Assembly (NCBI GenBank): GCA_001917905.1
Contig: MNEX01000162.1
Coordinates: 1-60,566, forward strand
Direction: 5' to 3'
DNA from: Acidobacteria bacterium 13_1_40CM_65_14
Lineage (GTDB): Bacteria; Acidobacteriota; Vicinamibacteria; Vicinamibacterales; CAVVIG01
Length of the DNA stretch: 60,566 nucleotides
Shown: positions 1 to 60,566 of the stretch, piece after piece
Position numbering within the stretch: the first letter of the stretch is position 1
Layout: every line of letters begins with the position of its first letter
Program-made: the position numbers and the translations under genes
The notes under the pieces: generated by a model
Seen by the model: only the letters and a program-made list of their open reading frames with translations
The model's database searches: none
What the model was told of the DNA's origin: nothing

Positions 1-2064
<2,064 letters not shown>

Positions 2065-2067
2065 ATA

Positions 2068-2136
2068 GAACTTAGAAGTAAGAACTTAAAACTGAGAACT
2101 GGTTCCGAGTTCTGAGTTCCAAGTTCCGAGTTCCGC
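2068..2136. repeat. imperfect hairpin made of GAACT/AGTTC-type short repeats in the rpsO-pnp spacer
   Basis: Left arm agaacttagaagtaagaacttaaaactgagaactgg and right arm ttccgagttctgagttccaagttccgagttcc are approximate reverse complements. The element is AT-richer than its flanks and fills nearly the whole spacer between the rpsO stop (2148) and the pnp start (2064). Confidence 0.8.
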
Positions 2137-2147
2137 GTAGCGGAAGG

Positions 2148-2417
2148 CTACTTGCGGATGTTCAAGCGCTTGATGAGATCCGAGTAGCGTTGGGCGTCTT
2201 TGGCCTTGAGGTAATCGAGCAGCCGGCGCCGCTTGCCGACCAGCATCAGCAGCCCACGGCGCGAATGATGATCTTTCGCGTGCGCCTTGAAGTGCTCCGT
2301 CAGGTAGTTGATGCGCTCGCTGAGAATGGCCACCTGCACTTCGGGTGACCCGGTGTCGGCGTCGTGTGTCTTGTAACTGCCAATGAGCTCCGTCTTGCGA
2401 TCTTTGCTTAGGGCCAC
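2148..2417 (-). CDS. rpsO: 30S ribosomal protein S15
   Basis: 89-aa [74 protein letters not shown]... is a full-length bacterial S15. It sits upstream of pnp. Confidence 0.97.
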
Positions 2418-2505
2418 TGCGCTGCCTCCACGAACGCCCCAGACCCCAGAACGGACCGGATGCGCCGTATGACCGGAAAGTCCTTAGTCGAACAAGATCA
2501 ACATG

Positions 2506-3504
2506 TTACATCAGAACAACGAAGGGATGCAAAAGCCCTGGCGTGCGCGCGGCCTCGGCAATGCCGACCAGCGCGCCCGTGGAATCCACCAGCCGGACCA
2601 ATCCCGAATCCGGAGCCGCAAAGCCCGATACGGCATCGCGCGGCGCCAGATCGCGTCCTTGAATCGCGTGGCGCACGCCGTCGAGGGTCAGCACCACGGC
2701 GCGCAACTCCGGCAGCATGCACGCGAGCGGGACGACTGACGCTCTCGCGCGATCGTGATCCTGCTCGGCTGCCGCCAACTCGATCGCGCCGGCGAGCGTG
2801 AACTCGCCGCTCCGCGTCCGCCTCAGCCGCTCGAGGTGCGCGCCCGTGCCGAGCATCTGCCCCAGGTCATGCGCCAGTGACCGCACGTAGAACCCGGCGG
2901 AGCAGTCCACGGTCAGCGTCAGTCGATCTGCTTCGACGCCAACAACTTCGAGCCGGTGAATCGTTACGTTGGCTGGCGCCGGCAGCGCGCCGTCAGACTG
3001 ACGGTCAGACTGTCGGTCAGACTCGCGGTCAGACTGACGGTCAGACTCGCGGTCAGACTGACGGTCAGACTCACCGTCAGACTGACGGTCAGACCTCTGC
3101 CGGGCGCGGGCGAGCTTATGGCTGCGCTTGCCGCCGATCTTCTTGGCTGAGAATGCCGGAGGCTGTTGAAGGAACGTTCCGCGAAACGCGTCGAGTGCGC
3201 GATCGATCGCGTCACGCGACGGCAGGGAACCGGCAAATGGCGATCCGATCGGGGCGCCGACGGCATCGGCAGTGTCAGTCGACACGCCGAGCCGGATGAC
3301 CGCCTCGTACGACTTGTCGCTCGTACTCAGGAACCGCGCGAGCCGCGTCGCGCGACCGACGACCAGCGCCAGTACGCCAGTTGCGAGCGGATCGAGCGTG
3401 CCAGTGTGCCCGACACGCCGCTCGCCGAGCACGCGGCGCAGGCGCGCGACGACATCGTGGCTGGTCGGACCTGACGGTTTGTCGACGACTAGAAGACCGT
3501 CCAT
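2506..3504 (-). CDS. truB: tRNA pseudouridine(55) synthase TruB carrying a repeat-encoded 36-aa insertion
   Basis: N-terminus MDGLLVVDKPSGPTSHDVV and the catalytic-Asp motif GHTGTLDPLATG are present. It occupies the operon position between nrnA and rpsO. An SDRQ/SDRE stretch interrupts the KRSHKLAR..VTIHRLEV region. Confidence 0.93.
   Translation of the reverse strand: MDGLLVVDKPSGPTSHDVVARLRRVLGERRVGHTGTLDPLATGVLALVVGRATRLARFLSTSDKSYEAVIRLGVSTDTADAVGAPIGSPFAGSLPSRDAIDRALDAFRGTFLQQPPAFSAKKIGGKRSHKLARARQRSDRQSDGESDRQSDRESDRQSDRESDRQSDRQSDGALPAPANVTIHRLEVVGVEADRLTLTVDCSAGFYVRSLAHDLGQMLGTGAHLERLRRTRSGEFTLAGAIELAAAEQDHDRARASVVPLACMLPELRAVVLTLDGVRHAIQGRDLAPRDAVSGFAAPDSGLVRLVDSTGALVGIAEAARTPGLLHPFVVLM
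2991..3094. repeat. 12-nt tandem repeat (GGTCAGACTGAC)n, about 8.7 units, inside truB
   Basis: cgtcagactgacggtcagactgtcggtcagactcgcggtcagactgacgg... read directly. The period of 12 keeps the truB frame and encodes SDRQSDGESDRQSDRESDRQSDRESDRQSDRQSDG. The unit is the reverse complement of the unit in the array at 50226-50390. Confidence 0.95.
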
Positions 3505-3515
3505 GCGAGTGCAGG

Positions 3516-4541
3516 CTACAAGGTCCCTCGACCCGTTCCTTCCTGCAATTCTGCAACCCTGCCGTCCTGCAACGCGATCGCTCTGTCGATCTTCTCGATG
3601 AACAGTTTCTGAAGCGCGTCGATGCCGCCGCGGACCGTGCAGCCGGCGGCGTTCTTGTGGCCGCCGCCGCCGAATTCCTTCGCCACCGCGCCAATGTCGA
3701 TGTCGCCCTTCGAGCGCATGCTGACACGGTACTCATCGCCTTCGATCTGCTTGAAGAACACGACCGCTTCAATCTCTTTCACCGTGAGCGGCAGATTGAT
3801 GAGGCCTTCGGTGTCCTCGTACGTGCCGCCGGCCTCGCGCGCCATCTCGTGATCGACGTAGACGATCGCGATGCGTCCCGTCGGGTCGAGCTGCATCGCG
3901 CTCAGCACCGCGCCGAACAGCTTCAGCCGGCCCATGTTGTTGCTGTCGTACACATTGCGCGCGACGAGCACGGGATCGACGCCGGCCTCGAGGCACTCAC
4001 GGCAGATGTCGAACGTGCGCGGCGAGATGCTCGAGTAATGAAACGAGCCGGTGTCGGTGAGAATCGCGAGGTAGATGTGCGTCGCGATGTCGGTGGTCAG
4101 CGGGACGCCGAGCGCGCGCACGAGCTCGAACACCATCTCGGCGCACGCCGCCGCGCTCGCGTCGAACCAGTTGATCTGCCCGTAGTTCGCGTTCCCGGGA
4201 TGATGATCGATGTTGATCACGAAAAAGCGGTCGAGGCCCTCGACGCCGGTGCGCCCCAGATCGCCGCACTCCATGATGATGGCCGCGTCGAAGTCGCCGT
4301 CGACGCGCGGGGCGATGCGGATGTCCGGCACGCCCGGAAACTGCATCAGCGGCCCGGGCGCCGGGTCGGCGTTCACGGCGACGACGTCTTTGCCGAGCGC
4401 GTGCAGCGCATAGGCCATCGCCAGCTGCGAGCCGATCGAGTCGCCGTCGGGCCGGGAGTGCGAGGACAGCACGAAGCGCTGGCGCGCGCGGATCGCCTCG
4501 ACGATCTGCTGAATCGGTTCAGTGTTGTTCGTCATCATCAC
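3516..4541 (-). CDS. nrnA: DHH/DHHA1 phosphoesterase (NrnA-like oligoribonuclease / pAp phosphatase)
   Basis: DHH motif (INIDHHPGN) and DHHA1 motif (FGGGGHKNAAG) are present, with SHSRPDGDSIGS near the N-terminus. It lies between rbfA and truB, as in many bacteria. Confidence 0.88.
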   Translation of the reverse strand: MMMTNNTEPIQQIVEAIRARQRFVLSSHSRPDGDSIGSQLAMAYALHALGKDVVAVNADPAPGPLMQFPGVPDIRIAPRVDGDFDAAIIMECGDLGRTGVEGLDRFFVINIDHHPGNANYGQINWFDASAAACAEMVFELVRALGVPLTTDIATHIYLAILTDTGSFHYSSISPRTFDICRECLEAGVDPVLVARNVYDSNNMGRLKLFGAVLSAMQLDPTGRIAIVYVDHEMAREAGGTYEDTEGLINLPLTVKEIEAVVFFKQIEGDEYRVSMRSKGDIDIGAVAKEFGGGGHKNAAGCTVRGGIDALQKLFIEKIDRAIALQDGRVAELQEGTGRGTL

Positions 4542-4980
4542 TGCTCGCGGGGCCCCACCCCCGCTCGCTCTCGCTCGCGCCTTCGCGCTCGCTCGGGCCG
4601 CTGGCGCTATCTGGCGGAGCAGGCGCCGTGTGGAGCTCGTTGAGCAGCTGCTCGATGCGATCCTGGCCGGCGATCGACTCGTCGTAGATGAATGTCAGCT
4701 CCGGCACGCGCCGCAGCCGCAGGCGCGACCCGATCCGCCGGCGGAGAAACGGCGCAGCGCGCTCGAGCGCGCGCCCCGAGTTGCGGCGCGTCTTCGCTTC
4801 GTCTCCCGTGGGGCCGAGCGCCGTGTAGAACACGCGCGCGAGCTGCAGATCCGGGCTCACCTGGACGCGCGTCAGCGTGACGAACCCGATGCCGGGATCG
4901 TGAACCTCGCGCGCGAGCAGATTCGCGAGCTCGCCTCGAATCTGATCCGCCACACGATCGGGTCTGGAACCTTGGGACAT
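4519..4980 (-). CDS. rbfA: ribosome-binding factor A with a repeat-derived C-terminal tail
   Basis: MSQGSRPDRVADQIRGELANLLAREVHDPGIGFVTLTRVQVSPDLQLARVFY.. matches the RbfA family. The C-terminal ..SASGPSEREGASESERGWGPASSDDDEQH is encoded by the GGGGCCCC-containing repeat at 4544-4608. Confidence 0.92.
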   Translation of the reverse strand: MSQGSRPDRVADQIRGELANLLAREVHDPGIGFVTLTRVQVSPDLQLARVFYTALGPTGDEAKTRRNSGRALERAAPFLRRRIGSRLRLRRVPELTFIYDESIAGQDRIEQLLNELHTAPAPPDSASGPSEREGASESERGWGPASSDDDEQH

Positions 4981-4983
4981 CGG

Positions 4984-5069
4984 TAAGTCTGAAGTCTGAA
5001 GTCTGAAGTAGGAAGTACGAAGCCTGACGAAACCCGAGACAGACAGACTTCAGACTTCGAACGTCAGAC
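4984..5069. repeat. hairpin with (GTCTGAA)-type repeat arms between DUF503 and rbfA
   Basis: Left arm gtctgaagtctgaagtctgaagtaggaagtacgaagcctgacg; right arm cagacagacttcagacttcgaacgtcagact. It uses the same arm motif as the element at 25774-25845. Confidence 0.85.
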
Positions 5070-5369
5070 TTACGTGAGAAACTCCACCTCGGTGCGCGTG
5101 ATGAGTCCGGGCTCGACCCGCTCGATCTCGTCAGCGACGGCGGCCAGCTCGCGATCGGCGTGCTTCTCGTCGGTGCTGACCGTCACGACGGCGAGTGCCG
5201 CGCGCTGCCAGAGGTCCTGGTGCTCGACCTCGGACACGGCGACGTTGAACTTCTTCAGCCGGTCCTTGATCCGCCGCAGGACCATCCGCTTGTCTTTCAG
5301 CGACTGGCTGCCGGGCACATGCAGTTCAACGGTCAGCAACCCCACAACCATCAAAGCCATCCAAACCAC
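5070..5369 (-). CDS. DUF503 (YlxP-like) protein
   Basis: ..VGLLTVELHVPGSQSLKDKRMVLRRIKDRLKKFNVAVSEVEHQDLWQRA.. is typical of DUF503. It lies between infB and rbfA. The true start may be an internal Met (5360 or 5351). Confidence 0.85.
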   Translation of the reverse strand: MVWMALMVVGLLTVELHVPGSQSLKDKRMVLRRIKDRLKKFNVAVSEVEHQDLWQRAALAVVTVSTDEKHADRELAAVADEIERVEPGLITRTEVEFLT

Positions 5370-5441
5370 GAAACCACGAAACGCGAAACGACGAAAAACA
5401 ACCGGTTGTTTTCGTGTCTTCGTCTTTTCCGGGTTTCGTGT
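5363..5441. repeat. hairpin with (ACGAAAC)-type repeat arms between infB and DUF503
   Basis: aaaccacgaaaccacgaaacgcgaaacgacgaaaaacaaccggttgttttcgtgtcttcgtcttttccgggtttcgtgtct. The arms pair around the loop caaccggttg, and the element abuts the infB stop codon (5442-5444). Confidence 0.85.
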
Positions 5442-8276
5442 CTAGGCTGTGACCGGAACGCGTTCGTTGACGAACACTTCGATGACGTCGCCGACCTTCA
5501 TGTCGTGGAACCGCTCGAAGCCGATGCCGCATTCGAAGCCGGCCTTCACTTCGCTCACATCGTCCTTGAAGCGGCGCAGCGATCCGATCTTGCCTTCGTA
5601 GACGACGACGTTGTCGCGCAGCAGGCGCGCTTGTGTATCGCCCGCGCGCGTGATGCGCCCCTCGGTGACCATGCACCCGGCGATGACGCCGAACTTCGGG
5701 ACCTTGAACAGCTCGCGGACGCTCGCCACGCCGATGCGCACTTCCTTGAACGTCGGCTCGAGGAGCCCCGTCATCGCCTTCTTCATCTCGTCGGTGACGT
5801 TGTAGATGACCGAGTGCGGCCGGATCTCGACGCGCTCGCGCGTGGCGATGTCTTCGGCGTTGCGGTCCGGCCGGACGTTGAACGCGATGATGATGGCGTT
5901 CGACGCCGACGCGAGCAGCACGTCGGATTCGTTCACCGCGCCGACGCCCGAGTGGATGATCCGGATCTTCACTTTCTCGTCCGACAGCTTGGTCAGCGTG
6001 TCGGCGAGCACCTCGGCCGAGCCCTGCACGTCGGCCTTGATGATGATCGGCAGCTCCTTCATGCCACCTTCGGCGATCTGCGCCTGCAGCGATTCGAGCG
6101 TGAGGCGACCGCCTTTCGCGCCGAGCGCGCGCGTCTTCGCCTGTTCCTCGCGGAACGTGGCGATTTGGCGCGCCTTGGCGGCCTCGGCCACCTGGAACAC
6201 GTCGCCCGGTTGCGGCAGGCCGCCCAGGCCGAGCACTTCGACCGGTGTGGACGGCCCCGCCGACTTGGTCGGTCGTCCGCGGTCGTCGATGAGCGCGCGC
6301 ACGCGGCCCACGATCGGACCGGCGATGAACGTGTCGCCGACGCTGAGCGTGCCGTCCTGCACGAGCACCGTCGCCACCGGACCGCGCCCCTTGTCCAGTT
6401 TGGCCTCGAGCACCGTGCCGGTCGCGCTGCGCTTCGGATTGGCTTTCAGCTCGCCGAGTTCCGAGACGAGCAGAATCATCTCGAGCAGCAGCTCGAGGTT
6501 CTGCTTTTTCTTGGCCGACACTTCGACGGTGACCGTCTTGCCGCCCCACTCTTCCGGCATGAGGTCGAGCTCGGTCAGCTCCCGCTTGACTTTCTCGGGA
6601 ACCGCATTCGGTTTGTCGATCTTGTTGATCGCCACGATGATCGGCACGTTCGCCGCTCGTGCGTGATCGATGGCTTCCCTCGTCTGCGGCATCACGCCAT
6701 CGTCGGCCGCGACGACCAGGACGACGATGTCAGTGACCTTCGCGCCGCGCGCACGCATCAGCGTGAACGCTTCGTGACCCGGCGTGTCGAGGAAGACGAT
6801 GTTCCGGTTGTTGACCGTGACGTGATACGCGCCGATGTGCTGTGTGATGCCGCCCGCTTCGCGCTCCGCGACGCGCGTCGTTCGAATGGCGTCCAGCAAG
6901 CTCGTCTTGCCGTGATCGACGTGGCCCATGACGGTGACGACCGGGGCGCGCGTGACGATGTCCTCTGTTTTGGCTTCGTCGGTATCGACCTGCAGCAGTT
7001 CTTCTTCGAAGCTGCGCATCTGCACGTCGGCGCCGAACTCGCGCGCGATCATCGTCGCGGTTTCGGTGTCGAGCGTGGAGTTGATCGTCAGCATGAGCCG
7101 CTTCATCAGCAGCTTGGCGAGGACGTCCTTCACGCGGACGTCGAGTTTGTCCGCGAGATCTTTGACAGTCATGCCCTCGGCCAGTGTGATGTTCCGCGTG
7201 ATTTGCGGCGGTGCCGCCGGCATCGGCGACGGCGCCGGACGCGACGTCTGTTCGCGGCGCTGCGTGGCGGCGGGACGGCCCTGGCCGCCCGGCCGCTGCT
7301 GATACGAGGGCCGCGACGGCATGCCGGGACGCTGCGGATATTGCGGCGGCCGCGGCGGCATGCCCGGCTGCTGCGCGCGCACCGGTTGCGAAGGCAGCGG
7401 ACGCGGTCCACCCATCGGCGCTTGCGGGCGCGTGGAGGGGTACGCGGGCCGTTGACCGCTCGGCGGGCCGCCGGGACGTGCCGCCGGCGGCGTCGGCGGA
7501 CGGACCGCGGTCGTTCCTGTTTGTCCCGCGGCGCCAGCGGCTGCCGGACGCGCAGCCGTCGACATCGCCGGACGGTCGGTCTTTGGTGCTGGACGCGGCA
7601 CGACGCGAGGCGTCGGCGATGTCGGCAGCGGCGGCGTTGGCGTCGTCGGACGCTGTTCTTCGATCCGGAGCCGCAGCGTCGGCGGCACGACACGACCCGG
7701 TGCGGACGGCTTCGCAGGCGGCGGAGCTCCGGCCGCCGGTGCGGCCGCGGCGCGCGGCGCTTCGGCAGGCGCGGGCGGTTCCGCGACGGGCACGGGCGCG
7801 TCGCCCTTCGCGGCCTTCTCGACTCTATCCAGGGCCGGCGCCGGCGCTTCAGCGACGATCACTGGAGGTTCGGGCGCGACCGGTTCCGGCGGCGGCCCCG
7901 CGATCGATGGCTCGGGTTCGGCGATCGGTTCGAGCTCAGGCGCGGGCGCTGTGGGTGCAGGCGCCGGCTTCGCCGTTTTGACCAGGCGCGGCGGCGGCAG
8001 CGACGGCGCGGCCGGCTTCGGCGGCTCGGGCGCCTTCTTCGCGGGCGCGCCCTTCTTGCCTTTCACGACCGGCGTCTCGGCGAAGATGTCGCCGGTCGGC
8101 AGCTGGATGTTTCGCTGCCGCGAGAGGCGATCGACGAACTGGCGCGCGACGACCTCTTCGATCGTGCTCGAGGCGCTCTTCACCTCGATGCCGTGATCGC
8201 GCTTGAGGAGCGCCGACACTTCCTGGCTCGTGGTGCCGAGCAGTTCCGCGACCTTGTAGATCCGAACAGTTGCCAA
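5442..8276 (-). CDS. infB: translation initiation factor IF-2
   Basis: 944 aa with a long Pro/Ala-rich N-terminal region followed by a GTPase domain carrying [20 protein letters not shown] and NKIDK. It follows nusA. Confidence 0.97.
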
Positions 8277-8279
8277 CTA

Positions 8280-9609
8280 CTACTCCTGCGTTTCAACGTT
8301 GCTTCCAGGCGCCGGTGCGTCTTCGGTCTTCGGGGCTTCGCCGCGCGCGGCGGCGAGAATTTTTTCCGCCGTCTTGCCGCCGATGCCGGGAATCTCCGAT
8401 AGCTGGTCGACGGTGGCGCGGGCGACCGCGTCTTGCGTGGCGAATCCGCCCTCGACGAGTTTACGAACCATCTTCTCGCCGACGCCCGCCAGCGTGTACG
8501 GCGCGGGCACGTCGCTGGCGGGTGCGTCGGTCGCGGGTTCGGTTCCGGTTTCCGGCGTCGCGTTCTCGTCCGGACTTGCAGGCTCGGCCGCTTCAGACGA
8601 AGCCCCGAGCTCGAGCCCCTCGAACTGCGCCTCGACCTCGCGGCGCTTCTCTTCTTCGCTCTTGATGTCGATGCGCCAGCCCGTGAGCTTCGCCGCGAGC
8701 CGGACGTTCTGACCTTTCTTGCCGATCGCCAGCGACAGCTGCTTGTCCTCGACGATGACTTCCATCACGCGCTCGCGGTCGTCGACGATCGACGCGGATG
8801 ATCGACTGGACACGCGTACCCTTCATGCCGACGCACGCGCCAACCGGATCGACGTCGCGCTCGCGCGAGTAGACGGCGACCTTCGCGCGATCGCCCGCTT
8901 CGCGCACCGCGCCGCGAATCATCACCGTGCCGTCGTAAATCTCGGGCACCTCCTGCTCGAACAGCTTGATGAGCAGCGCCGGATCGGTACGCGACAGAAC
9001 GATTTGCGGTCCCTTGGCGCTGCGGTTCACGCCCTTGATGACGGTGCGCACGCGGTCGCCGGGTGTATAGCTTTCGGCGCGCGACTGTTCCTTGCGCGGC
9101 AGCACCGCCTCGATGCGCCCGACCTCGAGGATGATGTCGCCGTTCTCGAAGCGCTTGATCGTCCCGTTGACGACCTCGCCGATCCGCTGGTTGTACTCGG
9201 CGAAGATGTTCTCGCGCTCGGCCTCGCGGACCTTCTGAAAGATCACCTGCTTGGCCGTCTGTGCGGCGATGCGGCCCAGCACTTCGGTCGGCTTCGGGAA
9301 TTCCATCTCGTCGCCGAGCTCGATGCTGTTGGCGACTTCGTCTCCGTAGAGCGGGCGATACATCTCGCGCGCTTCGTTGATGGAAATCTCGGTGGCCGCG
9401 TTGGTCACCTCTTCGACGACGGTCTTCAGCGCGAACAGATCCACCTGTCCGGTCTCGGTGTTGAACCGCGTCTTCAGGTTCTCGCCCGTCTTGTAGTACT
9501 TGCGGGACGCCGTCGCGACGGCCTCCTCGATGGCGCTGATGACGGTTTCCGGCTCGATGCCCTTTTCTTTCGCGAGGGCCTCGATCGTTTGCTGCAAAGG
9601 ATTCGACAT
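8280..9609 (-). pseudogene. nusA: transcription termination/antitermination factor NusA, reading frame interrupted (two track ORFs, 8593..9609 and 8280..8813)
   Basis: The N-terminal, S1 and first KH motif read cleanly up to ..[16 protein letters not shown]. Near 8793-8797 the sequence jumps into another frame at [34 protein letters not shown]... About 29 residues that other NusA proteins have between these two points are missing. Confidence 0.85.
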
Positions 9610-10089
9610 TTAGAATTCCACTTCCAAGTTCGCGCGCGTAATCACGCCGAGCGGCACGCGGTGCCGCCTCTTGTCGTCGGCATCAATCAGGACTTGACCA
9701 TCGTCGATGCCGCCGAGCGTCCCCCGGAAAAACGTCTGGCCATCCACCGCCTGGCGCATCACGAGCTTCGCGCGGCGTCCGGCGAAGCGGCGGTAATCGT
9801 CCGCGTGACGCAACGGCCGATCGAGCCCGGGCGACGAGACTTCCAGGGTGTACGCCGAGGGCACCACGTCCTCGACGTCGAGGATCGCACTCAGATCGCG
9901 GCTGACCTTGGCGCAGTCTTCGACGCTGACGCTGTCTTCCGCGGTCGCCGCTGGTCCGGGACGATCGATCTGGATGCGGAGGACCATGCCGTGAGCCTCA
10001 CGGCGAAACTGGACGTCGAAGATTTCCAGGCCGTAGCCGGCCGCCACGCGGCTCGCCATGGACCGGATCTGCCCGACGACATCAGCCAT
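9610..10089 (-). CDS. rimP: ribosome maturation factor RimP
   Basis: 159 aa, ..GYGLEIFDVQFRREAHGMVLRIQIDRP.. matches the RimP family. Its stop codon abuts the nusA start codon. Confidence 0.9.
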   Translation of the reverse strand: MADVVGQIRSMASRVAAGYGLEIFDVQFRREAHGMVLRIQIDRPGPAATAEDSVSVEDCAKVSRDLSAILDVEDVVPSAYTLEVSSPGLDRPLRHADDYRRFAGRRAKLVMRQAVDGQTFFRGTLGGIDDGQVLIDADDKRRHRVPLGVITRANLEVEF

Positions 10090-10103
10090 TCGGGGCCCTT
10101 AAA

Positions 10104-10127
10104 CGAAAAAAGTGGGCACACGCCCAC
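10104..10127 (-). terminator. rho-independent terminator downstream of rimO
   Basis: The minus strand reads GTGGGCGTGTGCCCAC followed by TTTTTTCG, starting 35 nt after the rimO stop. Confidence 0.75.
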
Positions 10128-10161
10128 TCGGTCCTTCCAAACCTAGGCTCCGAATCCAAAA

Positions 10162-11607
10162 TTATAGCACGGGCTTCGCGATTAAATCGTAGTCACGCGC
10201 GCCAACGATCTCGACCTCGGCAAAATCACCGGACCGGTAGGCCGAAGGGTCGCATTCGGTCAAAAACACGGACGCGTCGATGTCGGGCGCCTGCGTTTCG
10301 AGGCGGCCCCGCAGCACGAGATCGTGGTCGGATGAGGGCCCTTCGATCAGAATCCGGGCCCGCTCGCCCACGCGCGCCCGCTGCCGGTTCTTGACGAGCC
10401 GCTTCTGCAGGCCCATGACGCGGTTGCGCCGCGCCGTCTTCGTCCTGGCTGGCACGTCGTCGGCGAGCGCGAAGGCCGACGTCCCTTCTTCGTGGGAATA
10501 GGTGAACACCCCCACGTGGTCGAACGCGTGATCGCCGATGAAGGCGCAGAGCTCCTCGAGGTCCGCGTTGGTCTCACCCGGGAAGCCGACGATGAACGTC
10601 GTGCGAAGGGCGACGCCGGGCACGCGAGTGCGGATGCGCGCGAGCAGGTTGTCGTACGTCTGCCGCGTGCCGGGCCGCTTCATCCGCTTGAGCATCGTGT
10701 TCGACGCGTGCTGCAGCGGCAGGTCGATGTAGTTGCAGACTTTCTCACACTCCGCCATCGCGGCGAGCGTGTCCTCGTCGATCGTCGTCGGATACAGGTA
10801 GAGCAGACGGATCCATTCGAGGCCGTCGACCTCGTTCAGCGCGCGCAGCAGCCGCGCCAGCGCGCCGCGTTCGCCCCGGTCGATGCCGTAGAACGTCGTG
10901 TCCTGCGAGATGAGCAACAGCTCTTTGACACCGCGCGCCGCCAGGGAGCGCGCCTCGCGCACGATCGACTCCGCCGGCCGGCTGCGGTACTGACCGCGCA
11001 GCGTCGGGATGATGCAGAACGCGCACTTGTAGTCGCAGCCTTCCGCGATCTTCACGTAGGCGTAATGCGTCGGCGTCGCCATCAGCCGCGGCGTCTCGGC
11101 GTCGTAGATGTACGTCGGTAGCATTTTTGGCGGATGTTCTAGGATGCTTGGTGGATCCTCTAGGGTGCTGGGAGCTTCGCTGAGGGTGCTCGGAGCTTCG
11201 CTGACGGCGCTCGCTCGATAAAAGGTCAACGGTAGGGGACGGCCTTCAGGCCGTCCCGCAGCGTGAGATCCGATCGCGTTCACGATCTCCGGCACTTCGC
11301 CCGTGCCGAGGATCGCGTCGATCTCCGGGATCTCTTTCTTCAGCTCGTCGCGATAGCGCTCGGCCAGACAGCCGGTGACGATGAGCCGGCGGCACGCACC
11401 ATCTTTCTTGTGCTGCGCCATCTCGAGAATCGTATCGATCGATTCCTGCTTCGCGCGGTCGATGAAGGCGCACGTGTTGACGACCAGGACTTCCGCGTCC
11501 GCCGCGTCGTTGGTGAGCTCGTGCCCGGCCTGTTGCGCGAGACCGAGCATCACCTCGGAATCAACGAGGTTTTTCGGACACCCGAGAGAGACAAGACCAA
11601 TTTTCAT
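10162..11607 (-). CDS. rimO: ribosomal protein S12 methylthiotransferase RimO (radical SAM)
   Basis: MKIGLVSLGCPKNLVDSE.., VVNTCAFI, the radical-SAM motif CDYKCAFC and a C-terminal TRAM-like domain are present. The track ORF starts at 11649, but that extension overlaps repeat A1, so ATG 11607 is preferred. Confidence 0.9.
   Translation of the reverse strand: MKIGLVSLGCPKNLVDSEVMLGLAQQAGHELTNDAADAEVLVVNTCAFIDRAKQESIDTILEMAQHKKDGACRRLIVTGCLAERYRDELKKEIPEIDAILGTGEVPEIVNAIGSHAAGRPEGRPLPLTFYRASAVSEAPSTLSEAPSTLEDPPSILEHPPKMLPTYIYDAETPRLMATPTHYAYVKIAEGCDYKCAFCIIPTLRGQYRSRPAESIVREARSLAARGVKELLLISQDTTFYGIDRGERGALARLLRALNEVDGLEWIRLLYLYPTTIDEDTLAAMAECEKVCNYIDLPLQHASNTMLKRMKRPGTRQTYDNLLARIRTRVPGVALRTTFIVGFPGETNADLEELCAFIGDHAFDHVGVFTYSHEEGTSAFALADDVPARTKTARRNRVMGLQKRLVKNRQRARVGERARILIEGPSSDHDLVLRGRLETQAPDIDASVFLTECDPSAYRSGDFAEVEIVGARDYDLIAKPVL
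11138..11215. repeat. 21-nt tandem repeat (about 3.5 units) inside rimO
   Basis: tctaggatgcttggtggatcc / tctagggtgctgggagcttcg / ctgagggtgctcggagcttcg / ctgacggcgctcg. It encodes ..SEAPSTLSEAPSTLEDPPSILEHPP.. in frame. A perfect small hairpin, ggggacggcc-ttca-ggccgtccc, sits next to it at 11235-11257. Confidence 0.9.
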
Positions 11608-11620
11608 GTTTGACAAAAAG

Positions 11621-11707
11621 CTCTCCACCACAGAGGACACGGTGGACACGGAGGTAAAGACCCGTACGTTTTGCCCCCCGTGTCCTCCGTGCCCCCCGTG
11701 GTGGAGA
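11621..11707. repeat. A-family hairpin repeat (CTCTCCACCACAGAGGACACGGAGGA ... TCCTCCGTGTCCCCCGTGGTGGAG), copy A1
   Basis: ctctccaccacagaggacacggtggacacggaggtaaagacccgtacgttttgccccccgtgtcctccgtgccccccgtggtggagat. It lies between the asnS stop and the rimO start. Confidence 0.92.
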
Positions 11708-11716
11708 TGTTAGCGC

Positions 11717-13012
11717 TCACGGATACAACCTATACAACATCCGGGGATAGGGGATGGCTTCGCGCAGGTGGTCGAGCTTGCAGATCCACGAGACGACGCG
11801 CTCGATGCCCATGCCGAAGCCGCCGTGCGGCACGGTGCCGTAGCGGCGCAAATCGAGATACCACTCGAAGGCTTCCTGCGGGAGCTTGTGCGCCTTGATC
11901 CGCTCGAGCAGCAGCGCGAGATCGGCGAGACGCTCGCCGCCGCCGATGATTTCCCCGTAGCCTTCGGGCGCGAGCACGTCGACGCCGAGCGCGACGTCGG
12001 ATCGATCCGGATCCGGCTTCATGTAAAACGCTTTCACCGCCGCCGGATAGCGATGCACCATCACCGGGCGATCGTATTGCTCGGACAACATCGTCTCGTC
12101 CGGACCGCCGAAGTCGCCGCCCCACTCGATCGGCAGCCCCCTGGCCTGCAGCGTCTTCACTGCCTCGTCGTACGAGATTCGCGGAAACGGTTTCTGCACC
12201 GACTCGAGCTTCGCGATGTCGCGCTCGAGGACTGTCAACTCCCGTCGTCTTTTTTCGAGGACGCGCGCGACGACCGACACGACGAGATCCTCCGCGAGAT
12301 CCATCACATCGTTCAGATCGGCGTACGCCATCTCCGGCTCGACCATCCAGAACTCAGTCAGGTGACGGCGCGTCTTCGATTTCTCGGCGCGGAACGTCGG
12401 TCCGAAGCAGTACACCTTGCCGAGCGCCATCGCGTTCGCTTCGTTGTAGAGCTGCCCGCTCTGCGTCAGGTACGCGGTCTGTTCCTCGAAGTACTGCGCC
12501 GGAAAGAGCGTCGTCGTGCCTTCGCAGGCGGCGGGCGTGAAGATCGGCGTGTCGGCGAGGATGAAGCCGCGCGCGTTGAAGAAGTCGCGGACGGCGTTGA
12601 TGATCTCGTGGCGTACGCGCAGGATTGCCTGCTGCCGCTCGCTGCGGATCCACAGATGACGCCGGTCGAGCAGGTAGTCGACGCCGTGTTCCTTCGGCGT
12701 GATGGGGTAGTCGTGCGACTCGCCGACGACCTCGAGAGTCTTGACGTCGATTTCGTATCCGCTTGGCGCGCGCTTGTCGGCCCGCGCCGTGCCGGTGACG
12801 ATGACCGACGTTTCCTGCGAGAGATGATCCGCGGCCTTGAACAGATCGTCGCCGACATCGGCCTTCGACATCACGCCCTGGATGAATCCGGTGCCGTCAC
12901 GAAGGATCAGAAAATGGATCTTGCCGCTCGACCGGCGATTGTGCAGCCACCCCTTGATGGTGACTTCTTCGCCTTCGTGCTGGCCAATGTCCTCTATGTA
13001 GACGTGAGCCAT
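11717..13012 (-). CDS. asnS: asparagine--tRNA ligase
   Basis: [45 protein letters not shown].., class II motifs ([31 protein letters not shown]) and the typical C-terminal PRMLYRLYP. The track ORF's 43-aa N-terminal extension is rejected. Confidence 0.93.
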
Positions 13013-13719
13013 CGTTCCATCTTCTCCCGCGCGGTCTTCGCCCGTGCGAGCGTCTCCTTCGCGGAGCCACGCGCGTCGACATCGAAGATGAGCGGGCCTT
13101 CGTAGCCGATCTTCTGCACCGTGGTCAGCGCCGAGGCCCAATCGATCGGGCTCTCCAGCGGCACCCGTACCGCGATCAAGTGTTCCGCGACCGTCTCGAT
13201 CGCGTCGATCAAATCGCCGCGGCGCTGCTCGCGCGCGAAATCGAGTCCGATTCCGACGCCGGCCTCGAGATCTTCTTCGACGAAGTGCACCAGCGATCCG
13301 GGCGGCGACCCGTCATCCGGCGCCGCTTCCACCGCAATCGTCACGCCGAGCGGCTTGGCCAGCTCCGCGAGGCGTTCGACACCTCGCCGCGCGGCGTCGC
13401 GCGTGCCCTCCGCGTGCGTCACGAACACCTTCACCGGGATCCGGCGCGCGATGAACAGCGCGTGCTCTGCGTCATCAGGCGTCTCCGCACCGGCGGGCGC
13501 GTGCACGCTGTGCAGCTCGAGACCCGCCTCGGCCAGCCACTGCTGCAGATCGGCCACCACCGCGGGGTTGTGATACTCGACGTGCGTGGGCGCCGCGAAC
13601 AGCTCAACCGTCTCGAAGCCGTGTGCGGCGATCTCGAGCAGGTGCTCTCGGGACAGGCGCTGATGGTGGTAGAGGCGCGTCGACACACCGAACAGTCGTG
13701 TTGCCACAAGACGAACCAT
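12994..13719 (-). CDS. sugar phosphate isomerase/epimerase (xylose-isomerase-like TIM barrel)
   Basis: 241 aa, ..[35 protein letters not shown].. matches the family pattern as I remember it. Confidence 0.7.
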
Positions 13720-13737
13720 TCATTTTACCGCACGAAC

Positions 13738-13822
13738 CTCTCCACCACAGAGGACACGGGACACGGAGGAAAAGCCATGTACGGTTTGACCTCTGCGTCC
13801 TCCGTGTCCCCGGTGGCGGCGA
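13738..13822. repeat. A-family hairpin repeat, copy A2
   Basis: cctctccaccacagaggacacgggacacggaggaaaagccatgtacggtttgacctctgcgtcctccgtgtccccggtggcggcgag. It ends 3 nt before the amgK-like stop codon. Confidence 0.9.
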
Positions 13823-13824
13823 GC

Positions 13825-14865
13825 TTACTGGAGCTCTTCGATGTGCGAGGCGAGCAGATCGTGGAGGCGCGCGAAGCGCGAGTACTTCTCGAGGTTGGAG
13901 CGCGCGTAGCGCAGCGTGCGCGGCATGTACTGAATGTAGACCGGGTTCGCGCGCGTCATGGTCTGGTAGCCGAACGTCCCGAGCGCCTTCAGGTTGCGCT
14001 GCAGCGCCATGAGATCGAATCGGCGCCGGAACTGGTCGGCGCCCCCGTCGGGCGTGCAGCGCGTCAGCGCGAGAAAGTACGCGACGAGCTCGTCGAGCTC
14101 GCGATCGGTGATGTCCACGTACGAGTCGCGCAGCAGCGACACCAGATCGTAGGTGTCCGGTCCCATCCGCGCGTCCTGGAAGTCGATGATGTACAGGCTG
14201 CCATCGCTGAGCATCAGGTTGCGACTGTGATAATCACGGTGGCACAGCACCCGCGGCTCGGTCGCGAGCTCCCGGACGATCGACGCCCATTCATCCGCCA
14301 ACGTGGATCGTTCGGCGGGCGAGAGCGTGACGCCGCGATAGCCGCCGACGAAGTGCTTGGTGAAGAACTCGAGCTCCCACGTGAGCTTGTCGACGTCGAA
14401 TGCACTCTTGTACGGCAGGTAGCGATCCGATTCCAGTTCCTCGCCGCGCCGCTGCAGCAACTCGATGAGCGTGACCGCCTGGCGATACAGCGCCGCATGT
14501 TCGGTTGCCGAGGAGGCTCCCAGGTGAGCCTGCAGCGTGACGTCGCCGAGATCCTGGAGCGCCAGAATGCCGAGCGCATCGGAGTGTCCGAGCACGGCAG
14601 GCACGGGCAGCCCGATTCGCTGCATCAGCTCCGCGACGTTCGCGAAGGGAAGATCGGCGAAGGTGATCGACCCGGCGTGCAGCGCCAGGACGATTGACGG
14701 TTCCTCGTCTGGAATGATCCGGAAGTATTTGCGATCGGATGCGTCGCCGGTCAGCGGCACGACGCGCGCGTGCCGCTCGGCGAGCCCGCTCTCGTGCAGA
14801 TAGCGATCGATCCGATCGCGCACGTCGAGGCGTTGACTCGCGGCGGCCGTCCGCTCAGTCAACAT
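13825..14865 (-). CDS. amgK: aminoglycoside-phosphotransferase-fold kinase, AmgK-like (N-acetylmuramate/GlcNAc anomeric kinase)
   Basis: APH-fold motifs HRDYHSRNLM and IIDFQDA are present, and it lies next to a MurU-like nucleotidyltransferase. The specific substrate is inferred from that pairing. Confidence 0.7.
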   Translation of the reverse strand: MLTERTAAASQRLDVRDRIDRYLHESGLAERHARVVPLTGDASDRKYFRIIPDEEPSIVLALHAGSITFADLPFANVAELMQRIGLPVPAVLGHSDALGILALQDLGDVTLQAHLGASSATEHAALYRQAVTLIELLQRRGEELESDRYLPYKSAFDVDKLTWELEFFTKHFVGGYRGVTLSPAERSTLADEWASIVRELATEPRVLCHRDYHSRNLMLSDGSLYIIDFQDARMGPDTYDLVSLLRDSYVDITDRELDELVAYFLALTRCTPDGGADQFRRRFDLMALQRNLKALGTFGYQTMTRANPVYIQYMPRTLRYARSNLEKYSRFARLHDLLASHIEELQ

Positions 14866-15040
14866 TCTGCCGCGAATCCGGCCCCAGCGCCTGCCACCGC
14901 TCGCTCGTTCGCTCGCGGCGTTGACTCGCGGCGGCCGTCCGCTCAGTCAACATTCTGCCGCGGATCCGGCCCCAGCGCCTGCCACCGCTCGCTCTTCGCT
15001 CGCGGCGTTGACTCGCGGCGGCTGTCCGCTCAGTCGACTC
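14832..15040. repeat. 87-88-bp tandem direct repeat, about 2.4 copies, spanning the murU-like 3' end, the spacer and the amgK-like 5' end
   Basis: Copies start with gttgactcgcggcggc at 14832, 14920 and 15007. Copies 1 and 2 are near-identical. Each unit begins with the palindrome gttgactcgcggcggccgtccgctcagtcaac. Confidence 0.93.
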
Positions 15041-16040
15041 TCAGTGGCGATCCGTCGTCGCCTTGACTGATGACGCAGCGACTGTGTGTTGCCCCGGCGG
15101 CGACCGTGGCGCCATCGGTCACGATGCACTCCTCAATCACCGCGTCCGCGCCAACCTCCACATCGTCCCACAGAATCGAGTCGACGATGCGGGCCGACGG
15201 GTGAATGCGGGAACGCAACCCTACAGTTGAGCCGGCGCGGTCTTCTCGCGTCGCGAATGCATGAGATGTGCGCCGGTAATCCTCGGTCGTGCCGACGTCG
15301 AAGAACTCCGCGCGACAGACCACTCCGCGAACCGAGCCTGGACTTGCCGCGATGAGCGCGTCGTACACGCCGCCGATGGAGCTTGCCGGCTCGCCCGGCG
15401 TCAGCGGAGCGAACACCGATGCGTGCGCGACCTGCACGCCGATGAAGTGATACGAGCCTTTCGCAGACGGACCACGTCGCACGAAGCCCGTGACTCGTCG
15501 CTCGTCGTCCAGCATCACGCCGCCGTACCGCTCGAATTCTTCGTTGGGCACGAGCGCGAGCGTGACGAGCGCGCCCGAATCGGCATGCGTCCGGCCAATC
15601 GCCGTGAGATCGACGTCGGTCAGCGTGTCGCCGTTGATGATGAAAAACGTGTCGGTCGCAACGAGCGGCAGCGCGAGTCGAGGACCGCCGGCGGTTCCGA
15701 GCACGCGCGGTTGTTCCCACGAGTAGCGCACGCGCGCCGCGAGATCGCTGCCGTCGCCGACGACGGCCGTCAGCGTTTCAGGAAGGTGGTGCACGTTGAG
15801 AACGAGGTCGGTGACGCCGCGCGAGACGAGCCAGCGAATGATCCGCCGAATCATCGGCTGCCCGGCGACCGGGATCGCCGGTTTCGCGCGGACGTCGGTC
15901 AGCGGCCGGAGCCGTGTGCCGAGGCCGGCCGTGAGCACGAGCGCGTGATCGATCGGCGCCAGCTTAGACTCCGATTGGACGGCCGCGGACGTGCAACACG
16001 CGCCGCAAGAATTCGTACATCGTGAAACATTCGAACGCAA
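15030..16040 (-). CDS. murU: nucleotidyltransferase, MurU-like (sugar-1-phosphate uridylyl/nucleotidyl transferase) with a C-terminal left-handed beta-helix region
   Basis: LTAGLGTRLRPLT signature, ..INGDTLTDVDL.., and a hexapeptide-like C-terminus. The start is uncertain, because ATG 16040 overlaps the upstream gene by 77 nt. Confidence 0.7.
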   Translation of the reverse strand: MRSNVSRCTNSCGACCTSAAVQSESKLAPIDHALVLTAGLGTRLRPLTDVRAKPAIPVAGQPMIRRIIRWLVSRGVTDLVLNVHHLPETLTAVVGDGSDLAARVRYSWEQPRVLGTAGGPRLALPLVATDTFFIINGDTLTDVDLTAIGRTHADSGALVTLALVPNEEFERYGGVMLDDERRVTGFVRRGPSAKGSYHFIGVQVAHASVFAPLTPGEPASSIGGVYDALIAASPGSVRGVVCRAEFFDVGTTEDYRRTSHAFATREDRAGSTVGLRSRIHPSARIVDSILWDDVEVGADAVIEECIVTDGATVAAGATHSRCVISQGDDGSPLRVD

Positions 16041-16814
16041 ACGTGGGAAAGCCGAGATAGCCGGGAACGGGCATCTCGAAGACCTTCAGGTGTTCCATGA
16101 TCGGCACGCTGTAATGCCACTTCGCGTGCGCCCAGTAGTTCCAGAATTCCCATAGCAGGCCGCAGAGCACACCGCTCAGCGCGAGATTGATCGTGCGGTC
16201 GAATCGGCCAGCGCGCCACTCGGCGAGCAGCGACTCCCCACCGAGCCGCGCGTTGATCGGATCGAGCAGGAAGATGAACCCGAGCCAGACGGGCGCCGCC
16301 ATGTAGCGCGCAGCCTGTGGCGAGACGAGAATGGATGGGCCGGATCGGCAAGACCATCGTGCCCATCCCGACCCTCCCATCCCGCCTGTCCCGCCTGTCC
16401 TGCCTGTCCCGCCCCTCCTGCCTGTCCCGCCCGTCCTGCCCTGAGGACCGCGAACAATTCCGCGCCTTCGAAGATCGCCGGTGAGATTGTTGCGAACGAC
16501 CACGCGTAGCCGAAATGCCGGAGCCAGAAGTTCTCGGGCAATCCCGTGTAGTGCCAGTTCCGTATATAGAGGTTGAACCACTCGAACACGAGCCACAGCG
16601 GAATCGACGCGAGCGCGAGCAGCGCGAACTCGCCTGGTGCGGATCGAATCCACGAGTCGCCGCGCGCACGATAGACGATCGAATCGGCGAAGATGATGAA
16701 CCCGGTCCACGCAATCGGCGTGTTCCACGACCAGAACGGCTCGATGTGGAGCAGCGTGGCCGTCTCGGAGACGACCATGATCGCCAAGCCGATCCATGGG
16801 AGAAACCTCTCCAC
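15964..16814 (-). pseudogene. multi-pass membrane protein of unknown family with internal two-fold duplication; frame changes inside a repeat insertion
   Basis: The N-half (frame of track ORF 16176..16913) reads ..PLWLVFEWFNLYIRNWHYTGLPENFW..ISPAIFEGAELFAVLR. The C-half (frame of 15964..16797) reads ..MAAPVWLGFIFLLDPINARL..GLLWEFWNYWAHAKWHYSVP... The two halves resemble each other and are joined through the 9-mer array at 16363-16443 in different frames. Confidence 0.6.
16363..16443. repeat. 9-nt tandem repeat (CCCGCCTGT-like)n, about 9 units
   Basis: cccgcctgtcccgcctgtcctgcctgtcccgcccctcctgcctgtcccgcccgtcctgccc. On the coding strand it reads as collagen-like GQAGRAGQAGGAGQAGQAG. Confidence 0.9.
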
Positions 16815-16821
16815 GATTGAA

Positions 16822-16901
16822 CTCTCCACCACAGAGGACACGGAGGAAGAATCTCGTACGTTTTTCCCCGCGTGTCCTTCGTGGCCCCCGTGGTGATGAG
16901 G
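16822..16901. repeat. A-family hairpin repeat, copy A3
   Basis: ctctccaccacagaggacacggaggaagaatctcgtacgtttttccccgcgtgtccttcgtggcccccgtggtgatgagg. Its loop shares CGTACGTTTT with A1 and A2. Confidence 0.9.
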
Positions 16902-16909
16902 TTCAATGT

Positions 16910-18379
16910 TCATGTAACCCGCATCTTGTACGAGCAGCCACGGAGCGCCGGCGTGCCGACGCCTTTGCCGAAGATCAGAATCTTGTGTGTGCTCCCAAGA
17001 CCCCCAGGCATGATCAGCGTCTTGAGATTGCGGATTGCGGATTGCGGATTGGGGGTTGATTGCGGATTGCGGATTTCAGGGAACAGACCCATCAAAAAGT
17101 ACGTCTGGTCCAGGAATCCGAGCGTCTGCAATCCTTCTTCCTCCGCCGCTTGGCGCACGCTCGTGAAGTCGACGTGCGCGGTGATGTCCTGCTCTCCGGG
17201 CGACTGCAGCCAAGGCGGTGCCGCTGCAGATGATTTTCTATCGCTCGTGGGGCCCCACCCCCACTCGGGCACCCCAGCGCGCACAGACCGCGCGCCGGGG
17301 ACCCCGCCGCTGCGGCTCGACTCGCGACGCTCGCTCGCCGCGGCCGCAGGCGCTTCCGGTCCCGCGCTGCGATGGCCGCTGTAGCTCGTGAGCGTTCCGG
17401 CTGCGTGCGTCGGCGAGTACAGCTCGCGCGCTTCGTGACCGTAGTCAATCAGGATGATGAACCCGCGCCGCAGACGCCGGGCCGCGTCGCGGATCCACTC
17501 GACGGCGCGAAGATTGATCTCCACGCGCCACCCTGCTTCGAGCTCGATACCGAGGCGCGCCAGATATTCCGCAAGCTTTGGCGTGGACGGGGGCCCTTCG
17601 ATTACGGTGAGGCCATCATCATTCTTGACATCTCGCGGGGCCCCACCCTCTCGCACCGCGCCGGGGCCCCACCCCCGGCGCTGTTGCTCGGCGCCAGCGC
17701 CTCGCAACGGCTCAAGGCTGTCGCTCGCCGACGCCCTCGCGCCGTGGCGCTCGGGCGTATCCAGAACAGAGCGTCGCTGACTGATGACGTACGTCTCGCG
17801 CAGGCCCTCTTCACGCATCACCACCTGATGCACGGGCAATGCGTCGAGGAGCTCGTTGGCGATGACCACACCGTCGAACGAACAGGGGAATGACGCGTCG
17901 GAAGAGGCGAGTCGTTCGGCGACATCGGCGAGCGTCGCCCGCTGCGCCGCACGCGCCCCGGCGCTGGCTTCGACGAGATGGAGCTGGATGGTGTCGTAGA
18001 ACGCGCGATCGCGTTCCCGCGCGGCGCGGAGGATGTCGGCGCTGAGCCGGCCGTTGCCGGCGCCGGCCTCGACTAGGTCGAATGCAACCGCGGAGCGCGC
18101 AGAGCGCGCTGAGTTGTGATGGATTCTCTCGGCGTTCTCAGCGACCTCTGCGGTTGCTTGGAGGATGCTCGCGATCTCGGCGAGCTGGATTTCGAGGAGC
18201 TCGCCGAACAGCGGACCGACATCGACGCTGGTAAAAAAATCGCCCGCGCGGCCAGATCGCTGGTCCGCGCGGGCGTAGTAGCCGAGCTCGGGATGGTAGA
18301 GCGCGAGGTCCATGAACGCAGCCACGGTCATCGGGCCGCGTTCACGAATCAAATCTGCAATCTGCAATCCAATCTGCAA
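16910..18379 (-). CDS. MidA-like (DUF185) SAM-dependent methyltransferase carrying several repeat-encoded insertions
   Basis: ..LIRERGPMTVAAFMDLALYHPELGYYA.., FFTSVDVGPLFGELL, LVEAGAGNGRLSADIL and GFIILIDYGH are present. At 489 aa it is about 100 aa longer than I remember for this family. The start is a TTG inside a heptamer array. Confidence 0.8.
   Translation of the reverse strand: MQIGLQIADLIRERGPMTVAAFMDLALYHPELGYYARADQRSGRAGDFFTSVDVGPLFGELLEIQLAEIASILQATAEVAENAERIHHNSARSARSAVAFDLVEAGAGNGRLSADILRAARERDRAFYDTIQLHLVEASAGARAAQRATLADVAERLASSDASFPCSFDGVVIANELLDALPVHQVVMREEGLRETYVISQRRSVLDTPERHGARASASDSLEPLRGAGAEQQRRGWGPGAVREGGAPRDVKNDDGLTVIEGPPSTPKLAEYLARLGIELEAGWRVEINLRAVEWIRDAARRLRRGFIILIDYGHEARELYSPTHAAGTLTSYSGHRSAGPEAPAAAASERRESSRSGGVPGARSVRAGVPEWGWGPTSDRKSSAAAPPWLQSPGEQDITAHVDFTSVRQAAEEEGLQTLGFLDQTYFLMGLFPEIRNPQSTPNPQSAIRNLKTLIMPGGLGSTHKILIFGKGVGTPALRGCSYKMRVT
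17036..17086. repeat. 7-nt tandem repeat (GATTGCG)n inside the 3' part of the MidA-like gene
   Basis: gattgcggattgcggattgcggattgggggttgattgcggattgcggattt. It encodes ..EIRNPQSTPNPQSAIRN.. in frame. Confidence 0.92.
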
Positions 18380-18403
18380 TCTGAAATCTGCAATCTGAAA
18401 TCT
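18347..18403. repeat. 7-nt tandem repeat (AATCTGC)n over the 5' end of the MidA-like gene
   Basis: aatcaaatctgcaatctgcaatccaatctgcaatctgaaatctgcaatctgaaatct. The unit is the reverse complement of the 17036-17086 unit apart from one purine (GCAGATT versus GCGGATT). Confidence 0.92.
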
Positions 18404-18404
18404 C

Positions 18405-19982
18405 CTATTCCTTCTTCACCGGGACGAAGATCTCCTGCTCGCCGCGCCACACACGGAGCTGCGCGAGATGGTTCGTCTGCACGCGATCGAGCTCGCGCTT
18501 CGCGTCCGCGGCGCTCGACACGGCCCGGCCGTTCACCGACAGGATGACGTCAGTCTGCCGCAGCGCGCCCGCCGCCGGACCATCCGGATCCACGTCCGTG
18601 ATGACCGCGCCCGTCTGACCGGACGGCATGCGCAGCCGCCGTGCCATGCTCGGCGTCACGTTGTCGAGCGTCAAGCCGAACCCGGTCGGCTCGTGCTGGT
18701 CCGTCTGGTTGTCGCCGCGATCGTTGTTGCCGCGTCCGCCGCGCGTCTGCTGCTGCTCCGCCTCGAGATCCAGTTCCTCGACGGTGACATGCATCGTTTT
18801 CTCCTGCCTGTTGCGCAGGATCTTGATCGGCACCGAGGTGCCCGGCTTGGTCGCGATCACCATCTTCACGAGCTCGTCCTGGGTCGCAATGGGCCGCCCG
18901 TTGTACTCGGTGATGACGTCGCCCGGCTCGATGCCCGCCTTCGCTGCCGGCCCGCCGGCCGGCACCTGAGCGACGAGCGCGCCTTTGCGATCCTTCAGTC
19001 CGAAGTCTTCGAACGCCTCACGCGGGACCGGCAGCACCGAGACGCCAATTCGCCCGCGTGTGATCTTGCCGACCCGCAACTGCGGCAGCAGCTCGCGAAC
19101 GGTGTTGATCGGCACGGCGAAGCCGATCCCGATGTTCCCCTCGCTGCGGGCGTTCGTGATGATGGCGGTGTTCATGCCGATCACTTCACCGCGGACATTG
19201 AGCAGCGGACCGCCGGAGTTGCCCGGGTTGATTGCGGCGTCGGTCTGAATCATGTCGTTGTTGCGATTGGGGACCGTCGTGAACGGCCTGCCGGTTGCGC
19301 TGACGACGCCGACGGTGACGGTGTGCGCGTAGCCGAATGGGTTGCCGATGGCCATCACCCAGTCGCCCGGCGCAATCTGCGACGAGTCCCCGAACTTCGC
19401 TTCGGGCAGCGCGCCTTTCGGTTTGTCGACGAGCTCGATCAGCGCGCTGTCGGTGAGCTGGTCGTGTCCGATCAATTTCGCGCTGTAAGGGGTGTCGTCA
19501 TCGCCGTAGAGGAACACCTCGATCTTGGTCGCCTCTTCCACGACGTGGTTGTTCGTGATGATGAACCCGTCCTTGCTGATGATGAAGCCGGTGCCGGCGG
19601 CCTGCGTTTTCGGTTCGCGCGGCTGGCGCCGTCCGCGGCCCTGGGGTTGATCGTCCTGCTGGCCGCCGCCGGGTCCGAAGAAGCGGCGGAACAAATCGTC
19701 CTGCGAGCCGCCGCCGCCGAAGAAATCGGTGAGCTCGTTGGCTTTCGCCTTCATCTCGGTCCGGATGTTGACCACCATCGGCGTCGATGCCTTGGCGATG
19801 TTGCGGAACGTGTCCGCGTTGACCGCCCCCGTGAGCGGCGCGCTGTTCATCGCCGGCACTGCGATCGTCTGGGCCGATGACGCCGGCGCCAGATCGAGAC
19901 GTGACGCGATGACCATGCCGACCGCCAGTGAGGCGACGATGGTCAGCAGGAAGTAGAAAAGCGTGGTCTTGCGGGTTGACAT
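18405..19982 (-). CDS. HtrA/DegP-family periplasmic serine protease with two PDZ domains
   Basis: TM/signal MSTRKTTLFYFLLTIVASLAVG, NNHVV (His), DSALIEL (Asp) and GNSGGPLLN (Ser), followed by two PDZ-like regions. The track start at 20012 adds 10 aa. Confidence 0.92.
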   Translation of the reverse strand: MSTRKTTLFYFLLTIVASLAVGMVIASRLDLAPASSAQTIAVPAMNSAPLTGAVNADTFRNIAKASTPMVVNIRTEMKAKANELTDFFGGGGSQDDLFRRFFGPGGGQQDDQPQGRGRRQPREPKTQAAGTGFIISKDGFIITNNHVVEEATKIEVFLYGDDDTPYSAKLIGHDQLTDSALIELVDKPKGALPEAKFGDSSQIAPGDWVMAIGNPFGYAHTVTVGVVSATGRPFTTVPNRNNDMIQTDAAINPGNSGGPLLNVRGEVIGMNTAIITNARSEGNIGIGFAVPINTVRELLPQLRVGKITRGRIGVSVLPVPREAFEDFGLKDRKGALVAQVPAGGPAAKAGIEPGDVITEYNGRPIATQDELVKMVIATKPGTSVPIKILRNRQEKTMHVTVEELDLEAEQQQTRGGRGNNDRGDNQTDQHEPTGFGLTLDNVTPSMARRLRMPSGQTGAVITDVDPDGPAAGALRQTDVILSVNGRAVSSAADAKRELDRVQTNHLAQLRVWRGEQEIFVPVKKE

Positions 19983-20046
19983 CGTTACGAACCTCCGGCG
20001 GTTCACCGCCACATCAGTCTCACTACCGGGCCCAAAAGGACCCGGC

Positions 20047-21261
20047 CTACATCAGTCTCACAATCTCGGTCTGCAACGGTCCCGTGACCGCGGCGTCGCG
20101 CGCGGCGACGACCATGTTGATTTCTGTCCGAACGCCGAAGTCGTCGAAATACAGACCAGGCTCGATCGTGAAGCCGGTGCCCGGCAGCAGCCGGCGGTCG
20201 TCGTGCGTCTCGTAGTCGTCCATGTTGACGCCGGCGCCGTGCACCGACTCGCCGAGGCTGTGTCCTGTGCGATGCAGGATGCGATCGCCGTAGCCGGCCT
20301 CGCGCAGGACGGCGGATGCGGCGCGATCCACTTCGAACCCACGGACCTCGCGCCCCTCGCGCGCGGCGCCCTGCACGAGCTGGATGCCCGCGTCGCGCGC
20401 GCGTCGCACGGCGTCGAACGCCTTCGCATAACGCTGTGGTACCTCGCGACCGGTGTAACCGACCCACGTGATGTCAGCAAACACCGCGCCGGGAACGTCG
20501 AGCTTGCCCCAGAGGTCGAGCAGGACGATTTCGTTCGGACCGATGGCGCGGTGTGCGGGTGCGGTCGGGAGATAGTGGGGATTTCCGGAGTTTTCCGCGG
20601 CTGAGACGTTCGGGTCCGAGTCGGTCACGAGGCCTTCGTCGCGAAACCAGCCAACCATGAGCTGCTGGATGTCGTATTCGTTCGTCGGCCGACCGTCGCG
20701 AATCCGACGCGACACCTCGTCGTACGCGCGATCCTTGACACGGTACAGCTTGTCAGAGGCCGAACGATGTGTGGCGATCTCGTCGTCACGCCATACGGCC
20801 GAGAACCGCTGCACGAGATCGCCGGACGAGACGACGTCGGCGCCCGACTGACGCACGAGCTCGATCGTGCCCGCATCGACGCGCGCGATGTACGGAATCG
20901 CGCACCCGGCCGAGTACTCCATCGCCACGGTGCGCACGCCCTGCAGCAGACGCTTCAATCCGGCCTCGAGCTGATCGCGTCCCGCGTAGCGTTGGGTCGT
21001 GCCGGGCAAATGCGCCAGCGAGTTTTTCTCGATCGCGTGGACGAGGCCTCGCGGTTCGCCAGTGGCGGGAATGAGATAGTACCAGCGCCGCGTCGCGAGA
21101 TGTCCGCCCTGCCGTGCGACCGCGGTGATGTCGCCCGCAATCGGGTTGATGCCGCGGAAGTCGTAGAGCAGCCAGCCGTCGACGCCGTCGGCCTTCAGCG
21201 CCGCCTGGACGTCTGAAATATTGAGCCGGACCGTCGGATCGGCCGCGACCGGAGAGGACAT
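20047..21261 (-). CDS. M24-family Xaa-Pro aminopeptidase
   Basis: Creatinase-like N-domain plus the pita-bread fold, with ..DITWVGYTG.., HRTGHSLGESVHG and GFTIEPGLY. Confidence 0.88.
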   Translation of the reverse strand: MSSPVAADPTVRLNISDVQAALKADGVDGWLLYDFRGINPIAGDITAVARQGGHLATRRWYYLIPATGEPRGLVHAIEKNSLAHLPGTTQRYAGRDQLEAGLKRLLQGVRTVAMEYSAGCAIPYIARVDAGTIELVRQSGADVVSSGDLVQRFSAVWRDDEIATHRSASDKLYRVKDRAYDEVSRRIRDGRPTNEYDIQQLMVGWFRDEGLVTDSDPNVSAAENSGNPHYLPTAPAHRAIGPNEIVLLDLWGKLDVPGAVFADITWVGYTGREVPQRYAKAFDAVRRARDAGIQLVQGAAREGREVRGFEVDRAASAVLREAGYGDRILHRTGHSLGESVHGAGVNMDDYETHDDRRLLPGTGFTIEPGLYFDDFGVRTEINMVVAARDAAVTGPLQTEIVRLM

Positions 21262-21396
21262 CCCGACAAGTATAGCCGCCTTCGCGCGCGCTTCGGCGAG
21301 CCTCGCCGCAGCTCGCGCGTATCGCTCGCGAGCGGAGGCGGGCCGGGGACTATAATCGGGTCACACTCTGATGCCCGCGCATTCTGTGAGAGTTTT

Positions 21397-23502
21397 ATGA
21401 CAGAACGTGTACGACTTGCCGCGCTCCTCACGTTCCTCGCCGGGACGGCGCTCGTTGCCGGCCAGAATCCTCCGGCGTCCAGTCCGCCGCCGCCGCAGCC
21501 GCCGCCCGCTCCGAACCAGGGACCGACGTTCCGCGTCCGCGTCGACTACGTGGAAGTGGACATCGTGGTCACCGATCGTCAGGGCAACCTCGTCCGCGAT
21601 CTGAAGAAGGACGATTTCCAGGTCCTCGAGGACGGAAAAGCGCAGTCGATCAGCGCGTTTTCGCTCGTCGACATTCCCGTCGAGCGCGCGGATCGGCCGC
21701 TGTTCCAGCCGGATCCAATCGAACCGGATGTGAAGACGAACGAGCATCCGTTCGACGGCCGCATCTATGTGATGGTCATCGACGATTACCACACGAACTT
21801 CGGCCGGACGGCGCGCGTGAAAGGCGCCGCCAAGCAGTTCATCGAGCGGCGCCTGGGCGCCAATGATCTGATGGCCATCGTGCACACGGCCGGCGCGACG
21901 GCGGCGAACCAGGAATTCACGAGCAACAAGAAGCTGCTGCTCGGGGCGGTCGACAAGACGCAGGGCCGCAAGCTGAAGTCGTCGACCGCGAATCGGACCG
22001 AGGAGTACTACCGCACGCGCGATCTCCGCCAGTCAGGCGATCCGCTGAACGATCCCGAGGACGCGGAGCGCGCGTTCAATGCGCGGTCGACGCTCGACAC
22101 GCTCCGCAACGTGGCTGAATGGTTCTCGTCGGTCCGTGGGCGGCGCAAGACGATCCTCTTGGTCAGCGAAGGGATCGACTACGACATCCACGACATCATC
22201 GCGCAGACCGGGTCGAACCATATGGGCGCGTCGATGGTGCTCGACGCGACGCGCGACGCCATCGCCGCGGCCACGCGTGCCAACGTCTCGATCTACGGCA
22301 TCGATCCGCGCGGCCTGACGGATCTCGGCGACGAGTCGATTGAGATCGGGTCGTTCCCCGACGACACATCGCTCGGCATCGGCACCGGATCGCTCTACAA
22401 CGAGCTGCGGATGGCGCAGGACTCGCTGCGCGTGCTGTCGGAGGAAACCGGCGGCTTCGCCGTCGTGAACAAGAACGACTTCAGCACCGCCTACGATCGG
22501 ATCGTCAAGGACAACAGCTCGTACTACGTGCTCGCGTACTATCCACCCGACGCACGGCCGGGACGCGTTCACAAGATCGATGTGCGCGTCACGCGTCCGG
22601 GACTCACCGTGCGCGCCCGCAAGGCGCACGTCACGCCGAAGGACGTGAAGGCGGCGCCGGTCAACGCCAAGGACGTCCGGACGCCGGAGATCCGCGACGC
22701 GCTCGACAGCCCGCTGCCGTTGAGCGGTCTGACGATGCACGTGTTCGCGGCGCCGTTCAAGGGCGCGGCGCCCAACGCGTCGGTCCTGTTCGGCGTCGAG
22801 ATGCGCGGCAAGGATCTGCGGCTGGCCAATGCCGACCGTTTGCAGCTGTCGTACTACGCCATCGACGCGCAGGGGAAGGTGCGCGGCGGCAACACTGACG
22901 CGATCACGATGAACCTGCGGCCGGACACCAAGGCGCGTATCGCGGAACAGGGCGTGCGGATGCTGAATCGAATCGACCTGCCGCCGGGCCGGTATCAGCT
23001 CCGGTTCGCCGCGCACGATTCGGGAGGTGGCGCCGTCGGCTCGGTGCTCTACGACCTCGAGGTGCCCGACTTCGTGAAGTCGCCGATCAGCATGAGCGGC
23101 ATCGCGCTCACCTCGCAGGCCGCCGCGGTCCGGCCGACCGTGCGTCCCGACGAGCAGCTGCGCGCCGTACTGCCGGCGCCGCCGGTCGCGCTGCGGACGT
23201 TCCCGCAGGACGACGAGGTCGCGCTGTTTGCCGAAATCTACGACAACTCCGCGTCGACGCCGCACAAAGTCGACATCACGTCGACGGTGACGACCGACGA
23301 GGGCAAGGTGCTGTTCAAGACCGAAGAAGAACGTGATTCGAGTGACCTTGGGGGCAAGACCGGCGGCTACGGCTATACGGCAAAAATTCCGATGAAGGAT
23401 CTCGCGCCGGGCCCGTACGTGCTGACCGTGTCCGCGCGGTCGCGCGTCAGCCCGAATCCGACGGTTCAACGACAGGTCCGGATTAACGTCACTGGACGCT
23501 GA
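21397..23502 (+). CDS. VWFA-related acidobacterial-type secreted protein (TIGR03436-like)
   Basis: Signal peptide, Pro-rich linker, then FRVRVDYVEVDIVVTDRQGNLVRDLKKDDFQVLEDGKAQSISAF, the characteristic N-terminal module. A VWA-like core follows. Confidence 0.85.
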   Translation: MTERVRLAALLTFLAGTALVAGQNPPASSPPPPQPPPAPNQGPTFRVRVDYVEVDIVVTDRQGNLVRDLKKDDFQVLEDGKAQSISAFSLVDIPVERADRPLFQPDPIEPDVKTNEHPFDGRIYVMVIDDYHTNFGRTARVKGAAKQFIERRLGANDLMAIVHTAGATAANQEFTSNKKLLLGAVDKTQGRKLKSSTANRTEEYYRTRDLRQSGDPLNDPEDAERAFNARSTLDTLRNVAEWFSSVRGRRKTILLVSEGIDYDIHDIIAQTGSNHMGASMVLDATRDAIAAATRANVSIYGIDPRGLTDLGDESIEIGSFPDDTSLGIGTGSLYNELRMAQDSLRVLSEETGGFAVVNKNDFSTAYDRIVKDNSSYYVLAYYPPDARPGRVHKIDVRVTRPGLTVRARKAHVTPKDVKAAPVNAKDVRTPEIRDALDSPLPLSGLTMHVFAAPFKGAAPNASVLFGVEMRGKDLRLANADRLQLSYYAIDAQGKVRGGNTDAITMNLRPDTKARIAEQGVRMLNRIDLPPGRYQLRFAAHDSGGGAVGSVLYDLEVPDFVKSPISMSGIALTSQAAAVRPTVRPDEQLRAVLPAPPVALRTFPQDDEVALFAEIYDNSASTPHKVDITSTVTTDEGKVLFKTEEERDSSDLGGKTGGYGYTAKIPMKDLAPGPYVLTVSARSRVSPNPTVQRQVRINVTGR

Positions 23503-23690
23503 GCGCCTGCGGCCTCGCCGAGCCGCGGCCGTGTGAAGCCGCGGCGAGGTGTCAGCGATAGATCACGGCGAGAGTTGGCGACAGCAGCGCCGGGGGTGGC
23601 CCCCGGCGCCAGTGAAAAAGCGCCTGCGGCCACACGTCGCCGAGGACCTGAAAATCCGAGGCGACGTGTCAGCGAAAGGTCGCGGCGGGG
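23503..23690. repeat. two copies of a roughly 70-nt structured unit about 117 nt apart, flanking a perfect GC hairpin
   Basis: Units begin gcgcctgcggcc at 23503 and 23620 and both end ..gtgtcagcga(t/a)ag. Each contains its own stem (cctcgccg..cggcgagg; cgtcgcc..ggcgacg). The central hairpin is gcgccggggg-tgg-cccccggcgc at 23587-23609. Confidence 0.75.
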
Positions 23691-23715
23691 GGCGACAACG
23701 ACAACGACGGCCACG

Positions 23716-24069
23716 ATGAAGACAGTTGATAAAGGTCCGATGAGCGGCATCGACGCGCCGCGTCAGGTGACTGTGCGCACGCCCGCCGAGTTCGCGACGC
23801 TCTGGAAGTCGCACGCGGCCGACCGCAAGATGCCGGACGTCGACTTCACGAAGAACATGGTCGTGGGGATTTTCCTCGGCAGCCGGCCGACCGCCGGCTT
23901 CGGCGTGGAGATCGTCAGCGCGCAGCCCGAATCCGGCACGCTCCTGGTGAAGTACAAGGAGACGCGTCCGAGCCGCGACACGATCGCTGCGCAGGTCCTC
24001 ACCTCACCGTTCCACCTCGTCGCGGTGCCGAAGTTCGACGGCACGGTACGGTTCGAGAAAGTCCCGTAG
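23716..24069 (+). CDS. PrcB-like (protease complex subunit PrcB C-terminal domain) protein
   Basis: ..RTPAEFATLWKSHA..MVVGIFLGSRPTAGFGVEIVS..LLVKYKETRP.. matches the family pattern. The track ORF start (23533) lies in the repeat region, so Met 23716 is preferred. Confidence 0.65.
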   Translation: MKTVDKGPMSGIDAPRQVTVRTPAEFATLWKSHAADRKMPDVDFTKNMVVGIFLGSRPTAGFGVEIVSAQPESGTLLVKYKETRPSRDTIAAQVLTSPFHLVAVPKFDGTVRFEKVP

Positions 24070-24175
24070 CTCGAGTTCTGAGTTCTCAACCGACGTCGAA
24101 CAACGTGCAGCTGTGCGGGATGATTCAGCGACGAGATCGCGCGGTGTTCGTCTCGGGCCGTATGAGACTGTCTAT

Positions 24176-24213
24176 AAAGAAAAAGGCCGGCGGAGCGTTG
24201 GCTCCAGCCGGCC
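24176..24213 (-). terminator. rho-independent terminator downstream of the 24238-24774 gene
   Basis: The minus strand reads GGCCGGC-tggagccaacgctcc-GCCGGCC followed by TTTTTCTTT. Confidence 0.75.
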
Positions 24214-24237
24214 GTCCGAATTCCTAATTCCGAATTC

Positions 24238-24774
24238 TTACTTCTTCTTGGCCGCAGCCTTGCCCTTGCCCTTTGCCGGCGCCTTGGTCGCCGATGCATT
24301 TTTCGCCGCCGGCTCTTTCGGCGCGTCGAGCGACTTCACCGCGTGCGGCTTCGGGACGCCGCCGTTGGCGTGCGTGAACTGCAGCATGCTCTGCGCCATC
24401 TTCGGATTGACCGGCGTCCGGATCTCCATGTTCGCGACTTCACCCGGCTGCAGAAGCCCGTTGATGACGGCATCGCCGCCCGGAATCATGCCGCCGTCCT
24501 TGTCGTACCAGCTCTCCACGATCCGCAGGCGTCCAATCGGCGCGTTCGACGTGTTCTTCACCGTGATCTTGGTGACGAGCGTCGTGCCCTCGCGGCGCGT
24601 CGGCGTCTTCACGTAGTCGATCTGCGCGTCGCCCTTGATCGCAGGCGTGAACTTCTTGCCCGCCAGCACCGATTTCATCTCGGGCGCTTGCGGAGTCTGG
24701 GCGAAGACGGAGACGCCGACCAGGCTCGAGCCGGCGAGCGTCGCGGCGAGAACAACACGCGCGCGATGATTCAT
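24238..24774 (-). CDS. secreted hypothetical protein with a Lys/Ala-rich tail
   Basis: Signal peptide MNHRARVVLAATLAGSSLVGVSVFAQ, a roughly 120-aa globular part, and the C-terminus ..KEPAAKNASATKAPAKGKGKAAAKKK. GGAGG lies upstream of the ATG. No family recognised. Confidence 0.7.
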   Translation of the reverse strand: MNHRARVVLAATLAGSSLVGVSVFAQTPQAPEMKSVLAGKKFTPAIKGDAQIDYVKTPTRREGTTLVTKITVKNTSNAPIGRLRIVESWYDKDGGMIPGGDAVINGLLQPGEVANMEIRTPVNPKMAQSMLQFTHANGGVPKPHAVKSLDAPKEPAAKNASATKAPAKGKGKAAAKKK

Positions 24775-24878
24775 AACAACCTCCCTGGGAATGGACGAGC
24801 TGAAGCTCTTGGATAACGGCGGCGGAATTATATATCAGCTCTCGGGTCAACAACTTCCAGCCCGCAGCTTTGCGCGCA

Positions 24879-25337
24879 CTACATCTCGCCGTTCCAGTCC
24901 TCGGGCTCGGGATTCACCGACCGGAAGATCTCCATGTGCCATTTGCCGCCGCCCCACGGCTCGATCACTTCGGCCGCGACGACGTCGACGAGGATTTCGG
25001 AGAACAGACGCCCCTCGGGATCGCCCTCGAGGTGATACGCCGGCTCGTCCCAACCGAAGCTGGGGTAGAGCATCAACGTCAGAAACAGGTCGTACCCATC
25101 GTCGACGACGATGAGTTGTCCGCACGGACGCTTGAGGGTCGAGTGATAGATCAGGTATTTCTCCGCGCTGTGGGCGCGGATGTAGCGTTTCAAGGCGAAC
25201 TCGCGCGCGACGATCTCCTCGACGGCGATCTTCTTGTCCCAGCAGTCGCGGCAGTACTTCTCCTCACCGCGCGGCTCCGACACTTCCTTGGCGCCGCACA
25301 GCGCGCACCGCGACTTGACGACCGACTTGCGTGGCAT
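24879..25337 (-). CDS. hypothetical protein with an N-terminal CxxC..CxxC zinc-ribbon-like motif
   Basis: MPRKSVVKSRCALCGAKEVSEPRGEEKYCRDCWDKK.. with an acidic C-terminus ..NPEPEDWNGEM. No family recognised. The alternative GTG start is at 25355. Confidence 0.6.
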   Translation of the reverse strand: MPRKSVVKSRCALCGAKEVSEPRGEEKYCRDCWDKKIAVEEIVAREFALKRYIRAHSAEKYLIYHSTLKRPCGQLIVVDDGYDLFLTLMLYPSFGWDEPAYHLEGDPEGRLFSEILVDVVAAEVIEPWGGGKWHMEIFRSVNPEPEDWNGEM

Positions 25338-25356
25338 ATGATGAAAGTCTAGCACT

Positions 25357-25776
25357 ATGGACCGACCCAGGCACGCGGGCCTCCGCCATCTCGCGCTGAA
25401 CGTGCAACGCCTCGACGAGATGAAAACGTTCTACGTCGACCTGCTCGGATTCGCGATCGAGTGGGAACCCGACGCCGACAACATTTATCTCTCGTCGGGG
25501 ATCGACAATCTGGCGCTGCACCGTTCGACGGCGCTTACGGCAGGTCGATCGGCTGAAGCCTCGTCCTCCAACGTTGGCGCGCTCGATCATCTCGGGTTGA
25601 TCGTGCGGTCCGCCGACGATGTGGATCATTGGGCGGAGTATCTCGAAGGCCACGGCGTGATCATCGACGCGAGGCCGAAAACACATCGCGACGGCGCGCG
25701 CTCGTGCTATTTCCGCGATCCGGACGGCAACCACGTCCAGATCATTCATCATCCGCCGGTATCGACGAAAGTTTGA
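25357..25776 (+). CDS. VOC/glyoxalase-family protein
   Basis: GLRHLALNVQRLDEMKTFYVDLLGF.., ..LDHLGLIV.., ..RSCYFRDPDGNHVQI. Confidence 0.85.
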   Translation: MDRPRHAGLRHLALNVQRLDEMKTFYVDLLGFAIEWEPDADNIYLSSGIDNLALHRSTALTAGRSAEASSSNVGALDHLGLIVRSADDVDHWAEYLEGHGVIIDARPKTHRDGARSCYFRDPDGNHVQIIHHPPVSTKV

Positions 25777-25845
25777 AGTACAAAGTACGAAGTCTGAAGT
25801 GAAATCCGCTCAGGCTCCGTACTTCAGACTTCCGACTTCAGACTT
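25774..25845. repeat. hairpin with (GTCTGAA)-type repeat arms between convergent VOC and glgP genes
   Basis: tgaagtacaaagtacgaagtctgaagtgaaatc ... gtacttcagacttccgacttcagactt. The VOC stop (25774-25776) lies in the left arm. The glgP stop (25824-25826) and its last codons (SLKSEV) lie in the right arm. Confidence 0.88.
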
Positions 25846-27980
25846 GTTCGCCTCTCCAGAGCGGGCGCGTACATGCGTTCCGTGTATTCCTTGACCATGC
25901 GCCGCGCTGAAAAGCGCGGCGCGACCGTTCTGATCGCTTCCTTGACGGTGGCGAGCCAGCGGTGCGGGACGTCGGACTTGTCGCGATCGTAGAACGCCGG
26001 CACCACTTCTTCTTCGAGCAGTCGATACAGCGCGTCGGCGTCGGCCGCATCGACCGCCTCGGTGTTGTCGCCGCTGACGCCGCCTTCGATCACCCAGCCG
26101 TTGCTGCCGGTGAAGCCCTCGGCCCACCAGCCGTCGCCGATGCTCAAGTGCGGCACGCCGTTGATCGCCGCCTTCATCCCGCTGGTGCCGCTCGCCTCGA
26201 GCGGCTTGCGCGGATTGTTGAGCCACACGTCGCAGCCCTGCACGAGGAAGTGCGCGACGTGGAGATCGTAGTCGTCGACGAACGCCACGCGTCCGCCGAA
26301 CATCGGATCGAGCGCGCGCTTGTAGACGCGCTGCAGATGGTGTTTACCGATGTCGTCGGCCGGATGCGATTTGCCGGCGAAGATGATCTGCACGGGACGG
26401 CCGGCCGCGTTCAGGATCCGCGCGAGCCGCTCGGGATCGTGGAACACGAGCTCCGGCCGCTTGTAGCCCGCGAAGCGGCGCGCGAAGCCGAGGGTCAGCG
26501 TGTCCGGCTCGAGCAGCGTCCCGGCGGCGACGACGCGCGGAATGCCGACGTGCTCTTCCATCCAGCGCTGGCGCGCGCGCTCGCGCACGAAGGTGAACAG
26601 ATACCGGCGCAGCGACTGCCGTACCTTCCACAGCTCCTCGTCGGGAATCGCCGGCACGGCGTCCCACAACGCGGCCTCGTCGTGATGCTCGATCCAGTCC
26701 TCGCCGAGGTACTTGCAGAACAGCTGCGAGAGCTCGCCCGCAATCCACGTCGGCACATGGACGCCGTTGGTCACCGACGTCACCGGACGTTCCGGTGCCG
26801 GCACGTCGGGCCACATCGGCGCGAACATGTTGCGCGTCACCTCGCCGTGGAGCCGGCTGACCGCGTTGGTCGCCCCGGCCGAGCGGAGGGCCAGCGCGGT
26901 CATGTTGAACTGCGGTCCGCCGCCGTTGTCGTACGCCCCGAGCGCGAGAAAGCGATCGCGGTGCGCGCCGATCGTGCCCCAGCAGCCGGCGAGATGTTTT
27001 TCCACGAGATGGAACGGAAACTGATCGTGCCCGGCCGGCACCGGCGTGTGCGTCGTGAAGATCGTCGTGCTGCGCACCTCTTCGAGCGCCTGGTCGAACG
27101 TCGAGCCGTGCTCGACGAGATCGCGGATCCGCTGCAGGATCACGAACGCGGCGTGGCCTTCGTTGAGATGGAAGACGCCGGGATCCGATCCCAGCGACTT
27201 CAGCGCGCGGACGCCGCCGATGCCGAGGATGATCTCCTGCTGGATGCGCGTCTCGCGATCGCCGCCGTACAGCCGCGCCGACAGCTCGCGATCCCACGGC
27301 GCGTTCTCTTCGAGATCCGTGTCGAGCATGTACAGCTTCACCCGCCCCACGCGCACGCGCCAGATCGCGACCAGCACCGAGCGATCGCCGAGCGGTACGG
27401 CGGTGATGCACGGCTTGCCGTCGGACCCGAGCGCCGGCTCGATCGGCGCGTCGGCCCAGTTCAGCGCTTCGTAGCTTTCTTCCTGCCACCCTTCTGCCGA
27501 TACGTGCTGATGGAAGTAGCCCTGCGGATACATGAACCCGATGCCGACGAGCGGCACGCCGAGATCGCTCGCCTCCTTGCAGTGATCGCCGGCAAGGACG
27601 CCGAGGCCGCCGGCGTAAATCGGCAGCGACTGATGGAGCGCGAACTCCGCCGAGAAGTACGCAATCGACTGTCCGCCGAGCTGAGGAAAGCTGCGCGACC
27701 ACCACGTGTTCCGCGCGCCGCGCGCATCGTCCAGCGCGGCGACCGCGCGGTCGTACACGCGGAGGAACTCAGGATCCTCAGCGGCCGCTTGCAGCTTCTC
27801 GGGCGCGATCGTCCACAGCATGCGCACCGGATTGTGCGCGGTCGCGCGCCACAGTGTGTAGTCGAGGCGCCGGAACACTTCGCGCGCCTCCGGGTGCCAG
27901 CTCCACCAGAGGTCGACGGCCAGTTCTTCCAGTCGGTTGATGCGTTCCGGGAGCGGCGGACGGCCGATGTATCGAGTCAT
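25824..27980 (-). CDS. glgP: alpha-glucan (glycogen) phosphorylase, GT35 'alpha-glucan family' type
   Basis: 718 aa with WWSWHPEA.., YFSAEFALHQSLPIYAGGLGVLAGDH and the PLP-lysine region EASGTSGMKAAINGV. Confidence 0.92.
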   Translation of the reverse strand: MTRYIGRPPLPERINRLEELAVDLWWSWHPEAREVFRRLDYTLWRATAHNPVRMLWTIAPEKLQAAAEDPEFLRVYDRAVAALDDARGARNTWWSRSFPQLGGQSIAYFSAEFALHQSLPIYAGGLGVLAGDHCKEASDLGVPLVGIGFMYPQGYFHQHVSAEGWQEESYEALNWADAPIEPALGSDGKPCITAVPLGDRSVLVAIWRVRVGRVKLYMLDTDLEENAPWDRELSARLYGGDRETRIQQEIILGIGGVRALKSLGSDPGVFHLNEGHAAFVILQRIRDLVEHGSTFDQALEEVRSTTIFTTHTPVPAGHDQFPFHLVEKHLAGCWGTIGAHRDRFLALGAYDNGGGPQFNMTALALRSAGATNAVSRLHGEVTRNMFAPMWPDVPAPERPVTSVTNGVHVPTWIAGELSQLFCKYLGEDWIEHHDEAALWDAVPAIPDEELWKVRQSLRRYLFTFVRERARQRWMEEHVGIPRVVAAGTLLEPDTLTLGFARRFAGYKRPELVFHDPERLARILNAAGRPVQIIFAGKSHPADDIGKHHLQRVYKRALDPMFGGRVAFVDDYDLHVAHFLVQGCDVWLNNPRKPLEASGTSGMKAAINGVPHLSIGDGWWAEGFTGSNGWVIEGGVSGDNTEAVDAADADALYRLLEEEVVPAFYDRDKSDVPHRWLATVKEAIRTVAPRFSARRMVKEYTERMYAPALERRTSLKSEV

Positions 27981-29005
27981 CGTTCAGAGCAGGCGCCGAC
28001 GAGCGCAGCGAATGTGGAGAGATCGATGTTGCCGCCGGACACGACGGCGACCACTTTGCCGGCGCCCGCGCGTCCGCTGAGTGCAGCGGCGATCGCGCAG
28101 CCGGCGGCGCCTTCCGCGATGATGCGTGCGCGCTCGGCGGCGAGCTTCATCGCGCGCGCGACCTCGTCGAGCGTGACGACGATCGATCCAGACAACTGCG
28201 AGAGCAGCGGCCACATGCTGGCCAGGACCGATTTCCCGCCGGCGCCGTCGACAAACGACGCCTTCCAATTGTCGAAGTACATGGGGCGTCCCGCAGCGAG
28301 GGAGACCGAGAGCGGCGCCGCCGTTTCCGGTTCGGCGGCGTAGACGCGCGTGTCCGGCTTCAGCTCGCGCACCGCCGCCGCGATCCCCGAGAGCAATCCG
28401 CCGCCGCCGAGCGGTGCGACGATGGCGTCGACGCCGGGGAGATCTTCGAGAATCTCCAGTCCGGCCGTCCCGTTGCCCGCGATGAAGCGATCGTCATCGA
28501 AGGGATGCACGAAGTGTCCGCGCATGCGATCCGACGCATGCGACTCGACGGTCTTCCACGCGTCGTCGTAGGTCGTCCGGACGATCGTCGCGCCGAGCCG
28601 CTCGATCGCGTCCACCTTGGTTTGCGGCGCGGTGTCCATCACCATCACCGAGCAGGCCGCGCCGACCTTGCGCGCAGCGTAGGCGACGCCTTGCGCCGCG
28701 TTGCCCGCGCTGACCGTCCATACGCCGTCCTTCAGCTCGTCGCGCGTGAGCTGGCGCACGACGTTGTAGGCGCCGCGGATCTTGAACGAGCCGATCGGCT
28801 GCAGCACCTCGAGCTTCAGGTACACCTCGGGACCGGCGGGGAGCTCGATTCGAATCAGCGGCGTTCGGACGGCGGCGCCGTACACAGCCGTGGCGGCGTC
28901 TCGGATGGCGGCGAGCGGGATGTGGCGGCCGGAGATCGTCGTCGGCAAGACGGTCGATGGTAGTCGCCTCAGCTCAGGCGGGTCAATGCTCCGCGCCCGC
29001 CTCAT
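27977..29005 (-). CDS. PLP-dependent serine/threonine dehydratase family enzyme
   Basis: LQPIGSFKIRGAYN (PLP Lys) and GGGGLLSG. Its start overlaps the glgP stop region (ATGA-type junction). Confidence 0.85.
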   Translation of the reverse strand: MRRARSIDPPELRRLPSTVLPTTISGRHIPLAAIRDAATAVYGAAVRTPLIRIELPAGPEVYLKLEVLQPIGSFKIRGAYNVVRQLTRDELKDGVWTVSAGNAAQGVAYAARKVGAACSVMVMDTAPQTKVDAIERLGATIVRTTYDDAWKTVESHASDRMRGHFVHPFDDDRFIAGNGTAGLEILEDLPGVDAIVAPLGGGGLLSGIAAAVRELKPDTRVYAAEPETAAPLSVSLAAGRPMYFDNWKASFVDGAGGKSVLASMWPLLSQLSGSIVVTLDEVARAMKLAAERARIIAEGAAGCAIAAALSGRAGAGKVVAVVSGGNIDLSTFAALVGACSER

Positions 29006-29012
29006 CCGTAAT

Positions 29013-29107
29013 GGTCATTGGTCATTGGTCATTGGTCATTGGTCGTTGGTCGTTGGTCGTTGGTCATTGGTCATTGGTCATTGGTCATTGGTCATTAGTC
29101 GTTGGTC
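29013..29107. repeat. 7-nt microsatellite (GGTCATT/GGTCGTT), 13 units plus a partial unit
   Basis: Counted unit by unit from 29013. It contains the stop and last 7 codons of the 29085-29531 gene and ends 8 nt before the start codon of the dehydratase gene (29005). Confidence 0.97.
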
Positions 29108-29531
29108 GGAAGCGCTCTTCGATGAACGCGATCAGTTCATCGAGTGACCCGTAGCCGAAGGTCGTGCACGCGCCGTCGCAGTTGCCGACGATGAGGCGCG
29201 AGATGGCGTGGCGGCGAGTGCGGTCGTAGAGGAGCACCACCTGCTGACCGGTGACCGGCGAGCGACCGAGCACATAACCGACCTCGAAGCCCACGCCGTA
29301 TGTGGATCCCGACGCTTCGGCGACGAGCACGTCACATTGCGAGAGCCAGTCGAGATCGCGACGATAGACGTCCTCCTCGGTCAGCTTCGACTCCGCCTCG
29401 TTGACGTCGGCGGCGAGCAGGTGCGTCGTCAACACCCGATGACCGAGCTCGTGCAGGCGCTCCGAGATCGCGCGACCTGCGGCCACGCCGCCGCGATCGC
29501 CGCGAACCGTGCACGCGAGATAGATCGTCAC
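29085..29531 (-). CDS. nucleoside 2-deoxyribosyltransferase-like / DNPH1(Rcl)-like protein
   Basis: MTIYLACTVRGDRGG.., ..DLDWLSQCDVLVAEASGSTYGVGFEVGY.. matches the family pattern as I remember it. Confidence 0.65.
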   Translation of the reverse strand: MTIYLACTVRGDRGGVAAGRAISERLHELGHRVLTTHLLAADVNEAESKLTEEDVYRRDLDWLSQCDVLVAEASGSTYGVGFEVGYVLGRSPVTGQQVVLLYDRTRRHAISRLIVGNCDGACTTFGYGSLDELIAFIEERFRPTTNDQ

Positions 29532-29541
29532 ACGTCGCGAG

Positions 29542-30729
29542 TCATTTCTTCAGGAGCTCGCGAACCTTCTCGATGGGGATGGCCTGCGCGGTGCCGACGC
29601 GTGACGTCGTCGTGGTCGCCTGGAACAGCGAGTTGTACACCGCTTCTTCGGTCGCCTCGAGCGCCGCTTCGAAGAGGGGAGACATCGCGTCGGGCGGCAG
29701 CACCTGCCGCGCGCGCGGCGTCGTCTCGTCGAACCGGCTGCGCATCTCCAGCGAGGTCGAGAACGCGATCGCGAAATCGCCGCTGCCATTGCTGTAGGCC
29801 GATCCCGTGCGGGCGAGGCCGAATACGGCGCGTCGCGCGAGGCGCTGCAGATCGCGCGCGTCGCACGGCGCATCGGTCGCGACGACGAGCATGCAGGACC
29901 CATGAGCTGACGCCGGGTCCACAGGACCCGGCCTACGTACGTCCGCAGACCGCCGCGACGGCGGTTGCAGAAGTTTGAAGATCGGAACGCCGCTGATCGT
30001 GAGGTTGCCGCCGAAGTTCGTTTGGGCCAGCACGCCGACCGTGTATGCCCCGACGCGCCCTGAGCCTGTCGAAGGGTCGACTTTTCGCGACGAAGTCCCG
30101 ATGCCGCCTTTCCATCCGTAGCAGATCGTTCCGGTGCCCGCGCCGACCGCGCCTTCCGTCACCGCTCCGCTCTTCGCGTTTCTGATCGCGTCGATGACGT
30201 GCTCGCGCGAGACGTGCAGTCCGCGGATGTCGTTCAAGCCACCGTCGTTGGTTTCACCCACGACCGCGTTCACCGATCGCACCTGCTCGTTGCCCGGTTG
30301 TGCCAGGGTGTAGCGGACGACCGCGTCCATCGCCGCGCCGACACTCAACGTGTTGGTCAGCACGATCGGCGTTTCGATCGTGCCGAGCTCGTTCACCTGG
30401 GTCGATCCCGCGAGCTTGCCGAACGCGTTGCCGACGAAGACGGCGCCCGCCACCTTGTCCTGAAACACGTTGCCGCCATGCGGAACGATCGCCGTCACGC
30501 CCGTCCGCACGTCGTCGCCCTCGATGAGCGTCGTGTGACCGACGCGCACGCCGTCGACATCGGTGATCGCGTTGAGCGGTCCCGGCTGATACACGCCCGG
30601 CGCGATGCCGAGATCCCGGGCGCGCGGCCGGCTTTGGCCCACGACGGCCACGCCGCTCTGTGCAGAAATGAGCACGACGAGGAGTCCAAGCCACTTTCGG
30701 CCAGCGTGAGGCTTACATGGCTCTTGCAT
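29542..30729 (-). CDS. P1/S58-family (DmpA-like) aminopeptidase
   Basis: Signal-like N-terminus, GPLNAITDVDGVRVGHTT.., GVTAIVP, VVGETNDGGLNDIRG, GAGTGTICYGWKGGIGTSS and VVATDAP. Met 30729 is preferred over the track start at 30765. Confidence 0.85.
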   Translation of the reverse strand: MQEPCKPHAGRKWLGLLVVLISAQSGVAVVGQSRPRARDLGIAPGVYQPGPLNAITDVDGVRVGHTTLIEGDDVRTGVTAIVPHGGNVFQDKVAGAVFVGNAFGKLAGSTQVNELGTIETPIVLTNTLSVGAAMDAVVRYTLAQPGNEQVRSVNAVVGETNDGGLNDIRGLHVSREHVIDAIRNAKSGAVTEGAVGAGTGTICYGWKGGIGTSSRKVDPSTGSGRVGAYTVGVLAQTNFGGNLTISGVPIFKLLQPPSRRSADVRRPGPVDPASAHGSCMLVVATDAPCDARDLQRLARRAVFGLARTGSAYSNGSGDFAIAFSTSLEMRSRFDETTPRARQVLPPDAMSPLFEAALEATEEAVYNSLFQATTTTSRVGTAQAIPIEKVRELLKK

Positions 30730-30844
30730 GACGGAATTGTACTGGTATGATGCGCGACAGCTCAAAGCTACTCAGTCCCCTAATGGTCCATACCGTCGTC
30801 TGCCCCACGACGACGCGGGTTGGTGTGTTGTCGGCGGAGGGTGC

Positions 30845-33334
30845 GTGAGGCGCACCCGGGTCTTCCGTCCGTACATCATCTGGTCCGCCGTTTTGCTGGT
30901 TGCCGTCACCACGACGGCGCTCATTCGCGCCCAGTACATCCCTCCGCCGCGGACGGCCGCGCCCGGGACGATGAGTGACGGCTCGACGCTATTACCCAAC
31001 GGATGGCGGCTCGGCCCTGTCGGGAAACATCTTCCCCTCAGCACGCTGCCGCTCAACGCCGTCGTCTCGCCCGATGGCCGCCATGCGGTCATCACGAACA
31101 ACGGTCTCGCGAAACCGTCGCTGAACGTCGTCGACATCAACGCGTGGACGATCAAGACGACGACGCCCGTGGACCACACATGGCTCGGCCTCGCGTTTCA
31201 TCCCGACGGCACGAAGCTGTACGCGAGCGGCGCGGGGCAGAACAACGTCCAGGAATTCACGTACGCCGACGGCGTCGTGACGCGCGTGCGCACCTTCGCG
31301 CTCCCGGCGTACACCGGCGACACGATGGTCGGCGGTCTGGCGGTCAGCCCGAACGGGCGCGCGCTGTTCGCCACGCGCGTCTTCGCGATGACGATCTCGC
31401 GGATCGATCTCACGACCGGTCAGGTGACGCATTCGGCGTCGCTTCCCGCCGAACCGTATTCGTGCGTGCTGTCGCCCGACGGACGGATGCTGTACGTCTC
31501 GCTGTGGGGCGGCGCGCGCGTGCGCGTGTACGACGCCGACTCGCTGTTCCTGCTCAACGAATGGGCGTCGGGCGAGCATCCGAATGCGATGGCGATCTCG
31601 AGCGACGGCAAGCGGCTGTTCGTCGCGTGCGCGAGCAGCGCCGCGGTCTGGACGTACGACACGTTCGCCGGTGAACCGATCGAGCAGATCTCGACGAGCC
31701 TCTATCCGCAGGCGCCGCCGACGGCGACGCCCAATTCTGTCGCGCTGTCGCCCGACGGCCGCACGCTGATCGCCGCCAACGCCGACAACAACGCAGTCGC
31801 GGTGGTCGACGTGAGCAACCCGGCGCTGAGCTTCGTCGAAGGGTTCATTCCGACCGGCTGGTATCCGACGTCCGCGGTGTTCACGAAAGACGGCAAGCAG
31901 ATTCTGATTCTGAACGGCAAGGGCCTGACGCCCGCGCCGAACATGACCAACAGCGGCATGGAGCGCCGCATGCTCGGTGCGGTGTCGCTCGTCGCCACGC
32001 CCGATCGCGTGACGCTCGCCGACTACACGCGCCGCGTGATGTCGCTGTCGCCCTACACCGATGCGATTCGGCTGCATCCGAACGTGCCGATCGGATCGCC
32101 GATTCCGCGCACCGTCGGCGGCGCCTCGCCGATCAAGCACGTCTTCTACGTCATTCGCGAGAACCGCACCTACGATCAGGTGCTCGGCGATCTGACGGAA
32201 GGGAACGGCGATCCCAAGCTGACCCTCTTCGGCCGCGAGATCACGCCGAACGCGCACGCGCTGGCGCAGAACTTCGTGGTGTTCGACAACTTCTTCGTCG
32301 ATGCCGACGTCAGCTACAACGGCCACTCGTATTCGACGGCGGCGTACGCCACCGATGTCGTCGAGAAGATGTGGCAGGCGATGTACGCGCGTGGCGGCAT
32401 TCCGTATCTGTCCGAAGGCGGCGGCCTGCTGCGCAACCCGTTCGGCAACATCTCGGCGCCGCCGGGCGGCTACATCTGGGACTACGCGCGCCGCAGCGAC
32501 GTCAGCGTCCGCAGCTACGGCGAGTTCGTCCATCACACGTATCGCGGCCCCGGCGCGAACCCCGACGTCATCGCCGTCGAGGCGGTGCCCGGTCTGAAGG
32601 GACTCGTCGCGCCGGCCTTCGCCGGCTGGGATCTCGAGATCACCGACAACAAGCGCATCGACAACTGGCAGCAGGAGTTCCGGCAGTTCGAGCGGGACGG
32701 CACGCTGCCGCAGCTGTCGATCATCCGGCTGCCCAACGATCACACGGCCGGCACGAGGCCGGGCGCTCCGACACCGCGCGCGATGATGGCGGACAACGAC
32801 GTCGCGCTCGGCCGGCTGGTGGAGACGATCTCGAACAGCGTCTACTGGAAAGACGCCGCGATCTTCGCCGTCGAGGACGATGCGCAGGCCGGACCGGATC
32901 ATGTGGACTCGCACCGCTCGGTGCTGCTCGTCGCGAGTCCGTTCGCCAAGCGCATCAGCGTCGATCACACGTTCTACTCGACGGCGAGCGTGCTGCGGAC
33001 GATCGAGCTCATCCTGGGTCTCACGCCGATGAGCCAGTACGACGCGGCGGCGACGCCGATGCACGCGGCGTTCACCGGGACGAGCAACCTCGCCGCGTAT
33101 CGCCGATTGGATGCGCGCGTATCGCTCGACGAGAAGAATCCGACCAACGCGTTCGGCGCGATCGCGTCGCTGCAGATGAACTTCTCGGAAGCCGATCGGA
33201 CGCCCGAGGTGCTGCTGAACGAGATCATCTGGCGCTCGGTGAAGGGCGCCCATTCGCCGATGCCGCCGCCCCGGCGGAGTCTCTTCATCACGCCGGCGTC
33301 GCGCGCCGCGGATGATGACGACGATGAGCGCTAG
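30845..33334 (+). CDS. secreted fusion protein: YncE/YVTN-type beta-propeller plus phosphoesterase (phospholipase C / AcpA-like) domain
   Basis: Repeated ..SPDGR..Y(A/V).. propeller blades, then IKHVFYVIRENRTYDQVLGD, NFFVDADVSYNGH and IIRLPNDHTAG. A GTG at 30845 gives a signal-peptide start; the track ORF begins at 30728. Confidence 0.8.
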   Translation: MRRTRVFRPYIIWSAVLLVAVTTTALIRAQYIPPPRTAAPGTMSDGSTLLPNGWRLGPVGKHLPLSTLPLNAVVSPDGRHAVITNNGLAKPSLNVVDINAWTIKTTTPVDHTWLGLAFHPDGTKLYASGAGQNNVQEFTYADGVVTRVRTFALPAYTGDTMVGGLAVSPNGRALFATRVFAMTISRIDLTTGQVTHSASLPAEPYSCVLSPDGRMLYVSLWGGARVRVYDADSLFLLNEWASGEHPNAMAISSDGKRLFVACASSAAVWTYDTFAGEPIEQISTSLYPQAPPTATPNSVALSPDGRTLIAANADNNAVAVVDVSNPALSFVEGFIPTGWYPTSAVFTKDGKQILILNGKGLTPAPNMTNSGMERRMLGAVSLVATPDRVTLADYTRRVMSLSPYTDAIRLHPNVPIGSPIPRTVGGASPIKHVFYVIRENRTYDQVLGDLTEGNGDPKLTLFGREITPNAHALAQNFVVFDNFFVDADVSYNGHSYSTAAYATDVVEKMWQAMYARGGIPYLSEGGGLLRNPFGNISAPPGGYIWDYARRSDVSVRSYGEFVHHTYRGPGANPDVIAVEAVPGLKGLVAPAFAGWDLEITDNKRIDNWQQEFRQFERDGTLPQLSIIRLPNDHTAGTRPGAPTPRAMMADNDVALGRLVETISNSVYWKDAAIFAVEDDAQAGPDHVDSHRSVLLVASPFAKRISVDHTFYSTASVLRTIELILGLTPMSQYDAAATPMHAAFTGTSNLAAYRRLDARVSLDEKNPTNAFGAIASLQMNFSEADRTPEVLLNEIIWRSVKGAHSPMPPPRRSLFITPASRAADDDDDER

Positions 33335-33339
33335 ACGCT

Positions 33340-33435
33340 GAATCGGGTAATTGGATAATCGGGTAATCTGGTAATTGGATTGCTCGATTGACCAATCCGC
33401 TTACCCGATCACCCGATTACCCGATTACTCGATTC
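33340..33435. repeat. hairpin with (GGGTAATYG)-type repeat arms
   Basis: gaatcgggtaattggataatcgggtaatctggtaattggattg-ctcgattga-ccaatccgcttacccgatcacccgattacccgattactcgattc. Same family as 58197-58312. There is a half-copy at about 36570-36600. Confidence 0.9.
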
Positions 33436-35889
33436 GGCGCCGCGTTCGCGCTCGTCGTGTTCGCGGCTGTGACCGTCAGCTGTGGCCGCGCGCCCGCGCC
33501 GCCCTATCCGCTCGCGTTCAGCATTCAGGTCAGCTCGCCGCGAGCTCTCGAAAGCTCGCGCGAGATCGCGATTCCGATCGCCGTCACCAACACCGGTCAA
33601 CGCGCGTGGGATCCCGCACGCGTGCACCTGTCGTATCACTGGCTCTGGATCGTGCCGCGCGAGCTCGCGTCGCGGTCGCGGTGGAACGCGCCGTATCACG
33701 ATGGCATCAGGACCGAGCTGTCCGAGGCGGTCGCGCCGGCTGAACGTGTCGTCGTGCAGGGCCGCGTGCTCGCGCCATCGGTGCCCGGTGTGTACTGGCT
33801 GCAGTGGGACATGGTGGAGGAAGGCGTCACCTGGTTCGCGCAAGTCTCGCGCCGCCAGCCGCTCGCGCTGGTCTTCGTCTTTCCGCCGCTGGCCTGGATT
33901 CTCGCGCCGCTGCCGCTCCTCATCGCAATCGCTGGGATCGTTCTGGTCCGGCTGAAGCCGGACGCCACCGAGGCACCGACGGTGGTGTCCGGCTTCAGCT
34001 CTCTGGTGGCGTCCGGCTCTAGCCGGACCAGGTGGTTCTCGTCATCCGCCGACATCGCGTGGTGCGTCGCGTGCCTCTTCGCCAAACCGTTCGTCGTGTT
34101 CCACGACGCGCTCCTCGAGCCGACGGCGGTCGCGTACTGGCTGACCCTCGCCGCGGCGATCGTGCCGGTGACGATCATCGCGCTCGTGTTCCCGCGCCGC
34201 GTGCGCGCCTGGCTGCTGCTCGCGCTCGGCATCTTCGGCTCGCTCGTCATCCTCGCCGACGTCGTCTACTACCGCTTCTTCGGCGACGTGCTGTCCACGC
34301 CGGCGCTGCTCGGCGTGCATCAGACCGGACATGTCTGGGGATCGATCCGCAGTCTGTCCACGCCCGGACTCGTGTGGCTGATCGCCGATTGGCCGTTCGC
34401 CGTCTGGCTGACGATCCGGCTGTCGCGGCTGAAGCAGCCGTCGGCGCCGTTTCGAAGACGCGCGCTCGTTGCCGCAGCGACGCTCGTGATCCTCGCCGCG
34501 TCGGGCAGTGTGCTCTCCGTGCGCCGGGCGATCGCCTCGACGCCGCTCGATCAAATGTTCCGGGACCGCGCGGTCGTCGAGCAGCTTGGCCCGTTCGGAT
34601 TTCATGCGTACGACACGTGGAATTACGTGAGGAGCACCTGGCTGCGCGTCCCGGTGAGCGACGCGCAGCTCGACGACGCCGTCGCGTGGTTCGAGGCGCG
34701 CGCGCCTCTCCGGGCAGGCACGGGGTCGAGTTTCGGCGCCGCACGCGGGAAGAACGTTATCGTGGTGCAGGTGGAGTCGCTGCAGGACTTCGCCGTGGAC
34801 TTCCAGGTCGGCAATCAGGAGGTGATGCCGCACCTGCGGCGGTGGATCGACGACAGCGCGCGGTTCACGACCGTGACCGATCAAACCAACGAAGGGCGCA
34901 CGTCCGACGCCGAGCTCACGACGATGGCGTCGCTGCTGCCGCTCGATCATGGCGCGGCCGCCTTCCGGTACCCGGGCAATCGCTACGTCGCGCTGCCGCG
35001 CGTGCTGGCCGATCGCGGCTATCGGACGCTCTCAGCGGTCGCGTTCGAGCCGGGCTTCTGGAATCGGCAGGTGATGCATCCGGCGTACGGCTTTCAGCAC
35101 ACGCTGTTCGAGCTGGATTTTCGGCTGACGGAGCAGATCGGCTGGGGGCTGAACGATCGCGACTTCCTCCAGCAAATGCTGCCGCATCTGACGAAGCTGC
35201 AGCGGCCGTTTCTCGCGTGGCTCATCACGTTGTCGTTGCATCATCCGTTCGAGGACTTCCCTGCGGCGCACAAAGTCCTGAAGCTGGGGGCGCTCGAGGG
35301 CACGTCGTTCGGCAACTACCTGCACACCATGCGCTTCTTCGACGAGGCGCTCGAGGAGTTCAACGTCGCGCTCGCGAAGAACGGTCTGCTCGACGACAGC
35401 GTGATCGTCGTGTTCGGTGATCACGACGCGGGCTTCGCGCGCGACGAGTCGCTCACGACGCTTCTCGGCATTCGCCCGGACGACACGGATTGGGCGCTGA
35501 CCGATCGTGTGCCGCTGTTCATCCGCGCGCCTGGGCTCCGCGGCGTCCGCGCGATGCCGGCCGGGCAGACCGACGTGGCGCCGACGCTCCTCGCCCTCGT
35601 CGGTGTCGATGCGGCGCGGCTGCCGTACGTGGGGCGCAATCTTCTCGGCACGGACGATTCAGGGCCGGTGCCGCGCCCGTACGGCGACTGGCTCGACGGT
35701 CAGCATCTCTTTCTCACGCGCGGCGCCGATCACGTGTGCATCGACCTCGCACGCCGGCTCGCGGTCGATCGGGAGAGCTGCCGGTTGGCAGACGAACGAG
35801 CGCGCCGCGACCGCGACGTGTCGCGGCTCGTCGTCGTCGACGATCTGCAGAGGCGCATCTGGGAGCGGTTGACTACGGTCGTGAAATAA
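33388..35889 (+). CDS. LTA-synthase/sulfatase-family membrane protein (MdoB/LtaS-like) with an N-terminal extracytoplasmic module
   Basis: Multi-TM middle region, then NVIVVQVESLQDF.., TNEGRTSDAE and WLITLSLHHPFE. The start (TTG 33388) lies inside the hairpin repeat and is uncertain. Confidence 0.8.
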   Translation: MTNPLTRSPDYPITRFGAAFALVVFAAVTVSCGRAPAPPYPLAFSIQVSSPRALESSREIAIPIAVTNTGQRAWDPARVHLSYHWLWIVPRELASRSRWNAPYHDGIRTELSEAVAPAERVVVQGRVLAPSVPGVYWLQWDMVEEGVTWFAQVSRRQPLALVFVFPPLAWILAPLPLLIAIAGIVLVRLKPDATEAPTVVSGFSSLVASGSSRTRWFSSSADIAWCVACLFAKPFVVFHDALLEPTAVAYWLTLAAAIVPVTIIALVFPRRVRAWLLLALGIFGSLVILADVVYYRFFGDVLSTPALLGVHQTGHVWGSIRSLSTPGLVWLIADWPFAVWLTIRLSRLKQPSAPFRRRALVAAATLVILAASGSVLSVRRAIASTPLDQMFRDRAVVEQLGPFGFHAYDTWNYVRSTWLRVPVSDAQLDDAVAWFEARAPLRAGTGSSFGAARGKNVIVVQVESLQDFAVDFQVGNQEVMPHLRRWIDDSARFTTVTDQTNEGRTSDAELTTMASLLPLDHGAAAFRYPGNRYVALPRVLADRGYRTLSAVAFEPGFWNRQVMHPAYGFQHTLFELDFRLTEQIGWGLNDRDFLQQMLPHLTKLQRPFLAWLITLSLHHPFEDFPAAHKVLKLGALEGTSFGNYLHTMRFFDEALEEFNVALAKNGLLDDSVIVVFGDHDAGFARDESLTTLLGIRPDDTDWALTDRVPLFIRAPGLRGVRAMPAGQTDVAPTLLALVGVDAARLPYVGRNLLGTDDSGPVPRPYGDWLDGQHLFLTRGADHVCIDLARRLAVDRESCRLADERARRDRDVSRLVVVDDLQRRIWERLTTVVK

Positions 35890-35898
35890 TTCAGCCAC

Positions 35899-36543
35899 AT
35901 GACACGCGCCGGTGTGTCGCTCGTCTTGGTGTTGTCCGTGTCGGCCATTCCAGCTCGCGCCCAGGAGCCGCCGCCGCCTATCCCGCTGTTCGTCGTCGAC
36001 GTGCAGGGCAACGTGCCGCGATTCCCGCAAGATCCGATTCTTGCCGACAGCCGTGGCATCTCGCTCACCGAGCTTCCAGGCGCCGGCCTGGGCGGTCAGC
36101 TCGGCGTGCATGTGTACTTCTTCAAGTTCAAGGCGATGACGGTCGGCGTCGGCGGCCAGACGATCGTGGCGCGAGCGAAGCAGACGCCGCCGACAGACGT
36201 GCAGAATCAGATCAAGGCCGTGACGGAGAAGTTCCGTTCGCTCGGCGGACAGATCTCGCTGAACTTCGGCAGCGGCACCGGCTGGAGCTACTTGAGCGGC
36301 GGCATCGGCCGCTCGAACTGGTCGATCGTTCCGGAAGGGCGCAAGCTGCTTCCAGGCGACGAGGAAGTGCTGAAGACGATCAACTACGGCGGCGGCGCCC
36401 GCTGGTTCGCGAAATCACATCTCGCCTTCAGCTTCGACGTCCGTCTCTACGCGATCAATCCCGGCGTCGCGTCGCTCCCCGGCCACAGCGGCAGCCCGCG
36501 CACGACGTTCATGGTCATCGGCGCGGGAGTGTCGCTCAAATGA
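35899..36543 (+). CDS. outer-membrane beta-barrel protein (OmpW/porin-like)
   Basis: Signal peptide ending ARAQE, alternating beta-strand pattern, and the C-terminal ..FMVIGAGVSLK. Confidence 0.65.
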   Translation: MTRAGVSLVLVLSVSAIPARAQEPPPPIPLFVVDVQGNVPRFPQDPILADSRGISLTELPGAGLGGQLGVHVYFFKFKAMTVGVGGQTIVARAKQTPPTDVQNQIKAVTEKFRSLGGQISLNFGSGTGWSYLSGGIGRSNWSIVPEGRKLLPGDEEVLKTINYGGGARWFAKSHLAFSFDVRLYAINPGVASLPGHSGSPRTTFMVIGAGVSLK

Positions 36544-36598
36544 CGACGATCAACGCCGAGCACAATCAATGACCCGATTACCAGATTCCCCGATTCGG

Positions 36599-37689
36599 TT
36601 ACTCACCGCGCAGCGCGACCATCGGATCCACGCGCGTGGCGCGCCGCGCCGGAATGTAGCTCGCGAGGAGCGCGACGGTCAGCAGGCCGGACGCGACGAC
36701 GATGAACGTGATCGGATCGGCAGCGCTGACGTTGAACAGGAGACCGCGAATCAGGCGCGCGCCGGCGAGCGCGATGACCGATCCGAGCGCGACGCCGATG
36801 AGCGCGAGCTTGCCGCCCTCGTTCAGCACCATCCGCAGGACGTCCGCCGGCTTCGCGCCGATGGCCATGCGCACGCCGATTTCGTGCGTGCGCTGCGACA
36901 CCGAGTAGGCCACCACGCCGTAGACGCCGACGGTCGCGAGCGCGACCGCGAGGCCGCCGAGCAGCGCGAACAGCACCATGTTCAGCCGGCGATCCGACGT
37001 CGAATCCGCCAGCACGCGGTCCATCGACGCCACCTCGGAGACTCCAAGCTTCGCGTCGACCGCGCGGATGGCGGCGCGCGCATGACCGATCGGCGCCAGT
37101 AGGTCCGCCTCGCGTAGTCGAGCGGAATCCGCAGCGACGCCGGCAGGATGCCAACGACGGTGTGCGGGACCGCGTCGAGTTGAATGTCGCGTCCGACGAT
37201 TGACGGATCCGATCCGAACTGCGATCGCCACAATCCTTCGCTGAGCATCGCGACGTGCTCGTGACCTGGTTGATCCTCCTGCCCGGTGAACACACGGCCG
37301 GCGATCGGCTGCACGCCGAGCGCGTCGAACATCGGCGCCTGCACCCGCGCGGCGGCGACGCGCACCGCATCACCGGCGCCGGTGAGATTGAACGACGTCG
37401 TGTCGAACGCGGACACGTGCTCGAGCGATGTCGCCTGCGCGCGATAGTCCGCGAGCTCCGGCTCCGACACCCACGTCTTCGTCCAGTTGGTCCAATGGCT
37501 CCACATCATCACCACGCGATCCGGATCGTGGTACGGCAGCGGGCGCAACACCACAGCGTCGATGATGCTGAAGATCGCCGTGTTGGCGCCGATGCCGAGC
37601 GCGAGTGTCAGCAGCGCCACAAGCGTGAAGCCTGGTTGCTTGACGAGCGTGCGGATCGCGAAGCGAACGTCTTGAAAAAATGTCGTCAC
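36599..37689 (-). pseudogene. ADOP/MacB-type (FtsX-domain) ABC permease, frameshifted and probably internally deleted
   Basis: N-part [41 protein letters not shown].. runs to ..IPLDYARR (track 36982..37689). It then continues in another frame as [49 protein letters not shown] (track 36599..37231). There is no ABC ATPase next to it. Confidence 0.75.
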
Positions 37690-37756
37690 AGGGATTCTCG
37701 GTGTGAGTTAGACGGCGCAAGCCACCCCAAGCGTTGTCACGGCTCAGCTCTAGCTG

Positions 37757-37772
37757 TGGCATTTGCCTTGCT
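37757..37772 (+). promoter_or_regulatory. candidate sigma-54 (-24/-12) promoter
   Basis: TGGCATttgccTTGCT has GG and GC exactly 12 nt apart, matching the TGGCAC-N5-TTGCW consensus. It lies about 100 nt upstream of the 37873 start in a non-coding gap. Confidence 0.55.
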
Positions 37773-37872
37773 GAATACCCAGCCACGCAGCCCAACGGGG
37801 TAGTACAGCAGGGCTGATCGGAAATCCGTTACCCACGCTGAGCGTGCTGGTGACGCAAGGGGAGATGCGTGT

Positions 37873-38664
37873 ATGAAACGGGTGTGCCTCGCCACGGCGA
37901 CCCTCGCGATAACGATCCTGACCGCTTGCGCCGGGAACTCCGTCGACAACCCGGTCGCGCCCTCGTTGCCGGCGTCACCGGGAACGACCGTGACCGCATT
38001 GGTCATCACCAATCTATCGATCACCGACATGACGATGCAGCTGGTCGCCACTGCGCGGTTGTCGGACGGCACCACGCGCGACGTGACCTCGTCCTCGACG
38101 TGGCAATCGTCGAACACGTCGATCGCGACGATTTCCTCCTCCGGCATATTGAGCATCGTCGCAAACGGTGAAGTGGAAGCGCGCGCGGTTTATCAGGGTG
38201 TGACGGGGACGCTGCGGCTCATCCTCACGCGGCCGCCGGATCCGCGCATGCACTTCACGCTGAGCGGCGTGGCGCGCGAAGTGTCACCGGGCTCGAAGAT
38301 TCTCGGCGCCGTACGCGTCGCGATCACCGGCGGCCCGGACGCGGGCATAGCGGTCACCAGCGACCCCGGCGGACAGTTCCGGTTCGCGTCGGTCTCGGCG
38401 ACGCGCGTGTCGCTCGAAGCGACCAGGGACGGCTATCAGGTCTGGCGGATGACGAACCTGATGATCGACGGCGACAAACAGATCGAAGTCGTGATGTACC
38501 CGACGCCGCCGACCAATGCGGCCGGCGAGACCGCCACCGGGCGATGCAAAGACTCGACGTGGACCTGGACTTCGTCGATCCCGAACGCGTGCACGGACCA
38601 CGGCGGCCTCGCGTACGGGGTGTGCCCCGGGCCGATGTGCGGGGCTCCGCTGAATCCGCGATAG
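37873..38664 (+). CDS. lipoprotein with a Big_2-like Ig domain, a carboxypeptidase-regulatory-like domain and a DUF3761-like Cys-rich C-terminus
   Basis: Lipobox LTAC; ..ARLSDGTTRDVTSSSTWQSSNTSIATISSSGIL..; ..GGQFRFASV..; C-terminal GRCKDSTWTWTSSIPNACTDHGGLAYGVC. Confidence 0.7.
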   Translation: MKRVCLATATLAITILTACAGNSVDNPVAPSLPASPGTTVTALVITNLSITDMTMQLVATARLSDGTTRDVTSSSTWQSSNTSIATISSSGILSIVANGEVEARAVYQGVTGTLRLILTRPPDPRMHFTLSGVAREVSPGSKILGAVRVAITGGPDAGIAVTSDPGGQFRFASVSATRVSLEATRDGYQVWRMTNLMIDGDKQIEVVMYPTPPTNAAGETATGRCKDSTWTWTSSIPNACTDHGGLAYGVCPGPMCGAPLNPR

Positions 38665-38698
38665 CAATCACCGCCGGCATCGTGTCGCGCAGGCCTTC

Positions 38699-38820
38699 AG
38701 AGCTTGTGAAGAAATACGACGTTGAACGCAGAACTCGCAGAACACGCAGAACGACCTTAAGCATTTTTTCTCTGCGGGTTCCGCGCTCTCTGCGTTGTAT
38801 GTGATTTGTTCACACGCTCT
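38699..38820. repeat. C-family long hairpin (outer stem AGAGC.GTGAA..ACGTTGAACGCAGAG, inner GCAGA-type repeats), copy C1
   Basis: Left arm agagcttgtgaagaaatacgacgttgaacgcagaactcgcagaacacgcagaac; right arm tctctgcgggttccgcgctctctgcgttgtatgtgatttgttcacacgctct. Confidence 0.85.
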
Positions 38821-38918
38821 TCGGGCCTGCCGGGGCCGGCGGGGCAGCCCTCCTAAGAAACAGCGCGTTTTCCGGCCTGTTTCTGCTCGGACGAGTCGCG
38901 ATTCGATCGCGTGGGACG

Positions 38919-39047
38919 CTAAAGAGGATGTGAAGCAATCACGTCAACGCAAAGGCCGCGAAGACCGCAAAGAAGAATCTTTCGACAAGATGCTTTGCGC
39001 GCTTTGCGATCTTTGCGTTCAACGTGATTCTTTCACGAGCTCTAAAG
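38919..39047. repeat. C-family long hairpin, copy C2
   Basis: Left arm ctaaagaggatgtgaagcaatcacgtcaacgcaaaggccgcgaagaccgcaaag; right arm ctttgcgcgctttgcgatctttgcgttcaacgtgattctttcacgagctctaaag. Confidence 0.85.
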
Positions 39048-39054
39048 GGCTGCG

Positions 39055-39684
39055 CTACGAGAACGAAAACGGCGGATAGTCGTCGACGAGCAGGAGCATG
39101 TACGCTTCGACGCGGAGCAGCCAGCGCAGGACTCCGACGCCGAAGTCGTACAGCCCCTGCGGATACGCTCCCGTCAACAGAATCGCCAGCCACGCCACGA
39201 ACGACGTGATCCACCACGCGAAGACGAGGCACACCAGCACGATGACGTGCGGGATGCCGAGGAAAATCCGGAAGCCGACCGTCACGCGATCGCGCGGGCC
39301 GATCGGATCGACGATCGTGAGCGACGCCGGATACGGTGCGTCGCCAAACGGCGGATACGGATCCTCGAGCAGCATCAGATACGCGAGCGCGCGAACGCGC
39401 CATCGCATGTAGAACGCGGTGAACTGACGGATGCCGGTGACGTGCCGGCCGGTGAAGACGATCGTGAACCAGCTCACGATCGCGAGGAAGAACGCAACCG
39501 CTCCGAGCAGCCCCGATTCACTCCCAAGCCTCGTCCTCGAATCGTCGTGAATCCACGCGAAACCGAGGCCGACGCCGCCGACGAGAATCAGGTGCGGAAT
39601 CGCGAGAATCAGCCGAAACGCGGTGGTCAGCCGGTTGCGGTTTGTCAGCGCAGGGGTCACGTCAACGGAGACTGGGTAAGACAT
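39055..39684 (-). CDS. DUF4389-family membrane protein
   Basis: MSYPVSVDVTPALTNRNRLTTAFRLILAIPHLILVGG.., duplicated as ..RDRVTVGFRIFLGIPHVIVL. Confidence 0.8.
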   Translation of the reverse strand: MSYPVSVDVTPALTNRNRLTTAFRLILAIPHLILVGGVGLGFAWIHDDSRTRLGSESGLLGAVAFFLAIVSWFTIVFTGRHVTGIRQFTAFYMRWRVRALAYLMLLEDPYPPFGDAPYPASLTIVDPIGPRDRVTVGFRIFLGIPHVIVLVCLVFAWWITSFVAWLAILLTGAYPQGLYDFGVGVLRWLLRVEAYMLLLVDDYPPFSFS

Positions 39685-39714
39685 AGAAAAGCGCCACGAG
39701 TCCGGTTCAAATTA

Positions 39715-39810
39715 CCTCGCCACCACGGGGGACACGGAGGATAGGAGGTTCGAACCTGTTCAAAGCGGGATTTTTCCTCCGCGTCCCCCGTGTCCTCCGC
39801 GGTGGAGAGC
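39715..39810. repeat. A-family hairpin repeat, copy A4 (left composite inverted repeat, part 1)
   Basis: cctcgccaccacgggggacacggaggataggaggttcgaacctgttcaaagcgggatttttcctccgcgtcccccgtgtcctccgcggtggagagc. It closely matches the reverse complement of A5. Confidence 0.9.
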
Positions 39811-39830
39811 TTCGATTCTGCAACATGCGC

Positions 39831-39975
39831 TAACAGCCCGTGGTGAAAGTCTGGCTGCATTCGACGGGCGATGCATCCCCGCCGGCTGCGTTGCTCCTCG
39901 CTCAAATACTCCCGGTATTGCACCCCACCTCGCCCGTCTCGGTGCGACGCCAGACTTTCACCACGGGCTGCTAAG
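39831..39975. repeat. B element, 145 nt, perfect 21-bp terminal inverted repeats (MITE-like or structured RNA), left copy
   Basis: AGCCCGTGGTGAAAGTCTGGC ... GCCAGACTTTCACCACGGGCT. Its reverse complement is identical to the copy at 47841-48006 over about 47 nt and about 89 nt blocks, differing only in a central 8- versus 29-nt segment. Confidence 0.93.
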
Positions 39976-40032
39976 GGCTGAGAGCGCACGCCGACAGCTG
40001 AGAGCTGATCGCGTATTGTGCAATGATGCCGC

Positions 40033-40821
40033 GTGCGGATTATATGCGTGGTGCTAGTCGGGACACTAGCGGCGTGCGTACTTTTCGGCACGGCGCAGAG
40101 CGCGGCGCCCGTGGTCGAAAAGGGCGCGCTGCGGCTTCACTACGTGCAGATCGGAATGACCGTGACGGGTCACGTGCCGAACGGGATGACGATCGAGCAG
40201 GCCGCCGCGGCGGGGATGGATCACATCGCGCATCTGCCGATTCGCGGCGACGCGGGCAGCGACGAGGTCAACAAGACGATCGCCTTCCTGCGCGAGCACA
40301 AGACGGTGATCGATCCGACGCAGTCGTGGAACGAGCTGCTCGGCCACGCAGCGGGGACGCCGATCGCCGCGTTCCAGCCGGGCGTCGCGAAGATTCCGCC
40401 GCCGCTGAATCGCTTGTTTTCCAGTGCCGGCGCCGACGGTATCGACGCCGCGACGGCGCGCAGCCGTCTCGAACGCGGCCTCCGCATCGTCAAGGCGCTG
40501 CACGACGCGGGTGTCCCGGTCGTCGTCGGCACGGACGAAGGCATTCCGGGCCACAGCGTGCATCGGGAGATCGAGTTGTACGTCGAAGCGGGACTGACAC
40601 CCATGCAGGCGCTGCAGGCGGCGACAAGCGTTTCAGCACGCGCGATGAAACTCGACGCCGAGCTCGGCACGATCGAGCGCGGCAAGCGGGCGGACCTGGT
40701 CGTCCTGAACGCGAATCCGCTCGATCGGATTCGCAATATTCGCAGCGTGCGATGGACGATCACCGACGGCCGCGTGTACGACGCGCCGGCGCTTTGGAAG
40801 AGCGTCCGCTTTCAGCCTTGA
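40033..40821 (+). CDS. amidohydrolase-family protein, short (C-terminal part of the TIM barrel only)
   Basis: Signal-like start MRIICVVLVGTLAACVLFG, then ..VVVGTDEGIPGHSVHREIELYVEAGLTPMQALQAATSVSARAMKLDAELGTIERGKRADLVVLNANPL... I could not find the N-terminal HxH metal motif. Confidence 0.65.
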   Translation: MRIICVVLVGTLAACVLFGTAQSAAPVVEKGALRLHYVQIGMTVTGHVPNGMTIEQAAAAGMDHIAHLPIRGDAGSDEVNKTIAFLREHKTVIDPTQSWNELLGHAAGTPIAAFQPGVAKIPPPLNRLFSSAGADGIDAATARSRLERGLRIVKALHDAGVPVVVGTDEGIPGHSVHREIELYVEAGLTPMQALQAATSVSARAMKLDAELGTIERGKRADLVVLNANPLDRIRNIRSVRWTITDGRVYDAPALWKSVRFQP

Positions 40822-41013
40822 CTCGTTCATGTGTTGATTCGTGACCCGGACCGTTCGCGCTCGACTGCTCATCGGTGGCTTCGGAATCGTCGTACTCGTC
40901 TGCTCGTTCGATCATGACGCGATCCGATCTGCGAGGCCCCTAAACAGCCGCCTTCTCGTTCCTGATGATGGCCGCTGCGGCAGCGACCACTCCGCCAATA
41001 GGGATCGGACGCT

Positions 41014-41289
41014 TCACGATGTGAAACCCAGATACGTCTTCAGATCCTTCAGCACATGATCCGGCTGTGGTAAGCCCTGCAAGTCGACGATCGCCAGCAG
41101 CGGCTTCGCGCCCGGACGTAGACACCGCCGCATCGTGGTCCACGTGTCCGTCGCGACGACCTCGAATCCTTCTTCGATCAATTGTGCGCGCAGCAACGCC
41201 CGCGGTCGCCACTCGGTCGCGAGCAGGACGATGTCCGGCGGGAGTGGACGCGTGTTCGTCTTCTGTGAGGTGATCGTCAATGGAACCAA
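41014..41289 (-). CDS. possible receiver-like (degenerate CheY-fold) small protein
   Basis: ..DIVLLATEWRPRALLRAQLIEEGFEVVATDTWTTMRRCL..PLLAIVDLQGLP.. has a REC-like pattern but lacks the acidic DD pair. Its TTG start overlaps the stop of the patatin remnant. Confidence 0.35.
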   Translation of the reverse strand: MVPLTITSQKTNTRPLPPDIVLLATEWRPRALLRAQLIEEGFEVVATDTWTTMRRCLRPGAKPLLAIVDLQGLPQPDHVLKDLKTYLGFTS

Positions 41290-41435
41290 CGATCGATGCG
41301 GCGTAACACCGCTTCATTCACCGCGGCCTCGCCGTTCCGCACCGCCATGAGCGGACCGCCGCGCGGCGCCCTTCGCGCGACGCGCCGGTTCAGGTTGCGG
41401 CGGCCGCGCGCGTGTACCTGGACTGGACAGACCGT
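41277..41435 (-). pseudogene. remnant of a second patatin-like gene (C-terminal 52 codons only)
   Basis: [36 protein letters not shown] aligns with the C-terminus of the intact patatin gene, [37 protein letters not shown]... The upstream part is replaced by the nadE 5' region. Confidence 0.65.
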
Positions 41436-41521
41436 GCACGATTTGTTCCTCTCGCGCGCTGCAACACGACTTACCATCAAAAACTGAGATGCGTGCCGCG
41501 ACTGACAATTCCTTTCATTCC

Positions 41522-43535
<2,014 letters not shown>

Positions 43536-43561
<26 letters not shown>

Positions 43562-44336
43562 ACCAACCGTGGATCCGGCCCAACACCTCTCCATTCACCG
43601 CGGCGTCGCCGCTGCGCACCGCCATCATCAGACCGCGATGGGGTGCCCATAACGTCCCCGTGCCCGCCATGCGTGGTCGAATCCAGACCGTTTTCTCGTC
43701 AGTCGGGGGCGCCGCTCCCAGCCACCGGCAGTCCGAGACGATGACGTGCGTGGCGCCGATCGCGGGACAACGAGCGAACGCGAGCGGAACGGGATCGCTG
43801 ATCCCGCCGTCGGTCAACTGGTAGCGTTCCTGACCGCAGACGACGTGAACATTCGGGAACAGGCGAGGGATCGATGCGCTCGCCTTCACGATGTCAATCA
43901 GCCTGGCGCCCCGATCGCAACCGGTCCAGAAGTAGCGCGGTCGACCAGCCGATCGATCGTGGCAGGCGATGCCAAGACACTGCACGCCATGATGGAGCCG
44001 ATCGAAGGTGGCTGCCTCGAGCTGACGGAGCCGATCGGGAATGACGCCGCACCATCGGCCGAGCGCGCGGTCGAAGCGGTAGCCGAGATGCACGTTGAGG
44101 CTGTGCGTGAGCAGGTGTCGGCCGCTGAATGTTTCCGCGTCGGCCATCAAATCCTCGAGGTCGAGTCCAACGGCCGCGTAGTACGCCGCGATGACGGCGC
44201 CCGCGCTGACCCCGACGATCGCGTCGATCCGGATGCCGTCACGAATCAGGCGTCGAAGCACACCGACATGGGCCGCGCCCCGCAATCCGCCCGCGCTCAG
44301 CACGACTGCGAGACGAACCGGTTCGCGCGCCAACAT
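43536..44336 (-). CDS. patatin-like phospholipase
   Basis: [15 protein letters not shown] (oxyanion Gly-rich), GVSAGA (GxSxG) and TDGGISD (DGG Asp). Only the last 266 codons of track ORF 43536..45584 are used. Confidence 0.9.
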
Positions 44337-44338
44337 CC

Positions 44339-45640
44339 TCAAGCGTGTTCTTCGAGCGCGTGGAATACCCGCCCGCGAGTCTCCGGACCGATCCAGATCA
44401 GCATCGAGAGAACCACGCCGGACCCCGCGATGCAGAGGGCCATCGCCGTCGGGAGCGCAAGACCGCGATCCTGAAGCAGACCGACGAGGGTCGGCGTGAA
44501 CGATCCGAGTCCCGCGCCGACGTGGTACGCAAAGCCGGCGCCCGCCGCGCGCGCGACCGTCGGGAAGCGCTCGGTCAGATACGCCGGCACGATGCCGAAG
44601 TTGCCGGCGCCGAAGAATCCCATCGCGAGCGCGCCGATCCACAGAAGCGCCGTGTCGGCCGTGAAGACGTACAGCGGAATGAAGGCCACGGCGACCAGCG
44701 TCGAGATGATGGCCGCGCCACGCCGGCCGAGCGACGTTTCCGACAGCCGCCCGATCGCCACGGCGCCGGCGATGGCGCCGACGTTGAACGCGAGCAGGAA
44801 GGGCAGCGGCTGGCGATGGAGCTTGCTGAGCAGCGTCGGATACCAGTACGTGATCGAGTGGTACATGAAGAGGAACGCGCCCATCATGATCGACGTGTGC
44901 AGCGTCGTCGCGAGCACATCGCGCGTGAAGAGCCGACCGAGCGACATCGGATCGCGTTCGTTCCGGCTCTTCAAGTGCCGCTGCCGTTCGAGCCATACCG
45001 GACTCTCTTTGACGCGCTTCATGATGAAGAGCACGAGCAGCGCCGGCAACACGCCGATCCACAACATGGCGCGCCACCCGAGATCGGGACGCCGATTCAC
45101 AATCGGATAGCCGAACTGATACACGAGGGACGAGAGGAGGAACCCGAGCGAGTAGCCGCTCTGCATCATCCCTGATGCCATGCCGCGCAGCTTCGCCGGC
45201 CAGTGCTCGAGCGTCAGCGGCATGCCGGCCGCCCACACGCCGCCCATGCCGATGCCGAAGAGCGCCCGGCACGCGAACAACATTCCGTACGACGTCGAGA
45301 AGCCGCTGAGAAATGCGAACGCGGAATACCAGAGGATCGAAAACATCAGAGGGCCTTTGCGGCCCCAGCGATCCGCCGCCGTGCCCGCGCCGATGCCGCC
45401 CGCGACGCGGAACATCAACGTGATCTGTCCCAGCAGGCCGGCCAGTGTGGCGTTGACCGCGAAGCTTCGCTGGATGTCGACGAGGAGGAAGGTGAGGATC
45501 GTGTAGTCGAATCCGTCCAGCATCCACCCGAGGTACGAGCCGACGAAGGCCATCCACTGCTCGCGCGTGACCTCGCGGTACCACGCGCCGGTTGGACGTT
45601 GTTCCCGTGTCGCGCGCGGGTTGACCGTGACCTGAGCCAT
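44339..45640 (-). CDS. MFS transporter
   Basis: 12-TM pattern, ..GWMLDGFDYTILTFLL.. and ..AADRWGRKGPL.. (MFS loop 2-3 motif). Met 45640 is preferred over the track start at 45991. Confidence 0.88.
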   Translation of the reverse strand: MAQVTVNPRATREQRPTGAWYREVTREQWMAFVGSYLGWMLDGFDYTILTFLLVDIQRSFAVNATLAGLLGQITLMFRVAGGIGAGTAADRWGRKGPLMFSILWYSAFAFLSGFSTSYGMLFACRALFGIGMGGVWAAGMPLTLEHWPAKLRGMASGMMQSGYSLGFLLSSLVYQFGYPIVNRRPDLGWRAMLWIGVLPALLVLFIMKRVKESPVWLERQRHLKSRNERDPMSLGRLFTRDVLATTLHTSIMMGAFLFMYHSITYWYPTLLSKLHRQPLPFLLAFNVGAIAGAVAIGRLSETSLGRRGAAIISTLVAVAFIPLYVFTADTALLWIGALAMGFFGAGNFGIVPAYLTERFPTVARAAGAGFAYHVGAGLGSFTPTLVGLLQDRGLALPTAMALCIAGSGVVLSMLIWIGPETRGRVFHALEEHA

Positions 45641-45696
45641 GCGTCTTAGCGGACCGTCTGAGCTGATTGAGTACTGTTCACAACAAGCCTTCGCCA

Positions 45697-47805
45697 CTAA
45701 GGGTTCGAGGGTTGCGTCGTGGCGAGGTAGCGCGCGAGCCAGTCGTGAACTTCTTTGTACCAGACCATGCTGTTCTGCGGCTTGAGAATCCAGTGTCCTT
45801 CGTCCGGAAAGATGAGGAGCCGCGAGGGCACGCCCTGACGCTGCATCGCGGTGTAGAACTCGAGGCTTTGCGTGTACGGCACGCGATAGTCCTGTTCGCC
45901 CGCGATCACGAGCGTCGGCGTCTTGAACTTCCCGAAGTCCGCCGCGTACGAGCTCGGTGACCACTTCTGATAGGCGGCCGGACTGGTCCACGGCGTGCCG
46001 CCGAAATCATGCTCCGGAAACCAGAGCTCTTCGGTCGCGCCGTACATACTCGTCAGGTCGTAGACGCCGGCGTGCGAGATGAGCGCGCGAAACCGCCCGT
46101 TCGACTGCGACGCGAGCCAGTCCACCATGTAGCCGCCGTACGAGCCGCCGGCCGCCGCGACGCGCTGACGATCCGTGAACGAGTACCGGGCGAGCACCGA
46201 CTCCAGACCGTTCATCACGTCGGCGAACGCTTTGCCGCCCCAGTCGTTCGTGATCTCGTCGGTGAACTTCTGACCGAAGCCCGTCGAGCCGCGGCGATTG
46301 ATCAGCACGACGACGTAACCGGGCGACGCGAAGGTTTGCGCGTTCCAGCGATAGCTCCACGTGTCGCTCCACTGCGTCTGCGGACCGCCGTGCAGCAGCA
46401 GGACGACCGGATACTTTTTCGCGGCGTCGAACGCGGGCGGCCGCACGAGGAAGCCCTGGACGTCGGTGCCGCCAGCGCCCTTGAACGTGAACGACTCCGG
46501 CGTCGCGATGTCGAGCGGCGCGAGGACGCTGGCCGTGTGACGGGTGAGCGGCTTCGCGGCGCCGTTCGCCGAGATCGCGAAGAGCTCCGCCGGCGACGCC
46601 AGGCTGCTGCGCGACACCACCAGCGCGTCGCGCACCGCGTCGAACTCGCCGTCGAACGAGCCGGGCGTGATCGCCTTCGGAGCGCCTCCAGCCGCTGGGA
46701 TCATGAACACGGGCATCTCGCCGCGATCCTCGGCGTTGAAGTAGATCGACCGGCCGTCTGACGACCAGCGCAGGTCCTCGACGCTGCGATCGAACGCGTC
46801 GGTGAGGCTCGTGGATTTGCCCGTCGCGCGATCCATCAGCATCAGCCGCCACTTGTCAGTCTCGTAGCCAGGGCGCGCCTGCGATCGGTACGCGATCGAT
46901 GTGCCGTCCGGCGAATACGCGGGCGCGCCGTCGAATCCACGATTCGTCGTCAGCTTGCGCGGCGCTCCGGCCCTCGACTCGCTCTGCTCGCTCGGGCCGC
47001 CCTGAGCCTGTCGGAGGGCGCCGGTCACGTCGACCTCGAACAGGTCACCGTTGGTGCTCGTCGCCTCAACAGGCTCGGTGACAGCGGTGAAGCAGATCGT
47101 CTTGCTGTCGGGCGAGAACGCGATGGGATGCGGACCTTCGCGCTGAACCGGAGGCACGTCGTAGTCGGCGCCCGGCAACAGATCGCGCGCGTCTCCGCCA
47201 TTCGCCGAGACGATGAACGGATGCGTGCGCTTGCCCTCGCTCCACGACGACCAGTGACGATAGAGCAGCCGCTCGTAGATGCGCGCCTTGCTCGGATTCT
47301 CGCCGCGCGCCTTGTCCCGCGCCGCGTTGCACGCATCGTCTTTGCAGTCGGGATAGACCTCCGTCGTGAACGCGATCGAGCGGCCGTCGGGCGCCCAGAC
47401 AATGCCGTCGACGTCGCTCGAGACGTTCGTCACCTGTTTCGGGCTGCCGCTGCCGTCCGCGTTCATCACATACAGCTGCATGCTGCCGCTGCGAGTCGAG
47501 ATGAAGGCGATGCGCTTGCCGTCGGGCGACCACCGGCCGCGGCCTTCATGACCGCCTGTCGTCAGCGCACGCGCCTCGCTGCTGGCGAGCGTCACCATCC
47601 AGACGTCGCGCGCCATGCGATTCGCTTTCACATCCGGAACCGCAAGCGTGTAGACGACGCGCGTCCCGTCGGGTGAGAGCTGCGGTTCGGAGATTCGCGG
47701 CATCGACAGCAGATCGGCGACAGTGATGGGTCGTCCCGCCGCGTTGGCTGCGGCGACGGCAACAAGAACGATCAACGCAGAGATCGCAGAGGAGATCTTC
47801 TTCAT
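45697..47805 (-). CDS. S9-family serine peptidase (prolyl oligopeptidase/acylaminoacyl peptidase type) with an N-terminal beta-propeller
   Basis: Signal peptide, repeated ..SPDG..IAF.. blades, and a catalytic domain with GGSYGGYM, ..GEQDYRVP.. and ..DEGHW.. Confidence 0.92.
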   Translation of the reverse strand: MKKISSAISALIVLVAVAAANAAGRPITVADLLSMPRISEPQLSPDGTRVVYTLAVPDVKANRMARDVWMVTLASSEARALTTGGHEGRGRWSPDGKRIAFISTRSGSMQLYVMNADGSGSPKQVTNVSSDVDGIVWAPDGRSIAFTTEVYPDCKDDACNAARDKARGENPSKARIYERLLYRHWSSWSEGKRTHPFIVSANGGDARDLLPGADYDVPPVQREGPHPIAFSPDSKTICFTAVTEPVEATSTNGDLFEVDVTGALRQAQGGPSEQSESRAGAPRKLTTNRGFDGAPAYSPDGTSIAYRSQARPGYETDKWRLMLMDRATGKSTSLTDAFDRSVEDLRWSSDGRSIYFNAEDRGEMPVFMIPAAGGAPKAITPGSFDGEFDAVRDALVVSRSSLASPAELFAISANGAAKPLTRHTASVLAPLDIATPESFTFKGAGGTDVQGFLVRPPAFDAAKKYPVVLLLHGGPQTQWSDTWSYRWNAQTFASPGYVVVLINRRGSTGFGQKFTDEITNDWGGKAFADVMNGLESVLARYSFTDRQRVAAAGGSYGGYMVDWLASQSNGRFRALISHAGVYDLTSMYGATEELWFPEHDFGGTPWTSPAAYQKWSPSSYAADFGKFKTPTLVIAGEQDYRVPYTQSLEFYTAMQRQGVPSRLLIFPDEGHWILKPQNSMVWYKEVHDWLARYLATTQPSNP

Positions 47806-47840
47806 GACGTCGCATCATACCTTTAGAGTGCGCTGCAGAA

Positions 47841-48006
47841 TTAGCAGCCCGTGGTGAAAGTCTGGCGTCGCACCGAGACGGGCGAGGCGCCCCGCCGGCA
47901 AGGCGCGACGACCGAGAATACCGGGAGTATTTGAGCGAGGAGCAACGCAGCCGGCGGGGATGCATCGCCCGTCGAATGCAGCCAGACTTTCACCACGGGC
48001 TGTTAA
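47841..48006. repeat. B element, 166 nt, right copy (inverted relative to 39831-39975)
   Basis: ttagcagcccgtggtgaaagtctggcgtcgcaccgagacgggcgagg...aataccgggagtatttgagcgaggagcaacgcagccggcggggatgcatcgcccgtcgaatgcagccagactttcaccacgggctgttaa. Confidence 0.93.
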
Positions 48007-48007
48007 G

Positions 48008-48093
48008 CCTCGGTGGACACGGGGGACGCGGAGGAAGGTCTTGTTTGAATGGTTTTCAACCTCCTGTCCTCCGTGTCCCCCGTGGTGGTGAGG
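48008..48093. repeat. A-family hairpin repeat, copy A5 (right composite inverted repeat)
   Basis: cctcggtggacacgggggacgcggaggaaggtcttgtttgaatggttttcaacctcctgtcctccgtgtcccccgtggtggtgagg. Confidence 0.9.
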
Positions 48094-48104
48094 TCGTCTT
48101 GCTC

Positions 48105-49208
48105 TTAAATCCCGATGTAAATCCGGCGGCGATGCATCTCGCCGAGGACAAGCGCCCACAGCGCGACGTACGCGAGCGCGTAGCCGAGCGACGCTGCGTC
48201 CGCACCGCCACAACGGCCGAGCCACGACGCAAAGAGCATCTGGTAGAGAAACGCTTTGAGCGACGCGGGCTCCGGCCCGGCCGACACGGTCCAGCGCGTG
48301 AGGACGCTGTCCGAGCCGACCGACAGAAAATAGCCCGCGAGCGGATTGCGCCCGAACGCGATGAACGGCTGCGACCACGCGCGCCAGTGACGAACGTCCA
48401 GCAGCCAGTGACACGCGGCGAGCGCCTGCGCGGCGAGACCTGCGGTGAAGAGCGCGAACGAGCTCGTCCACAGGCTCTTGTTGATCGGAAACACAACATC
48501 CCAGACGAGCGCGACGAGGACAGCAACCGTGCCTGCCGCGAAAAGCGTCAGCGTGCGATGGCGCGCGCTCGGCGCGTTCAACCAGTCACCGGCGAACACC
48601 CCGAACAACGCGGTCGCGATCGCCGGCACCGTGCTGAGGAGTCCTTCGGGATCCCACGCGGGATAGAGCATGTGGCGCCCGAACACGAGACGGTCGATGA
48701 ACGATCCGATGTTGCATTCAGCCGACAGCGTCGGCATGTCGCAGCCGGGCACGGGCACCAGCGTGATCACGGCCCAGTAGCCGAGCAATGCGCCGAGGGC
48801 GGCGGCGATCTGCGTCCGCGTCGACGTGCGCTCCGTGAGCCACGACACCGCGAGGTAGACGAGCGCGATGCGCTGCAGGACACCGGGAAGGCGGAAGGTG
48901 GCCAGCGACAGCGGCGGCGCGGTTTCGATCACGTTGAGAATAAGACCGAGCGGGAACAGGATCGCGGCGCGGCGAACCACGTGGCGGCGCACCGATTGTC
49001 GGTCGCGGCGCCGCGCGAGCGCGAACGGGACGGCGGCGCCCATCGCGAACAGGAGAAACGGGAACACGAGGTCGGCGAGCGTCGACCCGTCCCAGGCGGC
49101 GTGCTCGAGCTGAGGATAGACGGCATCCCAGGTGCCTGGCGTGCTGACGAGAATCATCCCGGCGATCGTCAGCCCGCGAAACACATCGAGCGACTCGAGT
49201 CGTTGCAT
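48105..49208 (-). CDS. DUF1624/DUF5009 acyltransferase-like membrane protein (heparan-alpha-glucosaminide N-acetyltransferase-like)
   Basis: MQRLESLDVFRGLTIAGMILV.., ..LADLVFPFLLFAMGAA.., multi-TM. Its ATG overlaps the TAA of the upstream PIG-L gene (TAATG). Confidence 0.8.
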   Translation of the reverse strand: MQRLESLDVFRGLTIAGMILVSTPGTWDAVYPQLEHAAWDGSTLADLVFPFLLFAMGAAVPFALARRRDRQSVRRHVVRRAAILFPLGLILNVIETAPPLSLATFRLPGVLQRIALVYLAVSWLTERTSTRTQIAAALGALLGYWAVITLVPVPGCDMPTLSAECNIGSFIDRLVFGRHMLYPAWDPEGLLSTVPAIATALFGVFAGDWLNAPSARHRTLTLFAAGTVAVLVALVWDVVFPINKSLWTSSFALFTAGLAAQALAACHWLLDVRHWRAWSQPFIAFGRNPLAGYFLSVGSDSVLTRWTVSAGPEPASLKAFLYQMLFASWLGRCGGADAASLGYALAYVALWALVLGEMHRRRIYIGI

Positions 49209-50185
49209 TAACAACAGGGCTGAGGCTTGAGCGGGAGCACCACACGCGCCGGCGCCGGTCGCGAGAAGATCTCGTTGGTCCGGACGAAGCCATCGAGGAA
49301 CCATTTCATCGCGTGCTGCTGCGTCTTGTACTTCACGAGCGCGGCGCGCTTGGTTTTCATCTCGGCCGGCGTCAGCGGCACTTGGATCCAGCCCGACGCG
49401 CCGCCGTTCAAGCCGGGTGGCGCCGGCAGCGCTGATCGTTCGTCCTGGAACGGCCAGTCCTTGAAGTGCACGATGTAGTTCAACACGTCGGTCGAATAGT
49501 CCGGAAACACGCGACGCACGTCGCCGAGCGCGTCGGCGAGGAAGAACCACGCCGCGCAATGATCGGGATGCTGATCCTCCTTTCGCGGGACGAGGATCAG
49601 CGTCGGCTGGTAATCGCCAATCAGCTTTGCGAGCTCCTGCGTGAGATCTTCACCCCGATACTCGGTATCGGTCACGAACGTCTCGTTCAGCGGCGGCCGA
49701 TCGCGTCGCGTGTACGGCGACTTGTAAGGGTGACGGCGATCCGACCAGTACGTGCGAATCAGTTTGCAGAGGCCTTGATCGGGAAAGCTCAGGAACGTCG
49801 CCGCATCTTCGCCGAGACCGAGCGCGGCCAGCGCGGCGCGCGCTTCTTTCTGTCGGCGCCGTCCGTACCCGCGAAAGTCCTTCGCGGATGCCTTGCCGTC
49901 GCGGTTCTCCAGCTTCACGCCGTCGGCGAAGCCGTCGCCGTCGGTGAGGTAGGCCACGCGGACTTTGCCCCCGGCGACGCGGACCTGTTGGATCAATCCA
50001 CCCGCGGCCAGCACCTCATCGTCTGGGTGCGGCGCGACGACCAGCAGACGCGTGTCGCTGGTGATGACGAGAGGTGGGGTCTGTGGACGCGCGTGAGGAC
50101 GGCGAGCGGCGGCGCTGTCCTCGCAAAAGACCAGCAATACCGCGGCGATCGCCATCAGCCTTCGCGCAAAGCTCGAGCGCATCAT
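49208..50185 (-). CDS. PIG-L/LmbE-family N-acetylglucosaminyl deacetylase with a signal peptide
   Basis: MMRSSFARRLMAIAAVLLVF.., LLVVAPHPDDEVLAAGG and ..EDQHPDH... The track ORF start (50554) runs through the 12-mer array and is rejected. Confidence 0.85.
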   Translation of the reverse strand: MMRSSFARRLMAIAAVLLVFCEDSAAARRPHARPQTPPLVITSDTRLLVVAPHPDDEVLAAGGLIQQVRVAGGKVRVAYLTDGDGFADGVKLENRDGKASAKDFRGYGRRRQKEARAALAALGLGEDAATFLSFPDQGLCKLIRTYWSDRRHPYKSPYTRRDRPPLNETFVTDTEYRGEDLTQELAKLIGDYQPTLILVPRKEDQHPDHCAAWFFLADALGDVRRVFPDYSTDVLNYIVHFKDWPFQDERSALPAPPGLNGGASGWIQVPLTPAEMKTKRAALVKYKTQQHAMKWFLDGFVRTNEIFSRPAPARVVLPLKPQPCC

Positions 50186-50225
50186 CGTCGCCTGATGAGC
50201 TGAGCAAGCCTCGTACCGTGTCACG

Positions 50226-50390
50226 AGTCTGACCGTCAGTCTGACCGCCAGTCTGACTGTCAGTCTGACCGCTAGTCTGACCGTCAGTCTGACCGTCAGT
50301 CTGACCGCCAGTCTGACCGTCAGTCTGACCGTCAGTCTGACCGCCAGTCTGACCGCTAGTCTGACCGCCAGTCTGACCTCGAGTCTGACT
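50226..50390. repeat. 12-nt tandem repeat (AGTCTGACCGYC)n, 13 full units plus a partial unit
   Basis: Counted unit by unit. It is the same 12-mer as inside truB, in opposite orientation. It lies in the divergent gap between the PIG-L gene and the 50399 ORF. Confidence 0.97.
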
Positions 50391-50398
50391 TGTAAGGA

Positions 50399-50743
50399 TT
50401 GCTTCTTGCCGCATGGCTGGACGTGGATCGGGAAAAGCGCGACAGGCGACTGAAAAAAGCGATCCTCATCACCTTCGTCCTCGCCGCCGCCAATTCGCGC
50501 TTCATCAACGGCGTGCACCACGGCTTCGTCGACTTCAGTTATCACGGATGGCATCAGGAACTGCTCACCAAACGCATCACGCCCGACGATGTGCGGTGGA
50601 TGAGCGAGCGGCTGGCGAAGTTGTCCGACGCGCAGTGGCGCGACGCGTTCCGCGCGGGCGGCTTCAATCCGCCGATCGCGGATCGGTTCGTCCGCCGTCT
50701 CAAGGCGACGATCGATGAAGGCCGGAAGCTAACGACCTCTTGA
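50399..50743 (+). CDS. hypothetical protein, possibly only the 3' fragment of a larger gene
   Basis: The ORF starts with TTG directly at the end of the 12-mer array. ..LSDAQWRDAFRAGGFNPPIADRFVRRLKATIDEG.. looks like a conserved C-terminal module I have seen in larger secreted proteins (from memory only). Confidence 0.4.
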   Translation: MLLAAWLDVDREKRDRRLKKAILITFVLAAANSRFINGVHHGFVDFSYHGWHQELLTKRITPDDVRWMSERLAKLSDAQWRDAFRAGGFNPPIADRFVRRLKATIDEGRKLTTS

Positions 50744-50825
50744 AAGCAACCGCGGAGCTCGCAGAGGTCGCCGAGAACGTTTTCTCAGCGTGCTTGGCGC
50801 GCCTCTGCGGTTATTGTTTCGTGAG
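50737..50825. repeat. C-family hairpin, copy C3, between convergent genes
   Basis: ctcttgaaagcaaccgcggagctcgcagaggtcgccgagaac-gttttctcagcgtgcttggcgcgcctctgcggttattgtttcgtgag. The plus-gene stop (50741-50743) and the minus-gene stop (50811-50813) each lie in an arm. Confidence 0.85.
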
Positions 50826-51272
50826 CGTAATGTTGCTGCTCGGAAGCTGAATCGAACAGTTGCTCGCGAGGACGGACATCGGGCCGGCCATCGTCGACAC
50901 CACTCCGACCGTGACGGTCATGGTCCCGCCTAACTGTCCCGAGCAGGTCGGCTGATTCGGGATACCGCCGGGGCCCACCGCGATGGTGTACGCGAACGAC
51001 GAACCGGTCATGGTCCCGGTCAAAAATCCGTTCAAGAGGACGGTTCCGCTGCTCAGGCTCACGAGCACGGGACCGGTCACGCCGCCGCCGGTTTGCGTAA
51101 GCGTCCAGGTCATGCGGGCGGTGAAGCCCTGAATCGTGATGTCGGAGGCCCAGCGGCCTGACACGTCAATCTGGGTCGGCGCGGGCGTGGTCGGCGTGGA
51201 CTTGTCGCCACAGGCGCCCATGAAGATCGACACGATCACGATGAGCAGTGCCGTCGTCCATCTCGAACTCAT
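50811..51272 (-). CDS. lipoprotein of unknown function
   Basis: MSSRWTTALLIVIVSIFMGACGD (lipobox), then a Thr/Gly-rich beta-type sequence. No family recognised. Confidence 0.65.
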   Translation of the reverse strand: MSSRWTTALLIVIVSIFMGACGDKSTPTTPAPTQIDVSGRWASDITIQGFTARMTWTLTQTGGGVTGPVLVSLSSGTVLLNGFLTGTMTGSSFAYTIAVGPGGIPNQPTCSGQLGGTMTVTVGVVSTMAGPMSVLASNCSIQLPSSNITLTKQ

Positions 51273-51337
51273 GAATCCCATCATTGCACGGTTCGTACCT
51301 GTGGTATCGTGCTGCCCATCAAGAGGAGGCCCCCCGA

Positions 51338-51955
51338 ATGAGAAAGCTGAGAAAGCTGAGAAAGCCGAGAACGGCGTGGGGTGTTTTCGATCGGCTGCCG
51401 CTCGCCTTCGCAGCGTGCGGGCTACTCACCAGTCCCGCGTTGGCCCAAACCACAACGACCGCGGCGTCGACGACGACCGCGGAGTTGAAGGTCGGGGACC
51501 AGGCGCCGGACTTCACGCTTCCGGCGACCGACGGCAAGACCTACACGCTCAGCAAAGATCTCAAAGGGAAGTGGGTCGTGCTCGCGTGGTTCCCGAAGGC
51601 GTTCACCGCCGGTTGAACGGCGGAATGCAACTCGCTCCGTGAGAGCGGGGGACTCATCAGAAAATACGACACCGCGTACTTCATGGTCAGCGTCGACACG
51701 TTCGCCGACAACAAGGCGTTCGCGGAGAAAGAGCATGCGGATTTCCCGCTGCTCGCCAATCCAGACAAAACCGTTGCGATGAAGTACGGCGTGATCGCGC
51801 CCGATGCGCCGCCCGAACGCCAGTTCGCGCGCCGCTGGACGTTCTATATCGATCCGACCGGCAAGATCGCGGCGATTGACAAAACGGTGAAGCCGGCCTC
51901 GTCGGGACAGGACATCGTCACGCACCTGCAAGAGCTCAAGGTTCCAGAACGTTAA
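51338..51955 (+). CDS. selenocysteine-containing peroxiredoxin (AhpC/TSA-Bcp type), exported; in-frame TGA at 51614-51616 read as Sec
   Basis: Track ORFs 51284..51616 and 51683..51955 are in the same frame with no other stop between them. The join reads WFPKAFTAG-[TGA][12 protein letters not shown]..[34 protein letters not shown]. The TGA aligns with the peroxidatic Cys of the Bcp motif FYPKAMTPGCT. AGGAGG lies 9 nt before ATG 51338. Confidence 0.8.
51631..51649 (+). promoter_or_regulatory. candidate bacterial SECIS hairpin
   Basis: CUCGCUC-CGUGA-GAGCGGG, a 7-bp stem including one G-U pair, starts 15 nt after the UGA. The apical loop contains GU. Confidence 0.6.
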
Positions 51956-52064
51956 TCGGTGTCCGCGGGCGGCGGTCGAGAGATCGCCGCCCGATCGTCA
52001 CGCGCCTCCACGTTCGCGCCCATTTTTCAACCTGCACAATCAGCGCTTTTCAGGCCATTTTTCT

Positions 52065-52094
52065 ATTGACAAATAAAATTGTCAATGTTCGAAT
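52065..52094 (+). promoter_or_regulatory. AT-rich palindromic operator overlapping a sigma-70-like promoter of the ArsR-family gene
   Basis: ATTGACAA-ataaaa-TTGTCAAT is a perfect 8-bp inverted repeat (52065-52086) containing TTGACA (52066-52071). After 17 nt comes TCGAAT (52089-52094), and the GTG start follows 6 nt later. Confidence 0.5.
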
Positions 52095-52100
52095 GCCGTC

Positions 52101-52706
52101 GTGCGCGACGTGCACGTCATTCATGATCCAGCGGCGGCGACCGCCGCGCTTGGGCCCGTCAGGAGCCGGCTGCTTTCAGAATTACGTGAGCCCGCCTCGG
52201 CCGCGGCCCTCGGCACGCGCCTCGGGATTGCGCGCCAGAAGGTCAACTATCACCTGCGAGCCCTCGAAGCGCACGGCTTGGTACGGGTGGCCGAGAAACG
52301 CAAGTGGGGTGGTCTGACGGAACGCCTGTTGGTTCGGTCGGCCGCTTCGTACGTCGTTTCGCCGAGTGCGCTGGGGCCCGCCGCCGCCACGCATCCGGGA
52401 AAAGATGCGGATCGTTTTTCCGCCAGCTATCTCATTGCGCTCGGCGCGCGCATCGTACGCGAGGTCAGCGATCTCCTCCGCCGTTCAAAGGAGATCGACA
52501 AACGCCTGCCGACCCTTGCACTGGACACCGCGATTCGGTTCCGGTCGGCGGCGGATCGCGCCGCCTTCAGCAGCGATCTCACCGACGCCGTCACGCAACT
52601 GGTGTCGCGCTACCACGATGCGTCGGCCCGCGGCGGCCGCATGCATCGCCTGGTGATCGTCGCGCACCCTCTGTCGTCTCAATCGCCCAGCAAGGAGCCA
52701 TCATGA
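52101..52706 (+). CDS. ArsR/SmtB-family winged-helix transcriptional regulator
   Basis: ..RSRLLSELREPASAAALGTRLGIARQKVNYHLRALEAHGLV.. is an HTH of ArsR type. Its stop overlaps the start of the SRPBCC gene (ATGA). Confidence 0.85.
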   Translation: MRDVHVIHDPAAATAALGPVRSRLLSELREPASAAALGTRLGIARQKVNYHLRALEAHGLVRVAEKRKWGGLTERLLVRSAASYVVSPSALGPAAATHPGKDADRFSASYLIALGARIVREVSDLLRRSKEIDKRLPTLALDTAIRFRSAADRAAFSSDLTDAVTQLVSRYHDASARGGRMHRLVIVAHPLSSQSPSKEPS

Positions 52707-53527
52707 GCGTGAGAAAAGATGCGTCTGGACGACGATCGGTCGAAGTCGAAATCGAGGTGCCTGGCACGCCCGAGGAAGTCTGGCAGACGATCGCAACAGG
52801 GCCCGGTATCTCGTCCTGGTTCGTGCCGACCGAAGTCGAAGAGCGCGACGGCGTGCCTGTCGCCGTGACATCCCACTTTGGCCCGGGCATGGACGCCGTC
52901 GCCAGCGTGACTGAATGGGACCCGCCGCGCCGGTTCGCCGCCGACGGCCAGGCGCTGGGTCCGAAGGCTCCGCCGGTCGCTACGGAGTGGATCGTCGAAG
53001 CGCGCTCGGGCGGCACGTGTGTCGTCCGGGTGATTCACAGCCTGTTTGCGAGCAGCGACGAGTGGGACGATCAGCTCGAGAGCTTCGAATCGGGCTGGGC
53101 CACATTCTTCCGCATCCTCCACCTCTATCTCACACACTTCCGCGGTCAGCGGTGCTCGGCCTTCCGCGTGATGAGCGTTGTCTCCGAACCGCCGTCGAAG
53201 GCATGGGACACGCTCACCGGTCCGCTCAACGTTGCCGGCGCGACGCCGGGTCAGCAGTGGAGGACGAGCGCCGCGCCGCGACTGTCCGGCATCGTCGAGC
53301 CGACGGGCGCGGGGGTACCTTCGCACACGCTCCTGCTCCGAGTCGACGAGCCGGCGCCGGGCATCGTCTCGGTGTTCGCGCACGCGGGAGGCCACCAGGT
53401 GTACGTCGGGATGGATTTCTTCCTGTACGGCGATGGAGCGGCGGCCGCGGTCGCACGCGACGAGCCTTTGTGGCACGCGTGGATGAATGAACAGTTCCCC
53501 CCAGTCAGTAACCTCTCGAGCGTGTGA
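52703..53527 (+). CDS. SRPBCC/AHSA1-like (activator of Hsp90 ATPase homologue) domain protein
   Basis: ..VEVEIEVPGTPEEVWQTIATGPGISSWF.., the usual partner of ArsR-type regulators. Confidence 0.8.
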   Translation: MSVRKDASGRRSVEVEIEVPGTPEEVWQTIATGPGISSWFVPTEVEERDGVPVAVTSHFGPGMDAVASVTEWDPPRRFAADGQALGPKAPPVATEWIVEARSGGTCVVRVIHSLFASSDEWDDQLESFESGWATFFRILHLYLTHFRGQRCSAFRVMSVVSEPPSKAWDTLTGPLNVAGATPGQQWRTSAAPRLSGIVEPTGAGVPSHTLLLRVDEPAPGIVSVFAHAGGHQVYVGMDFFLYGDGAAAAVARDEPLWHAWMNEQFPPVSNLSSV

Positions 53528-53540
53528 TTCTGTAAACCTC

Positions 53541-53581
53541 CCCGTGTCAGGCGGCACACGCTGTGTGCCGGCTGACACGGG
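53541..53581 (+). terminator. strong hairpin downstream of the SRPBCC gene (terminator candidate, weak U-tract)
   Basis: cccgtgtcaggcggcacac-gct-gtgtgccggctgacacggg, with 17 of 19 positions paired, followed by gattcctctc. Confidence 0.5.
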
Positions 53582-53675
53582 ATTCCTCTCACCGCAGTCA
53601 CCTAACTCCCACTGAATCATCGACTTGGTCTGTGGCTGTGCCGTTGCTCCTTTCGTCCGCAACACGGAGGATGGC

Positions 53676-54660
53676 ATGGGAACGACACGAACCACTCGAA
53701 CCGCACTCGCGGCCGCAGCACTCATCGTCATAACGCTGATCGCCGATCGCGCGCACGCGGCCGACGCACCATCCGCAACAAATCGCCATTCGGACATCCG
53801 CCGGCGATCTCGTCGGCAGCGGTCCGTTTCGGCTGGGGCCGACCGAGCCGCGCCGCATCGCGCTGCGCGCGCACGAGGACTATTGGGGCGGCCGCCCGCT
53901 CGTCGACGCGGTGCAGATTGCCGAAGGCCGCGCGCTCGGCGACCAGCTCACGTCGCTCGAGCTCGGTCGCGCCGATGTCGTGGCCGTGCGGCCGACCGAT
54001 CTCCGGCGGCTCGTCCAACGCGGCTTGCGCTCCGTCAGCTCGCGTGCGCTGGAAGCGTTTGCGCTCGTGTTCGAGCCGCATCGCGCGACGCCCGCCGATC
54101 TTCTCGTGCGACGCGCGGTCGCGACGTCGATCGACCGCGTGACGCTGTCGACGGTGTTGTTGCAGCGGCAGGCGGAACCGGCCGCGGCGCTGCTGCCGTC
54201 ATGGCTGAGCGGATACGCGCCGATGTTCCAGAGCACACCGGCGTCCGCATCGTCGCGAACCGCCATCGCGGCGCTGCCGCTCGACGAACGGCGGCTGACG
54301 CTGCGGGTCGAGGCGGCCGATCCGGTGGCGCAGGCAATCGCGGAGCGCGTGGCGGTGGATGCACGCGAAGCCGGCATCACAATCAAAGTGCAGGCGCCGG
54401 TCGGCCTCGCGCCGCGTCCCGACGTGCGGCTCGTGCGCGTCGCGTTCGACGCCACCACGCCGGACCGCGTGCTGGCGGCCATCATGGCCGCGCTCGGCTC
54501 GCGCGCGACGGCGCTGGCCACGACCGAACCCGCGCCCGCGATCGGCGCGCCGCTCGACACGGTGTATCGCGTCGAGCGCGCGCTCGTCGAACGCGACATC
54601 ATCGTGCCGATCGTGCATCTGCCGGTGCTCTACGGTCTCGGCGAGCGCGTCGAATCGTGA
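53676..54660 (+). pseudogene. family-5 (peptide/nickel type) ABC substrate-binding protein remnant: signal peptide in one frame, truncated body in another
   Basis: MGTTRTTRTALAAAALIVITLIADRAHA (frame 1). The body ..GDLVGSGPFRLGPTEPRRIALRAHEDYWGGRPLVDAVQI.. has no start codon in its own frame before 53911. The N-terminal lobe that normally precedes the GxGPF motif is missing. Confidence 0.65.
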
Positions 54661-54748
54661 AATGGACCAGCCGTGTCGCCGATCGGCGCGTGGAATCTCG
54701 CCAACGTCTGGCTGCGCAGCGCGTCCCTCCCGGACAAGCCGGACCGGC

Positions 54749-54784
54749 CCGATAGACCCGATAGACCCGATAGACCCGATAGAC
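54749..54784. repeat. 9-nt tandem repeat (CCGATAGAC) x4 ending 1 nt before the kinase start codon
   Basis: ccgatagacccgatagacccgatagacccgatagac-a-ATG. Confidence 0.95.
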
Positions 54785-54785
54785 A

Positions 54786-56570
54786 ATGACGCTGCGCACG
54801 CGCCTGTTCGCGCTCGTCAGCGCCGCGGTCGCCGTCACGGTCATCCTCGTCACGTGGGCCGTGTCGTCGAGTGCGCGCCGCGCGTTCGCGGCGCTCGACG
54901 CACAGCGGACCGCCGCGCTCGTCGCGCAGTTTCGCCGCGAGTTCACGAGTCAGGCGGAGCAGATCGCGGCCCGCGTCGAGCGGCTCGCGGCCAGTGATGC
55001 CGTGCTGCGCACGGCCAGCGACATCGCGCGATCGCGCGCCGATCGTGCGGCCTACGTCGACGAGGCCTCGTCGCTCGCCGCCTCGCAGGGGTGGGACGTG
55101 CTCGATCTCGTCGCCGAAGACGGCACGATCGTGTCGTCCGCGCAGTGGCCCGCGCGGTTCGGCTATCGGCATCCCTGGGCGACCGCATCGACCGCTGAGC
55201 GCGGCGCGTTTCTCCAGGCGATCGAATTACCGCACGAGACCGCGCTCGGTCTGGTCGCCGTCCGTAAAGTCGCCGCTCGCGACGGCGCCGTGCTCGTCTC
55301 TGGAGGGCGACGACTGGATCAGACGTTCTTGCAATCGCTCGTCCTGCCGGCCGGCATGCGGGCGTTGCTGTATCGCAACGTCGAGCCCGAGCTGTCGCGG
55401 CAGCAGTTGATCGACGCATCGGGTCAGGTGGCGCAGGCGGCCCAGCTCGAGCCGCTCATCGCGCGCGTGCGACAGAGCGGGCGCGAGGCGGCGGAAACGA
55501 TCGAATGGCCGGACGGCCCGGAACGCGTCGACGGGATCCCGCTGGCGGGTCGCGACGGCGCGGTGCTCGGCGTGCTGCTCGTCGGCAGCTCCGGCCGCGA
55601 GCTCGCGGCGCTCGTGTCGCGAATCCGCTGGAGCGGTGTGGCGTTCGGCGCGCTCGGCCTGACGTTCGGTTTCATCCTGAGCTACGTCGTCGCCGCACGC
55701 GTGACGCGCCCGGTCGAACAACTTGCGGAAGCGAGCCGCAGTGTCGCGAGGGGCGACTGGGACGTCAAGGTCGACGACATCCATGCGTCCGGCGAGATCG
55801 AGGAGCTGGCGCGCGCGTTCGACACGATGACGCGACAGCTCGTCGAAGAGCGCGAGCGGCTCATTCAGACCGAGCGCGTCGCGGCGTGGCGCGAGCTGGC
55901 GCGACGGCTGGCGCGCGAGCTCAAGAACCCGCTGTTTCCGCTGCGCGTGACCCTCGACAACCTGCGCCGCGCCAAGGCGCTGCCGGGCGCGGAGTTCGAC
56001 GAAGTGTTCGACGAGAGCCTGACGACGATGACGAGCGGGCTGGCGAATCTGAACACCGTGATCGGCCGATTCAGCGATTTCGCGCGGATGCCGCCGCCCG
56101 AGTTCGCGAGCATTTCGGTGAACGACATCGTGCGGCAGAGTGTGCAATTGTTTCGCGCGCAGCTCGACGCGCCGGATCGGCCGCCGATCGCGTTGTCGGT
56201 GGATCTCGACGAGTCGCTCGGGATGATTCGTGCGGATGCGGAGCAGCTCGCGCGCGCGGTGCAGAATCTGTTGTTGAACGCCATCGACGCGATGCCGTCC
56301 GGCGGCGAGTTGGCGATTCGCACGCGGCGTGCGAACGGCGCCGTCCACATCGAGGTGTCAGACACCGGCGAAGGCCTGACCGACGAGGAGCGTCAGCGAT
56401 TGTTCACGCCGTACTACACGACCAAGCAGCACGGCACCGGCCTCGGCCTCGCGATCGTACAGTCGGTCGTCGCCGATCACGCGGGCAAGGTCTGGGTGGA
56501 CAGCGTGCGCGGCCGCGGCGCCACGTTCCACGTGGAGATACCAGCGGCGCCTGCGACGGAAGGAAACTGA
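54786..56570 (+). CDS. NtrY/AtoS-type sensor histidine kinase homologue (periplasmic sensor, HAMP, DHp, HATPase_c) lacking the conserved H-box histidine
   Basis: HAMP ..VTRPVEQLAEASRSVARGDWDV... The DHp region reads AAWRELARRLARELKNPLFPL where relatives have ..ARRIAHEIKNPLTPI... The N box LLLNAIDAM, G1 DTGEGL and G2 GTGLGLAIV are intact. Confidence 0.85.
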   Translation: MTLRTRLFALVSAAVAVTVILVTWAVSSSARRAFAALDAQRTAALVAQFRREFTSQAEQIAARVERLAASDAVLRTASDIARSRADRAAYVDEASSLAASQGWDVLDLVAEDGTIVSSAQWPARFGYRHPWATASTAERGAFLQAIELPHETALGLVAVRKVAARDGAVLVSGGRRLDQTFLQSLVLPAGMRALLYRNVEPELSRQQLIDASGQVAQAAQLEPLIARVRQSGREAAETIEWPDGPERVDGIPLAGRDGAVLGVLLVGSSGRELAALVSRIRWSGVAFGALGLTFGFILSYVVAARVTRPVEQLAEASRSVARGDWDVKVDDIHASGEIEELARAFDTMTRQLVEERERLIQTERVAAWRELARRLARELKNPLFPLRVTLDNLRRAKALPGAEFDEVFDESLTTMTSGLANLNTVIGRFSDFARMPPPEFASISVNDIVRQSVQLFRAQLDAPDRPPIALSVDLDESLGMIRADAEQLARAVQNLLLNAIDAMPSGGELAIRTRRANGAVHIEVSDTGEGLTDEERQRLFTPYYTTKQHGTGLGLAIVQSVVADHAGKVWVDSVRGRGATFHVEIPAAPATEGN

Positions 56571-56573
56571 GTT

Positions 56574-56815
56574 GACGGAGATAACGGAAACGGAGGAGGA
56601 CGGAGGCAACGGATTCACAAACGGAGGAACGGAGCCAACGGAGGACGAACGGAGAAGAGTTTCCTTTCATGCCGAAACGAAAGGAAACGCCGATCGGTTC
56701 GACGCGCGCCGCGCAGCGGCGCCCGTGGCCGGATCGGCCGCGCGGTGGGCCTGCTTCGCAGGCCACGCGTCGAACCGAGGCGCTCCGTTCCTCCGTTCCT
56801 CCATGTTTGTTTTGT
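56574..56815. repeat. structured 240-nt spacer between kinase and regulator genes: (ACGGAGG)-type repeat arm, two internal perfect stems, CCTCC-rich closing arm
   Basis: Left arm acggagataacggaaacggaggaggacggaggcaacgg..aacggaggaacggagccaacggaggacgaacggag. Inner stems are gtttcctttc/gaaaggaaac (56659-56688) and ggttcgacgcg/cgcgtcgaacc (56696-56779). Right arm gctccgttcctccgttcctccatg. Confidence 0.85.
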
Positions 56816-56849
56816 TCAGCGTTTCGGGTGCGCCGGGAATGGAAAAAGA

Positions 56850-58196
<1,347 letters not shown>

Positions 58197-58214
<18 letters not shown>

Positions 58215-58312
58215 TCGGGTAATTGGGTAATTGGATTGGGGAATTGGGATACGAGACTGCGGTCAATCCACAATCAATTACCCGATTACCCGATTACCCG
58301 ATCATCCAATTC
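58197..58312. repeat. hairpin with (GGGTAATYG)-type repeat arms between convergent genes
   Basis: gaatcgggtaattgggtaatcgggtaattgggtaattggattgg...caatccacaatcaattacccgattacccgattacccgatcatccaattc. The regulator stop (58212-58214) lies in the left arm and the kinase-TPR stop (58302-58304) in the right arm. Confidence 0.9.
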
Positions 58313-60566
58313 GTTTCCGTGCTTCCGCGACGCGATTCCGATCAATGTCGCCATCGCCCCAGTACTGCAGGAAGCGCCGGTAGTACTCCGCGGCCTTTGC
58401 GCGATCGCCGCGCCGCTCGTGGATCTCGCCGAGGAAGTATAGGCTGCGCACGAATGCCACCGGTGATCCGGACCGTGCAAAGTCGCCGTCGACGATTCGT
58501 TGGAAGCGTGCGGCGGCTTCAGCGGTGTTATTCACCGCGAGGTACGCCGACCCCAAGGCGAACCACACCTCGATATGCGGCGGTACCGGTGACACGGGCT
58601 TTGGAGCGAGCAGGGCTTCAGCCCGCTTCAAATTCTCGATTGCGCCGTTCGGATCGCCGCGATCGAGGGCCATCACGCCGGCAAGCAGATGGAGCCCGCG
58701 CTTTGCGCGCTCACCGGGCAGTACGCTGATCTTTTTCGTCAGTACATCGATGGTGGCGCTCGCTTCGTTCGAGCGTCCGAGGCGCGATTCTGCACGCGCT
58801 TTCAGCGCGAGGCTGTCGTTCTCGGTGTTGCGTCCGCGCGCTGCGGCGAGCGCGCGCTCGGTCTGACCCAGCACGAGGGCCGGACGGTCGAGGTCGAGCA
58901 GCACGCCTGCGGCAAAATTTTGCAGATCGGCGGTCTCGTTGGATCCGTCCGCGCCTCCGCTGGCCGCAGTCTGCTCCAGCACCCGAAGCGCCTCGGCAGT
59001 GTGGCCTCTGTACAGCGCGTCTTCGGCCAGCGCGAAGCCGCCGAAGAGCTTCGAGAACGAGTCTTTCGCTTGTCGCAGCTTGAGGGCGATGGCCGTCGCG
59101 TTCGGCCACTGTTCCTCGAGTATGTAGAGGTTGCGCCGTCCCGCGGCGGCGACAACGTTTCCGGGATCGAGCGCGTCGCTCTTCGCAAACATCGCGGCGG
59201 CGTCATCGAGCTTGCCGATGTCGGCCAGCAGGAAGCCGAAATTCGCGGTGCCACGCACGTTGTCCGGGAACTGCCGCAGATAGTCTTCGAGCACCTGTTG
59301 GCCGGTGTCGAACCGTCCGAGCGCGATGTAGCTGCGCGCCAGGGTGATATGTGACGCGGGAAACGGCATGCGCCGTCGGCGCGACTCCTCGTATTGCCGA
59401 ATCGCATCCTCATACTGCTCGGAGTTGTAATACAGGAGCGCCAGATTGTTTCGCGACGAGGCGTGATCGGGATACAACTCGAGCGCTATCCTGTACGCCT
59501 CGATGGCTTTCGCCATCGTCTCCCCGCGTCCCGAGTAGTAATAGCCCTCGATGTAATGTCGCTCCCGCGCCGTAATCCGATCGACGTGTTCGAAGGCCCG
59601 CCTGGCGTAGGCGTCTCGCTCGTTCGAATGGCCCACATTGCTGTGGGCCACCGCGAGCTTGATGAGCGCGAGTGCGAAGTCGGGATCGATCTGGACCGCC
59701 TTCTCGAGCCAGGGAATCGCCTCGACCTCGCGGAAGCGTTCGTGCAATCGGATGCCCTCGGCGTAGAAGCGGTACGCCTCGATGGAGGACGTCGTCACGT
59801 CCTTCAGGTCGCGGTCGATCGACGACCCCGTCGTGGTGGACATCGTCATCGGCGAGTCGATGACACCTTTGCTCGGATCGAACCGGCCCGGCAGCACGAC
59901 CTTCGCTTTGACGCGGCGGGTGAGATCGTCCATCGTCGGGAAGAGATTCGCCTCGCCGGCCGCATCCACGCGTTCGGCCGTGACGATGTGGCCGGTGGCG
60001 GCTTCCTGCAGCTTCAAGTTGATGCGAATGGTCTCGCCGGCCTTGACGTAGCTGCCGAGGATGACGCTCTTCACGCCTGCGCGCTTCGCGATCTCCTGAA
60101 CGGTGTCGAACGCGAGCACGCGATCGTCCTGGTGCCGCATGTCGGTGAGGATCTGCACGAGCCGATCGGTGCCGAGGACCTCGAGGTCCGGCGACTGCGA
60201 CAGGTCGGTGACCATCATGTCGGTGAGACCGGTGCGCAGCCAGTCGAGCTGCGGGTTGCCGGTGTTGTTCTCGAAGTACAGCACTGCGACCGATGGCTTG
60301 TCGCCGGCGGCTGCGGCCGGGACCGCCGGCTTCTTCCATCGCGATTGCAGTCCGCCGATCGCCGCGACGGCGAGCGCGATCAGGAACATGCCGTAATACA
60401 CGTACTGCTGCGCGCGCATGAACCCCTGGCGCGTCGTCATGCGGCCGGACACCGAGGCGATCGGGCTCGTGCTGGTCGATTCGAGCCGCCGCCGCGCCGC
60501 ACGCAGATCCACGACGACGTCGCGCATGCCCTGATAGCGTTCGCCAGGCTCTTTCGCGAGACATTT
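58302..60566 (-). CDS. Ser/Thr protein kinase C-terminal part: end of kinase domain, TM segment, TolB-N/CsgG-like domain and TPR repeats; N-terminus off the window
   Basis: The minus strand at the window edge reads KCLAKEPGERYQGMRDVVVDLRAARRRLES, a typical end of an STK catalytic domain. Then come the TM segment YYGMFLIALAVAAIGGL, SVAVLYFENNTGNPQLDWL.. and multiple TPR units. Confidence 0.85.
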   Translation of the reverse strand, partial: KCLAKEPGERYQGMRDVVVDLRAARRRLESTSTSPIASVSGRMTTRQGFMRAQQYVYYGMFLIALAVAAIGGLQSRWKKPAVPAAAAGDKPSVAVLYFENNTGNPQLDWLRTGLTDMMVTDLSQSPDLEVLGTDRLVQILTDMRHQDDRVLAFDTVQEIAKRAGVKSVILGSYVKAGETIRINLKLQEAATGHIVTAERVDAAGEANLFPTMDDLTRRVKAKVVLPGRFDPSKGVIDSPMTMSTTTGSSIDRDLKDVTTSSIEAYRFYAEGIRLHERFREVEAIPWLEKAVQIDPDFALALIKLAVAHSNVGHSNERDAYARRAFEHVDRITARERHYIEGYYYSGRGETMAKAIEAYRIALELYPDHASSRNNLALLYYNSEQYEDAIRQYEESRRRRMPFPASHITLARSYIALGRFDTGQQVLEDYLRQFPDNVRGTANFGFLLADIGKLDDAAAMFAKSDALDPGNVVAAAGRRNLYILEEQWPNATAIALKLRQAKDSFSKLFGGFALAEDALYRGHTAEALRVLEQTAASGGADGSNETADLQNFAAGVLLDLDRPALVLGQTERALAAARGRNTENDSLALKARAESRLGRSNEASATIDVLTKKISVLPGERAKRGLHLLAGVMALDRGDPNGAIENLKRAEALLAPKPVSPVPPHIEVWFALGSAYLAVNNTAEAAARFQRIVDGDFARSGSPVAFVRSLYFLGEIHERRGDRAKAAEYYRRFLQYWGDGDIDRNRVAEARKRIG

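Follow-up and report, generated by a model that had tools for sequence, protein, structure and literature searches.

The intervening sequences (IVS) of 23S rRNA, known from Leptospira, Coxiella and Salmonella, occur with or without an ORF of the S23p/four-helix-bundle type, and they are regarded as selfish elements whose ORF decays (PMC4990558). REP units measure 20–40 nt, are themselves imperfect palindromes and carry a conserved GTAG (or CGTC) head; cross-order REP families are known (PMC3733652). Correia and ERIC elements, palindromic MITEs acting as RNA hairpins, are imperfect palindromes of about 100 nt in transcribed intergenic spacers; they are present or absent between close relatives, and RNA processing is expected of them.

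Five hairpin elements (A1–A5, the A family) were analyzed in a 60-kb window, the term used here for the whole stretch of DNA under study, from an uncultured soil member of the Vicinamibacterales (Acidobacteriota). These elements are probably the ORF-less (miniature, MITE-like) form of a compact cassette family whose arms enclose a GxxExxY ORF. By structural analogy, the closest analogue is the 23S rRNA IVS. Both IVS and cassettes possess a long inverted-repeat stem whose loop holds a small ORF of unknown function, and each is also found without the ORF, at a length of approximately 100 nt. In both cases, tandem heptamers of variable number (GACAGAT in Coxiella) lie between the stem and the ORF start, and both are viewed as selfish, with an ORF subject to decay. 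The differences concern location and cargo: IVS reside in helices 25 or 45 of 23S rRNA and carry PF05635, whereas the A family lies between protein-coding genes (the window contains no rRNA) and the cassette cargo is a PD-(D/E)XK protein (GxxExxY). The A family shares with Correia and ERIC elements all the features listed above; it differs from them in that the latter duplicate a TA and derive from DDE-transposase elements, while the A family shows no duplication and has another partner protein.

The preliminary description reported five palindromic copies of 80–95 nt, and their coordinates proved to be right, with a repeat finder independently recovering the families D5, D7 and D13. None of the copies contains an ORF, the loops being 20–45 nt long. 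Copy A1 (11621–11707), whose minus strand folds at −68.2 kcal/mol, is located between the AsnRS stop codon (TGA, 11717–11719) and the MiaB-like start (ATG, 11607), and the whole insert, as defined against empty sites, spans 11608–11716. Copy A2 (13738–13824) directly follows the stop codon of an APH-kinase gene (TAA, 13825–13827), with the start of a TIM-barrel gene at 13719 downstream. Copy A3 (16816–16908) consists of a core at 16822–16901 with 7 extra base pairs and adjoins the Methyltransf_28 stop codon (TGA, 16910–16912); a partial arm copy, GTGGAGAGG, is found at 16806–16814, 8 nt before the next ATG (16797).

The remaining two copies are more complex at their outer ends. Element A4 (39715–39830, plus strand) comprises a hairpin at 39715–39810 and an outer module, GATTCTGCAAC.GCGC, at 39814–39830. 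Copy A5 (48004–48093, minus strand) belongs to the same subfamily in the opposite orientation and lies 11 nt past the stop codon of the gene at 48105–49559 (minus strand). Each of them adjoins a TA-flanked MITE outside the A family. The first MITE copy (39833–39971, plus strand), with a 23-nt terminal inverted repeat (A/G)CAGCCCGTGGTGAAAGTCTGGC, is inserted at a TA in the A4 outer module (TA flanks at 39831–32 and 39972–73). The second (47844–48003, minus strand; TA flanks at 48004–05 and 47842–43) is inserted at a TA, with the A5 hairpin on one side and the outer module on the other, and thus splits the outer end of A5, so that the module, TTCTGCAGCGCAC, resumes beyond the MITE at 47827–47841. 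The motif GATTCTGCAAC was considered as a sigma-70 or sigma-54 promoter and rejected, as the spacings were wrong by inspection and the motif belongs to a longer palindrome that loci L091, L095 and L044 carry at both sides.

With respect to gene context, A1–A3 indeed lie between consecutive minus-strand genes, 1–9 nt past a stop codon. The broader statement that all five gaps are bounded by gene ends holds for A1, A2, A3 and A5, which sit 1–11 nt past a stop codon; it fails for A4, which occupies a divergent gap between gene starts at 39684 (minus strand) and 40033 (plus strand). The starts downstream of the hairpins are 13–25 nt away.

The common arms noted previously are in fact tandem 9-nt units, CAC[A/G]GAGGA, ending in CTCTCCACCAC / GTGGTGGAGAG, and the number of units varies by copy. 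Because of this variable number, a fixed alignment of the hairpins is misleading. Allowing up to 2 mismatches, 21 occurrences of the core GGACACGGAGGA were counted compared to 7.5 expected, a number reached in 0 of 100 shuffles. Each copy folds as a single long hairpin of −39 to −68 kcal/mol (z = −4.2 to −10.3), which none of 200 shuffles equaled. In the A1 stem, the four A·C mismatches described earlier were present, although the total is 8 in 40 aligned stem positions and not 5, with 1 G·T and 3 transversions in addition. Rfam yielded no match in the window at the gathering threshold; below it, only generic miRNA-precursor hairpins appeared, the best scoring 36.6 bits compared to a threshold of 70. 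A literature search by arm sequence returned unrelated primers only.

Two loop subfamilies were clearly borne out. A GTAC loop is common to A1, A2 and A3, although the proposed CGTAC motif is not, since A2 has TGTAC; the same loop was found in L078 and L029. The TTCAA..CCTG loop of A4 and A5 recurs in L053, L064, L091, L032 and L087. In both subfamilies, the loops come from different sites and genomes, and such sharing of derived loop sequences implies that the short forms spread as short forms. An attempt to orient the short hairpins by the likeness of their loops to the cassette leader was ambiguous, as the loop itself is nearly palindromic. In the A4 subfamily, where the alignment fixes the orientation, both orientations relative to neighboring genes were found.

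The junctions of A1–A3 were compared with those of related genomes having the same gene order, where they measured −1 to 22 nt and contained no hairpin. In L099, L100 and L101, the A1 site was represented by a TGATG overlap, the A2 site by 22 nt and the A3 site by 5 nt. The A1 site was empty in L099 and L186 and carried an orthologous copy in L189. The A2 site was empty in L099, carried an orthologous copy in L186 and a different 8-mer hairpin in L187/L188, while the A3 site was empty in L099 and contained a CGCAGAG-type hairpin in L187. Thus, within L186, one site was empty (A1) and another filled (A2). Since the same junctions in relatives lack a hairpin or carry one of another type, A1–A3 are lineage-specific insertions at operon junctions and not conserved RNA signals. 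No target-site duplication was detected in the three filled/empty comparisons (A1, A2 and A3), and no defined cleavage site was found.

Many further copies were detected in this genome and in others, in agreement with a dispersed hairpin repeat family. In soil metagenomes, the depth reached about 300–790 in the bin with the A1 left arm compared to about 6–20 in single-copy parts, which shows the arms to be multi-copy, alleles and paralogues being inseparable in such contigs. The arm borders there had heterogeneous loose ends, and the arms occurred in many contexts.

The suggestion that the hairpins are host-selected RNA elements (intrinsic terminators, mRNA stabilizers or processing sites), kept by selection on transcript structure, was weighed against these data and appears unlikely. 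It agrees with the position of four of the five copies just past a stop codon, with a T5 run after the A1 stem and with the greater stability of A1–A3 on the transcribed strand, where 12 G·U pairs were counted compared to 6 A·C. The latter asymmetry, proposed earlier as a sign of selection, was not statistically significant and was reversed or absent in A4 and A5; in A5, moreover, the transcribed strand gives the weaker fold. Among 16 co-directional copies elsewhere, the sense strand was the more stable in only about half (~8/16). In favor of the suggestion, full cassettes showed a sense-strand excess of G·U over A·C of 112:86 (23:9 per locus); against it, unit cores are conserved and the spacers often unpaired. 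A role as intrinsic terminator is contradicted by the lack of a U-run in copies other than A1, by stems of 30–40 bp and by the divergent gap of A4. Moreover, where A1–A3 stand, the genes of relatives overlap or abut. Identity between the A1 spacer and its ortholog is 86.6% compared to 84.7% at third codon positions, i.e., approximately the synonymous rate, and the A2 ortholog, with 74% identity and a changed fold, is in decay. A conserved terminator, stabilizer or processing site is therefore not supported. The window was represented in no RNA-seq run, and in one soil metatranscriptome, contigs covered a GxxExxY ORF at a different locus, but too sparsely for transcript ends to be mapped.

Arms of the same type were found to bracket GxxExxY genes (TIGR04256, PF13366; ~125 aa) in Acidobacteriota, Verrucomicrobia and one archaeon. 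The arms of A1–A5 were compared with those of L060, L001, L103 and 45 metagenomic cassettes. In all five, the end sequence (T)TCACC(A/G)C or CTCCACCAC precedes 2–4 tandem units C(A/G)CNGAG, and the opposite arm is the reverse complement. In the acidobacterial locus L060, the arrangement is CGCTCCACCACGGAGGACACGGAGGACACAGAGGA, 9 nt, ATG and the GxxExxY ORF, then CCCTCCGTGACCTCCGTGTCCTCTGTGGTGGAGAG; this ORF is frameshifted, yet matches TIGR04256 with E = 2e-43 and PF13366 with E = 3e-42. Locus L001, which belongs to the MAG that also contains the syntenic relative, carries the same arm beside a GxxExxY C-terminus, and in L009 (Verrucomicrobiaceae) a GxxExxY gene lies between two complete hairpins. 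In the archaeal locus L183, an ORF-less hairpin is separated by 200 nt from a full cassette, and the two are nearly identical in their arms and left flank. No GxxExxY gene was found in the 60-kb window by tblastn, and as the window loops lack such an ORF, the copies were classed as ORF-less derivatives and not as cassettes.

For a broader sample, metagenomic GxxExxY loci were picked by two conserved peptide patterns; like the other loci, they come from metagenome contigs and MAGs, where assemblies may be broken or wrongly joined at repeats. Of 76 GxxExxY ORFs, 45 were flanked by inverted arms with a score of at least 30, and the other 31 fell below this score (some cut by contig ends or with arms further out). 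Among 46 controls whose flanks were shifted by 300 nt, none reached it. When all ORFs of 95–170 aa at all loci were considered, 35 of 1492 were flanked by inverted repeats, and 34 of these 35 were GxxExxY; no other small-ORF cargo was found in similar hairpins in the sampled loci. The cassettes were co-oriented with the upstream neighbor in 35 of 37 cases, usually less than 20 nt past its stop codon, a position shared by A1, A2, A3 and A5, with A4 as the exception.

Across 77 sequences of the GxxExxY protein, E27, D67 and E77 do not vary and K79 is kept in 99%, corresponding to the PD-(D/E)XK catalytic residues. The AF2 model (pLDDT 90.7) had as its best structural neighbors Cas4 and lambda-exonuclease-type nucleases, which were weak matches, and the PDB sequence search gave no relative. 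A homologue search returned at least 8000 candidates; among the matches listed, those with 70–73% identity came from Verrucomicrobia, an archaeon and a candidate-phylum bacterium. In the literature on GxxExxY, PDDEXK_3 and TIGR04256, only passing mentions were found, and the association with the arms is absent from the searchable literature, although database curators may know of it informally.

The arms common to full and short forms could also be explained if each short hairpin were what remains, at the original site, of a full cassette after loss of its ORF, with no mobility of its own. Inverted or tandem repeats readily permit deletion of the sequence between them, and the frameshifted ORF in L060 would fit such decay. 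This origin is nevertheless improbable, as independent deletions would not yield the same loops at different sites and in different genomes, as observed for both subfamilies. Furthermore, at least 38 arm-pattern loci contained a complete hairpin, compared to 3 in which a GxxExxY ORF adjoined an arm (L001, L009 and L060).

A REP/REPIN-type element spread by a RAYT (Y1 HUH) transposase would likewise be extragenic, palindromic, multi-copy, located at gene 3' ends and free of target duplication, and the cross-order families mentioned above speak for it. REP/REPIN sequences and REPtrons (a RAYT gene flanked by REPs) are indeed similar to the A family in being non-coding palindromic repeats at gene 3' ends without target duplication (PMC3733652), and in REPtrons, too, one small nuclease-type gene is bracketed by the same repeats. 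The A arms, however, have no GTAG or CGTC head, and single arms are composed of tandem 7–9-nt units (9-mers here) and are not themselves palindromic. No RAYT was seen beside any copy; instead of the RAYT proposed as partner, the arms are those bracketing PD-(D/E)XK genes of the GxxExxY type, which account for nearly all inverted-repeat-flanked small ORFs. Unlike REPtrons, the cassettes carry the ORF inside the hairpin, and this ORF is itself multi-copy and spread across phyla and domains. Such an origin is accordingly very unlikely. A classical TIR-MITE moved by a DDE transposase, for which terminal inverted repeats, small size and the CCGTGGTGAA-like ends in common with the true TA-duplicating MITE beside A4 and A5 might speak, is hardly credible, given the three comparisons without target-site duplication, the build of the whole A element as a palindrome of tandem units and the failure to see any related IS with a DDE transposase.

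Under the preferred reading, that of ORF-less derivatives of GxxExxY cassettes, a full cassette has two inverted arms around the gene for a GxxExxY protein of ~125 aa with an intact PD-(D/E)XK nuclease motif. Each arm comprises 2–4 tandem units C(A/G)CNGAG, with 1–3 bases as spacer, and terminates in (T)TCACC(A/G)C (here CTCTCCACCAC). The nuclease may recognize the tandem units and mobilize both full and ORF-less forms in trans. Once inserted, the element would be co-transcribed with its neighbors, producing an RNA stem of 30–40 bp right behind the stop codon, which could break translational coupling. Such a stem would be likely to serve RNase III as a substrate or to block exonucleases, in the manner of REP elements and 23S rRNA IVS; the RNase III excision of the IVS stem serves as a model here by analogy. 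Any benefit to the host would be secondary.

More tentatively, GxxExxY cassettes may represent an undescribed class of minimal mobile elements in Bacteria and Archaea, in which a hairpin loop encodes a PD-(D/E)XK nuclease of ~125 aa and the hairpin arms consist of arrays of the recognition units of that nuclease. They would insert in the sense orientation behind stop codons, be expressed by read-through and spawn ORF-less hairpins such as A1–A5. Together with the 23S IVS, they might form one broader kind of ORF-in-hairpin elements with tandem-unit stems.

The results show that tightly coupled operon junctions have been repeatedly invaded: where relatives have a TGATG overlap between AsnRS and MiaB, a stem of −68 kcal/mol is present here. 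For annotation, they explain a class of hairpin repeats between the genes of soil Acidobacteria and other phyla, which would otherwise be labeled as terminators or REPs. GxxExxY/PDDEXK_3 is a large protein family without an assigned function, and it is now linked to a nucleic-acid structure, to a genomic position (sense, just past stop codons) and to a non-coding derivative. This link provides the first concrete nucleic-acid partner for the family and makes questions about its function testable in terms of arm binding, cutting and moving.

The five hairpin copies A1 to A5 of the preliminary description were confirmed at 11621-11707, 13738-13824, 16816-16908, 39715-39830 and 48004-48093, and were also recovered by a repeat finder unprompted (families D5, D7 and D13). 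The best-supported reading is that they represent the ORF-less, MITE-like form of hairpin cassettes in which a small PD-(D/E)XK-type gene, GxxExxY, is enclosed by inverted tandem-unit arms. The core GGACACGGAGGA, allowing up to 2 mismatches, occurred 21 times in the window versus 7.5 expected, a count reached in none of the shuffles. Each copy folds into a single long hairpin (-39 to -68 kcal/mol, z = -4.2 to -10.3), with arms of tandem 9-nt units, CAC[A/G]GAGGA, and caps CTCTCCACCAC (left) and GTGGTGGAGAG (right). The number of units varies from copy to copy, and the arms are not arbitrary palindromes. The division into two subfamilies by loop also held, with GTAC in A1-A3 and TTCAA..CCTG..AAACAGG in A4 and A5, the latter two lying in opposite orientations.

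The window (G+C 65%) comes from an uncultured soil member of the Vicinamibacterales (Acidobacteriota). Soil-metagenome proteins match its AsnRS at 90-98% identity, the named ones being from Vicinamibacterales, and the sequencing runs containing window sequence are soil metagenomes; none of the RNA runs contains it. No tRNA genes were found in the window. Neighbouring genes were called by our own ORF and GC-frame heuristics. A1-A3 lie in a minus-strand run comprising Methyltransf_28, an unknown gene, NTP-transferase, APH kinase, TIM-barrel, AsnRS and MiaB-like genes, where they begin 1-9 nt past the upstream stop codon and end 13-25 nt ahead of the next start. All five copies had been placed in gaps bounded by gene ends, which applies to A1-A3 and to A5, located after the stop of gene 48105-49559 (-), but not to A4, which lies between the starts at 39684 (-) and 40033 (+).

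Corresponding junctions were compared in a related Vicinamibacterales lineage, represented by two metagenome contigs and MAG DASYQZ01 (loci L099, L100 and L101); all comparative sequence was derived from metagenomes and MAGs. Gene order was the same as in the window at 80-87% nucleotide identity, and no hairpin was present at the A1, A2 or A3 site in any of the three. The A1 site consists of an AsnRS/MiaB overlap (TGATG), the A2 site of 22 nt between the APH and TIM-barrel genes, and the A3 site of 5 nt between Methyltransf_28 and the next gene, the window containing +109, +95 and +102 nt of extra sequence, respectively. The A1-A3 hairpins are insertions; no target-site duplication was visible in the comparison of filled and empty sites. 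MAG DASYQZ01, with all three sites empty, has A-family copies at other loci (L001, L016, L055, L064 and L078).

In L189 (AsnRS 98% identical), an orthologous A1 was present, while L186 (94%) carried an A2 ortholog together with an empty A1 site (TAATG). In L187/L188 (93%), a complex A-type insertion occupied the A1 junction, the APH stop at the A2 junction was followed by a hairpin built of GTGAATTG 8-mers (L187 5189-5285 and L188 1970-2066), and a CGCAGAG-type hairpin followed the Methyltransf_28 stop at the A3 junction (L187 2085-2190). Since different tandem-unit hairpins occupy the same three junctions in relatives, these very short junctions were invaded independently and repeatedly. Metagenome depth in the bin with the left arm of A1 reached ~300-790, compared to ~6-20 in single-copy parts; loose ends at the arm borders were heterogeneous, with arms occurring in many contexts in soil metagenomes. 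Separately, a DUF503/RbfA/DHH block downstream of IF2 was inverted in L100 (17667-20653) relative to L099, apparently of the same lineage; this may be a genuine rearrangement or may stem from how the two were assembled.

Further copies of the hairpin family were found in both related and distant genomes. An arm scan with CCACCACRGRGGACACGG, using one genome per species, yielded at least 97 loci; about 64 among the matches listed appeared genuine, i.e., the seed was followed by a further unit or a partner arm. The matches listed were mostly from Acidobacteriota, and genuine hairpins among them also occurred in Planctomycetota, Verrucomicrobia, Treponema, Deltaproteobacteria, Betaproteobacteria, Holophagae and Saprospirales. 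Some of the carrying genomes are A+T-rich.

Three arm-scan matches were gene-linked. In L060, two window-type arms 450 nt apart enclose an ORF encoding a GxxExxY protein (TIGR04256, E = 2e-43; PF13366 PDDEXK_3, E = 3e-42). In L009, a complete hairpin lies on each side of a GxxExxY gene, and in L001, from the MAG syntenic with the window, a window-type arm adjoins the GxxExxY C-terminus. The relation of the ORF-less to the full form is shown directly in an archaeon: on a Candidatus Methanoperedens contig (L183), an ORF-less hairpin lies 200 nt from a full cassette, the arms and left flank being near-identical. Solo 5' arms were observed just upstream of ordinary gene starts in L039, L073 and L076, with GGAGGA 8-12 nt before the ATG; such a stranded arm may serve as a ribosome-binding site.

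In a metagenome scan for GxxExxY relatives, 550 of 600 candidates were confirmed and 80 loci were kept. By eye, the upstream flank of nearly all of these showed TTCACC(A/G)C(N)GAG with tandem units, and the downstream flank showed the reverse complement; the type of unit (CACGGAG, CGCAGAG, CGCCGAG or CACTGAG) co-varied between the two arms. Inverted-repeat scores of at least 30 were obtained for 45/76 cassettes versus 0/46 controls in which the flanks were shifted by 300 nt. When 1492 ORFs of 95-170 aa from all sampled loci were screened without regard to family, inverted repeats flanked 35, of which 34 were GxxExxY. Cassettes are compact, with arms frequently abutting the start and stop codons. 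The upstream neighbour was on the same strand in 35/37 cases, mostly with under 20 nt between its end and the arm, and the downstream neighbour was co-oriented in 25/32; neighbour calls on the sampled cassettes placed none in a divergent gap. The link between gene and arms was not described in the searchable literature, although absence there does not prove that it is unknown.

Across 77 GxxExxY sequences, E27, D67 and E77 were invariant and K79 was conserved in 99%. The family is very large, with 70-73% identity across phyla and domains, in line with the "multiple transfers" described for PDDEXK_3 (PMC3424549). Solved structures gave no sequence match. The AF2 model was confident (pLDDT 90.7), with weak structural matches (E about 1e-3, TM about 0.5) led by Cas4 and lambda-exonuclease-type nucleases. 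In one soil metatranscriptome, contigs cover a GxxExxY ORF.

The preliminary description had proposed selection on RNA structure, arguing that A.C mismatches on the plus strand become G.U pairs in the minus-strand transcript. Counts of A.C and G.T on the plus strand were 4 and 1 for A1, 5 and 4 for A2, 3 and 1 for A3, 3 and 2 for A4, and 0 and 1 for A5. The sum for A1-A3 (12:6) was not significant, so the argument was not upheld; in A5, the transcribed strand gives the less stable fold. Of 16 copies from other genomes, each lying between co-directional genes, about half folded better on the sense strand. ORF-bearing cassettes, whose sense strand is known, showed 112 G.U versus 86 A.C (p = 0.075), with G.U in excess at 23 loci and A.C at 9. 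The bias toward G.U is at most a weak lean. The A1 spacer was 86.6% identical between the window and L189, compared to 84.7% at AsnRS third codon positions; the A2 spacer was 74% identical between the window and L186, compared to 86.8% for the APH gene, and the fold of the L186 copy was degraded. Such divergence fits near-neutral inserted DNA, with no sign of strong constraint. In cassette arms, 135 transversion mismatches were counted versus 1612 Watson-Crick pairs; unit cores were conserved on both sides and spacers were often unpaired, a pattern suggestive of unit recognition rather than pairing alone.

In arm structure, the A elements lack the defining features of REP elements, and a RAYT-linked origin is unlikely; they also lack those of TIR-MITEs, intrinsic terminators and every Rfam family. 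No Rfam family matched, and a T-run after the stem was present only in A1 among the five copies.

Other repeats were also observed. Some A4/A5-subfamily hairpins carry an outer palindromic module, GCGTTGCAGAATCAAG ... CTTGATTCTGCAACGC, on both sides (L091 5790-5930, L095 2330-2470 and L044 3130-3290), forming a nested palindrome of ~130 nt; the window copies carry it on one side only (39814-39830 and 47827-47841). In or beside this module of A4 and A5 lie two copies of a MITE unrelated to the A family, 39833-39971 (+) and 47844-48003 (-), with a 23-nt TIR, (A/G)CAGCCCGTGGTGAAAGTCTGGC, and a TA duplication at each (IS630/Tc1-like). Over 89 + 47 nt the two are 100% identical. They are inverted relative to each other, and the 8 kb between them contains ordinary genes (NAD synthase, patatin, MFS and peptidase S9); the pair could bring about an inversion of this stretch. 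Intergenic hairpins with tandem 8-nt-unit arms (GGGTAATC / GATTACCC) at 33332-33451, 58177-58323 and 36570-36620 share the architecture of the A family with a different unit; gene 30728-33334 (+) has one of them behind its stop, another lies between convergent genes, and the sampled loci contained no ORF-bearing counterpart. Two arrays of a 12-nt palindromic unit, GTCAG[A/T]CTGAC + N (2971-3110 and 50202-50425), are ~90% complementary to each other and 47 kb apart. The remaining repeats were a TGGTCAT/TGGTCGT 7-mer tandem repeat (28998-29122), an 88-nt unit present three times between NTP-transferase and APH (14820-15049), 9-mers CCCGCCTGT within an ORF without a Pfam match (16351-16440), and a 92-nt pair with a spacing of 117 nt (23502-23710).

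That both loop subfamilies turn up at different sites and in different genomes indicates that the ORF-less hairpins spread in their short form. The encoded GxxExxY nuclease would move them, as suggested by the inverted arrays of repeated units at both ends, resembling many transposon ends. The closest described analogue of the A elements and cassettes is the Coxiella IVS, with an inverted-repeat stem, tandem heptamers of variable number before the ORF start, a small decaying ORF of unknown function and excision by RNase III (PMC4990558). By likeness to 23S rRNA intervening sequences and REP elements, the inserted element would fold in RNA into a 30-40-bp stem directly behind the stop codon, where it may break translational coupling and would be a likely target of RNase III or a shield for the transcript end.

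Follow-up and report, generated by a model that had tools for sequence, protein, structure and literature searches.

Rickettsia palindromic elements (RPEs) are short structured repeats that lie between genes and also in frame within unrelated housekeeping genes, where a peptide is added and the protein is kept (PMC10969869, PMC3733652). Mycobacterial interspersed repetitive units (MIRUs) occur in GC-rich genomes as direct, often tandem units between co-directional operon genes, with stop and start codons that abut or overlap, and have been proposed to insert at start codons and to carry a short internal ORF (PMC12548453). REP, BIME and REPIN sequences are abundant GC-rich intergenic stem-loops that sometimes supply stop codons and sometimes lie in ORFs (PMC3733652). 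Pneumococcal BOX elements and the ERIC, Correia and NEMIS elements combine conserved 5′ and 3′ modules with variable internal modules and a stable predicted fold; BOX and other modular repeats lie next to genes and are co-transcribed, and ORF fusions have been reported (PMC10969869). A sequence-only reading of the window, by which we mean the whole 60,566-nt stretch of DNA that was analyzed, had pointed to a GC-rich palindromic core within two housekeeping genes and had named in-frame insertion of RPEs as the closest precedent. We find that the core makes up just the 3′ hairpin of a modular element that is longer, and that this element normally resides in the stop-to-start spacer of co-directional genes.

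A core sequence in the window is the signature of a Vicinamibacterales repeat family

Searching the window for GGGGCCCCACCC with at most one mismatch gave four matches (4549, 17249, 17637 and 17663), all on the + strand, where 0.23 were expected; none of 100 shuffles contained four copies. GGGGCCCC by itself was present four times against an expectation of 0.76. Both rbfA and midA are encoded on the − strand, and the + strand thus reads the reverse complement, CTCG[C/T]GGGGCCCCACCC. The positions and peptide readings previously given for the core, ERGWGPAS in rbfA and EWGWGPTS and RRGWGPGA in midA, were all correct, as was the claim that the same nucleotides are translated in two frames within midA: two cores in the first of its inserts lie 26 nt apart, and one reads GWGP and the other GGAP because this spacing is not a multiple of 3. 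BLAST of the midA inserts described below against the window yielded weak extra similarity (best E 7e-5); the family became recognizable only when copies from other genomes were added.

The 17-mer GGGTGGGGCCCCRCGAG was scanned in 185,579 species genomes, one genome per species, and was found at no fewer than 131 sites at no fewer than 119 loci. Conserved family flanks, ...GCGAGCGG|core|CAKTGAKAAA, were present at about 115 (114–117) of the at least 131 listed sites. The family occurs in at least 62 assemblies; of those listed, 60 are labelled Acidobacteria or bear a name beginning with Vicinamibacter, and almost all are Vicinamibacterales. The core is thus over-represented as the signature of a family present, mostly between genes, in at least 62 species-level genomes, and the shuffles together with this cross-genome census exclude chance or base composition as the source of the repeats. 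Among the matches listed, the highest number of exact-core sites in one genome is at least six; extrapolation from these matches gives, as a guess, on the order of 10^2 copies per genome. Vicinamibacterales (Acidobacteria subgroup 6) rank with the most abundant bacteria of soil, and nearly all that is known of them comes from metagenome-assembled genomes. Rfam 15 gave zero matches reaching the gathering score in the window, and at E≤1 in eight element-bearing loci all it returned was a tRNA and hairpin matches below threshold, none of them falling on a listed core. No specific description of the family was found in literature on Vicinamibacter, Luteitalea or Acidobacteria repeats, and this repeat family of soil Acidobacteria (Vicinamibacterales) is apparently previously undescribed.

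The element has a directional, modular architecture

The element is ~75–100 nt long, or up to ~160 nt in composite or tandem forms, with a G+C content of about 75–80%. It consists, in order, of a 5′ box, AGCGCCTGCGGC (AGCGCCUGCGGC); a helix, H1, of CGAG:CGAG steps in which C-G and G-C pairs alternate with tandem G·A/A·G pairs; a 24-nt 3′ hairpin, CGAGCGGGG-GUGGGG-CCCCGCGAG; and an A-rich tail, CA(G/U)UGA(G/U)AAA, that usually contains a stop codon. H1 can enclose an optional extra hairpin, which covaries and whose loop is GAA or GCA, and the spacing between 5′ box and core has peaks at 49, 50–51, 58 and 70 nt. The GUGGGG loop and the tail are near-invariant across at least 62 genomes. The 5′ modules of the family are interchangeable (D, E and F types), and tandem arrays vary in unit number; multi-unit loci in direct tandem include L004, L010, L071, L086, L098 and L102 as well as 23502/23619 and 17637/17663 in the window, and one opposite-strand pair of units, at L069, was seen among the matches listed. 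Terminal inverted repeats were not found, the 5′ box AGCGCCTGCGGC not being the reverse complement of the 3′ end GCGAGCAGTGAGAAA. In 73 of 114 copies (64%) the GTG in the hairpin loop opens a six-codon ORF that is closed by the tail stop, and in 18 copies an ATG lies 3 nt past that stop.

Most copies fill the spacer between a stop and a start codon

Gene context was taken from a crude GC-frame gene caller, whose placements of cores inside genes, where these fall close to gene ends, are for the most part start-codon artifacts, in place of an earlier downstream-start test that was uninformative with its 34% control rate; a core placed inside the ATP synthase beta gene of L050 was rejected as an artifact of this kind. 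For the sites from the listed matches, the element shares its strand with the downstream gene at 66 and is opposite to it at 18; both neighbors are co-oriented with the element at 47 sites and both are antisense at 12. In 34 of the 66 same-strand cases the core and a start codon are no more than 25 nt apart. Upstream stop codons cluster at the 5′ box, and upstream genes receive TAG or TGA stops from the 5′ end of the element. The element typically fills the entire spacer from the stop of the upstream gene to the start of the downstream gene. Convincing in-ORF copies account for roughly 7–9% of sampled sites, most copies being intergenic.

Two loci in the window, 4534–4608 and 23502–23705, keep this stop-element-start layout. 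The first is a canonical 75-nt element at the junction of rbfA with the next gene (4534–4608, − strand). The covariance model R1, built from 23 training sequences that include this one, matches it over its full length (74.5 bits, E 5e-14), and a pattern search recovered its 5′ box and core too. The copy runs from the 5′ box AGCGCCAGCGGC through H1 and the 3′ hairpin (4544–4567) to the tail CAGTGATGATG, which continues into the start of the next gene (3516–4541, − strand; 341 aa by the listed ORF), with GTG 4541 and ATG 4538/4535 directly after the tail. rbfA itself (4519–4980, − strand) encodes 153 aa, of which residues 6–113 match the whole Pfam RBFA profile, and its translation ends SESERGWGPASSDDDEQH; residues ~125–153 (SASGPSEREGASESERGWGPASSDDDEQH, 29 residues) come from the element together with a brief overlap into the next gene. 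Some RbfA relatives stop at ~119–129 aa and have no tail, and others bear the same element-derived tail (...SESERGWGPAS...), in a patchy pattern; the tails of some lack the hairpin part alone. Judged from these sequences, the RbfA tail is a predicted read-through product of an intercistronic copy. The rbfA case, not recognized as such in the sequence-only reading, is one of a spacer copy read through, with no insertion in the gene body.

The second locus begins with a diverged, intergenic member of the family (23502–23618, + strand), matched by R1 at 23502–23558 (23.7 bits, E 0.003) and at 23571–23618 (E 0.62). Its exact 5′ box overlaps the TGA stop of the upstream gene and is followed by a long inner hairpin, and the copy ends with a hairpin variant (23587–23609) and the family tail CAGTGAAAA. 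That hairpin had been described as perfect, and it is, with 10 bp (GCGCCGGGGG-TGG-CCCCCGGCGC); it sits within what is the fourth, intergenic family copy. Compared with the reverse complement of 17655–17678 (GCGCCGGGGGTGGGGCCCCGGCGC), its center is one base shorter and there is one substitution. A second tandem unit (23619–23705, + strand; weak R1 match, 17.1 bits, E 0.078) has an exact 5′ box together with an inner hairpin of 10 bp, lacks a recognizable GGGGCCCC hairpin, and ends just ahead of ATG 23716. The units at 23502 and 23619 form the direct repeat D11, with a period of 117 nt. nhmmer with the 43-nt 3′ module misses the 23.5-kb copy, which R1 finds weakly.

midA carries two in-frame insertions

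midA (16910–18379, − strand) encodes a DUF185/Methyltransf_28 SAM-dependent methyltransferase (Pfam PF02636, E 3e-56) of 489 aa, as against 356–440 aa for its relatives. Alignments with the PDB relatives 1zkd and 4f3n bypass the inserts, leaving residues 195–247 and 341–392 of the query without counterpart. The translation contains QQRRGWGPGAVREGGAPRDVKND and GVPEWGWGPTSDRK, and peptides derived from the inserts include EWGWGPTSDRK and RRGWGPGAVREGGAPR; preservation of the frame and the lack of stop codons suggest that the inserts are translated as part of MidA. An AlphaFold2 prediction based on 25 aligned sequences (mean pLDDT 50.8) leaves the inserts unstructured, with values below 50, and likewise much of the protein; it is too poor to place the inserts as surface loops and is not counted as evidence.

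Insert 1 (17620–17775, − strand) is a composite of 156 nt, or 52 codons, as resolved by alignment to D-type elements of six other genomes. It comprises a D-type 5′ module beginning GACGCTCTGTTCTGGATACGCC (17722–17775), a class-A-like unit (17649–17721; R1 44.3 bits, E 1e-7; outside the training set) that includes the 9-bp hairpin read as GWGP (17655–17678), and a second 3′ hairpin core with its tail, read as GGAP (17632–17650), all on the − strand. The insert is common to the two closest relatives only, L001 (95.5% identity) and L002, and its site is a hypervariable loop in which other MidA homologues have different inserts or none.

Insert 2 (17234–17353, − strand) is 120 nt, or 40 codons (APAAAASERRESSRSGGVPGARSVRAGVPEWGWGPTSDRK). 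On the same strand, an exact 5′ box (17343–17354) is followed by an F-type 5′ unit and then by a class-A-like unit with the tail GATAGAAAA (17234–17311; R1 38.6 bits, E 2e-6; outside the training set), in which the hairpin core lies at 17244–17262. In L001 the insert corresponds to a clean 120-nt gap, placed by the aligner at 17240–17359, with the rest of the gene alignable; the filled and empty junctions of this one pair show no clear target-site duplication, sharing at most GAA or A-run microhomology, and the gap can be shifted by 6 nt. The 40-residue stretch containing EWGWGPTS is missing from 23 of 24 aligned homologues, one of them 85% identical. The halves of the insert match intergenic elements of other loci, L081, L085 and L097 for one and L096 for the other.

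In-ORF copies, a minority of the family, occur in either orientation, always in frame and stop-free, and lie in loops, interdomain linkers or tails. In other genomes they are flanked by Pfam domains on both sides in a MetH linker, in Lhr (two tandem copies between the helicase domains), in an ABC-F linker and in a PSD-family protein; in a PMT_2 glycosyltransferase the core lies just past the sole catalytic-domain match. Antisense in-ORF copies read SRGPTPAR; three sense frames as well as antisense frames are used to read the same element DNA, which is mostly non-coding. The proposal that a DNA- or RNA-level element has been absorbed into ORFs without breaking them is supported both by the orthologue comparisons and by the over-representation of the core.

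The helices covary and pair on the sense strand

An RNAalifold 5′ fold of alignment A3 was dropped because G·A pairs are unscorable and subtypes were mixed, although the 3′ hairpin was recovered; H1 was derived by hand in its place and tested with pair counts and slid controls. Among 23 aligned elements, 8 of 11 H1 pairs vary on both sides, and 0 of 500 shuffles reached the observed values. Among 130 covariance-model matches, 18 of 21 pairs vary on both sides, in 200 cells, and 77.5% are paired versus 26–52% in slid controls, covariation being read with the limit that alignment A4 was fitted to the covariance model. The 3′ hairpin pair was C-G 94 times, U-A 15 times, U-G three times and C-A never, and the tandem-G·A sites of H1 were GA/GA in 10 cases or GC/GC in 10, and never mixed. 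A strand test gave 455 cells of G·A type against 10 of C·U type, and 33 G·U against 18 A·C; pairing works solely on the sense strand. Descent of the copies from one another, or hairpin-templated correction of DNA palindromes, can mimic covariation that arises from RNA selection.

Origin and possible roles of the element

We consider it very probable that the core is the 3′ hairpin of a dispersed modular Vicinamibacterales repeat that fills spacers, spreads, and is tolerated within genes where it falls in frame. Copies would spread by a duplicative mechanism, either transposition or recombination; mobility is suggested by presence and absence between relatives, namely the 120-nt midA indel and the patchy RbfA tail. 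Because the element is so rich in G+C, almost no stops occur outside its tail, and an insertion divisible by three in length, as are those of 156 and 120 nt in midA, or spacer read-through (rbfA) would add 26–52 residues. The added peptide, rich in Gly, Pro, Arg, Ala, Ser and Glu, is probably disordered, and selection would retain only the harmless in-ORF cases. Spacer copies are probably transcribed in operon mRNAs and would fold on the sense strand, where they could insulate or couple translation of the neighboring cistrons or protect the mRNA; this RNA role is the least certain step.

A somewhat doubtful alternative is that the element is mainly a cis-acting RNA module selected at each site, and not selfish DNA, with in-ORF copies as by-products; it might insulate or couple translation between cistrons, bind a protein through its hairpin, or serve as a signal for mRNA stabilization or processing. 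The covariation of all helices, including switches between tandem G·A and Watson-Crick pairs, would fit such a module, as would the restriction of pairing to the sense strand, the co-orientation with the downstream gene at a fixed stop-to-start position, the near-invariant loop and tail, and the six-codon loop-GTG ORF. Re-initiation is reportedly governed by stable structures right after stop codons (PMC7518266), and one proposal for MIRUs is that a short ORF within them is coupled to the gene in front of which they insert (PMC12548453). However, copies occur in both orientations in ORFs and also between convergent or opposite-strand genes, including the 12 sites with both neighbors antisense; Rfam holds no matching family; and variable tandem arrays, interchangeable 5′ modules and recent indels fit proliferating DNA better. 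We regard as unlikely the further proposal that the spacer copies are a lineage-wide RNA device, in which the six-codon GUG ORF would serve ribosome delivery or insulation and the G·A helices and GUGGGG would be read by a dedicated factor. Were it true, Vicinamibacterales would control intra-operon translation through a mobile, self-propagating cassette, and in-frame insertions would be a spill-over of its evolution that supplies proteins with new segments.

It is decidedly improbable that the element is of the REP/REPIN type, moved as single-stranded DNA by a hairpin-recognizing RAYT (IS200/IS605-like Y1) transposase. Tandem G·A pairs and GCGAAGC-type loops are stable in single-stranded DNA too. 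The family consists of short GC-rich hairpin repeats in high copy number whose 5′ end gives upstream genes TAG or TGA stops, much as GTAG REPs have been reported to supply stops, REPs also being known in ORFs (PMC3733652). Yet the hairpin has neither a GTAG nor a CGTC tag at either end, the units are single or in direct tandem and not inverted doublets, no transposase gene was noticed next to copies, and the element lies upstream of starts, whereas REPs are reported mostly downstream of genes (PMC3733652). That the shared strings reflect a protein-level GWGP motif or low complexity in disordered regions can be dismissed, even though the inserts are rich in Gly, Pro, Arg and Ala, lie in variable loops and come from a high-GC genome of the kind that yields such strings easily: the core is read in two frames in one gene and as SRGPTPAR in antisense ORF copies, lies outside coding sequence at 23.5 kb and at the majority of the ~115 listed family sites, keeps nucleotide-level flank conservation far past the peptide, and is set apart from chance by the shuffles, the cross-genome census and model matches outside the training set.

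An abundant structured repeat that fills operon spacers and enters genes affects how these genomes are annotated: proteins gain false N-terminal extensions or odd C-terminal tails, and housekeeping proteins vary in length. The repeat also offers a lineage marker and insertion polymorphisms. It extends the RPE phenomenon, selfish DNA tolerated in proteins, to a free-living, high-GC phylum and bears on the origin of disordered loops and linkers. If the spacer copies act at the RNA level, the family would be a new, easily testable mobile element that carries its own solution for spacing two cistrons.

Comparison with known repeat families

With BOX, ERIC, Correia and NEMIS elements the family shares conserved ends around variable internal modules, but those repeats are unrelated in taxa and sequence, and terminal inverted repeats were not detected here. 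The likeness to REP, BIME and REPIN sequences lies in the abundant GC-rich intergenic stem-loops; by contrast, the consensus 24-nt hairpin of 110 copies has no GTAG at either end, inverted-pair organization is lacking, and the element is longer, modular and located upstream of starts. When layouts are compared, MIRUs, with which no sequence kinship is expected across phyla, resemble it in the co-directional spacer, the gene orientation, ends that abut stop and start, and the short internal ORF; the Vicinamibacterales family differs in its strongly covarying tandem-G·A hairpins, its several exchangeable 5′ modules, and a spacing from stop to next ATG that is mostly +3 nt versus a −4 overlap. 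The RPE precedent stands as a description of how the element behaves, through in-frame insertion at permissive sites (midA twice, the RbfA tail, MetH, Lhr, ABC-F, the PSD-family protein and PMT_2), but not as family membership: the host is an acidobacterium, and the very GC-rich hairpin ends in CGAG...CGAG and lacks the CGTC tag (tag criterion, PMC3733652). Nearly half of the first RPE families lie in ORFs, as against the small in-ORF fraction here, and in the Vicinamibacterales family a modular, directional layout is bound to the spacer between stop and start. Taken together, we conclude that the family is of an RPE-, REP- or MIRU-like kind.

In-frame repeat copies in midA and rbfA

On the + strand of the window, CTCG(C/T)GGGGCCCCACCC occurs at 4544, 17244 and 17632, and GCGCCGGGGCCCCACCCCCGGCGC at 17655; the host genes lie on the - strand, where the coding-strand core is GG(G)TGGGGCCCC(G/A)CGAG. 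With up to one mismatch, GGGGCCCCACCC has four matches in the window, all on one strand, versus 0.23 expected, and none of 100 dinucleotide shuffles contained four. The sequence-only reading had placed four core sites here, and these are present exactly as it gave them in sequence and coordinates. Its peptides ERGWGPAS, EWGWGPTS, RRGWGPGA and REGGAPRD are also correct translations, including the change of frame: the two cores within the first midA stretch are read differently because they are spaced 26 nt apart. The perfect hairpin that it described at 23587-23609 was likewise recovered, with a 10-bp stem.

The host genes are rbfA (4519-4980, - strand; 153 aa, Pfam RBFA over aa 6-113) and a MidA/DUF185 methyltransferase gene (16910-18379, - strand; PF02636, E 3e-56). 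MidA has 489 aa in the window versus 356-440 aa in homologues other than P0001, the closest (99% identity, from 'Acidobacteria bacterium 13_1_40CM_4_65_8'). An alignment of 25 sequences shows residues 343-382, the stretch containing EWGWGPTS, only in the window and P0001; the 23 other sequences, P0002 (85% identity) among them, lack these residues. The whole gene aligns at the DNA level with the P0002 locus (L001), the window carrying a clean extra 120 nt (insert 2). The 156-nt insert 1 is also present in L001 at 95.5% identity; it is located in a loop, where other relatives carry different inserts or none. The MidA-family structures 1zkd and 4f3n align on either side of both inserts and have no counterpart to query residues 195-247 and 341-392. 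RbfA relatives either end at 119-129 aa or have a similar tail (...SESERGWGPAS...), and two close relatives lack the hairpin-encoded part only. Judged by these sequence comparisons, the repeat-encoded stretches are lineage-specific insertions, as had been proposed; the 23 MidA homologues without residues 343-382, the clean 120-nt gap and the short RbfA relatives do not refute that reading.

The close RbfA relatives P0122 and P0123 keep the element-derived tail ...GPSER(E/D)GAS and are missing the ESERGWGPAS part (compared with window 4544-4575), so that the 3' hairpin module of the rbfA tail looks like a separate indel. GCGAGC direct repeats flank this module at the window rbfA.

A dispersed and structured family

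One genome per species, across bacteria and archaea, was scanned for GGGTGGGGCCCCRCGAG, yielding at least 119 loci and at least 131 sites. Conserved flanks (...GCGAGCGG, core, CA(G/T)T(G/A)A(G/T)AAA...) surround 114-117 of the sites listed; in approximately 14 other listed sites, from Actinomycetota, Prevotella, an archaeon and further taxa, the flanks are unrelated and the core match seems fortuitous. Among the matches listed, family sites fall in 62 assemblies, 60 of which, by our own count, are labelled Acidobacteria, Acidobacteriota, Vicinamibacterales or Vicinamibacteria, with two otherwise labelled. Several genomes among these matches contain 4-6 exact-core sites; our own composition estimate gives a chance rate of about 0.03 per genome. 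The element is multi-copy, lineage-restricted, structured and modular, and its presence varies among close relatives. The clear family members outside Acidobacteriota labels are L022 (a Candidatus Cybelea MAG, 3.8-kb contig) and L025 and L093 (Betaproteobacteria MAG252); either these contigs or MAGs are mis-binned or mislabelled, or the family has a broader range of hosts.

Of 114 sites, 74 have a 5' box, (A)GCGCCTGCGGC, upstream of the core. The box-to-core distance peaks sharply at 49 nt; other spacing classes are 50-51, 58 and 70 nt, and there are longer composites. For the class A consensus of 77 nt, AGCGCCTGCGGCCCGAGCG(A/C)GGCGCGAAGTCGCCG(A/C)GCGAGAGCGAGCGGGGGTGGGGCCCCGCGAGCATTGAGAAA, we derived helix H1 (C14-G41 ... 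G24-C31) and helix H2, the 3' hairpin (CGAGCGGGG / CCCCGCGAG, loop GUGGGG). In both helices CGAG faces CGAG, giving C-G, G.A, A.G and G-C, and the column pairing is unchanged in subtypes of quite different sequence (GCAGCC...GGCTGC; GCGTCC...GGACGC). Class B (98 nt) has an additional inner 7-bp hairpin with a GAA or GCA loop, whose stem differs in sequence in nearly every copy while its pairing is always kept.

Among 23 elements, two-sided changes were found at 8 of the 11 H1 pairs, with observed values reached by no shuffle, and standard pairs filled 76.7% of cells versus 21-50% with a slid partner. Across 130 hits of R1, a covariance model of the element, from about 100 loci, two-sided change was seen at 18 of 21 pairs (200 cells) and 77.5% of cells were paired versus 26-52% when slid; all of these pairing statistics come from copies that share descent, and the alignment of R1 hits is fitted to the model. 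Two-sided changes could also come from hairpin-templated correction of DNA palindromes. The H2 pair adjoining the G.A step is C-G in 94 cases, U-A in 15, U-G in three and C-A in none, and the H1 step is GA/GA (10) or GC/GC (10), never mixed. Non-canonical cells are G.A in 455 cases versus C.U in 10, and G.U in 33 versus A.C in 18, so that only the strand sense to the downstream gene folds well.

The element as a stop-to-start spacer

Genes were called with our own simple GC-frame caller, which reproduced the window gene order reasonably. The preferred site is the stop-to-start spacer, in the orientation of the downstream gene: that gene is on the same strand for 66 intergenic copies and on the opposite strand for 18, and the genes on both sides share the orientation of the element in 47 cases and are both antisense to it in 12. 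Of the 66 copies, 34 have a start codon no more than 25 nt from the core, with peaks at +9 and +10 that correspond to the ATG in the tail consensus AAATG. Same-strand upstream genes stop at the 5' box or just before it, the AG of the box often completing TAG or a TGA adjoining it; thus, the canonical copy is the entire spacer, consisting of stop, element and start. Within the tail, T(G/A)A has a fixed position. The loop GTG opens a six-codon ORF (GTG GGG CCC CRC GAG NNN stop). In 73 of 114 copies the tail stop ends this ORF, and in 18 of these 73 the next ATG follows 3 nt past that stop. This ORF is family-wide and lies at 4549-4535 in the window. The two remaining sense frames (GWGP and GGAPR) are mostly open, and both are used by the window's in-ORF copies.

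All window copies are sense to the host or downstream gene. A canonical class A unit (4534-4608, - strand; 74.5 bits with R1) lies between rbfA and the next gene; rbfA has no stop ahead of it, reads it in the GWGP frame and ends 20 nt inside the next gene. Insert 2 of midA (17234-17353, 120 nt) opens with an exact 5' box, followed by a unit of F type that matches L081, L085 and L097, and ends with a unit matching an intergenic copy in L096, with tail GATAGAAAA; R1 scores 17234-17311 at 38.6 bits. Insert 1 (17620-17775, 156 nt) begins with a D-type 5' module, GACG(T/C)TCTGTTCTGGATACGCC..., common to elements of six other genomes, and also contains a class-A-like unit at 17649-17721 (44.3 bits; not a training sequence) and another 3' hairpin. 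The unit at 23502-23618 (+ strand) starts with an exact box overlapping the upstream TGA and ends with the 23587-23609 hairpin and CAGTGAAAA; a second boxed unit follows, reaching just short of the next ATG. No further convincing copies were found in the window, where other R1 hits had E > 0.1.

Unrelated proteins carry in-frame, stop-free copies in their loops, linkers and tails. Several sites, approximately 7-9% of those sampled, lie deep within long ORFs, and Pfam domains flank the insert on both sides in four proteins: MetH (L118; antisense, reading SRGPTPAR, between the Hcy-methyltransferase and pterin-binding domains), Lhr helicase (L064; two tandem sense copies between DEAD and Helicase_C), an ABC-F ATPase (L036; ahead of the C-terminal domain) and a PSD-family protein (L109). 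In a PMT_2 glycosyltransferase (L005) the core is at aa 190, past the sole catalytic-domain match (aa 65-155), with TPR repeats from about aa 568, and a membrane protein carries an antisense copy at the identical position in two species (L088, L097). Some "inside gene" calls, such as the copy upstream of atpD (L050), were start-codon artefacts.

Other repeats in the window

A second hairpin family of about 75-95 nt (CTCTCCACCACAGAGGACACGGAGGA ... GTTTTnCCCCnCGTGTCCTCCGTG...GTGGTG) occupies several intergenic spacers (11618-11711, 13738-13826, 16822-16903, 39714-39812 and 48044-48094). A similar-looking inverted repeat (ATAEVAENAERIHHNSARSARSAV) is in-frame in midA at 18105-18158, so midA hosts more than one repeat family in-frame; this repeat exceeds its L001 version by 54 nt, and among MidA relatives it is common but varies. 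Eight-nt tandem repeats (AATCCGCA, GGGTAATC/GATTACCC) are located at 17020-17079 (midA 3' part), 18380-18420, 33332-33451, 36570-36620 and 58188-58328. Three units make 24 nt and are thus in-frame within midA, reading NPQSAIRN, where L001 has unrelated sequence. A 12-nt unit (GTCAGACTGACG) forms long arrays at 2971-3110 and 50202-50425, 47 kb apart and inverted relative to each other, with arms 89-94% complementary. A 7-nt array (TGGTCAT) fills an intergenic spacer at 28998-29122, and a 9-nt array (CCTGTCCCG, 16351-16440) lies within an ORF and reads AGQAGQAGQAG. Three tandem 88-nt units at 14820-15049 (+ strand), each starting with AGCGCCTGCCAC, a sequence that resembles the family 5' box, are antisense to both neighbours and have no R1 score; a relationship to the family is possible. 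Inverted duplicates of about 150 nt, 100% identical, flank a 7.9-kb segment (39831-39974 and 47841-48005); one frame reads YREYLSEEQRSRRGCIARRMQPDFHHGLL, and since a similar string occurs in the N-terminal extension of the MidA homologue P0017, they are probably yet another dispersed element.

Proposed mechanism and comparison with known repeats

The element would proliferate, and its extreme G+C would leave it nearly stop-free outside the tail; owing to this scarcity of stops, 3n insertions where the protein tolerates them, or spacer copies that are read through, could survive as added peptide. Spacer copies would be transcribed and folded on the sense strand. A candidate regulatory role for them, in translation insulation or coupling or in mRNA protection, is plausible; insulation or coupling has been suggested for structures close to stop codons (PMC7518266) and for MIRUs (PMC12548453).

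No Rfam 15 family matches the element, and literature searches found no description of it; it is new for Acidobacteriota, and its tandem-G.A architecture is unusual. It has neither the GTAG tag nor the inverted doublets that define REP/REPIN sequences, nor the terminal inverted repeats of MITEs. The element resembles RPEs (Rickettsia palindromic elements) in its in-frame tolerance (PMC10969869), but is not one by sequence or host. It is like MIRUs in forming directional intercistronic units that touch stop and start (PMC12548453), and its modular build resembles that of BOX elements. We class it among the interspersed bacterial repeats that are small and structured and can be recruited into ORFs.

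Follow-up and report, generated by a model that had tools for sequence, protein, structure and literature searches.

The hairpin in the spacer of the convergent VOC/glgP gene pair of Acidobacteria bacterium 13_1_40CM_65_14 is a further case of an already described design, in which two arrays of short tandem repeats face each other as the arms of an inverted repeat. It lies at positions 25774-25845 of the 60,566-nt contig MNEX01000162.1, which was analysed at its full length and is referred to as the window. The best explanation, with a probability of about 0.55, is that such elements are inverted pairs of heptamer microsatellites, i.e. STRR-like hairpins that are driven by slippage and encroach on gene ends. 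Arrays would lengthen and shorten through replication slippage. What keeps the two arms alike at the level of the unit consensus would be selection for pairing or else copying from arm to arm through fold-back or quasi-palindrome template switching. Array growth would be checked by nothing but purifying selection on the adjoining genes. The arrays occupy the spacer as far as the adjacent stop or start codon and in some cases extend beyond it.

The focal hairpin and similar elements in the window

The focal element reads TGAAGTACAAAGTACGAAGTCTGAAGT-(20 nt)-ACTTCAGACTTCCGACTTCAGACTT. An inverted-repeat search returned arms at 25776-25800 and 25821-25845, each 25 nt long, 80% complementary and 20 nt apart. 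Both are made of degenerate GAAGTCT heptamers, with three to four units each in opposite orientations, and TRF reported 3.6 copies of period 7 at 25821-25845. The predicted RNA fold is strong on the + strand (-33.2 kcal/mol, z -4.6) and on the - strand (-33.8 kcal/mol, z -3.5) and was equalled by none of 200 shuffles; computed as DNA, the z scores are -3.8 and -2.4. When up to two mismatches are allowed, the two-unit pattern AAGTCTGAAGTCTG matches eight times in the window for 0.18 expected, all of them at 4985-5057 and 25783-25845. The GTCTGAA-type hairpin with tandem-repeat arms that a sequence-only reading had placed at 25774-25845 is real, and its fold scores and pattern counts exceed shuffled controls. 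The contig that best matched the window among species representatives is DASYQZ010000008.1 (91-93% amino-acid identity).

Long hairpins are also predicted at 4983-5073, 33336-33439, 58196-58312, 5363-5441 and 2067-2135 (z -2.9 to -11.2). The first is a second GAAGTCT hairpin (TRF at 4985-5071: 6.1/4.0 copies) occupying the whole spacer from the DUF503 stop codon (5070-5072) to the rbfA start codon (4978-4980), both genes being on the - strand. The hairpin at 5363-5441 uses an ACGAAAC(C) unit and fills the spacer from the infB stop codon (5442-5444) to the DUF503 start (5369), while the one at 2067-2135 uses a GGAACTY/AGTTCTN unit in the rpsO-pnp spacer and comes within 3 nt of the pnp ATG (2062-2064). 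The 8-mer GGGTAATC makes up the 47-50-nt arms of the hairpin at 33336-33439, located 2 nt past the stop codon of gene 30728-33334, and the orthologous hairpin of the relative L001 (5045-5148) has an identical unit. A GGGTAATY hairpin (58196-58312) separates an NtrC-like gene (+) from an STK-TPR gene (-). The pattern GGGTAATCGGGTAATC was matched 14 times for 0.13 expected, at 33345-33430, 36568-36591 and 58201-58307; a lone 8-mer array of the GGGTAATC family is found at 36573-36596.

Other arrays also stand alone. Three heptamers (GAATTCG on the gene strand) occupy 24215-24237, between the stop codon of gene 24238-24774(-) and a canonical terminator; at the same site L001 has AGTCTGA x3. An array of 13.7 TGGTCAT units (29012-29107) is located at the 3' end of gene 29085-29531(-), and both this gene and its array are missing from L001. 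The same repeat units also invade coding DNA. A GATTGCG x7.6 array (17026-17075) is in frame inside the Methyltransf_28 gene 16910-18379(-), whose 5' end is covered by an AATCTGC x7.7 array of the inverse unit (18352-18403). A 12-mer unit is translated as (SDRQ)n in truB and as (VRLT)n in a PIG-L deacetylase.

Abundance, lineage and position of inverted array pairs

These hairpins are not isolated coincidences. A census of 1.57 Mb from 80 related genomes recovered 68 inverted tandem-array pairs built on 55 distinct units, and a second, independent set of 0.6 Mb recovered 31 more. The period was 7 in 48 census pairs, 8 in 12, 9 in seven and 10 in one. For period 7, 74 of 141 arrays had an inverted partner within 150 nt, compared with 5 of 141 in the reversed and 9 of 141 in the complement control; for period 8 the figure was 20 of 47, compared with 0 and 7 of 47 in the same two controls. 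None of the census arrays of period 11-12 had an inverted partner. Density reached 42-52 pairs per Mb at Vicinamibacterales loci and 3 per Mb at Bryobacterales/Terriglobia loci; relative to other Acidobacteriota, Vicinamibacterales have more than 10 times as many pairs per unit length.

The arrays are close to gene ends. Stop codon and array are a median of 7 nt apart, and for 62 of 77 gene ends this distance falls within -10 to +30 nt. Among 67 census hairpins, 37 are co-directional, 20 convergent and 10 divergent. Compared with the 588 spacers of at least 60 nt (331 co-directional, 108 convergent and 149 divergent), convergent spacers are enriched (20/67 vs 108/588) and divergent ones depleted (10/67 vs 149/588). 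Copy number per array ranges from 2 to 26 and the two arms can be very unequal. The arms have 56% GC vs 66% across the loci, and purines predominate in the 5' arm of 57 of 68 census pairs but of only 18 of 31 pairs in the second set. The idea that the heptamer serves as a stop codon in all three frames was rejected, a stop triplet being read outward in 16 and inward in 22 of the 68 pairs.

Gene ends and repeat-coded protein tails

Three convergent gene pairs of the window had been read as having each stop codon and the last codons inside a hairpin arm. The six stop codons do lie inside the arms or, for the VOC gene, at the foot of one. The glyoxalase/VOC-family gene (25357-25776, +, Pfam PF00903) has its TGA (25774-25776) at the foot of the focal left arm and, by comparison with orthologous tails, retains its native end HHPPVSTKV. 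Its neighbour glgP, coding for an alpha-glucan phosphorylase (25824-27980, -, DUF3417 + Phosphorylase), ends in RTSLKSEV, with the last six codons (SLKSEV) and the TGA (25824-25826) inside the focal right arm. At 58196-58312, the left arm contains the TAA (58212-58214) of the NtrC-like gene (56745-58214, +) and the right arm contains the stop codon (58302-58304) of the STK-TPR gene (58302-60527, -), whose product ends in RKRIG. The third pair ends in the element at 50737-50825, whose arms contain the stop codon of the 50399 ORF (50741-50743) and that of the ORF at 50811-51284(-) (50811-50813). The latter had been called a lipoprotein; a Pfam search with it gave no match.

Where an array overruns a gene end, the protein acquires a repeat-coded tail and the stop codon is supplied by the unit itself (TGA in GAAGTCTGA, TAA in GGGTAATC). 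The orthologues of GlgP end in APALERKAVAK (L001), ERKAVTRS (L009) or ARKAIVRS (L030) and the window protein in APALERRTSLKSEV; it departs from them exactly at the start of the repeat, where the conserved terminal KAVxx is replaced. The NtrC-like product ends in LKNRVIG, of which NRVIG and the stop codon are encoded by the hairpin. Its orthologues end in GIDL(K/Q)AER(S/T) and a few further residues; the window protein ends differently, and the hairpin is missing from this site in L200, the closest relative. The orthologues show that in both GlgP and the NtrC-like protein of the window a conserved tail has given way to a repeat-coded one, and the proposal that the elements define protein C-termini is borne out for these two proteins.

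Turnover of units and arrays

The repeat unit changes from one locus to another, also when the loci are orthologous. Downstream of orthologous glgP genes, the hairpins are made of AGCTGAA (L001), AGAATTA (L002), CAACTCC (L019), TCAATGC (L021) or GAATGCT (L029), and many genomes have no hairpin at this position. The rpsO-pnp spacer exists in three states among close relatives: a 17-nt spacer with GGTTCTGG, a degenerate array on its own, and a complete hairpin. The short, hairpin-free state is that of L282 and L288, whose S15 proteins are 95% identical. These three states are consistent with growth of the arrays in situ. The number of units is also polymorphic in natural populations, as seen in metagenome contigs, where assembly errors in repeats could mimic such variants: one contig of run X4 has 28 additional nt (four units) behind 25817, and the 8-mer array 36573-36596 has 8 additional nt at 36583 or 36588 in three soil metagenome runs.

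Slippage in place is insufficient on its own, because one unit can occupy several loci of a genome. Within the window GAAGTCT recurs twice and GGGTAATC three times, and one MAG has at least seven contigs with perfect AAGTCTG x3. Variant units do not follow a mirrored order in the two arms (mean z 0.18; 3 of 47 pairs at p <= 0.05), so that compensation at a fine scale is absent; the coupling of the arms is deduced only from the unit consensus that they share.

Role of the hairpins and competing explanations

The sequence-only reading had proposed that the hairpins probably act as bidirectional terminators. This role is not established: U-tracts are absent, more than half of the hairpins separate genes of the same direction, and canonical terminators are found alongside heptamer arrays. 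It is unlikely that they are dedicated bidirectional intrinsic terminators for which tandem repeats are just one route to a long stem. Their position directly past stop codons, the enrichment of convergent and depletion of divergent spacers, the strong hairpins predicted on both strands and a mild T enrichment (a T fraction of 0.26 in the 12 nt after the stem vs 0.17 overall in the census) would suit such terminators, and for other high-GC bacteria it has been suggested that hairpins can terminate transcription without a U-tract. Yet the focal tails GUUCGCCUCU (+) and CAAACUUUCGUCG (-) contain no U-tract, and at least 5 T within 12 nt after the stem were counted on only 25 of 136 census sides. 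The geometry is also remote from that of intrinsic terminators (stem of ~5-14 bp, loop of 3-8 nt), the focal element having a stem of ~25 bp and a loop of 20 nt and predicted stems in general spanning 25-47 bp. More than half of the census hairpins (37/67) have co-directional neighbours, and three hairpins of the window are found inside the pnp-rpsO-truB-rbfA-DUF503-infB cluster where they abut start codons. A canonical terminator with GC stem and T-run stands beside a heptamer array at ~24140-24240, close relatives have no hairpin at the equivalent site, and roughly every second array lacks an inverted partner. A simple terminator/promoter scan, which missed an obvious canonical terminator, gave 6 terminator-like sites vs 11 expected. 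Metatranscriptome contigs over the window were sparse and consisted of short fragments of conserved genes.

For the slippage-driven array pairs that we favour, another role at the RNA level is most likely. Transcribed as part of either convergent gene, the element would fold as a long stem-loop of slippery register that serves as a barrier or a processing site at the mRNA 3' end and not as a canonical intrinsic terminator. It could block 3' exonucleases or be a substrate of RNase III, since the predicted stems exceed the ~20 bp of largely continuous double-stranded RNA that characterize such substrates. The orientation of lone arrays relative to the upstream gene was weakly skewed (23 vs 13, not significant).

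Other explanations concern DNA. Symmetric oligomers of a nucleoid-associated protein or global regulator could bind the arrays, as hypothesized for IHF/HU at the paired sites of Geobacter metallireducens (Aklujkar et al. 2009, PMC2700814). Dyad symmetry with a preferred polarity, the recurrence of a few units at many loci and the absence of a strand-specific G.U wobble signature of selection on RNA (62 sense vs 51 antisense positions, p = 0.35), which also counts against the favoured explanation, point in this direction. Binding sites are nevertheless a very improbable explanation: 55 units among 68 hairpins are too many for one or a few proteins, units drift between orthologous sites, copy number varies from 2 to 26 with arms that are sometimes very unequal, and the elements are located at 3' ends and not at promoters. 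A shade less credible again is that they are non-autonomous mobile elements of the MITE or REP/BIME type, moved by a transposase in trans. Such elements would explain one unit at several loci, arm words at 5-10x the flank depth in metagenomes, filled and empty sites between close relatives, and the presence in the same window of hairpins that resemble dispersed elements. However, the GAAGTCT copies, like the GGGTAATC copies, share only their unit and differ in loops, lengths and ends. Neither target-site duplications nor fixed termini nor a GTAG/CGTC tag were seen, and the states of the rpsO-pnp spacer fit growth in situ. Comparison of family copies and of filled and empty sites revealed no terminal inverted repeats or conserved interior as in MITEs, and no near-identical copies of a fixed 20-40-nt palindrome with a GTAG or CGTC head as in REP/BIME. 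Short-read assemblers can mis-build repeats and contigs do break at these elements, but chance resemblance or assembly artefact is close to negligible as an explanation, given counts far above shuffled expectation, the same architecture in hundreds of independent MAGs (long-read assemblies included) and independent metagenomes that carry the same window sequence across the focal element.

Doubtful, though less so than binding sites, is a stronger version of the process, in which an active, lineage-specific activity of Vicinamibacterales and other lineages rich in heptamers writes and homogenises inverted arrays of 7-8-nt units at gene ends. It might be coupled to transcription or RNase III, as hinted by the hmw locus of Haemophilus influenzae, or depend on a dedicated enzyme. 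Such a process would account for the preference for 7/8 nt, the polarity of purine-rich 5' arms on both strands, the reappearance of a given unit at unlinked loci and the more than 10-fold difference in density between classes of a single phylum. The hairpins would then constitute an evolvable layer across the whole genome, adjusting the 3' ends of mRNAs and steadily remodelling the termini and loops of proteins.

Comparison with known repeats

Although the sequence-only reading regarded the elements as an undescribed class, inverted pairs of heptamer arrays had been reported in Xanthomonas (Rehm et al. 2015) and in Geobacter metallireducens (Aklujkar et al. 2009). Xanthomonas genomes each contain 70-75 convergent inverted pairs of GGGAATC heptamer arrays able to form stem-loops (Rehm et al. 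2015, PMC4692102). These arrays are intergenic, comprise 2-26 units, lie 28 nt from the upstream ORF end vs 160 nt to the next ORF, and vary in length between related species (PMC4692102). Tandem heptamers, inverted pairing and proximity to the 3' end of the upstream ORF are common to both systems. Xanthomonas uses a single G-rich unit family, interpreted as forming G-quadruplexes, whereas dozens of unrelated and mostly non-G4 units are found here; neither stop-codon overlap nor rewriting of protein tails is reported in that paper (PMC4692102). In G. metallireducens, the 'global regulator binding sites' form three classes of paired sites on opposite strands, with 3-5 tandem 7-9-mers, a variable spacer and 8-24 pairs per class (PMC2700814). 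Their repeats are GTTGCTYN, TCTCCGTS[Y] and MTYCTGA; the last differs from AGTCTGA at one position and TCTCCGT resembles the GGACACGGAG family of the window, but the paired sites were not connected with the 3' ends of genes or with C-termini.

Cyanobacterial STRR heptamers (Mazel et al. 1990) likewise comprise several unit types and are tandem, intergenic and lineage-specific. Most descriptions present them as direct arrays used for fingerprinting and do not regard inverted pairing as the rule. Work by Vioque in 1997 reportedly found STRRs lengthening both arms of helix P12 in the RNase P RNA of heterocyst-formers. AAGTCTG arrays with an inverted partner are present in Nostoc and Prochloraceae loci too. 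The abundant intergenic TAACTGA heptamer arrays of Beggiatoaceae and cyanobacteria have a patchy distribution and some overlap the ends of upstream ORFs (MacGregor 2015, PMC4679880); they differ in having one unit, a position upstream of start codons and one inverted case among 170 sets. The only experimentally dissected heptamer-arm hairpin found in the literature is that of H. influenzae hmw. In its 5' UTR, a heptamer SSR constitutes one arm of a long imperfect RNA hairpin cleaved by RNase III, and changes in SSR copy number need transcription and processing (NAR 2025, PMC12721329). That hairpin belongs to a single phase-variable locus and its other arm is a G-rich non-repeat, whereas the present elements form a genome-wide class.

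Intergenic hairpins at the 3' ends of genes also include REP/BIME elements and Rho-independent terminators. A REP is a palindrome of 20-40 nt that has a fixed sequence and a GTAG/CGTC tag, and a terminator consists of a short GC stem and a U-tract; neither has tandem-repeat arms. REPs stabilise upstream mRNA and, near a stop codon, can affect translation termination. The (A)n/(T)n 'palindromic microsatellite' elements of fungal mitochondria were considered as a counterpart and found not to be comparable.

Vicinamibacteria, although genetically almost unstudied, rank with the most abundant bacteria in soil. If the density observed here holds genome-wide, each genome would contain hundreds of hairpins and about a thousand 7/8-mer arrays. 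The elements break short-read assemblies, shift annotated stop and start codons and create lineage-specific protein tails and loops, so that repeat-coded termini have to be reckoned with in gene calling and in orthology pipelines. The dozens of units and the many sites with orthologues make these genomes an unusually rich natural data set on the over-representation of heptamers and the function of inverted arrays; arm polarity and the 7/8-nt preference provide handles on the heptamer question.

Other repeats of the window

The single architecture previously proposed for several hairpin families of the window applies to the unit-array hairpins but only partly to the C-family palindromes at 38699-38820 and 38919-39047 and the short one at 50737-50825, which has both convergent stop codons inside. 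Their arms comprise about three 9-mers within a longer non-repetitive palindrome, and C-family words reach 50-200x the depth of the flanks in soil metagenomes, as very high-copy, dispersed repeats. The C-family is a different repeat class from the unit-array hairpins. An Rfam search returned no match in the window at the gathering threshold and, at E <= 1, only spurious matches of miRNA models on a 12-mer array (50223-50356). The TCTCCACCAC..GGACACGGAGG hairpin family, like the C-family, has fixed termini and loops and the look of a dispersed element.

The focal hairpin and the protein ends around it

The source of the window belongs to the Vicinamibacterales (Acidobacteriota subdivision 6, ~65% GC) and its best relative is the syntenic MAG contig DASYQZ010000008.1, with 91-93% amino-acid identity. 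The hairpin at 25774-25845 (TGAAGTACAAAGTACGAAGTCTGAAGT, 20 nt, ACTTCAGACTTCCGACTTCAGACTT) lies between the genes for a glyoxalase/VOC protein (25357-25776, +) and the alpha-glucan phosphorylase glgP (25824-27980, -). Each 25-nt arm (25776-25800 and 25821-25845) holds 3-4 degenerate GAAGTCT copies (TRF, period 7), and the two arms are 80% complementary. The unit is present beyond chance: the window contains eight two-unit matches against 0.18 expected, all within 4985-5057 and 25783-25845. The 8-mer GGGTAATC family reaches 14 matches against 0.13. RNA folding energies are -33.2 and -33.8 kcal/mol on the two strands (z -4.6 and -3.5), none of 200 dinucleotide shuffles folded as well, and folding as DNA gave z -3.8 and -2.4. 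Since pairing between the repeats is possible in several registers, the minimum-energy structure accounts for no more than 6-10% of the ensemble. With its repeat arms, its excess of matches and a stability far beyond that of shuffles on both strands, the hairpin proposed by the sequence-only reading is real, and the remaining hairpins listed there were all confirmed.

The left focal arm opens with the VOC stop TGA as its first triplet, and the right arm contains the last six codons and TGA of glgP (..RTSLKSEV*). In related loci glgP ends ..APALERKAVAK* (L001), ..ERKAVTRS* (L009) or ..ARKAIVRS* (L030), and divergence of the window from these orthologues begins exactly at the repeat start. The hairpin at 58196-58312 holds in its right arm the stop of the STK-TPR gene (58302-60527, -). 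On its other side, the NtrC-like gene (56745-58214, +) ends ..LKNRVIG* with its TAA (58212-58214) in the left arm, a tail that differs from the ..GIDL(K/Q)AER(S/T)xx* of its orthologues, and locus L200 (93% identical) has no hairpin at this gene end. The VOC tail is native (HHPPVSTKV* vs HHPPISxKx* in relatives). The arrays therefore adjoin native stops and sometimes overrun them, with 5-6 codons replaced and the stop supplied from the repeat unit. The proposal that the hairpins define C-termini is borne out by these alignments, in which the repeats set the tail in both testable cases, glgP and the NtrC-like gene.

Synteny of the window with its closest relative L200 stops at the hairpin 58196-58312 (L200 5365 onward), where another gene follows the NtrC-like regulator and the STK-TPR gene is absent within 4 kb. 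A rearrangement or an insertion may have its junction at this hairpin.

A known kind of element, dense in Vicinamibacterales

Heptamer arrays (STRR) are classic in cyanobacteria. Inverted pairs of heptamer arrays occur near ORF 3' ends in Xanthomonas (PMC4692102), paired tandem 7-9-mers of several classes in G. metallireducens (PMC2700814) and heptamer arrays in Beggiatoaceae (PMC4679880). Given these precedents, the element is a further case of a known but unexplained kind, and the earlier claim of an undescribed class fails on the Xanthomonas and G. metallireducens examples. No literature report of such elements in Acidobacteria was found. The present case stands apart by how many different units occur, by how densely the elements lie and by the documented cases of rewritten protein ends.

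A TRF census of the window and 80 glgP loci from related genomes (1.57 Mb) found inverted array pairs in 40 of the 81 sequences, 68 in all, with 55 distinct units and periods of 7 (48 pairs), 8 (12), 9 (7) and 10 (1); this is an undercount, as the strict procedure recovers only four of the ~nine window hairpins. An inverted partner lay within 150 nt of 74 of the 141 period-7 arrays, compared with direct partners for 10 and reversed and complement controls for 5 and 9. The proportion was 20/47 at period 8, and no period 11-12 array of the census had an inverted partner. A second independent sample (0.6 Mb) added 31 pairs. Vicinamibacterales loci contain 42-52 pairs per Mb, whereas Bryobacterales/Terriglobia loci with comparable GC contain 3. 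Perfect AAGTCTG x3 arrays were found in Acidobacteriota, Planctomycetota, Cyanobacteria, Myxococcota, Chloroflexota, Elusimicrobia and other phyla, and on at least seven contigs of one gp6 MAG.

In the census, the median distance between the start of an array and the stop codon of the gene pointing its 3' end at that array is 7 nt, and at 62 of 77 gene ends the array lies within -10 to +30 nt of the stop. Twenty hairpins lie in convergent, 37 in co-directional and 10 in divergent contexts; the baseline counts, from spacers no shorter than 60 nt, are 108, 331 and 149, which makes the convergent-to-divergent odds ratio ~2.8 by our own arithmetic. On the + strand, 57/68 census hairpins have the purine-rich arm on the left (62% vs 39% purine, p = 1e-8), equally in all three contexts; symmetry thus makes the purine/G-rich arm the 5' one in either transcript. 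For AAGTCTG arrays across phyla, the inverted partner lies downstream in 37 cases and upstream in 5. In the second census only 18/31 hairpins had the purine-rich arm on the left, and the combined 75/99 joins two sets that differ (Fisher p = 0.01), with non-independent counts from related genomes. The Xanthomonas pairs, termed 'convergent' by Rehm et al. (PMC4692102), are consistent with this polarity.

Turnover and spread into coding DNA

Orthologous glgP 3' ends elsewhere carry hairpins with different units, lone arrays or nothing. Similarly, among close relatives the rpsO-pnp spacer is 17 nt long in L282 and L288, contains a single degenerate array in L280, and elsewhere is occupied by full hairpins of differing units. 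Five of ~seven array sites occupy corresponding positions in the window and L001, with drift of the units at ~2 of 7 positions (GAAGTCT vs GAAAGCT at glgP, GAATTCG vs GAAGTCT near 24220); at the GGGTAATC hairpin the unit is unchanged. Soil-metagenome contigs include variants in which the focal right arm is longer by 28 nt (4 units) or an 8-mer array by 8 nt, and arm words reach 5-10x flank depth in soil metagenomes. Tests for mirroring of variant units between arms and for a strand-specific G.U excess found neither.

Arrays also enter genes. In the Methyltransf_28 gene (16910-18379, -), an in-frame heptamer array (17026-17075) replaces a variable loop, which in L001 is a different 30 aa, and an array of the inverse unit (18352-18403) covers the 5' end. 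At this 5' site L001 (19411-19486) carries a GGGATTY hairpin with the ATG in its loop and the first residues encoded by its right arm. The self-complementary 12-mer GTCAGACTGACG (equivalent to AGTCTGACCGTC) is repeated in frame 8.6 times in truB (2992-3094), where (SDRQ/SDRE)n separates the TruB_N domain from TruB_C_2, and 13.7 times in a PIG-L deacetylase gene (50226-50389), whose product has (VRLA/VRLT)n in its N-terminal part. It is a nucleotide-level repeat family invading the coding sequence of two unrelated genes; Rfam miRNA-model matches on its arrays are spurious. Taken together, turnover, unit drift, length variants and coding invasion fit a reading in which the arrays would be slippage-driven, concertedly evolving microsatellites spreading wherever selection permits.

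Termination or processing

The suggestion that the hairpins act as bidirectional terminators is unproven and in part unlikely, leaving the effect on C-termini as the part of the overall interpretation that stands. A U-tract is absent at the focal element and at most other hairpins, they differ widely in geometry from intrinsic terminators, and operon-like clusters contain many of them. The co-directional cluster pnp-rpsO-truB-(unidentified ORF 3516-4541)-rbfA-DUF503-infB includes three, which occupy whole spacers from the stop codon to at most 3 nt from the next start. Moreover, a canonical GC-stem/T-run terminator stands 3' of the Lys/Ala-rich gene 24238-24774 (-), its stop and the terminator separated by three heptamers (24068-24283, CGGCCGGC..GCCGGCC + TTTTTCTTT); the orthologous L001 site (13744-13825) has the same layout with a different heptamer, AGTCTGA x3. 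The stems of 25-47 bp are within the RNase III substrate range, and RNase III cuts the only dissected heptamer-arm hairpin found, that of H. influenzae hmw (PMC12721329). By analogy, the present hairpins might be processed by RNase III.

Other repeats in the window

The 60 kb contain some five copies of a dispersed palindromic family with the layout TCTCCACCAC..GGACACGGAGG..loop with GUACG..CCTCCGTGTCC..GTGGTGGAGA (11622-11707, 13735-13826, 16800-16905, 39716-39809 and 48018-48084). The copy at 16800 is missing from the syntenic L001 site (filled/empty), and the family resembles either REP/MITE-type elements or a structured RNA. C-family palindromes (GCAACCGCGGAG..GCAGAG..; 38699-38820, 38919-39047, 18084-18157 and 50737-50825) have a word depth 50-200x that of their flanks in four soil metagenomes and are therefore very high-copy dispersed elements. 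Relative to L001, the window has 565 extra nt (28987-29552) with a nucleoside 2-deoxyribosyltransferase-family gene (29085-29531, -) that extends at its 3' end into a TGGTCAT x13.7 array; words of this array reach 40-70x flank depth in metagenomes.

The rpsO-pnp spacer of many relatives (L300, L298, L309, L311-L313, L317, L322, L323, L327, L329, L334) has a conserved (A/G)AAGCTGGCGCAGCTCA followed by ..AGAAAGA.. just 5' of the pnp ATG, possibly a pnp leader element; the motif is missing from the window, where a hairpin adjoins this ATG. The palindrome CTGGTCCGGCTGAAGCCGGACGCCACC / GGTGGCGTCCGGCTCTAGCCGGACCAG (33943-34031) is missing from the syntenic L001 site, and a similar sequence lies 3' of the NtrC-like gene in L201 (after 5377). 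The window segments 14825-15035 and 16367-16441 comprise an 88-bp unit (2.4 copies, 96% identity) and a CCCGCCYGT-type 9-mer array, whose orthologous L001 site (21051-21170) is a 9-mer-armed hairpin.

Follow-up and report, generated by a model that had tools for sequence, protein, structure and literature searches.

The 21-nucleotide sequence shared by an S9 family peptidase gene and a DmpA-like (S58) peptidase gene of Acidobacteria bacterium 13_1_40CM_65_14 is probably the first hairpin of a REP/MITE-type repeat, a short and dispersed palindromic sequence that is non-coding and has inserted in both genes. Copies of a 45-nt module of this repeat lie inserted in the S9 gene, where the insert measures 51 nt, and in loop 1 of the S58 protein, and the closest analogues of the element are intragenic REPs and the Rickettsia palindromic elements (RPEs).

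Within the window, by which we mean the whole stretch of 60,566 nucleotides that was analysed, the 21-mer CGCCCTGAGCCTGTCG(A/G)AGGG is found exactly twice, in both cases on the plus strand, at 30056-30076 and 46998-47018. The two copies agree at 20 of 21 bases, and their likeness stops at both edges of the 21 bases. A sequence-only reading had pointed out that such a 20/21 match is common to the S9 and DmpA-like genes and is read in different frames, and on both counts it was right; its coordinates were correct for the S58 copy (30056-30076), but those for the S9 copy (46999-47019) lay one base too high. The S9 copy begins at codon position 2 and is read as ..ALRQAQGG.., and the S58 copy begins at codon position 3 and is read as ..DPSTGSGR.., and the difference in frame would follow from the element having landed at different codon phases. 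The canonical A is present at position 47014 in three of the four soil-metagenome runs that contain this species (contigs of X8, X12 and X13), so that the two copies are identical at 21 of 21 bases in these other strains. Taken by itself the pair is non-significant, since Markov simulations of the window (order 1-5) yield on average 0.6-1.3 distant pairs that match at 20 of 21 bases, and one or more such pairs turn up in 47-70% of the simulated windows. The significance of the pair comes entirely from evidence outside the window.

Insertions in the two peptidase genes

The first host gene and its insert comprise the following features.

45697-47805, minus strand: host gene 1, S9 family peptidase with PD40 beta-propeller and Peptidase_S9 domain, 702 aa
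46970-47020, minus strand: in-frame 51-nt (17-codon) two-hairpin insertion in the S9 peptidase, encoding ALRQAQGGPSEQSESRA (orthologue alignments, profile, AlphaFold)
46998-47020, minus strand: first hairpin of the S9 insert, containing the 21-mer; on the coding strand CGCCC-TCCGACAGGCTCA-GGGCG
46970-46997, minus strand: second hairpin of the S9 insert, GCCC-GAGC[GAGCAGAGCGA]GTCGA-GGGC (comparison with 126 copies; nhmmer alignment)

As had been suspected, ALRQAQGGPSEQSESRA is an insertion. In a protein alignment of 120 sequences it is seen only in the species of the window and is missing from 118 orthologues, and in a DNA alignment the syntenic orthologue (L121) has a clean 51-nt gap opposite the insert, the boundary of which is ambiguous by 2-3 nt (GG^CGG). 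A profile based on 98 copies of the family from other genomes matches this site over model positions 3-44 (E 1.1e-6), and the second hairpin fits the family form GCCCC-GAGCnnnGTCGA-GGGGC, with a loop that is longer by 8 nt. The insert is a member of the 45-nt two-hairpin form and is specific to this species. The insert was placed on an AlphaFold model in lieu of a PDB homologue, as 8wt1, the best homologue by sequence alignment, diverges too far in the blade concerned. In the model residues 264-279, which come after the strand 253-259, have pLDDT values below 50, and the insert maps to this low-confidence loop. The contigs of four soil metagenomes, in which rare variants are hidden, yielded no allele with an empty S9 site, and recent mobility was therefore not observed.

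The stretch GGCCCGAGCGAGC..GAGTCGAGG that had been reported after the 21-mer in the S9 gene does indeed follow it on the coding strand. The resemblance of this stretch to an "rbfA tail" did not hold up: the bases in question are the second hairpin of the element itself, and the presumed relative is really a 12-nt tandem array inside truB, where the element profile gives no match. Positions 47064-47078 (CCGAGCCTGTTGAGG, encoding TEPVEA) were considered as a partner arm and rejected as ordinary coding sequence, TDPVEA being kept in all orthologues.

29542-30765, minus strand: host gene 2, Peptidase_S58 (DmpA/P1 family) protein; called product 395 aa, start 30729
30052-30078, minus strand: in-frame 27-nt (9-codon) insertion in S58 loop 1, encoding DPSTGSGRV (orthologue comparison, nhmmer)

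The S58 segment DPSTGSGRV likewise proved to be inserted, as a 27-nt addition relative to the orthologue L122, and consists of the first hairpin with a remnant of the second, GACCC-TTCGACAGGCTCA-GGGCGCGTC, matched by nhmmer at model positions 1-23 (E 1.2e-5). The insert is present with 2 substitutions in L125 and measures 96 nt in L123; loop 1 as a whole is hypervariable, with orthologues holding from none to several units in different frames. This insert arrived earlier than that of the S9 gene and is now a 27-nt remnant. A family motif and two profiles, all defined elsewhere, match just these two sites in the window (2 observed against 0.025 expected; E 1e-6 and 1e-5), so that the copy number of the family in the source organism stands at two for these 60 kb.

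Structure and relatives of the repeat family

Far from being confined to two sites conserved in orthologues, the 21-mer is present letter for letter in at least 120 stretches of other genomes, from more than 10 phyla and including cultured isolates and closed chromosomes, for which our own calculation with uniform composition gives an expectation of about 0.5. Together with the inserted state of both window copies, this supports the earlier suggestion of a dispersed nucleotide repeat that colonises coding regions. The basic unit, about 23-33 nt in length when single, often has a CCGTTCG 5' tail and carries a covarying stem of 4-5 bp around a fixed loop, TGAGCYTGTCGAA; the CCGTT tail is found in 118 of 134 copies, and intragenic copies are without it. 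The 45-nt two-hairpin form, GACCC-TTCGACARGCTCA-GGGTC followed directly by GCCCC-GAGCnnnGTCGA-GGGGC, is present in at least 120 stretches and dominates in Acidobacteriota and some other phyla.

Two or more units are found in 93 of 120 loci, and inverted partners lie 17-94 nt apart in 72 of 76 forward-then-reverse neighbour pairs. Each inner stem pair is formed in 74-92% of 134 independent neighbour units and occurs as two to four pair types, and the stem covariation score is 0.374, as against 0.178 in shuffles (reached in 0 of 500) and at most 0.172 in slid controls. Some units extend to a 10-bp stem (CCGTTCRYGG..CCRYGAACGG). An intergenic doublet folds with -74 kcal/mol (z -10.9), and the two intragenic window copies, whose folding does not surpass that of shuffled sequence (z about 0), are no longer strong hairpins. 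The distribution is patchy and multi-copy, with unit numbers that differ between relatives and with local expansions in the form of four ~57-nt repeats (L124), 22-nt arrays (L041) and partial duplications (GACCCTTCGACCCTTCGAC).

Among known repeats, REPs too are now and then found inside genes, those for a tRNA synthetase, a DNA ligase and truB among them (PMC3733652). The 21-mer unit, a short (20-40 nt) imperfect-palindrome stem-loop with its 4-5 bp covarying stem around a 13-nt loop, resembles REPs and REPINs in being a short, GC-rich, multi-copy hairpin found mostly in head-to-head inverted pairs and sometimes within genes, and its inverted dimers have the 20-100 bp spacing of REP/REPIN pairs. 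In contrast to these, it has no GTAG/CGTC tag but a CCGTTCG tail or none; its loop of 11-13 nt is conserved and its short stem covaries, whereas in REP families the stems are defined and the loops mostly very small; and its conservation extends across phyla. REPs are associated with a RAYT, an IS200/IS605-like Y1 transposase flanked by the repeat; for the unit no RAYT link was found in 120 loci of 8 kb. REPs are normally lineage-specific, and a letter-perfect loop across phyla is unusual for them. The unit sequence has no match in the text or supplements of Di Nocera et al. 2013 (PMC3733652).

Bacterial MITEs, such as Correia/NEMIS, Nezha and the Coxiella QMITEs, are non-autonomous inverted-repeat hairpins that reside in spacers and sometimes form in-frame ORF fusions (PMC10969869). 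The unit is similarly an inverted-repeat, hairpin-forming sequence that is spread through spacers and at times fused in frame with ORFs, but MITEs are 70-300 bp long and have terminal inverted repeats of 15-30 bp, target-site duplications and a parent IS; for the unit neither terminal repeats of this kind nor a consistent target-site duplication nor a parent IS was found. RPEs are palindromic repeats that lie in frame, and are translated, within unrelated housekeeping genes, at fold-compatible sites and with a conserved peptide (PMC10969869). The module shares these traits, being translated in frame within unrelated protein-coding genes, tolerated at fold-compatible positions and marked by a conserved encoded peptide; however, RPEs are ~100-150 bp and found in Rickettsia only, whereas the module is 45-51 nt, occurs in many phyla and is of unrelated sequence, and no link between it and any RPE family was seen. 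Rfam returned only tRNAs at the gathering threshold (window plus 18 loci) and just noise in E-value mode, and a search of the full-text literature with nucleotide motifs and peptides brought up nothing but unrelated primers.

Spread and retention of the element

An enzyme acting in trans may spread the element by recognising its conserved loop and tail in single-stranded form, with selection then retaining just the in-frame, loop-located copies. Persistence within genes would be favoured by a length that is a multiple of three, by the absence of stops in five of the six frames, by peptides rich in Gly, Ser, Pro and Arg, and by sites in surface loops. More tentatively, the repeats could constitute an undescribed, domain-wide family of tiny hairpins, in which the letter-perfect loop would be what a single-strand-specific enzyme or an RNA-guided system, moving horizontally, recognises. 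The 45-nt, 15-codon form would then be a coding-competent mobile module that has repeatedly added DPSTGSGSPRAxSRG to loops of housekeeping proteins, a bacterial equivalent of exonised SINEs on a far broader scale than the RPEs; we consider this wider proposal possible but less likely than not. In favour of mobility, a GC-rich doublet is found within AT-rich spacer DNA of Moraxella osloensis plasmids, and unit copies are also present in viral contigs.

Searches for a mobiliser included ORF clustering across 120 loci of 8 kb, which gave no recurrent neighbouring gene and no linked transposase (the largest cluster covered 9 loci). No consistent flanking repeat of the kind left by target-site duplication was found at the S9 insert, the S58 insert or in a survey of 101 copies; the S9 boundary is ambiguous by CG(G), the S58 insert is flanked by GTC..GTC, and the arms of a doublet are inverted repeats of one another. 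Widely spaced inverted units were considered as the ends of a larger element, but those inspected flank ftsZ (L040) and a Nif3-like gene (L067), not transposases, and no parent insertion sequence with matching ends was found flanked by such units.

The lack of both a linked transposase and a target-site duplication is what would be anticipated if existing copies served as templates for ectopic recombination or gene conversion, hairpin-primed or template-switch repair synthesis, or slippage, with no dedicated transposase at all. The local expansions and tandem arrays described above fit such a process, as do the second loop of the S9 insert, which resembles a slippage expansion, and the S58 loop, which differs between orthologues by unit number. 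We nevertheless consider it unlikely as the account of the whole family, for it leaves unexplained both the appearance of new isolated copies, as in the S9 gene and the Moraxella plasmid spacer, and the letter-perfect loops across phyla. Less likely again is a unit that mainly serves the host, as an mRNA 3' stabiliser, a terminator hairpin or a protein-binding site for instance, and that is kept by selection and only incidentally found in genes: a conserved loop on a covarying stem is classically the mark of a structured element with a function, and many copies are intergenic, including those that flank ftsZ, but there is no Rfam family match, copy number is patchy and differs between relatives, and copies occur in AT-rich foreign contexts and, without strong folding, inside genes.

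Intragenic copies were called by an open-frame and GC3 test, which replaced a long-ORF criterion that is unreliable in GC-rich DNA. This strict test was passed by 28 of 120 45-nt copies (about 23%), compared with 5 of 165 copies of the GTAG-tagged REP described below (Fisher p 2e-7). Hosts of the 45-nt module include a ValRS-type aaRS, HlyD, a PLP enzyme, SMP-30, a histidine kinase, MerR and LigD, and those of single units CysRS, PdxA and GH63. The translated units have no match in Pfam or NCBIfam, and a triple-copy peptide query against a set of 5.8 billion proteins gave 5 weak matches, which carry no information as the tool's word filter limits such a query. One frame, DPST(G/S)SGSPRAxSRG, is used by 24 of the 28 intragenic copies, which shows that the peptide matters for retention.

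This bias, and the hydrophilic, low-complexity nature of the encoded loop peptides, might suggest that PSTGSG and LRQAQG are flexible linkers that evolved convergently in the two enzymes under selection on the peptide. We regard that as highly improbable: as the frames differ, it is the DNA and not the peptide that is common to the window copies, identical unit DNA is common in non-coding spacers and is read in five different frames, and a peptide conserved with scrambled codons across copies is the opposite of what is seen. An accidental match between two GC-rich genes, for all that the simulations yield such pairs and the likeness ends at 21 bases, can be dismissed almost entirely, given the unrelated genome stretches in which the 21-mer recurs with conserved flanks and partners, the insertion of both window copies relative to orthologues, and the profiles from outside that match exactly these two sites.

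Wider significance and a second repeat in the S58 gene

Selfish palindromes that settle in frame within genes are usually treated as an oddity of Rickettsia. Here a much smaller module does the same in soil Acidobacteriota and other phyla, touching core enzymes such as aminoacyl-tRNA synthetases, LigD, PdxA and peptidases. Inserts of 9-25 residues give rise to spurious lineage-specific loops, broken assemblies and spurious small ORFs in spacers. The letter-perfect loop across more than 10 phyla and the covarying stems point to a conserved reader, and the strong frame preference offers a natural experiment on which random peptides are tolerated by protein loops.

The second S58 segment that had been singled out, VRRPGPVDPA, is an inserted repeat as well, though of a different kind.

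29912-29936, minus strand: GTAG-tagged REP, in frame, in S58 loop 2 (VRRPGPVDPA); GTAG + GCCGGGTCC-TGT-GGACCCGGC

With its GTAG tag, 9-bp stem and 3-nt loop, this element has the character of a GTAG-REP (tag, stem of 6-9 bp, short loop, high copy number, restriction to a lineage). It is found in at least 119 genome stretches, nearly all of them from Vicinamibacterales/Acidobacteriota, and a single MAG carries more than 35; the frequency of the tag among these is biased upward, since GTAG formed part of the search pattern. The 3-nt loops vary between copies, and S58 loop 2 differs in length among orthologues.

Inserted copies of a dispersed repeat in two peptidase genes

The sequence CGCCCTGAGCCTGTCG(A/G)AGGG occurs twice on the plus strand of the window (pattern scan), at 30056-30076 and 46998-47018. 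The sequence-only reading had this pair right at 20/21 identity, with the S9 coordinates one base too high, and was also correct that the copies are read in separate codon phases, as ..ALRQAQGG.. in the S9 gene and ..DPSTGSGR.. in the S58 (DmpA-like) gene. The likeness ends at both edges of the 21-mer. The features concerned are as follows.

Host genes and inserted repeats in the window
29542..30765, minus strand: host gene, Peptidase_S58 (DmpA/P1) protein
29912-29936: GTAG-tagged REP in S58 loop 2, GTAG+GCCGGGTCC-TGT-GGACCCGGC, encoding VRRPGPVDPA
30052-30078, minus (coding) strand: S58 loop 1 insert, GACCCTTCGACAGGCTCAGGGCGCGTC, 27 nt extra relative to the DNA of L122, an S58 orthologue locus
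45697..47805, minus strand: host gene, S9 peptidase of 702 aa with a PD40 propeller and Peptidase_S9 domain
46970-47020, minus (coding) strand: S9 insert, 51 nt, two hairpins, a gap in L121, an S9 orthologue locus

On its own, the pair is no more than chance. Among windows simulated with Markov models of order 1, 3 and 5, the mean number of distant 20/21 pairs is 0.6, 1.1 and 1.3 respectively, with at least one in 47-70% of windows, and the per-pattern expectation of 0.04 for the window 21-mer is post hoc and the wrong null. The case therefore depends on evidence from outside the window, which establishes both 21-mers as parts of inserted copies of a dispersed DNA repeat, in frame and within variable loops. 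A strict motif scan of the window gives 2 matches against 0.025 expected. In a profile search with the repeat's 45-nt two-hairpin form (the module), modelled on 98 distinct copies from other genomes, the window gives just two matches, at 47019-46971 (model positions 3-44, E 1.1e-6; S9 copy) and at 30079-30057 (positions 1-23, E 1.2e-5; S58 copy).

In an alignment of 120 S9 sequences, ALRQAQGGPSEQSESRA is an insertion that the window protein shares only with P0002, a protein of the same species; the other 118, which are 57-84% identical, read ..DV(x)G-G(x)PRKLTT.. at the site. The closest orthologue with DNA, L121 (GCA_036848175.1), is syntenic (DUF5009 - S9 - MFS) and aligns with the window base for base apart from 51 nt cleanly missing between GG and CGG, which places the insert at 46970-47020. 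Its coding strand reads CGCCC-TCCGACAGGCTCA-GGGCG, then GCCC-GAGC GAGCAGAGCGA GTCGA-GGGC, making it a member of the module with shorter stems and a second loop 8 nt longer. The upstream TEPVEA was considered as a partner arm and excluded, TDPVEA being conserved in all orthologues. An AlphaFold model (mean pLDDT 77.8), in which residues 264-279 have pLDDT <50 and follow a strand at 253-259, is consistent with an insert in a disordered surface loop of the propeller.

The S9 insert is ungapped in contigs from four soil metagenomes, among which no empty-site allele was found; three of the four have the canonical A at 47014, so that the 21-mer is identical to the S58 copy. Contig depth rises 3-6-fold over 46978-47031 because the unit, the single hairpin around the 21-mer, is common to other contigs. 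Depth also rises about 10-fold over 35 nt at 47364-47398, in the PD40 repeat region of the same gene (VWAPDGRSIAF); this stretch, common to many other contigs with <=3 mismatches, could reflect conservation of a coding motif or a further repeat.

Both S58 segments singled out earlier for alignment, that around DPSTGSGR and VRRPGPVDPA, proved to be inserted repeats, of different kinds. Among 120 orthologues, loop 1, which follows GIGTSSRK, is hypervariable: it is empty (LDRTN) or holds PSTGSGR / PSTSSGR, PSTLRQAQGRPEPGRGATRSGTQAPSTGSGQ, LRPFDGLRAQGE or LRQGQGER. The window insert, made up of the module's first hairpin and a remnant of the second, recurs in the orthologue locus L125 with two substitutions, and another, L123, has 96 nt with three units. 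In some orthologues, as many as four tandem ~57-nt repeats, each with TCATCC-TGAGCCTGTCGAA-GGATGA, occupy loop 2, which follows LLQPPSRRSA; the four unit-bearing repeats of L124 (5800-6060, ERZ27292906 contig) add ~76 residues (PFDSPLILSLSKDERLAQDR x4) to the peptidase with the reading frame unbroken. The window's own loop 2 element at 29912-29936 is an ordinary GTAG-REP, present in at least 119 stretches, nearly all from Vicinamibacterales/Acidobacteriota.

Structure and distribution of the family

The repeat family is multi-copy, structured and present in mobile contexts. In one genome per species, exact matches to the 21-mer number at least 120 stretches with 134 copies, where we calculate a chance expectation of ~0.5 in 596 Gb (one two-fold position, uniform composition). 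The hosts among the matches listed include Alpha-, Beta- and Gammaproteobacteria, Chloroflexota, Actinomycetota, Cyanobacteriota, Myxococcota, Nitrospirota, Methylomirabilota, Bacteroidota, Fibrobacterota, Binatia, Campylobacterota and Acidobacteriota, with cultured isolates and closed chromosomes represented. Among these matches, CCGTT lies directly 5' of the 21-mer in 118/134 copies and 93 of the 120 loci have two or more units. Most copies are followed by an inverted copy, ..CTTCGACARGCTCAsssCGAACGG, 17-94 nt downstream, a spacing that holds for 72/76 forward-then-reverse neighbour pairs listed; tandem arrays also occur (loci L001, L041 and L033). The sequence-only reading, that a dispersed nucleotide repeat occupies coding regions here, is supported.

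The anatomy of the unit was taken from 134 neighbouring units not picked by the exact 21-mer, with the consensus CCGTTCG-n-[stem]-TGAGCYTGTCGAA-[stem']. The four loop-adjacent pairs form in 92, 87, 90 and 74% of them, with several pair types at each position (at one, G-C 47, U-A 42, C-G 28). Stem covariation scores 0.374, against 0.178 +/- 0.011 when shuffled (0/500 reach 0.374) and a maximum of 0.172 in a slid-partner control. The loop and tail are thus fixed and the stem covaries. A complete intergenic doublet (an inverted pair of units) folds into a near-perfect long hairpin (-74 kcal/mol, z -10.9).

The unit core is found in at least 120 viral-contig stretches, with the tail in 30/131 copies among the matches listed. 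On Moraxella osloensis plasmid p2 (NZ_CP024182.1; locus L126, 2470-2525), a GC-rich doublet sits within an AT-rich spacer, with a SIP-domain gene on one side and a TonB-dependent receptor gene on the other, and an identical, unannotated 30-nt match occurs in 9 Moraxella plasmids. These plasmid and viral copies point to horizontal movement.

The phenomenon is of a known kind. Intragenic REPs have been catalogued with tRNA synthetase, DNA ligase and truB genes among their hosts (Di Nocera et al. 2013, PMC3733652), and the textbook case of in-frame repeats is the RPEs of Rickettsia (PMC10969869). The unit resembles GTAG/CGTC REPs in mode but is without their defining tag, and resembles RPEs in mode but differs from them in size and lineage. 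It is set apart by its fixed loop with covarying stem, its cross-phylum spread and the high intragenic share of its 45-nt form. Neither the window nor the unit loci matched an Rfam family, translated units matched no Pfam or NCBIfam model, and full-text literature searches for the motifs returned nothing relevant, which is not proof of novelty.

The module in coding regions and its origin

The junction of the S9 insert (GACARGCTCAGGGNNGCCCSGAGC) occurs in at least 120 stretches, among the matches listed mostly in Acidobacteriota/Vicinamibacterales and also in Acidimicrobiia, Phycisphaerae, Cyanobacteriota and Kerfeldbacteria, with several copies per MAG. The module consensus is c-GACCC-TTCGACARGCTCA-GGGTC, GCCCC-GAGCnnnGTCGA-GGGGC-ga, its 45 nt equalling 15 codons. 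The pair closing the second loop is C..G where the single unit has T..A, which is further covariation. In other Acidobacteriota (L253, L265, L310, L341 and L355), the module is flanked by (GGGATTC)n arrays that resemble the short-repeat arrays in the window's spacers.

Both unit and module are free of stop codons in five of six frames. Under a strict intragenic test (an open frame +/-180 nt with GC3 bias on both sides), 28 of 120 assessable module copies pass, against 5/165 for the GTAG-REP (Fisher p 2e-7), three of those five being the S58 loop 2 site described above. The reading DPST(G/S)SGSPRAxSRG(D/E) is used by 24 of the 28, several of them at a site shared between orthologous genes; by our count ~14 of ~18 independent sites use it, a share that still greatly exceeds the 1 in 5 that open frames would predict. 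Pfam-confirmed hosts are a ValRS-type class I synthetase, an HlyD adaptor, a Cys/Met PLP enzyme, an SMP-30/gluconolactonase, a histidine kinase, a MerR regulator and LigD (twice), and the exact 21-mer lies in frame in CysRS (Flavobacteriales), PdxA (Binatia) and a GH63-like hydrolase (Acidobacteriota).

We infer that the repeat is most likely copied by a trans-acting activity that acts on single-stranded DNA and recognises its conserved loop and tail, for which the Y1/HUH transposases acting on REPs provide a model. Selection would purge genic copies other than stop-free, in-frame ones in loops, and the frame difference between S9 and S58 would reflect different insertion phases. The S9 event is probably recent, its insert being species-specific; that in S58 loop 1 was probably older, then expanded, decayed or lost by lineage. 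A simple transposon is disfavoured: no linked enzyme was found among genes neighbouring 120 loci, no parent element sharing the unit ends among widely spaced inverted units and no consistent target duplication in a survey of copies (parent and duplication being typical of MITEs), an empty site was likewise not found, and the intragenic copies in the window fold weakly. Spread by repair, recombination or slippage therefore stays a live rival to trans-acting copying, and may explain the local arrays in any case.

Other repeats in the window

The 'rbfA' tail that the sequence-only reading had linked to the 21-mer is a second repeat that has invaded coding sequence and is unrelated to the first. 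It is a 12-nt tandem array, GTCAGACTGACG x8.6, in frame at 2992-3094 inside truB (2506..3504, minus strand), where it encodes RSDRQSDGESDRQSDRE... and interrupts the TruB_N domain. The same array recurs inverted (x13.7) at 50226-50389, just upstream of a PIG-L-like gene.

A MITE-like element ~145-165 nt in length and bounded by ~22-nt terminal inverted repeats, AGCCCGTGGTGAAAGTCTGGC ... GCCAGACTTTCACCACGGGCT, has two copies in opposite orientation, at 39831-39975 and 47841-48007, the latter directly upstream of where the S9 gene begins. Both are adjoined by a further hairpin family, CCACCACGGGGGACACGGAGGA ... TCCTCCGTGTCCCCCGTGGTGG (~39720-39800 and ~48010-48095). Arrays of 7- and 8-mers, some in palindromic pairs, (AATCGGGT)n...(ACCCGATT)n, fill intergenic spacers at 33341-33434, 58197-58302, 29012-29107, 17026-17075, 18352-18403 and 4985-5027. 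An 88-nt tandem repeat (2.4 copies, 96% identical) lies at 14825-15035, and an all-against-all 21-mer scan gave three-way dispersed, near-identical matches of ~28 nt at 11618, 13735 and 16820. A lone weak match to the unit loop, GTGAGCTTGTCGACG at 14381-14395 (nhmmer E 0.02-0.25), probably arose by chance or from a decayed copy.
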